Positions 1-23,059 of a stretch of DNA of 23,059 nt are shown here, piece by piece (positions within the stretch are counted from its first letter, which is position 1; every line of letters starts with the position of its first letter). The notes beneath the pieces were generated by a model, which was not told the DNA's origin, made no database searches, and was given only the letters and a program-made list of their open reading frames with translations. A program made the translations under genes and the position numbers. This DNA is from Macrostomum lignano. Taxonomy: Eukaryota. Where the stretch lies: positions 1 to 23,059 of the forward strand of contig NIVC01005186.1 of the NCBI GenBank assembly GCA_002269645.1, written 5' to 3'.

Positions 1-450
1 GGAGGGGCGATTTTTCTATAGGGTTTTGGGGGGCGATTTTTCTATTATGTGGGGAAGGGCGACCTTTTCTATTGGTGCGAGGAGGGCGATAATTCTATTG
101 TGTTTGGGGAGGGCGATTTTATTTTAGGTTCGGGGAGGGCAATTTTTCGATTTGGGTTTGGGAGGGCGATTTTCTTTCTGGGTTCGGAGGGCGATTTTTC
201 TATAGGGTTTGGGAGGGCGATTTTTCTATTAAGTCTGGGGAGGGGCGATTTTTCTATTGGTTTAGGAGGGCGATTGTCCTATTGGGGCTTTAAGGGGCGC
301 GATTTTTTTCTGGTGTGTGGTTTGAGGAGGGCGATTTTTCTATTATAAGTCTGGGGAGGGGCGATTTTTCTATTGAGTTTGCAAAGGGCGATTTTTCTAT
401 TGGGTTTGGGAGGGCGATTATTCTATTGTTGAGGCAGGGCGATTATTTCA
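1..450. repeat. Degenerate G-rich tandem repeat (unit about 26-30 bp, core GGGCGATTTTTCTATT), probably continues beyond the left edge
   Basis: About 17 recurrences of GGCGA-TTTT-CTATT separated by GGG(A)GGG runs; lies in the intron downstream of the 475-737 exon. Confidence 0.85.
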
Positions 451-474
451 TGGGTATCGAATTCACAAGCGCAC

Positions 475-737
475 CTCCGGTCGATAATTGCAGGCTGCTG
501 AGTGTTAATCAGATCGGCGAACAAAGTCGGCAGGTCGGAACGGCCCTCCCGGATGCGGATGACGCGGTCCAGCGAGGCGCAGTTGCGACAGTCGTCGGGC
601 GATTTCAGCACAAACGGCGGAGTGTGCATCGGGTTGCCGATGAGGCAGAGCTCGTCTGGCAGGCCGAGCCACTCGGCAATGGGCAGAATGGTGGCTGCCG
701 TTGCTACGCGGAGATGCTTCATCACCGATAGACTGGC
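475..737 (-). CDS. Coding exon 2 of a C6orf89 (bombesin receptor-activated protein)-like gene; gene continues beyond the left edge
   Basis: Minus-strand acceptor TTCTCGCATGCAG (740-738), donor GAG|GTGCGC (474-473), high GC3. Peptide ASLSVMKHLRVATAATILPIAEWLGLPDELCLIGNP...PDDCRNCASLDRV...QQPAIID resembles the H-x-R...LPIA and CxxCA segments I recall from C6orf89 family proteins. Product call is inference. Confidence 0.7.
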
Positions 738-1277
738 CTGCATGCGAGAATTCAAGAGTCGGCGATTTCTCCTATTATTTACTACTCTCATACTGCTAGT
801 AGTATGGGCTTGATATGTGAATAAAAATTGTAAACAAAAATAAATAGTTAATACGAATGAATTGTACAGCTTGTACATTGCTGAGACTGTGGGGGGGGTC
901 TTGAGAATTGCCCGCAGACGAATTACTCGCCCATGTTAGCCCATAATGCTTAATTAAGTCTTAAAATATAGATTTACCCATCCAAAACGTCTCGATAGTA
1001 ACTGCATATCAAATGCATCTTTTTCTTGTACGTTTTCATTTTATATAACATGCAGGGGTACATTGGAGGGGTAAATTACTCTGGGCTGCAAGTGGCGCAA
1101 CTATAATGAATATGGGTCCGCAGAGTTGTATCTAAATTAGAATCCAAATGCATTTTGCATTTAAAACAAACTATTTAGTCTACTTGAGTTAGTAGAAAGT
1201 TAAGCGCTAGCATGACTCTTGGAAAACTTTTTCACGACTCTTTCTGTGAGTTGCAAGAATTACAAAATTTAACTTAC

Positions 1278-1502
1278 CTGCTCATTCATATAAATCAAAA
1301 TGCTTGGCACTACAATGAGCAGTACAGTTAAAACAGCAGGTCTGAGATGATACTTCATCTTCCAAGATGTGCATACTTTTGACAGCTTTTTAGACACTGC
1401 TGAAGGTGGACATGCTTGTTGTTCAATAATTAGCTGCCTTTTGAATTCTTGTAGTAGTTGCTCTGTGTGAACCAGATCAATTGATTCACCAGGTGTTGAC
1501 AT
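1278..1502 (-). CDS. First coding exon of the same C6orf89-like gene (N-terminal cytosolic segment plus one transmembrane helix)
   Basis: ATG at 1502-1500; consensus donor CAG|GTAAGT (1277-1272); phase-0 intron joins in frame to the phase-0 acceptor at 737; hydrophobic AVLTVLLIVVPSILIYM fits a type II membrane protein; upstream acceptor-like TTATTGCAG at 1526-1524. Confidence 0.7.
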
Positions 1503-2962
1503 AATGTAAGTTGTTCAAGTTGTCTGCAATAATTAATTGTCCATGCATTAAATTTTTATTTGCTAAACATTATCAACTTCTTTAGATTGGAAGTACACTC
1601 AATAATATTTTTTTTCATCACAAAACCAGCTCAACAGGACTGAGGACTGAGTTGCAGCTTTTATTTAATTCTATAGTCATAATTCTCCACTCTCCTTATC
1701 AACCCAAGCCAGGGCTTTGTGACAAAAATCGCATCACCTATAGCTTAGATAAGAATGGTGCACATGGTATAAATTATATCACTTAATGCTAAGATATAAA
1801 GAAAATTTAATCACTGATTTTAGGATATAAACATGTTACTAAATATATAATACTATTTTGGAAGCTTTAACAGGACCAATACCAATTGAATACAGCTATA
1901 TCAAAACCCCTATTAGGCATAAATCTATATCAAAGTTCTTTGATAAGCAAATAATGTCATACATAATCTTAAAGTTGCCAAGTAATTAACCCAAGCTACT
2001 ATTGAAAGCCTATATTTTAGCAAAGGATCAAATTGAAGTTTTAAAAATAATATTAGATAATATTAAGATGCCAAATATAGCCAACTTTTTATTTGCCATA
2101 GACATATAGACCTTAGTATACTTGGCAAACTATTTTTACAAAATCTACAAAATACCCTTTGGTTATAGGTTTAAAAGCAAGATTTTGCTATAGTGTCCTA
2201 TTCTATGACAAAATGTAAACTAAAAAGCTGCTAGCCTGACTTGGTCTTATGGAAACTAGACAAGTCTAGTTAAAGACTATTTAAATAAAGTAGAATAAAA
2301 GCTTAGGGCCTATTAGAATATATTAAATAAAAATTATTTAGGCCTATTAACTATCATCTATCTGTTTAGGCCTATTTCAATAGCTATTTGTTGTTTCAAT
2401 AAAACTTATTATCAATGGATACTAGTAATTAATTTTAGGCCATTTTGGCGAATTGCCAAAAATATAGATTTTTAAGGATGCAAATATTATTTGATTGCCT
2501 TTAAAATGACTAGGCTAGGCTCCACTATACTTTAAATAAGAAACTCTTTGTATCATTTTTTACAATAAAAATTAGCCTAGAATTAAATTGTTATAAATTA
2601 TTATACGGCCTATGAAACTTAGTTTTGGCATGATTATATCCAAGATATAGCCTTGCTTATACTCTTTACTTGGAATAAACAAATATTAGTAGCTTGTTCA
2701 AATTCAAATACTAATGATTAATGTCAATTTAAATTTGCAAGACATGATATCCCTGTGATCTATATTTAGTTGATTATTTCTTTAAAAATACAAATATAAA
2801 TTATTTGTCAAATGGAATATTAAAAACATTTTTTAGTTGGCATTCAAATTTTATTTGATACTAGTCATATTGAAATTAATTATTGTCAATGATTTTACCC
2901 TTAATCTATTTCAGGCTAAGCTTTAAATTGAAAGTAATACAAAAGTATGAGTCATCAGTCAA

Positions 2963-3140
2963 CCCTAGACAACCGGATTGCTCATTAATTATTGTGATTG
3001 TAATTCAATTGGGAAAATTGTAAAAATTGCAATTTGCTCGTGCAATCAGCTTGCAATCTAGATAAGTGCCTAAGAGCCATCTTTTTCTACTGATGAGTAG
3101 TCAAGTTAAAATTGGGGACTTGCGATAATTGCAATCTGAT
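2963..3140. repeat. Left TIR and subterminal ATTG(C/T)AAT repeats of the EnSpm-like element
   Basis: Several AATTGCAAT/ATTGTAAT copies following the TIR. Confidence 0.65.
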
Positions 3141-4050
3141 TATAAGAACATGCATGGCAGAAAAAAAAAGTGTTCTATGTTTTATATATTCAAATACTTT
3201 TATGACCATACACAATATTTTTTCATGAAAATATCTTTATTTTTATAGGTTCTGATAATGCATTCTATTGTTGTTTTACTTTGCATTAAAATAATGATCT
3301 AACCAAAATAAGTAAACGGCTTGCCAGGTATAATTTTCTTTGCGGCAAATGCTGACTACAGTGAGGCTCCCACGGCGTTTCTTCTTCAAAGTTTCTACTA
3401 CATCTGTACGAACAGAACCATTTGTTCTTTTAACTTTCTTGTAGTGTGTTTATATTCAGTCTCAGTCTAAAGTTTTTTCTTTTCGCACTGAATTTAATTT
3501 TTAACATTCACAATGCACAAAGCAAATGTAGATGCCAAGGGCAAGGCTATTCATTCATTCATTCAGTCAATCAATAATCAGGTTATTCATTCATTCAGTC
3601 CATTCAGGGGCTGTTAAAAAATTGTAGCTATATTTAGCTATATTTAGTTTTTAGCTATATTGCCTCTAAGTCAAATCAAAATTGAAACACTCTTAATTCT
3701 TTAATAGTGATAATCAATTTTGGTTAATAGTTTGCTCTTTTGGAACTTTTAAATGCCAGTTTTTTCTTTTGGTAATCCTGCTTTATATTCTAGATTTTCA
3801 ACTTCCATCCTATTCAATAGCTAGGCCTAGTACTATTCATATATTGTCTAATGTCTCCTTATTTTATTTGCATGTATTTGCTTACTATAAAATAAATTGC
3901 TCTCTCTAGACTAGTAGTCCAATGAGTCTATACCTATGCTACCAAGTACCTTAGGCCTAACTTTAATTAAATTGAATTGTTATGCTATAGAACCTTGAAT
4001 AGCTACTAGGTATAGCTAGTTTTGAAATATAATTTGAACATTGAAGACTT

Positions 4051-4647
4051 GGAATCTGGTCCATTTCAGCAACAAACCATTTCGGTGACACCCATTTCGG
4101 TGACAGGTTGATTTGGCAAGAACCATTTTGGCAACAGTTTTTAAATAGGATTTTGAATGTATTCTTATCTCATAGCCACAAAAGATTTCAGAACTTACAC
4201 AAATTTACAACCTTTGGTTTGATTAAGTGTTGTTAAAATGAATTATAGTGTAAAACAATTTACATTAAACTTTATAAGCTTTGTTAAAACTATGTTAAAA
4301 CAATTTTTAATGTAAAACTTAAAACGAATGGATTACAATTAGAAATTAATGTTCTTAAGAAACAAGAAAATTCAAATTCCAATTCAAAATTACAATTCGT
4401 GTATGATGTTTACTCTTCCACAGGGGCATTCATGCCACTGCATGCAAGCAGCGCCTCAAGAGTTCTGGTGCCGGCTTTGTACTTTGCCCAATAGTTTCAA
4501 CAAAATGCCTGTTGGGGGGTCATGTCAGCTGGGGGTAGTTTATTGTATTGTAGATACTTGTAATTTTTCTATTATATTTGTCAAGGAAATGGTCGTCGCC
4601 AAATTGACCTGTCGCCAAAATGGGTGTTGCCGAAATGGACAGGTACC
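4051..4647. mobile_element. Non-autonomous TIR element (MITE, about 597 bp; Mutator-like or unclassified)
   Basis: Imperfect inverted ends built from CCATTT(C/T)GG(C/T)(A/G)ACA modules (4051-4137 vs 4585-4647); direct repeat AAGACTT(G) at 4044-4050 and 4648-4654; no coding capacity. Confidence 0.75.
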
Positions 4648-5206
4648 AAGACTTGAAGTAGCTAAGCAACAGGCCTACTAGACTATAATAAGCAGTAAGG
4701 GTGGGCCTAATACTAATTGGTACTGGTATCCTTTTTTAATTGAACTATCACCTATGCCTATGCTATGGGTATGGCTATGTTTAGATAGCTATTATATTAC
4801 TATAGGCCTAGTTTATAGTAGAGCTACTATAGTTAGGCTATACAACATGTCAACAATGCTATAACAGTCAAAACTAGCTACCCTATGGATCTATATTTTG
4901 ATATGTTCTAGCTATTTTCTTTTTTACACAATGCTGAAGTCATTAAAATTGTAAACATGCAAAGGTAATGAAAATAGATACATGATTAAAATTCTATTGA
5001 ATATATTGTGTTCATATTAATAGTCTATAGAGTATAGACTATATAATCATTAGGTCCAGTATAGCTATTTAGGGAAAATTAATTAATTAATTGACAAAAA
5101 ATAGATAGCTATATAGCTCTAGTATCATAGTAGTATTGATCTACATTTTGTTTATTTGATTTCATTGGTATAGTAAAAAAGCTTAAATATTTTTTCATCT
5201 TTTCAG

Positions 5207-6320
5207 GTATGAAAACTTCTCAACACATTAATTCTCGCTCAAGATCATCCAACAAGCTTGACAAGTTTGCAACTCTAAGTTTTGACCATGTCATTCTATG
5301 GTTCCCAAAGACAAATTCCCATAGTGGACCTATTTATATAAATTCTAGTTTTCTTAGCCATTTCGACAAGGCTGAGAAAATGGAATTTAAGGAGCGTCAA
5401 CAAATCAAGATTCGTGAAAAGAATGGATTCCATGATGCCATTATTGTAAAGCTCGGCACTTATGCAAAAAATTAAAATTGCTGAACAACTATTGACCGCC
5501 TTGCTGAAGAAGGTTATAGTACTGAGACAATTTTTGAGAGACTTGATAATGAAATGTCTGTTGATTTGGATGCACGAACACGAACCTCTGCTACCTATTT
5601 GGGAGATAGTGATAGCAATGAAGGTGATGATGAAGAAAATGATGAGAACTATGTGCCACCTGATGACAGGTCTACAACTTTTAAGCCTCCTTTGACAATT
5701 ACTAGCCAGACTATGTCTTTGGAAAGGCAGAAGGAAGCAGATTTGTTCAAGTCTTATGGCAATGTGATTGTGGAGCCACCACTTAAGAAAGCTAAGAGTG
5801 CAAGTTGTGACCTTATTGATAATGCTAAGAATGGTGCCTGTGCACCTTTGTACTCATCTACACCACCTAGAAAACCACAGGATGTTGCCCTAGCTCAATG
5901 TATGAGACCAAGTAGCTTTTTTGTGACTTTTACAGAGCCAGCTACTGCTGCAGCAAGCCCACTTGCTCAGGGTTCCAAACTTCAAGCACCTGAGCCTAAA
6001 GTGTTAGATTTGCTTTTGCTTGAGGCTCGAGTACAAACTGGATTGTTGAAAAAGATCATCCGGCTACAGGAAGAAGGAAATGAATTGCTCAGACAAGGGT
6101 TTGGTTTCAATGATGAGGTTGTGAGCAAAGAAGATCAAGTTATTGCTGGTTGTGATGGCCGACCCTTTCGCCTGTCTCAGTTACCATTGCCACCTAACCT
6201 TTTTGCTCATGAGTTTGTACTCCGCAAATTTGGTGAACAGCTTTGTGAAACAACAATTATTGAGTCACATGGCAGAAGTGAAAGGATTGCTATGGATGTT
6301 GATTCAGTTCAAGCTCATTC
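5207..6320 (+). pseudogene. Truncated second gene of the EnSpm-like element, acidic/low-complexity protein with a probable BEN-like C-terminal domain
   Basis: Splice acceptor TTTTCAG at 5200-5206; ORFs 5209-5475, 5462- and 5554- join through two compensating frameshifts (KLGTYAK-IKIAEQL-DRLAEEGYS); PNLFAHEFVLRKFGEQLCETTIIESHGRSERIAMD resembles the start of a BEN fold; cut at about 6320 by BEL/Pao sequence. Confidence 0.5.
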
Positions 6321-6776
6321 AGTCGGCCGCTGTTGTATGTACCTTCAGATTCAGGCGACGGTATGGGGGTCATCACACTGTCCCATTTCATTGCAGCTAG
6401 TCGTCTCAGCCAAGAACCGGAAGATATTGACGATGAGGCGGACTCCATTCTACCGCTTCCGAAATGGCTCAGAATGCTTAGAGCAGCTCTGGATTGGTTT
6501 TGGAACCAATGGAAGACGTCCTACTTGGAGTCTCTGCGCGAGAAAGCCCTAAAGGATCAACCTAACCACCGCCTACCAAATGTTGGTGAAGTAGTTCTTC
6601 TGGCAGGTGAAGCTCAACAACCAAGACTCAAGTGGAAATTGGGTATTGTCGAGGAAGTTCGTCCTGGCCGTGATGGTGCTATCCGGTCGGTTCTTTGCGT
6701 TGCGGGTGCTGGGAGTTCTTGGGAACGGGTGAGACAGCCAGTCCAGTCGTTAATTCCTTTAGAGGTTCAATCCTAA
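6321..6776 (+). pseudogene. BEL/Pao polyprotein C-terminal fragment (DUF5641-like)
   Basis: Motifs above, in the frame of ORF 6333-6776; 5' part of the polyprotein is missing. Confidence 0.85.
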
Positions 6777-7170
6777 GACCGTTATTTTTTTGTCCTTTCC
6801 ACGACTCTCGAATTTGTTTGCTAACTTTTTTGACAGCCTCTTGCAAAATTTTGTAATGGGAAAAGGTTTGTTTTCTGTTTTTGAGATAATTCTCTTGGTG
6901 GTGGACGATGTTACGCGTCATTATTCGTCATTTTTCCATTTACGTTGTAATATATTTTTTCCTCATCTATCATGCTCACATACACTTAAACTTGGCTCTA
7001 ACAGTTTTCTGTTCTCTGCTGACTGTTTCACTTACAACAACAAACCAGTCCTTGTCTGTTAGGCTAAGATTTTTTTCCTTTTTCATTGTTTTTTTTGCAA
7101 CAAGTTCGAATGTAATGTAGTTTTGCTGCTCCGAATTTAAAAAATCAAATGATAAATCATTTGGGGGGAG

Positions 7171-7384
7171 TGTCGAAAAATGAGTTGGCCTAGGCTAGCC
7201 GCTTATTTCATCTAATTTATTTTCTCTTATTTTTCACTGTATGCACAATGTATATCTCCGCCAACACCCCAAAATTCGTTAAGTTAGAAAATATAAAAGC
7301 TGGATTCTGGGCAGCGACCGCCCTAACTTCATTTTCTTTATCGCCAGTCAAAATCAATTATTGGTTTATTTTATTACAGGAACA
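7171..7384 (+). repeat. Probable BEL/Pao 3' LTR (TGT...ACA, about 214 bp)
   Basis: Starts TGT right after the PPT; TATAAAA at 7292-7298; ends ...GGAACA where transposase-like coding resumes. The end could also be the ACA at 7376-7378; no second LTR is available for comparison. Confidence 0.6.
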
Positions 7385-8946
7385 GGGATTAAGACAGACA
7401 TACTTAAAAATTGTCCAATAATTTATGATACTGCCCAAGTTATTACAATCTTTTTGCATCTTTCCACTGATGGCTGTAGCTTGTACTCTAATTCTCCCTC
7501 TTCTTTGTGGCCTGTTCAAGCTCAAATTTTAAATCTTCCACATTTTTGCATTTTCAGCCAGAAAACTTCTTAATTTTTTCTCTCTTTCTTGGTGCAAAGA
7601 AGCCTAACTGGAAAACATTTCTAGAAGACCATCTGGCTTCAGTTTTTGAAAAAAACATTCTGTTTTACTATTCGAAACAGGCCTATGCATTTTCGTGTTA
7701 AACTCTTTTCGGCTACTTTTGATCTTCCTGCCTTGGCTAGCATACTAAACCATAAGCAATTTAATGGCGAGTTTGGTTGCCTTTACTGTGAAAATCCCAG
7801 TAGTACTGTTAAAGTCGGCCATGGATCCGCACGCAAGTATTCTGAGCCTCATTTATCTACTCCAGTTTCGAATGCTGTTTATTTATCACGAGTTCAACTA
7901 GTCTGTCTCTCTGGTGAGAAGAGCCTTTTTGGTATTAAGGGTGATTCTGTTCTTAGGAAGTATGTGCGCATTCCAAAGAATATTTTGCTTGATTCATTGC
8001 ACTTTCTTTATGAAAATTGTTGTGGCACTCTAATGAAATATATGTTTGATGGTTCCTACCAACAACTGAGTTGCTACCTTGGGCAAAGTCTGCCCTTCTT
8101 TAATGATACTCTTAAAAGAGTCAGCGTGCCTAAGTCAGTAACAGTACCATTTTGTCTAGAGCTTCGCTCTTCGTGGAAAGCCAAGGATTACATGTTCGCT
8201 GCAATGTATCTATTGCCTATATTTGCTTTCCATTGCTTCAGTAGGAAAAATCAGGCATGCGCCATTGCTTTGCTTTCTTTTTCTCTTGTTTGTCATGTAG
8301 CAAATTCTGTAGACTGTGAGCACTACTTGGCGCTTCTCAATAAAGTAATTCAACACTTTATGTCAACTTTAGGAACTGCATTTGATGCCAATGTATACAC
8401 AATTAATTTTCATCTCCTGTGTCATTTGCCGAACAGCTTCTCAATTTTGGTCCTCTAACAGGATACTCTATGTTCTCATTTGAGAGTCAATTTTCAACGG
8501 TAAAGAATTATATTCAAAGGAATCGATTCCATATCAAGCAAATATGCGAAAAGCTCATTCTGCAAAAATGTTGCACTTTCTGTCTTAAGGAGGGAGCTGC
8601 TGCTCAATCTAACAGCTGCATTTTTGAGCTGCTCACTTCTAAGTTTAGAATTTTATCAAGCAGTCCTTCCGCCTGCTGGCGATTTCTATCCACTTATGCA
8701 ATAGTGCAAAACAATCGTCTCTTTTATGCTACTTCTTATCCGAAATTGCCCCCTACTCGGTCATGTATTGTGCAGTTGAAAGATGGTTGTTTCTGCAAAG
8801 TAGTTTGTTTTCTGAATGGCACCGATATTTTAGCTGATGTAATTTTTTTAGACATCTGCAATTTACAAGACTTTTTAGGTAAAGTGGCTCGCTTGATGAA
8901 GAGTAGATAAATAAAGGTAATATCAACATGAAGTATTATTTGAGTT

Positions 8947-8989
8947 GCCGATGCATTTCGTCCATTTGCATTAGGACATCGTCAGGGTC
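8947..8989 (-). ncRNA. Minimal type I hammerhead ribozyme motif (left arm copy)
   Basis: Minus strand reads GACC-CUGACGA-U-GUCC-UAAUGCAAAU-GGAC-GAAA-UGCA-UC-GGC; predicted cleavage between 8950 and 8949; stem I is weak. Confidence 0.65.
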
Positions 8990-9242
8990 TTTTTATTGAG
9001 AAACAATTTGAAGAATATTCAGTATATATAGATAGTTGAGAGTAACAAGAGTAGTTGAATTGAGTTTTTAATTGATGGTTTAAAACTTGTACATAGTAAT
9101 CAATTTTTGATACAGTATTGGTTGGGTAAAGTGCATATCAGTTTCAAGCCAGTCCGGTCATTGACAAATCAGCTAAAAAATTCTGAGTTGACGGCTAGCC
9201 CCACCCATCGCAAGTTGGTTGTTTAACGTGGGCTGTTTGGTC

Positions 9243-9300
9243 TTAATGTACATGTTTAATGTACATCTTTAATGTACATTAGTTAATGTACATCTTTAAT
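9243..9300. repeat. Four TTAATGTACAT copies at 13-14-bp period, plus a partial fifth
   Basis: Copies start at 9243, 9256, 9269 and 9283; partial at 9296. Confidence 0.9.
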
Positions 9301-9620
9301 GATAAAGGCTATTGATTTTTGTAATAGAGATCACATGCTCTGCCTATTAGAAGCCCTGTACATTAAGACCAAACAGCCCACGTTAAATAACCAACTTGCG
9401 ATGGGTGGGGCTAGCCGTCAACTCAGAATTTTTTAGCTGATTTGTCAATGACCGGACTGGCTTGAAACTGATATGCACTTTACCCAACCAATACTGTATC
9501 AAAAATTGATTACTATGTACAAGTTTTAAACCATCAATTAAAAACTCAATTCAACTACTCTTGTTACTCTCAACTATCTATATATACTGAATATTCGTTC
9601 AAATTGTTTCTCAATAAAAA

Positions 9621-9663
9621 GACCCTGACGATGTCCTAATGCAAATGGACGAAATGCATCGGC
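9621..9663 (+). ncRNA. Minimal type I hammerhead ribozyme motif (right arm copy)
   Basis: CUGACGA 9625-9631, extra U 9632, stem II GUCC 9633-9636 / GGAC 9647-9650, GAAA 9651-9654, palindromic AUGCAU stem III, triplet AUC ending at 9660. Confidence 0.65.
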
Positions 9664-10410
9664 GGCTCAAATGGTGCTTCATGTTGATATTTACCTTTAT
9701 TTATCTACAAGACTTTTTGAATCTGTCCAATGTACCTATTGCTGCTGATATATTATGTTTAGCAAAGACTTTCTTGTTTATCTGCTGCCCGTCTTCTAAC
9801 ACCTGCACTATTCCAGTGGGATGTAATTTTCTGCATCAGTGTGTTTCAGTCAATAATATTTTTCCCGATAAGGACTTGTGTCTTGTTATACTAGATTCTT
9901 GCCACCATGAATATAGCTTAATTTGGGATGACTTAAAAGCTGAGTAGGAACTGTTAAAACTGAGTAAGCACTACTAAGAATTGTATCTGTCGCGGATCAT
10001 TTTCAAAATATAGATCACTTGAACCAATTGCCATACAATAATTTGCTTATTGCTTGCTAGTTGTGTATCTTGTTTGATTTTTTGTTGACTGTTGTATAGT
10101 TAGAAAAAGGTAAAAATACAAGAAAACATTTTATATGTACTCAAATTTCAATTTTAATGACTTTTAACGTTTCACTTTCTATGCAGCTTTAATTTGAGTG
10201 TTATATAAATATAATAATGGAATGCAATTGTGCATATTGTACTAATTGTACATTATAAAATGCCCTGAATAGTAATCGATTCTGGTTAGAAAAAAATCCT
10301 CTCATGTGTTTATCGTCTTCCTTACATTAATTTTCTAATCTAAAAATTCAGAACATTGGCAAAAGCCATACATGCTACTCAGAGTAAACTGTGTGTCTAT
10401 CCACCAAAAG

Positions 10411-10633
10411 TAATTGCAATTGGATTACGCCAGAAATTGCATAAATTATAATTCAATTGGTCTAAATTGCAACACTTACAATCTGCATGTGCAAAATTGC
10501 TAAAATTGCAATTTTGATTGTAATCAGCTTATTCAAAATTGCAATTGACGTGCACACAATTGGCAATTATTGTACAATTTCGGCAAGTAGATTGCAATTT
10601 TCAACAATTTCTTGTAATTTTGGTTGACTAGGG
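10411..10633. repeat. Right subterminal AATTGCAAT repeats and TIR of the EnSpm-like element
   Basis: Roughly ten ATTG(C/T)AAT-type motifs preceding GGTTGACTAGGG. Confidence 0.7.
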
Positions 10634-10776
10634 AAGACTAATAAGAGAAAAAAAGACAAACTAGGCTATATTAGGCCAGGCTAATCTAACCAGACTCTAA
10701 TCAAACAACTATTATAAATGACACTTGTTATTTGCACAGTACCCTATAAATAGTATTGTCATTATTTACAAAGTAA

Positions 10777-11602
10777 CAAGCTGTTGAAACCCGCAGATTT
10801 TGAACCCGGGGAATTCCAATCCCCGGAACTACTTTTGCATGTATTCTAAATCTAAGGTCATGCACAAACAAAAACTTGTTAATAGTTAGTAGGAAAGAGG
10901 TAGACATAAAATGGACACATTCGTGTAAAATTAGGATTTGAAGCAAAAATTGATATTGTTGGCTGGGGTACTTCACAGAATGTCAGGCAATGTCTGTCTG
11001 ACTCTAAAACATGTATTGCTAAACTTTGGTCTCTCCCTGACTCTCCCTATGTCCCTTGGATCCTTTAAAATTTCTATCGTCTCTTCTGTTTCCTCTCTTC
11101 TCTCTCGTCCCTCGTCTCTCCTCTCTCTTCTCTCCTCTCTCCTCTCTTCTCTCATATCTTCCCTCATCTCTCTTCTCTTTCATCTCTCTTATCTCTTGTC
11201 TCTTCTCTCTACTCTCCTCTCTCTCTCTTCTCTACTTTTCGTTTCTCTCTTCTCTCCTCTCTCCTGTCTCCTCTCTACTTTTCGTTTTCTCTCTCCTCTC
11301 TCCTCTCTACTTTTTCGTTTTCTCTCTTCTACTCTCTCCCCCTCTTCTCTCGTCTCTTCCTTCTCCTCTCTATTCTTTTCTCTCTTCTCTTAACTCTCTC
11401 CTCTCTTCTCTCACCTCTTTCCTCTCTCTCTTTCCTCTCATCTCTTTTCTTGTTTTATCTCTTCTCTCTCCCCTCGTCACTCGTCTCTTCCCTCACCTCT
11501 CTTCTCTCTTGTCTGCGTTTTTATCTCTCCTTTCTCTTCTTTTATCTTTTCTCTCTTATCTCTTCTCGTTTCTCTCTGCTCTGCGCTCTCTCTCTCTCTC
11601 TG

Positions 11603-11667
<65 letters not shown>

Positions 11668-13714
11668 TCTCCTCTCCCATCTCTCTTCTCCTCTCTACTC
11701 TCTCCCCTCTTCATTCTCCTATTTCCTCTTCTCTCTCCCTGTCTCTCCTCTCTCCTCTAGTCTATGTAATCTCTTCTCTCTTATCTCTCCTCTGTTCTCT
11801 CTACTCTCCCATCTCTCGTCTGTTCACCCTCATCTCTGCTCTCTCATCTGTCATCTTTACTCTCTAATACGTTCTCTCACTTATCTCCTCTGTAATCTTC
11901 TCTTTCACCTCTTCTGACTCCTCTCTTTCCTTACTCCTCTCTTCTTTTCTCTTCCCTCTTCTATACTCTCTCTCTCCTCTATTATCTTCTCTCATCTCTC
12001 TGCACTCTCCTCTCACCTTTTTCATCTCTCATCTTTACTCTCTCATCTCTCCTTTCATTTGTCTCATCTCTACAATCTCATCTCTCCTTTCTCCCCTCTT
12101 CTTACACCCCTCTCTTATCTCTATCTCTTCTCTTCTCACTCCTCTCTCCCCCTCTTATCTCCTCTCTTCTCTATCCTTTCTACTCTCTCCTCTCCTCTTG
12201 ACCCTCTGTCATCTTCTTTCTGCTCTCTCATCTCTACTCTCTTCTCACTCTTCTTTACTCTCCTCTCATTGATCCTCTGTCTCATCTCTCCCCTCTTCTC
12301 ACCTTTACTCTTTTCTCACCTTTACTCTTTCCTCTCCCTCCTTTCTCCCCTCCTCTCGCTTCTTCCTCCCTTCTTTTCTGCTCTCTCCTCACCACTTGTC
12401 TCTCCTCTTATCTTCCATGTTTTCTCTAATCCCCCTCTCGCCTCTCCTCTCTTCTAATAGTCTATTCCTTCTCCTTTCCACTCTCATCTGGCCCGCACAT
12501 GAGCTGGATTCTTTATCTGGCTTTTGAAGTAAAAGTCTGCCAATCACTGCTTCGAAAGCCAGTTTGTGGGACGTACTACTCTCATCGTTATTCACATGCT
12601 TTGATCACGTCATCTTTCTTGCCAATTTGCAGCCCTGAAAGGAATTTGTGTAATCTTCAGCTCCACTGCAGTCTGGACTCTGGATCAGTCTAACAACCAA
12701 GGAAATACGCATTTCTTAGGAGGCCATTTAAAATTTACACACTACCTTTAAAAGAAACCTAAAATTTCCATGGTGTGGCTAATTTAGTAGGGTTGTATTG
12801 CACTGCATTGCCTTTTCATAAATCTTTCGCTTTTACAAACCATGCTGGATTCCCTCGATTTGCCAATTGCCATCCACTGTTAAACTGCTGCAGAGTTTGC
12901 CAATACAGAGGGGAGGGCAGTGGTTAGAATTTCTCACTAAACTGTTATGGCTAAACGTAGCCTCTCCACTCTCGGGGTGCGAGAAGGCTATAAATAAAGT
13001 TATTCCAAAACACTCTACATTTGCTATGTACATTCAGTCCTATTGCCTGACCCTTCGTCTGGCTCTGGGGGGAATGAGTGGAGTGAGTGAGTGGCACAAA
13101 CAACAGAAAAAGCAGACAAACTTCACATGCTTACAGTTTCTTTTTCGGTTGAGTTACAGAGTTGAAACTTTACATTTAGACAGAGAATGGGTCAATGAAG
13201 AATTGTGTCAAGTTTGAAGTCAATCGTTTTACGTGGAGCAAACTTAGGGCAGCTGAAAGTTAGTCAATTTTGAAACCCTTTTACACATCTGGGCCCAGAT
13301 CGGGAAAGAGAGGCAGGCAGGCGGAGGTTGGGGTGGCTGTCTCGCTGAAAAAAACAGCCTAACTTTAAAAGTGCACAGCGCCGTTCAGGATTAACTTTGA
13401 GATTTAAAATTTTACACGATTGTGTCAAAATAGTTAAAAATTGCCTGTGTCAAATTTGAAGAGAATCGGTAGAAGTGGAGTGGCGCTATGGAGGATTTAG
13501 TAAAAAAATCGCGCATTTTGAGCAGTTTTTTGTACTTTTAGGTAGGAAGACTTGAGTCTAGGAAATTTAAAGGTAGCCTAAGACATTCTCCGTAGTAAGT
13601 TTAGGGTGGGTATAAAATTTGGTGTCATTTGGTTGAGCGGTTTGGGAGTCCATAGCGATCAAAATTGTCCACACACAGACACACACACAGAGTTTTGATT
13701 TTTATATGTAGAGA
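10777..13714 (-). mobile_element. Putative non-autonomous Helitron-like element (about 2.9 kb)
   Basis: On the minus strand it begins A|TCTCTACATATA next to a (GT)-type microsatellite (13670-13690) and ends CTTG|T with a GC-rich hairpin CCGGGGA/TCCCCGG (10806-10826) upstream; A|T target with no TSD; AAATTT...AATCG-type modules at 13204, 13446 and 13611. The end is CTTG rather than canonical CTRR. Confidence 0.5.
11071..12488. repeat. Degenerate CT-rich (homopyrimidine-biased) tract of about 1.4 kb with a perfect (TC)27 core at 11611-11664
   Basis: Directly visible; the plus strand is nearly devoid of purines. Confidence 0.95.
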
Positions 13715-14802
13715 TTAAAAAAAGACTAATATATAAACTAGTTTTATAAACTGTATAGTACATATAACTATGGTCTAATTATATTTGACCACAAATCTAC
13801 ATGTATCTTTTTAAAAGCAAATAAGTTGCATTGTTGTTTGTTTCTTTTAAAACACCCTTTTGTATTCTGCATCATAAATAGTATGCAAGTACAAAGCTAA
13901 TAAAAAATGCTAAGCTATCAACACATAAAATCAAGCCTAAACTCTATTTACCAACTTTAGAAGTTTAGTTAGTTAAAATTCATTATGAAAATATAAGATA
14001 CAGGGAAAATATTGAGTAGTCCCTGATAGGATAATTATTTAAAAGGTATTTTTTCAGTTACTGTGTAAATAACACTGGCAATATTTACATGGTAGGCCCT
14101 ACTGTGCAAATAAATAACAACTGCTATTATAAATACCATTACCACTGTCCTTAATATTAAAATAAATGGTTTACTTGGATTGCTTTGCTAAAGTCAAAAT
14201 ATCAAAGAGAAGTCAAAGAGAAATAGCAATAGCTTAGAGTAAAGCATTTTATTATTAGATTTCAAATTGTAAGATATTGAATTATACTTAAAAAAATATT
14301 AGACTTATCACTTAGTCTTAGACTGCTGCCTAGCTAACATTAACAACTAATGAAAAAATCTATTTGTTCAGTCCCCAATCAGTTTGTCATTACTCATAAT
14401 CTGCCATTTTGTCATCTTAATAATTTAGCATTTTTACTAACTGAAGACCAGAAGAGCGTCACAAAAGCAGTTTGATCGTGTGTACTCCAGACTCCGGATT
14501 GTATACATGTACGCCGGAAAATTCCGGCGTACAGAGGGACCTAGATTACACATTGGCGTACAACTTGGCGTACAAAGGCGCCTGGCGTGCCCTCTTGGCG
14601 TACGGCTTGGCGTATAGAGATTGCCGAGACCAGCAGGTGGGACCAAAAGTTCCGAGTCCCAACAATCAATCTACATAATTAGCATACAAAAATGATTAAG
14701 TTTGCATTTGGCATAGTTTCCATGTACATAGTTACAGTAAATATACAGTAGCTAAATTTTGATCAGAAAGAATGGCTGGCCCTTTACGAAAAAAACGGAA
14801 AA

Positions 14803-15139
14803 TGTAATAGTGCTCAATTTGCGTGCGCGTGCACTTCTAGTGTTTTCTCCGTATTTCTTTCTGCGTCACCCCACCCCTGCGTATAGCCTTTTCTAGAAAT
14901 TTCTTTTTGTTTCTGATTGGCTGAAAACGCGTGAATAACGAGCCCCAACCAATAGAGTGCTTAGTGCCTACCCTATCGGCGAAATCCGATTGGTTAGGAT
15001 TTTCTAAGCTGCGTTTTTCACCCTGCCCTCCCCCATCGCGGTCAGTCTATTTAATCAAGCAAGCTGGAACGCAAATAAATCAAGTTTTTCTCTGACTAAA
15101 GAAGTCCCGGCAGTTAAAACTCAAGAATACGCGGCTACA
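14803..15139 (+). repeat. 5' LTR (337 bp)
   Basis: TGTAATAG...GGCTACA; no differences from 20723-21059 by eye. Confidence 0.97.
14916..15079 (+). promoter_or_regulatory. LTR promoter/polyadenylation signals: three CCAAT boxes, TATA-like TATTTAA, AATAAA
   Basis: ATTGG 14916-14920, CCAAT 14949-14953, ATTGG 14989-14993, TATTTAA 15048-15054, AATAAA 15074-15079. Confidence 0.6.
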
Positions 15140-15140
15140 T

Positions 15141-15155
15141 TGGCGACCACGCCAG
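15141..15155 (+). other. Primer-binding site, probably tRNA-Arg
   Basis: TGGCGACCACGCCAG one base after the LTR; its complement reads as a tRNA 3' end (CTGG-CGTGGTC-G-CCA). tRNA identity is inferred. Confidence 0.75.
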
Positions 15156-15163
15156 TTTTCCAC

Positions 15164-16288
15164 ATGTGGAATAACGACGACTACCTGGAACTACGTGGAC
15201 GTCTCGTCGGACGACGGCGCAACGCAGGCGACGAGGCAGCTTCCGTTTCTACAGAGTCTACGAACGCGTCCAACCCCTTCGTGTCGATGACCACAGTCAG
15301 CGAAGCCACAAATCCCTTCCTCGTTGCCAACGACCTTCAGAGGGCACACTCGGCGGAAGTCTCAACCAACCCGTTCCTTGAAGACATCGACCAAGCGTCA
15401 GGGCAGGCCTCAGCAATGCAGCAGTACGCCTATCCTCCAGCTCACGGATACGCAGCGCTGCCAGACTACAATCCAGTACCGGCTCTTCCGCCAGTACCTA
15501 AGCCTGCACCGTACAACGGTCGGGAGGATTTCGACGACTTTCTCATCAGGATCAGCGCCTATATTAGCCGGTTCCCAGGCCTTCGAGACGCCGACAAGAT
15601 CAACACCCTGACTGCGTTCCTCGGACCGGCTTTTGCAACGTACACCACCTGGCTGGCGATCCAGTGTGCCTACGTCGGACTGCCACCGGGGACAACCCTG
15701 GACCAGCTACCTGGTGTCCGCTATGAGGGCCTCGTTGAACACCTCCGGTCTCGTCACGGCGGGGCCAAGAGTGCAGCGTTACTTCGCCGCGAGTTCCGTG
15801 CTCGGCAGCGTCGACCAGAGGAGAGCTTCGAAACGTACCTGACGGAGCTTCAACGGCTAGCTGCAAGGGCATACCCGGACCCAAGAGCTCAGGCTTACGT
15901 CCAACAGACAGTTAGCGAGCAGTTCATGCATGGTCTCAATGACGGCTACGTCACCGAGCGACTACTGAATCAACCAACACCACCAAGCACTGTGGAGCAG
16001 GTTCTACGAATAGCCCAGCAGCTTCGAGAAACCCGGGCCTACATGGATGCTGGCCGTGGCGAAATCCAGCCCCAGCAACCGAGACCACCACAGAGCCAAC
16101 TTTCAGCGCCACCGAAACCACTAATGCCTCAGCAGCCTGCCTCATCTGGCGGTCGAGGACAGCAACGACAGCAATCACCGGCTAGTTCCAACTGTTTCGG
16201 CTGCGGTCAGCCGGGCCACATCCGACGCAATTGCCCAAACGCCGAGGGGGCTGGTTCACGAGGCCAGCACCGGCCCTCTCAGCACTAA
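15164..16288 (+). CDS. gag: Gag polyprotein with a single CCHC zinc knuckle
   Basis: First ATG at 15164 (the ORF track starts at a TTG overlapping the PBS); PKPAPYNG...F, QRRPEESFETYLTELQRLA capsid-type motifs; CFGCGQPGHIRRNC. Confidence 0.92.
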   Translation: MWNNDDYLELRGRLVGRRRNAGDEAASVSTESTNASNPFVSMTTVSEATNPFLVANDLQRAHSAEVSTNPFLEDIDQASGQASAMQQYAYPPAHGYAALPDYNPVPALPPVPKPAPYNGREDFDDFLIRISAYISRFPGLRDADKINTLTAFLGPAFATYTTWLAIQCAYVGLPPGTTLDQLPGVRYEGLVEHLRSRHGGAKSAALLRREFRARQRRPEESFETYLTELQRLAARAYPDPRAQAYVQQTVSEQFMHGLNDGYVTERLLNQPTPPSTVEQVLRIAQQLRETRAYMDAGRGEIQPQQPRPPQSQLSAPPKPLMPQQPASSGGRGQQRQQSPASSNCFGCGQPGHIRRNCPNAEGAGSRGQHRPSQH

Positions 16289-19200
16289 CGCATTCGGCCT
16301 CAACACCACGCCTCAGCAGCTGCCAGCCTGGCCAGGTGCGCTTCGTCACAGCGCGCATCCTTAGACGACGGCGCCACTGTCTGATCGACACCGGGGCAGA
16401 GGTGTCCTGCATCAGCGATGACATATGTAAGAAAGCTAGGCGGCGGCTGCAGCCCAGCAGCATCATCATAAGAGGCGTGGATGGCAACCTACAGTCTGTG
16501 CTGGGCGAGACTACTTTGGCAGTGACTCTGGGAACCGTACAAGTCCATCATCGTTTCGTCGTACTCGAGAAGCTTCACCCGACGTCCGTCATCCTGGGCT
16601 GTGACTTCCTCAGTGAACACGACGTCTCGGTCCATCTCCAAGCCGGTTGCATCACTTTCAACAGCCTAGGCGTGTCGATTCCAGCTCGAAAAAGTAAAGA
16701 GGCAGCACAGACCTGCAAGCTCGTATCAGCGGCCTCCGTGCAGCTGCAGCCAGGGGAGCGCTGGATAATCCCCGTTAAACCAGCAAAGTCGGCCTCGTGG
16801 ACGCGATCGGAGTGTCCAGGAGTCGTCACCGGCACAAGATCACAGGGGCTCCTGGTGGGTCGTTGTGTTGCCAAGCTGGTCGAGAGAGGCATGGGCCTAG
16901 CAGTCATCAACGTCGACGACCACACGGTCAACATCAGCGACGGCGACATTGTTGGCATCTTTTCCCCGCTAGGAAGTCAGCCATTCGTTCAGCAATCGGG
17001 TGCCGCTGGCAGCACGGCGGCGACGGCCGCTGGCAGCACGGCGGCGACGGCCACTGGCAGCACGGCGGCGACGGCCGCTGGCAGCACGGCGGCGACGGCC
17101 GCTGGCAGCACGGCGGCGACGGCCGCTGGCAGCACGGCGGCGACGGCCACTGGCAGCACGGCGGCGACGGCCACTGGCAGCACGGCGGCGACGGCCGCTG
17201 GCAGCACGGCGGCGACGGCCGCTGGCAGCACGGCGGCGACGGCCGCTGGCAGCACGGCGGCGACGGCCGCTGGCAGCACGGCGGCGACGGCCGCTGGCAG
17301 CACGGCGGCGACGGTCGCGGTCAGCACGGCTACATCAACAACAGCTTTAGCGACGGACTTACCTCGCACCAACTGGCTGAACGACGTGCACATCGAAAGC
17401 TCTATCTCCGTCGAAGAGCAACAGTCGGTCAAGGATTTGCTGTTAGAGTTCAGCACCGTTTTTGCATCCCCTGGCAATGCTGGTCGAACTGCAGTCCTGC
17501 AGCATCGCATCGACACCGGCGGGGCAAGGCCGATCCGGCAGGGTTTGCGGCGTGCAGCGCGTCCAGTCATCGACAAGCAGGCCGAATTGATCGACGACAT
17601 GCTGACCAAAGGAGTAATCCGGCCGTCTTCATCGCCTTGGGCTTCGCCAATCGTGCTTGTTCGTAAGAAGGACGGGACAGCGCGCTTTTGCTTAGACTAT
17701 CGACTGCTCAATGAGGTCACCAAGCCGGACGCTTTTCCAATTCCGAGGATCGACGACACACTCGATGCGCTGCAAGGCAACGCCTACTTCTCGGCACTCG
17801 ATCTGGAGAGTGGCTACTGGCAGGTTGAGGTCGAGGAGCGCGACAAAGAGAAAACTGCTTTCATCTGCCATCAAGGCCTCTTCGAGTTCAACGTCATGCC
17901 GTTTGGTCTGCGCAATGCCCCGGCAACCTTTCAACGCCTCATGCAGCTGGTGCTCCAAGGCCTGACCTGGCAAGCGTGCCTGGTCTTCATCGACGACGTT
18001 ATTGTCATGGGCCGGACTATCGAGGAGCACAACTATCGGCTGCGGGCGGTGTTCGAGCGGCTGCGGGACGCGAACCTACGCTTGAAGCCATCTAAATGCC
18101 ATTTCGCCAACACCACGATGATCGTCTTGGGCCATCGAGTTTCCAAGTCGGGTATCACCGTCGACGAGTCAAAGACTGCTGCGATCCGAGACTGGCCTAC
18201 ACCCCGAACTTCCAAGGAGGTCAAGAGCTTCCTAGGTCTCGCAGCCTACTATAGACGGTTCATTCGGGATTATTCAAAGATCGCCGAGCCGCTACGACGC
18301 CTGACGGTTCCGACAGAAAGGTTTCAGTGGACGTCCAAGGCCCAAGAAGCATTCGACCAACTGAAGGCAACACTGACCTCTGCTCCAATCCTCGCCTTCC
18401 CGGATACTAGTGCGACCAGCTCGGAGTTCATTCTGGACACTGACGCCAGCGACTGCGCCATTGGTGCGGTACTCTCTCAACTGCAGGCGGGCGAAGAACG
18501 AGTCATCGCGTACTCCAGCAGAGCACTAACAAAAGCCGAGCGCAACTACTGTGTAACGAGGCGGGAGCTGCTGTCCGTCGTTGAGCATGTCAGGAAGTTC
18601 CGGAATTACCTGCTGCCTCGGAAGTTCACCGTGCGGGTCGATCATCAGTCTCTAACGCACCTGCTGACATTCAAGGAGCCCGAAGGTCAACTCGCGCGGT
18701 GGCTGCAGACGCTAGACGAGTTCGACTTCAGAGTACTCTATCGGCCGGGCCGTCAACACAACAACGCCGATGCGCTGTCCCGTCAGCAGCAGCGCTGTAC
18801 CAACCAGTGTCGGGTGTGTCGACCAACAAATGAGACCACCAGCAGGACGACATCCTCGGTTGCCTGCCAGACCGACGCCAACAGTGATGCCGCCGCTGCC
18901 GCCCAGATCAACGCAGCGACCATCAAGCTAGTGTCGACGGCTACCGACGAAGCTGTTCAGACCGACAATGTGCATGTCTGCGTCGGCACCGTGCCATCAA
19001 GGCGCAAGCAAATCCATCAGCCCCGGTCGGACGACAGCGAAGAAAGCAGCAGCAGCGAGGACGACACCAACGAAGATGAATCCGCAGCGCCAGCGGCAGA
19101 CAACAGGCCACCGACGCTACGTATGCTTCAGCTGCAGGATCCGGTTATCAGTCCGGTGTTCCGACTGCTGGCCGACGGCAAGACTAGGTTTACCGACCGA

Positions 19201-20466
19201 CAACGCGACCGAGTACCGCCGGAGAGCCTGGTGCTGGCGCAGAAGGTGCATGACTTGTGTTTCGTGAACGGTACACTGCACAGGCTGGTCAACACAAAGC
19301 CAGTACCCGTCATTCCCCGCTGCCGACAACGCGAATTTGTCGACGAGATTCACAACGTCGGCCACCTGGGCGAAGTCAAGACGCTGGCCAGCCTAAAGAC
19401 GCGTTGCTACTGGCCAAAAATGTCGGAGAGCGTCCGGTTGGCCGTTCGGTCATGCCAGGTTTGCCAGCGGGCAAAGACTCCGGTTATCAAGCGGGCGCCG
19501 CTACAGTCCATCACTGCAGGGTTTCCAATGCAGCGTGTCGGGTTCGACATTGTCAAGGTCGGCGCTTCCAGAAACGGCAACGATCGGATCCTGAGCATCG
19601 TCGACTACTTCAGCAAGTGGACGGAGCTGGTGCCGATTCCGGACGAGAAGGCGACGACAATTGCCAAGGCCCTCTTCAACAACTGGATCTCCAGGTGGGG
19701 TGCTCCGCATATTCTCCACTCCGACCGCGGCAAGAGCATCGATGGCCGCATCATTCGCAGTCTCTGTACACTATTGGAGGTCGACAAGACTCGAACGTCG
19801 GGCTATCATCCTCAATGTGACGGCCTCGTGGAGAGATTTCATCGGACACTCCATCAGATGTTGCGCTGCCACCTTCAAACTGTCGATCCGCTGGACTGGG
19901 AGGACGCCCTGCCGTACTGTCTCCTAGCCTATCGAAGCAGCATCAGCGCGACGACCGGATTTTCCCCACATTTCCTGATGACGGGCCGGGAGGTGGTTCT
20001 GCCATTGGACGTTGTCTATCGGTCCCCAGAGCCTCCATCCGTCGTCGGCCAGTACGCAGTAGAGACCATTCAACGACTGCAGGACGCCTTTGACGCTGTG
20101 CGGAGGTCAACTGGCGCGGCTCAACGACGGCAGAAGCGGTACTACGATCTGAAAGCCCAGAAGCGCAAGTTTCGCACCGGCGATCTAGTGTGGCTGTTCG
20201 TTCCGCCTGCTGTGCTGTCCAGGACCAACTGTCTGCCTCCGAAGCATCAATCACCGTGGACAGGCCCATTTAAAGTCATGCGCAAGACATCACCTGTCAA
20301 CTACTTGGTGCGGCCGATCAATTACACGGACGGGGAGATCAAGGGGCGCGTCGTGCATGTCAACAAGTTGAAGCGAGCGTGTCTGCAACGGACCCAGTCT
20401 GCTCAGCGTGCTGATCAGGACGCCAGTAGTGACGATGAAGGGCAACTTGTTGACGCTGAGGACTGA
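16231..20466 (+). CDS. pol: Pol polyprotein (aspartic protease, dUTPase-like remnant, repeat linker, RT, RNase H, integrase with GPF motif); -1 frame relative to gag
   Basis: LIDTGA (D at 16387), ILGCDFL; RT motifs LDYR, LDLESGYWQV, MPFGLRNAPATFQR, FIDD (17986-17997); RNase H DTDAS...NYCVTRREL...DH...ADALSR; integrase HHCC, D-D-E core, WTGPF; no chromodomain; no internal stop codons. Confidence 0.97.
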   Translation: MPKRRGGWFTRPAPALSALTHSASTPRLSSCQPGQVRFVTARILRRRRHCLIDTGAEVSCISDDICKKARRRLQPSSIIIRGVDGNLQSVLGETTLAVTLGTVQVHHRFVVLEKLHPTSVILGCDFLSEHDVSVHLQAGCITFNSLGVSIPARKSKEAAQTCKLVSAASVQLQPGERWIIPVKPAKSASWTRSECPGVVTGTRSQGLLVGRCVAKLVERGMGLAVINVDDHTVNISDGDIVGIFSPLGSQPFVQQSGAAGSTAATAAGSTAATATGSTAATAAGSTAATAAGSTAATAAGSTAATATGSTAATATGSTAATAAGSTAATAAGSTAATAAGSTAATAAGSTAATAAGSTAATVAVSTATSTTALATDLPRTNWLNDVHIESSISVEEQQSVKDLLLEFSTVFASPGNAGRTAVLQHRIDTGGARPIRQGLRRAARPVIDKQAELIDDMLTKGVIRPSSSPWASPIVLVRKKDGTARFCLDYRLLNEVTKPDAFPIPRIDDTLDALQGNAYFSALDLESGYWQVEVEERDKEKTAFICHQGLFEFNVMPFGLRNAPATFQRLMQLVLQGLTWQACLVFIDDVIVMGRTIEEHNYRLRAVFERLRDANLRLKPSKCHFANTTMIVLGHRVSKSGITVDESKTAAIRDWPTPRTSKEVKSFLGLAAYYRRFIRDYSKIAEPLRRLTVPTERFQWTSKAQEAFDQLKATLTSAPILAFPDTSATSSEFILDTDASDCAIGAVLSQLQAGEERVIAYSSRALTKAERNYCVTRRELLSVVEHVRKFRNYLLPRKFTVRVDHQSLTHLLTFKEPEGQLARWLQTLDEFDFRVLYRPGRQHNNADALSRQQQRCTNQCRVCRPTNETTSRTTSSVACQTDANSDAAAAAQINAATIKLVSTATDEAVQTDNVHVCVGTVPSRRKQIHQPRSDDSEESSSSEDDTNEDESAAPAADNRPPTLRMLQLQDPVISPVFRLLADGKTRFTDRQRDRVPPESLVLAQKVHDLCFVNGTLHRLVNTKPVPVIPRCRQREFVDEIHNVGHLGEVKTLASLKTRCYWPKMSESVRLAVRSCQVCQRAKTPVIKRAPLQSITAGFPMQRVGFDIVKVGASRNGNDRILSIVDYFSKWTELVPIPDEKATTIAKALFNNWISRWGAPHILHSDRGKSIDGRIIRSLCTLLEVDKTRTSGYHPQCDGLVERFHRTLHQMLRCHLQTVDPLDWEDALPYCLLAYRSSISATTGFSPHFLMTGREVVLPLDVVYRSPEPPSVVGQYAVETIQRLQDAFDAVRRSTGAAQRRQKRYYDLKAQKRKFRTGDLVWLFVPPAVLSRTNCLPPKHQSPWTGPFKVMRKTSPVNYLVRPINYTDGEIKGRVVHVNKLKRACLQRTQSAQRADQDASSDDEGQLVDAED
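16234..16301 (+). promoter_or_regulatory. Candidate -1 programmed ribosomal frameshift signal (slippery C CCA AAC plus H-type pseudoknot)
   Basis: Heptamer 16234-16240 in correct gag phase; stem 16244-16255/16269-16280; loop GAGGCC 16260-16265 complementary to GGCCTC 16296-16301. Confidence 0.7.
17002..17313 (+). repeat. In-frame minisatellite, 13 x 24 bp (GCC[G/A]CTGGCAGCACGGCGGCGACG), encoding (A[A/T]GSTAAT)13
   Basis: Units every 24 bp from 17002; ACT variant in units 3, 7 and 8, otherwise identical. Confidence 0.97.
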
Positions 20467-20708
20467 CTAACGCACGTTGAGGACTGACTGACTGGTTGTA
20501 GCCAGCAGTTTTGCTTTATAGGTCGTAGGTCTAGAACTTTTTAATAGCGTCTATCTATTAGCTTAGTAATCCTGATTTAGATTTAATTGTTCGAAACCCG
20601 GTTATCTCGAATTGTTCTATTTGCTACAGCTGGTTCTGTTCTTCCCTATTGGAGTAGCTTTCATCTGTCGTTTCCACCCCTTGGGTTTAATGAGGACATT
20701 AAACTGTT

Positions 20709-20718
20709 GAAAGGGGAG
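20709..20718 (+). other. Polypurine tract
   Basis: GAAAGGGGAG four bases upstream of the 3' LTR. Confidence 0.75.
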
Positions 20719-20722
20719 CTTT

Positions 20723-21059
20723 TGTAATAGTGCTCAATTTGCGTGCGCGTGCACTTCTAGTGTTTTCTCCGTATTTCTTTCTGCGTCACCCCACCCCTGC
20801 GTATAGCCTTTTCTAGAAATTTCTTTTTGTTTCTGATTGGCTGAAAACGCGTGAATAACGAGCCCCAACCAATAGAGTGCTTAGTGCCTACCCTATCGGC
20901 GAAATCCGATTGGTTAGGATTTTCTAAGCTGCGTTTTTCACCCTGCCCTCCCCCATCGCGGTCAGTCTATTTAATCAAGCAAGCTGGAACGCAAATAAAT
21001 CAAGTTTTTCTCTGACTAAAGAAGTCCCGGCAGTTAAAACTCAAGAATACGCGGCTACA
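20723..21059 (+). repeat. 3' LTR (337 bp)
   Basis: No differences from the 5' LTR by eye. Confidence 0.97.
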
Positions 21060-21982
21060 AAAACTAAATTTAAAAAACCGGGCTTAACCTTTCTAAGAAA
21101 GTAAAAGTAAAACGAAATTAGTTAAAATGAACTAGTTCTCTACAGTTTAGTAAAAAGATTTTCAGTTTTAACTCATAGGTTGATCAAATATTAAAATTGT
21201 GCAAGCTTTTCATATTAGTTGTAGTTTGTAATTTCTATTTTGGCGTATTTTTGTATGCGATAAAAAGTTCGTTGGCGTACATTGGCGTGCATGAGCTACG
21301 GAAGCAATTTTCGTTCCGGCGTACAGCGGTACACGATCCTGACCCTGGTGTGTACTGTGTACATTGTTATCAAATATCAATATCTACCTTATAAAACATT
21401 GTCATTCACCATTCTATTAATTGGTTTATGAAAAAGTAGGAATCCAGCTATTGGCAAAATTTATTCACAAACAAAATAGTTTGCTCCTGGTCACTTTTTT
21501 CTTCGGACTCTGAACCTGACCCAACGTCCATTTCGCTTTCGCGAATTGGCCAGCCAACAATTAGTTTGAATCAAATAGTGAAATTTCTTGAAAACAAGAT
21601 CTTACTAAACAAAGTAATGTAAACAATCTAATATTAAAAATCTAAAGCTGATTTATGCAAAAGTTTATTACAGGTCGGAAAAATATTTAGAATTAAAATA
21701 AATCATTAACCGTTGAATAAAGAAGCCTTAAGGGCGATGTTGGGTTGATTGTTGATTGATGATGCAATCAAAAGGGACTGGGATTGCAATATCAATATCA
21801 TATAAGCCTAACCATAACTGTGCAATGTGCCTTGTATGGTAGGCGTATGCACTGTTAATCGAAGGCCAAAGGCTATCGAAGTAACTCCTAAACATGCGCC
21901 TTTAAAAGAAAAAGAGTCTATTTTTATAGGCATGAACCATAGCATAGGCCAGTAGGCAGTAGGCCTAACCCTTTTTGCTCTA

Positions 21983-22768
21983 GGCTCATTCCATATAAGA
22001 TGGACATATTTGGAAAATAGAAAAAAGTCAATATTTTTGCTTGCCATTGCCTAATTAGCCTATTTTTTTACCAAATGTTTATATTGTGCAATATATACAA
22101 TCTAAGAATAAAGGAATGGTAAAATGTTGGATTAGTATGTTATCAATTGGCAAAAAGTCATTTTTGTAAAAATTTGGACATTTTTCGAAGCAAAAGACAT
22201 CATTAAGATTTTGTACCTTTTAAAAACAAATAGAAAGCTTTTGAAGGTTGAAACAAACTATAGATAAAAGTATAGTACTTGCATCATCAGATAAAAGCAT
22301 TGGTGACCAAATAATCTATTATATTTTTAATGTATTAGTACCTCAAAGTTACTGAATTGACAGAAAAAAATATGTTACGACCATAATGTTACGACCATAA
22401 GGCTGCCTTTTCTTTTGTATCTTTGTTGCCTTTTGAGTTTATATATTCTAATAAAAGAGTATGATTTCTAAAGATGTTCTTAGTCAAATTTTAAAAATGT
22501 ATTGCAAAATATCAAAAATGAAAAATGTTATAAGACTTTTACCTTTTAGTTTCTATATGTCAAAAATCCTGTTGTTACGACCATAAGTGTCATTTAAGGT
22601 TTAATAGCATCTATACTAATGATGATATCTATATGAAACTCTATAAATATATTCTAGACAAAATAATCTTTCATTTGAAATATTGGTTTAGTATAATCTA
22701 TTATTAGATTTCATTTTATAAGTAAAAATAACCTGTCATGTTACGACCATGCTTATATGGAATGAGCC
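21983..22768. mobile_element. Unclassified MITE (786 bp) with 17-bp perfect TIRs
   Basis: GGCTCATTCCATATAAG (21983-21999) / CTTATATGGAATGAGCC (22752-22768); TCTA on both flanks (21979-21982, 22769-22772); internal TGTTACGACCAT copies at 22373, 22387, 22573 and 22739. Confidence 0.75.
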
Positions 22769-23059
22769 TCTAGCTCTAGGCCTCTAGCCTCTAGTCTAGA
22801 CTATGGATGGGGCAGCACAATAGCTAGGCCTGCCTATAATACCTAGTCCTGACTCCTAATGCTATTAATTGTCAAGACTCAAGTATATTTAGTAGGCCTA
22901 CTAGGCAACAAAAAAACTAATATAGGCCTTAATTGCATGTTCTAGTTTAATTAAGCCTAGCTGCCTAGGCCTGGCCTAGGGGCTAGGCTAGGGCCTTTAC
23001 CTGTATTAGAATTTACTTAGGCCTGCCTACCAGCGTCTATGTCTACAAGTAATAAGTAG
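22769..23059. repeat. Low-complexity CTAG/AGGCCT-rich sequence
   Basis: Dense recurrence of CTAG, TAGGC and GCCTA; similar motifs are scattered through 2200-2600 and 3800-4850. Confidence 0.5.

What the first reader, a model, noticed from the sequence alone, without database searches (positions are those of the whole stretch)
8947..9663. Pair of hammerhead ribozyme motifs on opposite strands within a 350-bp foldback
Both arms contain CUGACGA-U-GUCC-(10 nt)-GGAC-GAAA-UGCA-UC. This is the full conserved hammerhead core with a 4-bp stem II and a palindromic AUGCAU stem III, the layout of minimal type I hammerheads of Penelope-like elements and retrozymes that cleave as dimers. As I recall it, the core also resembles the schistosome Sm-alpha ribozyme (CUGACGAGUCC...GGACGAAA). 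Unusual points are an extra U between A9 and G10.1, an AUC triplet and a weak stem I (2 bp plus bulge). A transcript from either direction carries one sense ribozyme and its exact antisense, a potential built-in switch. No ORF-based annotation would reveal this.
Basis: partly seen in the sequence, partly recalled or inferred. Interest (0 to 1): 0.85.

Follow-up and report, generated by a model that had tools for sequence, protein, structure and literature searches.

The report
Inverted twin Penelope retroelement ends, hammerhead motifs
The foldback is an 826-bp dead insertion made of two head-to-head, 5'-truncated 3' ends of a Penelope-like retrotransposon in a Macrostomum flatworm genome, each carrying that family's usual minimal hammerhead motif: a real but already well-described arrangement, not a new ribozyme switch.

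Summary
Two ~350-nt inverted arms (8903-9252 / 9357-9708) each carry the same 36-nt hammerhead-like motif (8950-8985 on -, 9625-9660 on +).

The foldback is a discrete 826-bp insertion (8877-9702) with a 10-16 bp target-site duplication. It sits in a Tnp2/DUF4218 transposase gene of Macrostomum lignano or a close relative. A 96-98 % identical paralogous locus has the empty site.

The + strand at 9299-9436 encodes the last 45 aa of a Penelope-like element (PLE) RT/GIY-YIG ORF (E 1.5e-9 to an RT+GIY-YIG protein). The hammerhead starts 189 nt after its stop codon.

In 15 of 27 related PLE loci a minimal hammerhead lies at the same place and on the same strand. These share the "extra" nucleotide after A9, the G10.1-C11.1 pair, a covarying helix II, C3-G8/U3-A8 covariation and a palindromic helix III. 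A covariance model built from them ranks the two window motifs first (17.2 and 15.7 bits).

Head-to-head truncated copies, a 26-32 nt "tail" at one end only, and dual opposite-strand min-HHRs 100-700 bp apart are all published PLE features.

The "sense/antisense switch" idea is not supported. The layout is an integration by-product, and a read-through transcript would bury the ribozyme in a -632 kcal/mol hairpin.

Verdict: new member of a known kind, low interest.

The parts
7646..8876 (+). Host gene, upstream part: a decayed Tnp2/DUF4218 (CACTA/EnSpm-type) transposase ORF interrupted by the insertion.
   Evidence: The reconstructed protein is 93 % identical over 98 % of its length to M. lignano BOX15_Mlig010160g8 (PF02992, PF13960). 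The DNA is 97.8 % identical to L001 10631-12120.
8861..8876 (.). Left copy of the duplicated target, ATTTACAAGACTTTTT. Positions 8867-8876 are unambiguous.
   Evidence: Present once in the empty paralogous site (L001 12105-12120) and twice in the window.
8877..8902 (-). 26-nt 'tail': extra 3' sequence of the minus-sense copy that is absent from the other end. It is 32 nt if counted from the unambiguous end of the right copy.
   Evidence: It lies between the target duplication and the inverted repeat. It matches the optional one-sided 30-40 bp PLE tail described in PMC8557442 and PMC11167929. This part is inferred, since no other family copies were available.
8903..9252 (-). Left, minus-sense, 5'-truncated PLE 3' end. 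It holds the last 26 codons of the ORF (9253-9173) and the 3' UTR.
   Evidence: Inverted-repeat arm. The ORF on - reads MYIKTKQPTLNNQLAMGGASRQLRIF*.
8950..8985 (-). Minimal hammerhead motif of the left copy. Predicted cleavage is between 8950 and 8949.
   Evidence: Exact 36-nt match. Best hit of the independent model R1, at 17.2 bits.
9253..9298 (.). Junction filler between the two inverted copies: stuttered TTAATGTACAT repeats that copy the palindrome-containing inner end of the arms.
   Evidence: Direct-repeat family D1 and the junction sequence. The template-switch origin is inferred.
9299..9436 (+). Last 45 codons plus the stop of the PLE RT/GIY-YIG ORF in the right, plus-sense copy: MIKAIDFCNRDHMLCLLEALYIKTKQPTLNNQLAMGGASRQLRIF*.
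   Evidence: phmmer against 1.84e9 proteins gives P0003 at E 1.5e-9 and 62 % identity, matching that protein's extreme C-terminus, and P0005 at E 1.5e-4. P0003 has RVT_1 + GIY-YIG and P0005 has GIY-YIG. 39 further PLE-type tails share the pattern.
9437..9702 (+). 3' UTR (pLTR part) of the right copy. It ends at 9702-9708 without a tail.
9625..9660 (+). Minimal hammerhead motif of the right copy, starting 189 nt after the stop codon. Predicted cleavage is after C9660.
   Evidence: Exact match. R1 hit at 15.7 bits. Same position and strand as in 15 of 27 related loci.
9703..9718 (.). Right copy of the duplicated target, ATCTACAAGACTTTTT. The first 6 nt are ambiguous, because they also continue the inverted repeat.
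9719..9947 (+). Host transposase ORF, downstream part. It is in frame with the upstream part once the insertion is removed.
   Evidence: The reconstructed empty site reads ...DICNLQDFLNLSNVPIAAD... without interruption. The DNA is 95.6 % identical to L001 12105-13030.

Best explanation
The foldback is one 826-bp retrotransposition product. It consists of two 5'-truncated 3' ends of a Penelope-like element (PLE; an RT followed by a C-terminal GIY-YIG endonuclease) joined head to head. It is inserted in a Tnp2/DUF4218 transposase gene of Macrostomum lignano or a very close relative.

Each copy comprises the last 26-45 codons of the PLE ORF and a ~270-nt 3' UTR (the pLTR part). Each carries the minimal type-I hammerhead that PLEs carry there. 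Both 3' ends point outward.

Most likely mechanism (inferred): the PLE endonuclease made a staggered cut, giving the 10-16 bp duplication. Reverse transcription was then primed from both nicked strands on PLE RNA 3' ends, once at the 'tail-including' start site (left end) and once at the 'tail-less' start site (right end). The two cDNAs were joined in the middle by template switching at a TGTACA palindrome, which left the stuttered filler.

The hammerhead motif has an intact catalytic core. Like other metazoan PLE min-HHRs, it could only become active through an intermolecular or tandem double-hammerhead that extends helix III via AUGCAU. At this locus each strand has only one sense copy, and that copy would be locked in a long hairpin with its antisense. 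The motifs here are therefore best read as inherited passengers of a dead-on-arrival insertion, not as a working device.
For: Shown by tool results:
- Empty site in paralogous locus L001, with the target duplicated in the window and the host ORF restored on removing the insertion.
- The ORF tail at 9299-9436 is homologous to the extreme C-termini of an RT+GIY-YIG protein and of GIY-YIG fragments. It fits the tail pattern of 39 PLE-type endonucleases.
- 15 of 27 related loci carry a min-HHR on the sense strand 81-364 nt past the ORF end. That is 15 hits in 15.6 kb, against 5 in 88 kb of control sequence. Three of those 5 are genuine pLTR or inverted copies.
- The relatives share the extra nucleotide after A9, G10.1-C11.1 (or G-U), a palindromic helix III and NUH. 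They also show C3-G8/U3-A8 covariation (7:7) and double changes in 3 of 4 helix II pairs.
- A covariance model built without the window ranks the two window motifs first and second. Both give full-length alignments with all pairs standard.
- L020 and L023 show an RT ORF between HHR-bearing direct repeats.
- L003 shows the same outward-facing inverted pair.

From the literature:
- PLE min-HHR hallmarks, and dual opposite-strand motifs 100-700 bp apart in Schistosoma (PMC4209133).
- Inverted 5'-truncated copies and a one-sided 30-40 bp tail (PMC8557442).
- A purified PLE protein that cleaves and extends both target strands and starts reverse transcription at two sites delimiting the tail (PMC11167929).

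Folding: the hammerhead fold of the monomer scores -1.7 kcal/mol against an MFE of -10.3. The double hammerhead scores -13.9 against a cofold MFE of -28.7. The whole-element hairpin scores -631.6 kcal/mol, with the motif fully paired.
Against: - No other copy of this exact family could be retrieved, because the Macrostomum genome is not searchable by DNA here. Conservation and covariation are therefore shown for the PLE clade, not for this family. The identity of the 26-nt tail as element sequence is inferred.
- The R1 scores are modest (E 0.2-0.4 over the 46 kb searched, about 0.003 if restricted to the 400-nt 3' UTR).
- Rfam hammerhead models give nothing.
- Helix II is only 4 bp (plus perhaps 2 bp after a bulge), against 5-8 bp in the relatives.
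- Helix I is only 2 bp (plus 2 after a 4-nt bulge).
- The relatives' motifs were picked by a pairing descriptor, so their 100 % pairing is partly circular.
- All 7 arm differences lie in the outer 112 nt (P about 3e-4 under uniformity). The simple twin-priming model does not predict that.
Confidence: 0.85

Rival explanations
1. The inverted duplication arose by snap-back. A single cDNA folded back on itself at the TGTACA palindrome and self-primed, rather than forming from two primings on the two target strands.
For: The inner 240 nt of the arms are 100 % identical. The junction lies at a palindrome with stuttered repeats.
Against: The left end carries 26-32 nt of extra 3' sequence that the right end lacks. 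The outer 110 nt differ at 7 positions. A copy made from its own partner should be identical and no longer than its template. PLE protein is reported to extend both strands (PMC11167929).
Confidence: 0.15
2. The foldback is an exapted hairpin-RNA locus. Read-through from the host transposase gene gives a ~350-bp dsRNA that is diced into small RNAs against this PLE family. The hammerhead plays no part.
For: A near-perfect 350-bp hairpin of -631.6 kcal/mol. It lies inside a + strand ORF that could be transcribed. The clustered A/G differences between arms could reflect dsRNA editing.
Against: No expression or small-RNA data could be consulted. The host gene is itself a decayed transposon copy with a frameshift. 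The structure is fully explained as an integration by-product.
Confidence: 0.12
3. It is a functional ribozyme switch. The sense hammerhead is regulated by its own antisense copy in the same transcript.
For: The catalytic core is intact in both copies, and the two 36-nt motifs are identical.
Against: The whole 350-nt arms are near-identical, so identity of the motif shows no selection. The hairpin outcompetes the hammerhead fold by hundreds of kcal/mol. The min-HHR needs a second sense copy to extend helix III, and none is present on either strand (PMC4209133). The same layout arises routinely in PLE integration (PMC8557442; L003).
Confidence: 0.02
4. The hammerhead-like string is a chance match inside an ordinary repeat.
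For: No Rfam hit. Weak helix I. The hammerhead fold is not the MFE.
Against: The expected chance frequency is about 2e-5 for the arms. The motif sits at the position, on the strand and with the idiosyncratic features seen in 15 related PLE loci. It is the top hit of a model that never saw it.
Confidence: 0.03

Closest known systems
Minimal hammerhead ribozymes (min-HHRs) in the pLTRs of metazoan Penelope-like elements (Cervera & de la Pena 2014, PMC4209133), especially the flatworm Schistosoma mansoni (Cercyon) families and the Drosophila virilis Penelope variant
   Same: The CUGANGA...GAAA core. One unpaired nucleotide between A9 and G10.1. The G10.1-C11.1 pair. A palindromic 15.x-16.x segment (AUGCAU) that implies dimeric action. 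A short helix I (2 bp, as in D. virilis). Location downstream of the RT/GIY-YIG ORF. Occurrence as dual motifs on opposite strands a few hundred bp apart.
   Different: Helix II is 4 bp with a 10-nt loop, rather than 5-8 bp. The host is a macrostomorph flatworm, for which I found no published PLE or HHR description. Activity is untested.
Canonical EN+ PLE insertion architecture (Arkhipova 2006; Craig et al. 2021, PMC8557442; Anolis PAc biochemistry, PMC11167929)
   Same: Strong 5' truncation. An inverted truncated copy abutting another copy. An extension (tail) at only one end. A target-site duplication. RT followed by a C-terminal GIY-YIG.
   Different: Here there is no full-length unit at all. 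Only two short 3' ends (about 376 and 404 nt) are joined head to head. The tail is 26-32 nt, at the low end of the quoted 30-40 bp.
Animal non-LTR retrozymes (Cervera & de la Pena 2020, PMC7229834; 10.64898/2026.07.22.740005)
   Same: Type-I hammerheads with a weak, palindromic helix III, related to PLE pLTRs.
   Different: Retrozymes are tandem direct repeats without coding sequence and give circular RNAs. This element is an inverted pair with a coding remnant and only one sense motif per strand.
Schistosome Sm-alpha canonical type-I hammerhead (Rfam RF00163)
   Same: A flatworm host. The same helix II stem GUCC/GGAC (from memory, not tested here).
   Different: No 6-bp helix I or loop-loop tertiary contacts, an extra nucleotide after A9, and no Rfam match.

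Membership tests
Hammerhead ribozyme (catalytic core) | C3 U4 G5 A6 N7 G8 A9 box | tested here: met
   CUGACGA at 9625-9631 (+) and 8985-8979 (-).
Hammerhead ribozyme (catalytic core) | G12 A13 A14 followed by A15.1, with a U16.1-H17 cleavage triplet (NUH) | tested here: met
   GAA-AUGCAU-C, giving triplet AUC. The relatives use GUU, AUU, UUC, GUC, GUA and CUC.
Hammerhead ribozyme (catalytic core) | Helix II closed by G10.1-C11.1 | tested here: met
   GUCC/GGAC, 4 bp. All pairs are standard in the R1 alignment.
Hammerhead ribozyme (catalytic core) | Helix I formed between the sequence 5' of C3 and the sequence 3' of the cleavage site | tested here: inconclusive
   Only CC/GG (2 bp), plus GA/UC after a 4-nt bulge. 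The relatives have 2-6 bp.
Hammerhead ribozyme (catalytic core) | Match to the curated Rfam hammerhead covariance models | tested here: not met
   No hit at gathering score or at E<=10. The models also miss all 14 related PLE motifs, so the test has no power for this class.
Hammerhead ribozyme (catalytic core) | Site-specific self-cleavage | not testable with these tools
   This needs in-vitro transcription of monomer, tandem-dimer and helix-III-extended constructs.
PLE minimal hammerhead (Cervera & de la Pena 2014) | Unpaired nucleotide between A9 and G10.1 | tested here: met
   U at 9632. Present in 14 of 15 related motifs.
PLE minimal hammerhead (Cervera & de la Pena 2014) | Palindromic 15.2-16.2 segment / loop 3 that allows a double hammerhead | tested here: met
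   AUGCAU. The double-hammerhead structure is pseudoknot-free and scores -13.9 kcal/mol, but it is not the MFE.
PLE minimal hammerhead (Cervera & de la Pena 2014) | Located in the pLTR / 3' UTR of an RT-GIY-YIG element, on the sense strand | tested here: met
   It starts 189 nt after the stop codon of the GIY-YIG tail. The relatives lie 81-364 nt after theirs.
PLE minimal hammerhead (Cervera & de la Pena 2014) | Long helix II (5-8 bp) | tested here: not met
   4 bp, with an optional 2 bp after a 2-nt bulge that is energetically unfavourable (-3.1 vs -5.0 kcal/mol).
PLE minimal hammerhead (Cervera & de la Pena 2014) | Consensus families with compensatory changes within the genome | not tested
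   No other Macrostomum copies were retrievable. Covariation is shown only across the wider clade, in motifs selected by a descriptor.
Penelope-like element insertion | RT followed by a C-terminal GIY-YIG endonuclease ORF | tested here: inconclusive
   Only the last 45 aa (right copy) and 26 aa (left copy) survive the 5' truncation. They are homologous to the C-terminus of an RVT_1+GIY-YIG protein.
Penelope-like element insertion | Discrete insertion with a target-site duplication | tested here: met
   Empty site in L001, with a 16-bp duplication of which 10 bp are unambiguous.
Penelope-like element insertion | Inverted 5'-truncated copy adjacent to another copy, with a 30-40 bp tail at one end only | tested here: met
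   Head-to-head arms with a 26-32 nt extension at the left end only. L003 has the same layout. That the tail is element sequence is inferred.
Animal non-LTR retrozyme | Tandem direct repeats, each with a sense hammerhead, and no coding sequence | tested here: not met
   No direct repeat of the unit exists in the window. The copies are inverted and contain an ORF remnant.
Foldback / MITE DNA transposon | Symmetric terminal inverted repeats that reach the duplication on both sides, and no retroelement content | tested here: not met
   26 nt of non-repeat sequence lie between the left duplication and the arm. The arms encode a PLE ORF tail and 3' UTR.

The most novel reading that the evidence does not exclude
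The palindromic helix III of PLE min-HHRs may serve mainly to dimerise two PLE RNA 3' ends inside a dimeric RT-EN particle, rather than to cleave RNA. The two templates would then be reverse-transcribed at the same time from the two nicked target strands. Head-to-head twin insertions such as this one would be the direct footprint of that mechanism. The supporting features here are two outward-facing 3' ends, one at each of the two known RT start sites, with arm differences confined to the first ~110 nt copied. The 5 clustered G/A differences would then mark template-specific RNA editing or error-prone initiation.
Probability: 0.08. Interest if true: 0.7.

Novelty: new member of a known kind. 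Interest (0 to 1): 0.2.

Why it matters
The finding adds a macrostomorph flatworm example to the known association between Penelope-like retroelements and minimal hammerheads. It is also a clean, dated example, with an empty site available, of the head-to-head 'twin 3' end' insertion type with a one-sided tail. That could help in reading the still poorly understood PLE integration mechanism. It does not reveal a new ribozyme class or a regulatory device. For annotation, it shows that such foldbacks should be masked as PLE fragments. It also shows that Rfam hammerhead models do not detect this class.

Tried and rejected
- Rfam at gathering score over the whole window, and at E<=10 over 8850-9760 and 9590-9690: no hammerhead hit, only spurious miRNA-hairpin matches to the foldback.
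- Word-indexed protein search with the 49-aa ORF tail: no candidates. Pfam on the same peptide: nothing. Only the full HMMER search succeeded.
- Exact-protein look-up of a 39-aa intra-element ORF, intended to fish out other copies: not on record.
- Exact-motif scans of the metagenome and viral contig collections: 0 hits.
- Search for further copies of the element or other hammerhead cores in the masked window and in L001: none beyond chance 12-mers.
- Alignment of the 3' UTRs of the window and L003, to test tail conservation: too divergent to align.
- L002 (the contig encoding P0003) ends 63 nt after the stop, so it gives no information on a hammerhead.
- Literature search for Macrostomum with Penelope or hammerhead: nothing relevant.
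- Readings considered and rejected: MITE/foldback DNA transposon, retrozyme, chance motif and sense/antisense switch. The reasons are given under Rival explanations and Membership tests.

Full report
**1. Observation**

The region contains a long inverted repeat. The arms are 8903-9252 and 9357-9708, separated by 104 nt. A direct alignment of the right arm with the reverse complement of the left arm shows the inner 240 nt identical. There are seven differences, all in the outer ~110 nt: five substitutions and two 1-nt indels.

The 36-nt string CTGACGATGTCCTAATGCAAATGGACGAAATGCATC occurs exactly twice in the window, at 9625-9660 (+) and 8950-8985 (-).
- CUGACGA (C3-A9);
- one extra U;
- GUCC/GGAC helix II around a 10-nt loop;
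- GAA;
- AUGCAU (A15.1...U16.1);
- C17.

The predicted cleavage sites are as stated. A descriptor for core + helix II + palindromic helix III + H17 is expected 0.0015 times per shuffled window. The two motifs are one sequence copied by the inverted repeat, so they count as a single event.

**2. The foldback is a discrete insertion**

The flanking + strand ORFs (7646-8910 and 9639-9947) belong to one gene. The reconstructed protein is 93 % identical over 98 % of its length to Macrostomum lignano BOX15_Mlig010160g8, a Transposase_21/DUF4218 protein. This places the window in M. lignano or a very close relative.

The DNA of that paralogue is L001 (NIVC01000446.1). It aligns to window 7388-8876 and to 9703-10633 with a 16-bp overlap at L001 12105-12120. 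In other words, L001 is an empty site.

The junction alignment shows ATTTACAAGACTTTTT once in L001 and on both sides of the insertion in the window (8861-8876 and 9703-9718). There is one mismatch, ATCTAC on the right. Those six bases also continue the inverted repeat, so the unambiguous duplication is 10 bp.

Removing 8877-9718 restores the host reading frame...DICNLQDFLNLSNVPIAAD.... The insertion is therefore 8877-9702, 826 bp. At the left end, 26 nt (8877-8902) lie between the duplication and the arm and have no counterpart on the right.

**3. What the arms are**

The + strand frame across the loop and inner right arm reads MIKAIDFCNRDHMLCLLEALYIKTKQPTLNNQLAMGGASRQLRIF* (9299-9436). The left arm encodes the last 26 of these residues on the - strand.

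Pfam and the word-indexed search found nothing for this short peptide. A full HMMER scan of 1.84 billion representatives gave two informative hits. A third hit, P0004, is a 1080-aa low-complexity repeat protein with no matched stretch, and I disregard it.
- P0003: E 1.5e-9, 62 % identity, aligned to its extreme C-terminus.
- P0005: E 1.5e-4, also aligned at its C-terminus.

P0003 carries RVT_1 followed by GIY-YIG, and P0005 carries GIY-YIG. This domain order defines canonical EN+ Penelope-like elements.

A profile of these tails retrieved 39 more fragments, all of the form ...SYIGKTKRHL...EAL.IK...P.LNKQL...F*. Each arm is therefore the 3' end of a PLE, made of an ORF tail plus a 3' UTR. Both 3' ends point outward. 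The right copy (~404 nt, 9299-9702) is the longer one. The left copy is 350 nt plus the 26-nt extension.

**4. Is the hammerhead a real family feature?**

I fetched 26 metagenomic loci encoding related tails, plus L003, and scanned them with a relaxed min-HHR descriptor.

Fifteen of the 27 loci have a hit on the sense strand 81-364 nt past the ORF end. That is 15 hits in 15.6 kb. The controls gave 3 sense-upstream hits in 36 kb and 2 antisense hits in 52 kb. Three of those five control hits are themselves genuine:
- the upstream pLTR copies in L020 and L023, which are direct repeats 2975 and 2762 nt apart flanking RVT_1 ORFs;
- an inverted copy in L003.

- an unpaired nucleotide after A9 (14 of 15);
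- G10.1 paired with C11.1 (G-U in 2);
- helix III palindromes (ATCGCGAT, ACATATGT, ACATGT, ATATAT, AACGTT, AGCT, ACGT, ACGCGT, AGATCT) followed by H;
- a short helix I (2-6 bp).

On the alignment of 14 of them (A5), C3-G8 alternates with U3-A8 (7:7). Three of the four outer helix II pairs show changes on both sides, with 100 % pairing. The pairing was demanded by the descriptor, so the independent evidence is the positional and strand enrichment.

A covariance model built from A5 without the window was run over the window with filters off. It ranks 8940-8993 (-) first at 17.2 bits and 9617-9670 (+) second at 15.7 bits. Both are full-length alignments with all pairs standard, and the next hit scores 12.2 bits. 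The E-values are modest (0.19 and 0.4 for 46 kb). For the ~400-nt 3' UTR, where the motif is expected a priori, that corresponds to about 0.003.

Rfam's hammerhead models detect none of the 14 relatives either. The Rfam negative for the window therefore reflects model scope, not absence.

**5. Comparison with the literature**

Cervera & de la Pena 2014 (PMC4209133) defined these min-HHRs in PLE pLTRs. [quoted passage not shown] They describe a 2-bp helix I in D. virilis. [quoted passage not shown] They also report no monomer cleavage and only weak dimer cleavage in vitro.

Craig et al. [quoted passage not shown]

The Anolis PAc study (PMC11167929) shows three things. The purified protein cleaves and extends both target strands. 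Reverse transcription starts at two internal sites that delimit the tail. Hammerhead cleavage is not needed in vitro.

The window element matches this picture point by point, apart from a shorter helix II (4 bp) and a slightly short tail (26-32 nt).

**6. Mechanism**

Shown by tool results:
- a discrete insertion with a target duplication;
- two outward-facing PLE 3' ends;
- a one-sided extension;
- an intact hammerhead core at the family position.

Inferred:
- a staggered cut by the PLE endonuclease;
- priming on both strands, using the tail-including start site on the left and the tail-less site on the right;
- joining of the two cDNAs at the TGTACA-containing sequence, where the 46-nt filler (9253-9298) consists of stuttered TTAATGTACAT repeats.

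A snap-back origin is less likely, because the left end is longer than the right and the ends differ.

**7. Function of the motif at this locus**

The monomer does not favour the hammerhead fold: -1.7 kcal/mol against an MFE of -10.3. The AUGCAU-mediated double hammerhead is sterically consistent and scores -13.9 kcal/mol, but it is less stable than the alternatives (two monomers -20.6, cofold MFE -28.7).

A transcript across the whole element forms a -631.6 kcal/mol hairpin in which every hammerhead nucleotide is paired with its antisense. Each strand has only one sense copy, so the tandem arrangement needed for a double hammerhead is absent.

The 'built-in switch' is therefore not supported. 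The most a transcript of this locus would plausibly do is yield long dsRNA.

**8. Verdict**

The assignment as a PLE-type minimal hammerhead is supported, and now rests on an ORF-tail homology and on comparative data. The unusual features are family hallmarks, and the opposite-strand pairing is an integration by-product that has already been described. This is a new member of a known kind, apparently the first noted for Macrostomum in the searchable literature. Interest is low. The main limitation is that no other copies of this exact family could be examined.

Noticed in passing
window 9664, 9665, 9673, 9674, 9676 (right arm) vs 8946, 8945, 8937, 8936, 8934 (left arm): All five substitutions between the arms are G (right copy) versus A (left copy) on the sense strand. 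They cluster within 13 nt just 3' of the predicted cleavage site, while the inner 240 nt are identical. This looks like local hypermutation or editing (A-to-I on RNA, or G-to-A on cDNA) or error-prone RT initiation. The direction is unknown without other copies.
   Followed up: partly
window 9639-9702 (+) and the equivalent on the left arm (-): An ATG inside hammerhead loop 2, 22 nt before the cut site, opens a frame that stays open to the 3' end of the right copy. By accident it then runs on into the host ORF, giving the 102-aa ORF 9639-9947. In the left copy the same frame is closed by TGG->TAA, which is one of the clustered G/A differences. In Anolis PAc the PLE ORF is reported to start at stem II, 26 bp before the cut site (PMC11167929). 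This family's ORF may therefore also begin inside the hammerhead.
   Followed up: partly
window 14803-21022: An apparently intact, young Ty3/gypsy LTR retrotransposon. It has 300-nt LTRs that are 100 % identical (14803-15102 / 20723-21022), a gag ORF at 15140-16288 and a 1411-aa pol ORF at 16231-20466 (PR-RT-RNaseH-IN). Its GC content is 57-65 %, against ~35 % in the surrounding genome.
   Followed up: partly
window 16930-17402: A tandem array with a 24-nt period (about 14+ units) inside the gypsy pol reading frame, which would give an 8-aa repeat in the polyprotein.
   Followed up: no
window 10938-12457: A strongly strand-skewed (GC skew -0.8, AT skew -0.75), CT-rich low-complexity tract that produces long spurious 'SLSLSL' ORFs. 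Part of the following stretch (11654-13715) matches L001 in inverted orientation at 84 % identity.
   Followed up: no
window 10420-10610: A cluster of short direct and inverted repeats of AAATTGCAA(T), downstream of the Tnp2/DUF4218 transposase ORF. These may be subterminal transposase-binding repeats of the host CACTA/EnSpm-like transposon.
   Followed up: no
window 6333-6776: An ORF fragment with a DUF5641 domain (E 2.4e-14), typical of the integrase C-terminus of BEL/Pao retrotransposons. It is another nested transposon remnant.
   Followed up: no
L023 333-5283 and L020 19-3079: Metagenomic contigs carrying complete or tandem PLE units. Both use U3-A8 variant hammerheads in direct pLTRs 2.76-2.98 kb apart. 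They would make useful reference examples for a PLE min-HHR covariance model, which Rfam lacks.
   Followed up: partly
L007 1-179: A perfect 86-nt inverted repeat with a 7-nt loop, upstream of a related PLE ORF tail. Rfam scores it as a spurious miRNA hairpin (mir-3136, 49.6 bits, below gathering).
   Followed up: no

What the first reader, a model, noticed from the sequence alone, without database searches (positions are those of the whole stretch)
9661..9676. Five clustered A/G differences between otherwise near-identical arms, immediately 3' of the ribozyme cleavage site
In ribozyme-sense orientation the left arm reads GGCAACTCAAATAATAC and the right GGCGGCTCAAATGGTGC. These are five A-versus-G differences in 13 nt (9664, 9665, 9673, 9674, 9676), while the remaining roughly 335 bp show one substitution and two indels. 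This fits either ADAR A-to-I editing of the RNA template fixed by reverse transcription (A ancestral), or cytidine deamination of first-strand cDNA (G ancestral; T at 8934, 8936, 8937, 8945, 8946).
Basis: partly seen in the sequence, partly recalled or inferred. Interest (0 to 1): 0.7.

Follow-up and report, generated by a model that had tools for sequence, protein, structure and literature searches.

The report
RNA edits written into genome assembly
Five A-to-G differences in one arm of a mirror-image jumping-gene insertion carry the signature of ordinary RNA editing, and were likely copied into the genome assembly from edited RNA reads rather than being present in the animal's DNA.

Summary
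The five differences are in the assembly as described. A is ancestral: 169 places carry the A form, 3 the G form, and those three are haplotype contigs of this one insertion, an inverted Penelope-like pair inside a CACTA transposase ORF. The changes have an ADAR pattern. They are A-to-G on one genomic strand over BOTH arms (14 sites across the three contigs), on the host gene's sense strand, 18 of 19 family sites follow T or A, and they recur at two unrelated insertions. They are unlikely to come from the element's reverse transcription: they also hit the antisense arm, differ between haplotypes against the haplotype tree, and appear in an unrelated terminal-inverted-repeat family. One of four RNA-like runs has hyper-edited contigs with these G's; four DNA-like runs show none, though such contigs drop rare variants. 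Best reading (0.8): real ADAR editing of read-through hairpin RNA, written into the assembly by polishing with RNA reads. The polishing step is inferred, not shown. Cytidine deamination and subfamily switching are refuted.

The parts
8864..8876 (+). Left target-site duplication (13 bp)
   Evidence: Same 13-mer at 9706-9718; single copy at 9 of 9 empty paralogous sites
8877..8902 (-). 3' 'tail' of the Penelope-like element, on the left arm only
   Evidence: two classes of 3' end across the family; tail described in PMC11167929 and PMC8557442
8903..9256 (-). Left arm: 5'-truncated Penelope-like copy, 3' end pointing outward. A>G on + at 9221 here; at 8919, 8926, 8935, 8938, 8973, 8995 only in sister contigs
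8950..8985 (-). Minimal hammerhead motif of the left arm
   Evidence: Sequence; features as in PMC4209133; cleavage untested
9243..9301 (.). Inversion junction with 13-14 bp tandem repeats
   Evidence: longer in C16
9298..9708 (+). Right arm: 5'-truncated Penelope-like copy without tail; pairs with the left arm over about 350 bp in a + strand transcript
   Evidence: fold -644.9 kcal/mol, z -68
9625..9660 (+). Minimal hammerhead motif of the right arm (extra U after A9, palindromic helix III, 2-bp helix I); predicted cut after 9660
   Evidence: Sequence; PMC4209133 passages; no Rfam hammerhead match
9664..9676 (+). The five G's (9664, 9665, 9673, 9674, 9676): likely A-to-I edits of RNA recorded in the assembly
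9706..9718 (+). Right target-site duplication (first 3 bases shared with the arm end)
7625..8863 (+). Host CACTA-type transposase ORF upstream of the insertion (broken in this contig); likely source of the read-through transcript
   Evidence: Empty paralog L131 has a 708-aa ORF with Pfam Transposase_21 E 1.9e-08 and DUF4218
9719..9947 (+). Host transposase ORF resumes after the insertion

Best explanation
The five G's are A-to-G changes on the transcribed strand of a 350-bp inverted repeat, likely made by ADAR in RNA and likely written into the assembly when RNA reads were used to correct it, so the animal's DNA would have A at these sites. Steps: (1) shown: an inverted pair of 5'-truncated Penelope-like copies inserted into a CACTA transposase ORF; (2) predicted: a + strand transcript through it folds into one long duplex; (3) shown for the family, inferred for this locus: such RNA is hyper-edited A-to-G; (4) inferred: where edited reads outnumbered DNA reads, a majority-vote polish changed A to G, at different subsets of sites in each haplotype contig.
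For: Polarity: 169 A-type, 3 G-type places. Both arms, one strand: 8 of 8 substitutions among the three contigs inside the element are A>G on +, against mixed changes at 31 flank sites. Tree conflict: of 10,103 four-way sites, 9 flank sites group C5186 with C3903 and 0 group C3903 with C2163, yet 3 element A>G sites do. Two more insertions show both-arm, one-strand clusters (C106/C424/C612 with different subsets, and C2341); at 3 of 3 loci the edited strand is the sense strand of the host or neighbouring genes. Strong clusters in 7 of 51 inverted-pair segments, 0 of 31 others. 5' T/A at 18 of 19 sites, background 63%, p 0.002. ADAR (dsrm plus A_deamin) is encoded. RNA-like run X19 has two contigs with 14 and 7 further differences that carry G at four or five of the five sites, and 12 A>G places in the arm. 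Four DNA-like runs read A at 9664, 9665, 9673, 9674, with no T>C place and at most one A>G place in the arm. An unrelated TIR family shows 37 of 56 substitutions as A>G/T>C in 60 arms, haplotype-variable.
Against: No raw reads were seen. Logan contigs drop variants: window flank letters at 9786 and 9791, present in a contig of X5, are missing from all four DNA-like runs. The 9676 row was among 20 of 60 rows cut. Only 1 of 4 RNA-like runs shows edits, its kind is a guess, it has no matched DNA, and its contigs lie wholly in the arm, so they cannot be assigned to this locus. The five G's and 9221 are shared by all three intact haplotypes, which also fits one inherited event. In the TIR family the neighbour test was not significant (5' G/C at 10 of 23 sites, 52% expected, p 0.28). 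The 7 clustered segments are 3 insertions, some found by searching for the edits. How the assembly was polished is not known from any call.
Confidence: 0.8

Rival explanations
1. One reading: the right arm was reverse-transcribed from an ADAR-edited Penelope RNA, so the five G's are real and date from the insertion.
For: The five are A>G in element sense, lie just inside the 3' end where copying starts (PMC11167929), and are shared by C5186, C3903 and C2163. The DNA-run absence has a demonstrated gap.
Against: Does not explain T>C in element sense on the partner arm, haplotype-variable subsets, the tree conflict or the TIR family. The same sites vary among haplotypes of a second insertion, so a second process is needed anyway and accounts for the five as well.
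Confidence: 0.08
2. Edits are written back into DNA in the living animal after insertion, by RNA-templated repair, cDNA conversion, or deamination of the DNA strand at transcribed hairpins.
For: Would give one-strand A>G over both arms, haplotype variation and independence from element class.
Against: Needs many independent multi-site events among haplotypes about 99% identical; none of the edit-type variants shows in four DNA-like runs. All 14 sites at this locus lie within 120 nt of a unique junction where only 73 of 144 favourable A's do, as expected of short-read mapping, though this is confounded with where duplexes form. Left-arm sets are nested, as a vote threshold would give.
Confidence: 0.07
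3. Consensus error unrelated to RNA (long-read or hairpin-related miscalls).
For: The contig is indel-rich: 63 gap openings against 26 mismatches versus C3903 over 16.6 kb.
Against: Errors would not follow the host gene's strand, ADAR context, or match hyper-edited RNA contigs site for site.
Confidence: 0.03
4. G is ancestral and the left arm lost it by cytidine deamination of cDNA, or the two forms are common subfamilies joined by a template switch.
For: None beyond the two-arm comparison.
Against: 169 A-type places; the G form occurs only at this insertion; G at +14 at 7 places in all.
Confidence: 0.02

Closest known systems
ADAR hyper-editing of repeat-derived dsRNA in Metazoa (PMC5625713, passages read)
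   Same: Dense A-to-G clusters in long, nearly perfect duplexes from inverted or palindromic mobile elements; G depleted 5' of the site; no strong 3' G preference, as in invertebrates.
   Different: There the edits are RNA-versus-genome mismatches; here they stand in the reference itself.
Inverted Penelope-like insertions with tail and minimal hammerhead (PMC8557442, PMC4209133 passages; PMC11167929 parts 1-2 of 4)
   Same: RT plus C-terminal GIY-YIG family, 5'-truncated inverted copy, tail at one end, minimal type I hammerhead.
   Different: No difference in structure. Editing of these hairpins was not mentioned in the passages read; none of the 15 listed papers of one search held both 'Penelope-like' and 'ADAR'.
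Mismatch clusters entering reference genomes; APOBEC DNA editing of retroelements (PMC2873906, passages read)
   Same: One-type mismatch clusters in mobile elements; technical clusters can be integrated into references.
   Different: APOBEC gives G-to-A in element sense after reverse transcription; here polarity is A-to-G and follows the host transcript, not the element.

Membership tests
Penelope-like element (EN+) | RT followed by C-terminal GIY-YIG endonuclease in full-length copies | tested here: met
   L084: RVT_1 E 3.2e-09, GIY-YIG E 1.5e-06
Penelope-like element (EN+) | Partial tandem or inverted pseudo-LTRs, 30-40 nt tail at one end | tested here: met
   51 of 82 fetched segments are outward-facing inverted pairs; two 3' end classes
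Minimal hammerhead ribozyme of PLEs | Core CUGANGA/GAAA/UH, extra base between 9 and 10.1, G10.1-C11.1, palindromic helix III | tested here: met
   Read from sequence 9625-9660 against PMC4209133 passages; helix II folds; Rfam gave no hammerhead match
Minimal hammerhead ribozyme of PLEs | Self-cleavage | not testable with these tools
   No raw reads or assay
ADAR A-to-I editing | A-to-G on the transcribed strand of a long duplex, both arms | tested here: met
ADAR A-to-I editing | 5' neighbour bias (G depleted, U/A favoured) | tested here: inconclusive
   Met in the Penelope family (18 of 19, p 0.002), not significant in the TIR family
ADAR A-to-I editing | G in RNA, A in DNA of the same individual | tested here: inconclusive
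   G in contigs of 1 of 4 RNA-like runs, absent in 4 of 4 DNA-like runs; unmatched samples, contigs only
ADAR A-to-I editing | Enzyme encoded (dsRBD plus deaminase) | tested here: met
   C2205: two dsrm and A_deamin
APOBEC-type cDNA deamination | G ancestral, G-to-A in element sense | tested here: not met
   A ancestral
Edits fixed by retrotransposition | Changes only in element sense, identical in all descendants of one insertion, present in DNA | tested here: not met
   Antisense-arm changes, haplotype-variable, tree conflict; not seen in DNA-like contigs
Assembly polishing artefact from RNA reads | RNA reads were used in polishing; a DNA-only assembly lacks the changes | not tested
   No call gives the assembly method or a second assembly

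The most novel reading that the evidence does not exclude
ADAR edits are written back into germline DNA at transcribed hairpins genome-wide, regardless of element class, by RNA-templated repair or deamination of the DNA strand. Haplotypes would then diverge by strand-coherent A-to-G clusters, and Penelope ribozyme cores would be inactivated at the DNA level.
Probability: 0.07. Interest if true: 0.9.

Novelty: not a real feature. Interest (0 to 1): 0.25.

Why it matters
If the best reading holds, A/G clusters in hairpins of this assembly are RNA edits, not mutations. Any finding from this genome that rests on arm asymmetry, copy age or haplotype SNPs in inverted repeats should be checked against DNA reads. 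It also shows that inverted Penelope insertions are ADAR substrates in this animal, with edits reaching the hammerhead GAAA core, and the assembly can be mined as a list of highly edited sites. Only the write-back reading would be a discovery.

Tried and rejected
Rfam found no hammerhead, only weak microRNA-hairpin matches. A special role of the ribozyme cut was rejected: edits also lie upstream of it (-7, -6, -40 to -45, -272, -300) and on the antisense arm. A stabilised helix III from the five G's was considered; the 76-nt fold is no better than shuffles (z 0.55). Conversion between arms was rejected: it would give T>C on + in the left arm, and the sites +12 to +16 interleave. The first hairpin-versus-solo test was uninformative (6 of 41 against 3 of 32, p 0.38) because short partner arms were scored out; reclassified by core motif it gave 7 of 51 against 0 of 31 (p 0.03), leaving out two weak two- or three-site cases (C23, C197). 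C16, which lacks most of the right arm and has no A>G on the left, is a single control and weak. X11 has no cover at 9618-9697; X15 and X5 read A at all five sites. Paper searches listed no paper describing RNA edits written into a nuclear assembly by polishing; one search listed none on A-to-G clusters fixed in retrotransposon copies (listings only). No supplements were read.

Full report
Observation. The window is G000:C5186:1-23059. The two arms differ as stated: A/G at right 9664, 9665, 9673, 9674, 9676 against left 8946, 8945, 8937, 8936, 8934, plus one substitution and two one-base gaps. Such clustering arose in 60 of 2,000,000 random placements.

Anatomy. The arms are 5'-truncated copies of a Penelope-like element: a tandem full-length relative encodes RT and GIY-YIG. 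Both 3' ends point outward, the left arm carries the tail, and a 13-bp target-site duplication flanks the pair (8864-8876, 9706-9718). Nine of nine paralogous host sites are empty. The host is a CACTA-type transposase ORF on the + strand. A + strand transcript is predicted to fold into a duplex of about 350 bp. Each arm holds a minimal hammerhead motif with the traits given in PMC4209133 (passages); the inverted structure and tail match PMC8557442 (passages) and PMC11167929 (parts 1-2 of 4).

Polarity. The A form matches 169 places, the G form 3. The three are C5186, C3903 and C2163, haplotype-like contigs about 99% identical with the same flanks. G is derived; cytidine deamination and two subfamilies are excluded.

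The change follows the genomic strand, not the element. Among the three contigs, 8 of 8 substitutions inside the element are A>G on +, six of them on the left arm, where they read T>C in element sense; the 31 flank substitutions are mixed. The window's sixth substitution, 9221, is also A>G on +. A fourth version, C16, lacks window 9407-10314 and has no A>G on its left arm. With it as outgroup, 9 flank sites group C5186 with C3903 and none groups C3903 with C2163, yet three left-arm G's do (10,103 sites, simple repeat 11000-12500 left out). These three do not behave as inherited mutations.

Other copies. I fetched 82 segments: 60 regions around places listed (100 of its 169 places were listed), plus loci. 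Two more insertions show one-strand A>G over both arms: C106/C424/C612, with different subsets in each haplotype and the same sites +4, +5, +13, +14, and C2341. At both, the edited strand is minus, the strand of the neighbouring zf-UBP, ankyrin and RNase H exons. Strong clusters occur in 7 of 51 inverted-pair segments and 0 of 31 others; these are three insertions, partly found by searching for edits. Of 19 distinct sites 18 follow T or A, against 63% background, in line with the ADAR preference in PMC5625713 (passages). The genome encodes ADAR.

Reads. Only contigs were available. In four DNA-like runs from three studies, A depth equals total depth at 9664, 9665, 9673 and 9674 in 13 of 16 cells; two differ by 0.1 and one by 8.8 of 19,335 at a single site. 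All ten T>C places per run lie in the flank, and at most one A>G place per run can lie in the arm; 20 of 60 rows, including 9676, were cut. In one of four RNA-like or unlabelled runs (X19), two contigs over 9588-9703 differ at 14 and 7 further positions; by their depths one carries all five G's and the other four. Twelve A>G places lie in the arm, including the GAAA core, and loose ends carry the antisense-arm changes. Against: contigs drop real variants (9786, 9791), X19 has no matched DNA, its contigs cannot be assigned to this locus, X15 and X5 read A, and X11 has no cover.

Independent control. A scan of 152 loci gave 47 hairpins, 18 not Penelope; one had 6 of 6 same-direction mispairs. 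It belongs to a family with 154-bp terminal inverted repeats and short target duplications, and lies between two minus-strand kinase exons; its changes are A>G on that strand. Across 60 arms in 32 loci, 37 of 56 substitutions are A>G or T>C and 9 are G>A or C>T. One site recurs on either terminal repeat at seven loci, and three haplotype sets differ. The neighbour bias was not significant there. That such elements move without an RNA step is established knowledge of DNA transposons; the family was classed by structure only.

Mechanism. RNA editing of read-through hairpins explains type, strand, context and recurrence (about 0.95). How it reached the sequence is inferred. Polishing with RNA reads explains haplotype-variable, nested subsets near unique junctions in an indel-rich contig, and absence from DNA-like contigs (0.8 overall). 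Fixation at insertion (0.08) fits only the six shared changes. In vivo write-back (0.07) is not excluded without raw DNA reads. That majority-vote polishers can take RNA reads is recalled, not from a call; searches listed no paper describing this artefact.

Verdict. A real, ordinary RNA process, most likely recorded as a false DNA feature. Interest 0.25, mainly as a warning about this assembly.

Noticed in passing
window 9652-9654; G000:C424 (L102): A-to-G changes hit the hammerhead GAAA core in X19 contigs and in one assembled copy; editing would disable the ribozyme in such RNAs.
   Followed up: partly
L069:11-568 (G000:C434:449810-450367) and L154-L185: Unrelated family with 154-bp terminal inverted repeats showing the same one-strand A>G clusters; next to another small inverted Penelope pair in a kinase intron.
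   Followed up: yes
window 14803-21059: Ty3/gypsy LTR retrotransposon with identical 337-bp LTRs, gag and pol ORFs; present in C3903 and C2163, absent from C16.
   Followed up: partly
window 17002-17330: 24-bp tandem repeat, 13.7 copies, in frame inside pol between protease and RT.
   Followed up: no
G000:C16:742461 (L137): Fourth version of this locus with window 9407-10314 deleted and a longer junction repeat.
   Followed up: yes
window 6303-6776: DUF5641 match, a remnant of another LTR element.
   Followed up: no
window 5-444 and 11080-12270: 26-27 bp satellite and a 1.2-kb CT-rich tract.
   Followed up: no
L080 (G000:C616:235398-236088): Ten 72-bp tandem copies of an internal Penelope piece at the inversion junction of one insertion.
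   Followed up: no
window 1-16631 versus G000:C3903: 63 gap openings against 26 mismatches: residual one-base indel errors are common in these contigs.
   Followed up: partly

Follow-up and report, generated by a model that had tools for sequence, protein, structure and literature searches.

Programmed −1 frameshifting is a textbook mechanism, and a −1 arrangement of gag and pol has been reported for many animal LTR retrotransposons (PMC5009743). The 2003 survey by Gao et al., as summarized in PMC5009743, places pol in the −1 frame in 28 of 51 animal elements, many of which have classical heptamers. The signals of PEG10/Edr and PNMA3 (Ma3) derive from Ty3/gypsy elements (PMC13622457, PMC5009743), and XXXAAAC was a favored heptamer class in a screen in human cells (bioRxiv 10.1101/469692). 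Spacers are usually 5–9 nt; in HIV-1 the spacer is paired in a lower stem that must melt (PMC7618472), and base pairs 7–8 nt downstream set frameshift efficiency (PMC3561942). Among invertebrate LTR retrotransposons, few frameshift signals have been put to the test, as far as our literature search shows.

We have analyzed a window of 23,059 nt from Macrostomum lignano (contig NIVC01005186.1, forward strand). It contains an intact LTR retrotransposon of the Ty3/gypsy type at 14803-21059, within which lies a candidate frameshift site. The parts of the element are:

14803..15139, + strand, 5' LTR of 337 nt, TG...CA, identical to the 3' LTR across 337 nt
15141..15155, + strand, primer-binding site for the 3' end of the host tRNA-Arg(ACG), with complementarity over 15 nt
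15164..16288, + strand, gag ORF, 374 aa counted from the first ATG, with one CCHC zinc knuckle at 16193-16234
16186..20466, + strand, pol ORF, set in −1 relative to gag and coding for protease, RT, RNase H and integrase (Pfam)
17002..17330, + strand, 24-nt tandem repeat in 13.7 copies, encoding an 8-aa Thr/Ala/Gly/Ser linker from protease to RT
20709..20718, + strand, polypurine tract
20723..21059, + strand, 3' LTR of 337 nt, a 100% match to the 5' LTR

The order of the domains found with Pfam (gag, protease, RT, RNase H, integrase) is that of Ty3/gypsy elements, and the TG...CA LTRs with their flanking duplication, the primer-binding site and the polypurine tract conform to the same class. 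Within gag, the match to zf-CCHC (E 1e-4) is over the cut-off and that to Retrotrans_gag (E 9e-4) is under it. The 4-nt flank AAAA recurs at 21060-63 as a target-site duplication; it is weak evidence alone because the flanks are A-rich. Two related families (C and G, below) also have 4-nt target duplications. The pattern of the tRNA 3' arm has 55 genomic matches compared with none for the control, and ARAGORN called tRNA-Arg(acg) in all three loci scanned. A DNA search of the same genome, in which 40 of 46 candidates were scored, found 21 at 99-100% identity, 3 at 93-94%, 3 at 86-87% and 13 at 77-79%. At least 21 copies at 99-100% identity have the same gag/pol frame layout, with 19 of 21 free of indels in the compared stretch. 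Because near-identical copies carry it, the offset between the gag and pol frames is the normal state of the family. The element is likely to be young and recently inserted. In the RT-RNase H region the closest named database relative (P0005), which has a flatworm source name, is 80% identical. An NCBIfam search of two upstream ORFs gave no match.

Protein and pattern searches of the genome yielded eight families, from A (that of the window) to H. The gag/pol junction of the window has the following features, in which the RNA structures are predicted:

16234..16240, + strand, slippery heptamer C CCA AAC, its first base being the third base of the last Cys codon of the knuckle
16241..16247, + strand, spacer of 7 nt; in A-D it doubles as the 5' strand of the lower extension of stem 1, paired with 16277-16283
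16248..16255, + strand, 5' strand of core stem 1, the 7-bp core being fully paired in 7 of 8 families and having 6 of 7 pairs in F
16250..16268, + strand, competing hairpin, mutually exclusive with both stems, of putative role
16260..16265, + strand, 5' strand of stem 2, inside the stem 1 loop, with two two-sided changes in family C
16269..16283, + strand, 3' strand of stem 1, comprising the core (16269-76) and the lower extension (16277-83)
16286..16288, + strand, gag stop TAA, within the linker that joins stem 1 to stem 2
16296..16301, + strand, 3' strand of stem 2, 3' of the gag stop

The initial annotation had pol open in the −1 frame from 16186 and gag stopping at 16288, and a frame check bears out both. 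The pol frame has a TAG at 16183-85 and is then open from 16186 to 20466, giving a gag/pol overlap of 103 nt, and there is no in-frame ATG for pol in 16186-16500, i.e. before protease. CCCAAAC at 16234-16240 reads C CCA AAC (Cys-Pro-Asn) in the gag phase, and both the coordinates and the phase first proposed for this heptamer at the knuckle end are correct. Among the 35 gag-phase positions in 16186-16288 it is the sole mismatch-free X XXY YYZ heptamer. It lies in the zero frame with Y = A/U and Z not G, as in the rule given in the available text of PMC7618472, and the downstream ORF is open in the −1 frame across the site without a start of its own. The slip site coincides with the last Cys-Pro-Asn of the zinc knuckle, and on translation of the sequence the transframe peptide would be ...RNCP(N/K)RRGGW, just as had been claimed. 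Gag has a second motif in phase, G GAU UUC at 15526, which was rejected as a slip site; the −1 frame entered there ends in a stop at 15565 and does not reach pol.

The candidate signal agrees with the −1 frameshift kind in every test that can be made at the level of sequence. We conclude that it is very probably a programmed −1 frameshift signal of the classical heptamer-plus-pseudoknot kind in a Ty3/gypsy element. Ribosomes translating gag would pause at the predicted two-stem pseudoknot and a minority would slip back by one base into pol, tRNA-Pro and tRNA-Asn re-pairing from CCA AAC to CCC AAA. Most ribosomes would terminate at the TAA at 16286-88 to yield the 374-aa Gag, and the remainder would produce a Gag-Pol of about 1770 aa in which the zinc knuckle is complete. 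The pairs made by the first 7 nt past the heptamer would be unwound inside the ribosome, and the working barrier would be the core stem that begins at 16248, rich in G-C and held in place by stem 2.

Stem 1 as originally drawn, 16244-55 with 16269-80, does have 12 pairs including 2 G-U; the loop GAGGCC at 16260-65 is the exact complement of GGCCTC at 16296-301, and the 15-nt linker at 16281-95 contains the gag TAA, again as drawn. To these can be added G16241 and C16242, which pair with G16282 and C16283, so that the nested helix starts directly 3' of the heptamer. Stem 1 by itself has a predicted energy of −21.9 kcal/mol, and the nested fold of the window has z = −2.05, with 3 of 200 shuffles equally good. 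A pseudoknot scorer that admits perfect helices only and sums stacking energies recovered exactly the structure of the initial annotation; its score of −41.6 kcal/mol was matched by none of 200 dinucleotide shuffles and at none of 95 nearby start positions. When the spacer is masked, the nested folds of A and B (−20.1 and −20.6) are about level with a rough pseudoknot estimate (−21.1), and those of C and D beat it (−25.0 and −23.7 versus −22.0 and −19.8), where the rough pseudoknot energies rest on assumed penalty constants.

The spacer had been put at 3 nt, which was noted as short unless the first pairs melt. The outer pairs can form, but the conserved core begins only 6–7 nt past the heptamer, and the functional spacer is probably the longer one. 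Melting of the first pairs, half-suspected at the time, is likely; the outer pairs are confined to families A-D. The pairs 0–6 nt after the heptamer are therefore likely to be an added lower stem that is melted by the ribosome, and the conserved core stem places a predicted stimulatory structure within 5–9 nt downstream. The short spacer is no anomaly here because the lower extension matches the published rules for melting and spacing (available text of PMC7618472 and PMC3561942).

RT-RNase H identity to family A is 88% for B, 80% for C, 78% for D, 66% for E, 63% for F, 49% for G and 44% for H. In a quick RT tree, which contains no named Gypsy reference elements, families A-F form one clade (SH-aLRT 100). 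TGC CCA AAC ends the zinc knuckle in all six of these families; of the copies seen, only one F copy (L095) and three decayed ones (L111, L112, L120) deviate, by having CCCAAAT. The heptamer is G GGA AAC in family G and U UUA AAC in family H. Because the families have common ancestry, the six heptamers are not six independent events. The peptide does not dictate the heptamer, since the codon usage of the element predicts TGC CCA AAC at 0.137 per family and none of 11 Cys-Pro-Asn knuckles from three loci that are not such elements contain it (CCCAAAT is present in 2). A pattern of heptamer, gap and stem has 46 genomic matches versus none for the reversed control. In copies of families D and E there are −1-frame stops 27 and 33 nt upstream of the heptamer, which shorten the stretch in which pol could be entered.

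Codon conservation points to the same position. At shared amino acids, pooled over B, C and D, 44 of 45 codons are identical in the signal from the heptamer to the gag stop, compared with 16 of 29 in the upstream knuckle, 204 of 450 in gag and 837 of 1683 in pol. The jump begins exactly at the heptamer, the knuckle having its lower value although it is already within the open overlap. Nucleotide conservation from heptamer to stop is partly inflated because both frames code there, and this double coding itself locates the frame change at the heptamer. Beyond the stop, 16295-301, which holds the 3' strand of stem 2, is kept at 7/7, 5/7 and 6/7 positions in B, C and D, compared with 3/6, 2/6 and 2/6 for the adjacent 16289-94.

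The pairing is also conserved. In nine A-D sequences 96.8% of cells are paired, compared with 36-58% with slid partners. The 7-bp core of stem 1 is found in all eight families, starting 6–7 nt past the heptamer, with two-sided changes at pair 1 (G-C/A-U/U-A), pair 4 (C-G/U-A/G-C) and pair 5 (U-G/U-A/C-G). Those in stem 2, G-C to U-A and A-U to G-C, are both found in family C. Two-sided changes among family members, for which covariation had been proposed earlier as a check, are found in both stems, though as few independent events; with two crossing helices that each have such changes, the predicted arrangement is that of an H-type pseudoknot. The count of pairs changed on both sides is not above a shuffle control (170/500 and 291/500 in two tests). 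For 8 of 9 representatives the pseudoknot score is reached by 0–1 shuffles out of 200. Family F fails, with 55 of 200 shuffles reaching its score; a U.C mismatch interrupts its stem 1, and the scorer takes perfect helices only. Stem 2 is 5 bp in families D and H, and its linker varies from 10 to 19 nt among E, G and H. The lower extension is broken in the registered copies of E, F, G and H. MAFFT failed to register stem 2 in the distant families, where a script and manual placement supplied the registers (manual for G and H). An Rfam search of 16000-16600 found no frameshift family, giving only a chance sRNA match (E 3.7) on the other strand. We also observe that both stem 2 changes belong to a single lineage, C, and that the E copies L092 and L093 are able to form a bulged lower stem.

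Relatives of the element were sought in metagenomic and viral collections. We fetched 84 loci, excluded 15 with RT less than 1 kb from the contig start, and examined 69. These comprise 27 with a −1 overlap, 11 with a single ORF, 5 in which a stop adjoins pol, 7 that are broken or of another kind and 19 without a knuckle. Strict heptamers within the 27 −1 overlaps are in phase 23 times and out of phase once; 21 of the 27 elements have one, and G UUA AAC occurs in 5 more. In 14 of the 21 strict-heptamer elements a pseudoknot is reached by no more than 5 of 100 shuffles; the other 7, including L135, have none above that bar. C CCA AAC is found in 2 of the 21, L135 (at the knuckle end) and L154. 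The nearest relatives in the tree, L127 and L128, have broken junctions and no usable signal. Conservation, two-sided changes in the stems and the phase bias in relatives thus back the initial proposal, in which an H-type pseudoknot stimulates a −1 slip at C CCA AAC.

The same heptamer might be stimulated by the stem 1 hairpin alone, in the manner of HIV-1, with the lower stem formed by the spacer and stem 2 dispensable. There is an HIV-1 precedent for a spacer-paired lower stem (PMC7618472, in its available text), stem 1 alone already reaches −21.9 kcal/mol, and stem 2 has only 5–6 bp spanning a 15-nt linker. Yet the 3' strand of stem 2 sits beyond the gag stop and is still more conserved than its neighbors, and stem 2 both has two-sided changes in family C and recurs in E, G and H, where the linker measures 10 to 19 nt, which makes stimulation by the hairpin alone quite improbable.

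Structured RNA near the ends of gag genes can serve other roles, and that would leave room for Pol made from a spliced or separately initiated RNA, with the heptamer and stems serving packaging or dimerization, or being by-products of double coding. AG dinucleotides are present in the overlap. Against this, the pol frame lacks an ATG ahead of protease, conservation climbs exactly at the heptamer and not where the overlap opens, and the relatives have a heptamer phase bias of 23:1. Contigs of 3 of 4 sequencing runs cross the junction unbroken, with no joint, but the runs are only guessed to be RNA and, because they may be DNA, this is weak evidence against splicing. We consider a separate Pol RNA extremely unlikely. 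Contigs of run X6 do not extend past 16254 at the junction. Of the runs listed as containing the element, none is recorded as RNA and 14 are guessed to be. There is an equally slight chance that Gag-Pol arises by polymerase or reverse-transcriptase slippage in the G-run after the heptamer, or that in-frame fused copies supply Pol in trans. In the assembled family C copies L076, L105 and L109 the G-run is indeed longer, and gag and pol form a single continuous frame, but the longer L105 run is absent from all four sequencing runs compared with it (where contigs drop rare variants), the run in the window is only 5 G, E, F and G are without a long run, and conservation of the heptamer would be unneeded. 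We have rejected the fused gag-pol of family C as a biological trait; because the longer run of L105 was seen in 0 of 4 sequencing runs, the fused frames are probably a homopolymer assembly error. Programmed −1 frameshifting at the heptamer remains the preferred reading.

The initial annotation also raised a competing hairpin that could act as a switch. It can indeed form, pairing the same 5' strand with the loop by 6 clean pairs and a U-G, at −8.4 to −9.8 kcal/mol in the window. A role as a switch is hypothetical. The hairpin is strong only in A-D, where it is fully paired (63 of 63 cells) with no two-sided change. Its energy is −9.8 to −14.2 kcal/mol in A-D compared with −2.4 to −7.1 in E-H; the energy comparison is the fairer one, since an ungapped test on E and F is biased against the hairpin (E is shifted by one column). 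Families A-D combine a strong hairpin with the lower stem; E-H have a weak hairpin and, in the registered copies, no lower stem. This co-occurrence is one phylogenetic event. It is possible, though rather doubtful, that the A-D signal is a two-state device, in which the partition between folds would set the yield of Gag-Pol or let the cell tune it. The spacer-paired lower stem would keep stem 1 in the pseudoknot register until melted by the ribosome, after which the remainder would be near-equal in energy to the register-shifted hairpin.

What is new here is a probable frameshift signal in a newly recognized family, working by a known mechanism, and the mechanism will be no surprise to the specialist. 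Our literature search, with older primary papers outside its scope (among them the Edr paper, the 2003 survey and the mutagenesis of slippery sites from 1992), found neither a C CCA AAC shift site nor the signal of the window's family described; this heptamer may be less rare in print than the search suggests. The letters C CCA AAC in the available text of PMC12086091 belong to a primer. The eight families in one genome form a natural series, with three different heptamers on one pseudoknot scaffold and ready-made compensatory changes. They should be useful for studying the performance of C CCA AAC, the part played by a lower stem that involves the spacer, and any tuning of the yield by rival folds.

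The closest described systems share much with this locus. As predicted for the window, PEG10/Edr and PNMA3 (Ma3) use a −1 shift from Gag to Gag-Pol, an X XXA AAC heptamer and an H-type pseudoknot, and in PEG10 the gag stop likewise lies inside the pseudoknot loop (PMC13622457, PMC5009743, in their available text). PEG10 and PNMA3 are domesticated genes that use G GGA AAC, whereas the window has C CCA AAC in a multi-copy, still-mobile element, and the likeness is one of features and not of compared sequence. Of the elements in the Gao et al. survey, mostly from Drosophila, the 28 with pol in the −1 frame share that layout with the window, and many have a classical heptamer as well, according to the available text of PMC5009743. 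Among the metagenomic Gypsy-type relatives, L131, L154, L155, L169, L175 and others resemble the window in having a −1 overlap past the knuckle, an in-phase heptamer, a 5–7-nt spacer and a predicted two-stem pseudoknot; these relatives differ in carrying, for the most part, G GGA AAC or U UUA AAC at a distance past the knuckle. In HIV-1 gag-pol, a lower stem made by the spacer and sequence 3' of it has to melt before the ribosome gets to the heptamer (available text of PMC7618472), as predicted for families A-D, but HIV-1 combines U UUU UUA with a stem-loop, whereas the upper stem in the window is predicted to be pseudoknotted.

Besides the frameshift site, the window has the following features, listed here by position.

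5-432, tandem array with a degenerate unit of 26-27 nt, at the beginning of the contig
6303-6776, DUF5641 domain (Pfam, E 3e-14)
7625-8910, ORF fragments adjoining the long inverted repeat
8919-9691, long inverted repeat whose arms match at 100% over 240 nt and at 95% over a further 94 nt
11030-12450, CT-rich low-complexity tract of 1.4 kb
17002-17330, 24-nt tandem repeat in pol, encoding an 8-amino acid low-complexity linker in the protease-RT interval

The pol open frames of family-A copies are 1426, 1418, 1402, 1394, 1386 and 1362 amino acids long. Because these lengths differ by multiples of 8, the sequences suggest that the number of repeat units varies between copies. The linker repeat is also present in family B; its motif was looked for in families C-H and not found. 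The family-A relatives L219 (contig G000:C3769) and L022-L024 have an internal deletion that leaves gag and the frameshift signal unaltered. Their similarity to family A ends inside the protease, no RT was found in them, and they are probably non-autonomous derivatives.

Outside the element, the DUF5641 stretch is probably a remnant, this domain being one that occurs in the integrase tails of BEL/Pao retrotransposons. The ORF fragments have the look of a decayed DNA transposase, and gave no match in Pfam or NCBIfam.

Family H (L097/L218, contig G000:C530) has an extra upstream ORF, and is about 280 codons longer in the interval from the frameshift site to the protease. The start of this extra stretch resembles, by its motif, a putative cold-shock-type domain. 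Among the family-C copies L076, L105, L106, L109 and L068 the length of the G-run 3' of the heptamer varies, and some read as a single gag-pol frame. The G-run variant of L105 found no support in four sequencing runs. The codon controls were the host genes L123, L124 and L125, which have repeated CCHC knuckles with RGG-rich spacers and are presumably Vasa-like and CNBP-like, judged by their motifs.

Other gag/pol junctions occur among gypsy-type relatives from metagenomic and viral collections. In five of these (L142, L143, L158, L160 and L207) the gag stop immediately adjoins an in-frame pol, and the printed stop context is TGA-C in every case; on sequence they are candidates for stop-codon readthrough. 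Five more (L132, L137, L140, L156 and L190) have the non-perfect heptamer G UUA AAC in phase, followed in four of the five by a similar predicted pseudoknot. In the tree L137, L140 and L190 cluster with L141 and L201, in which the heptamer is U UUA AAC.
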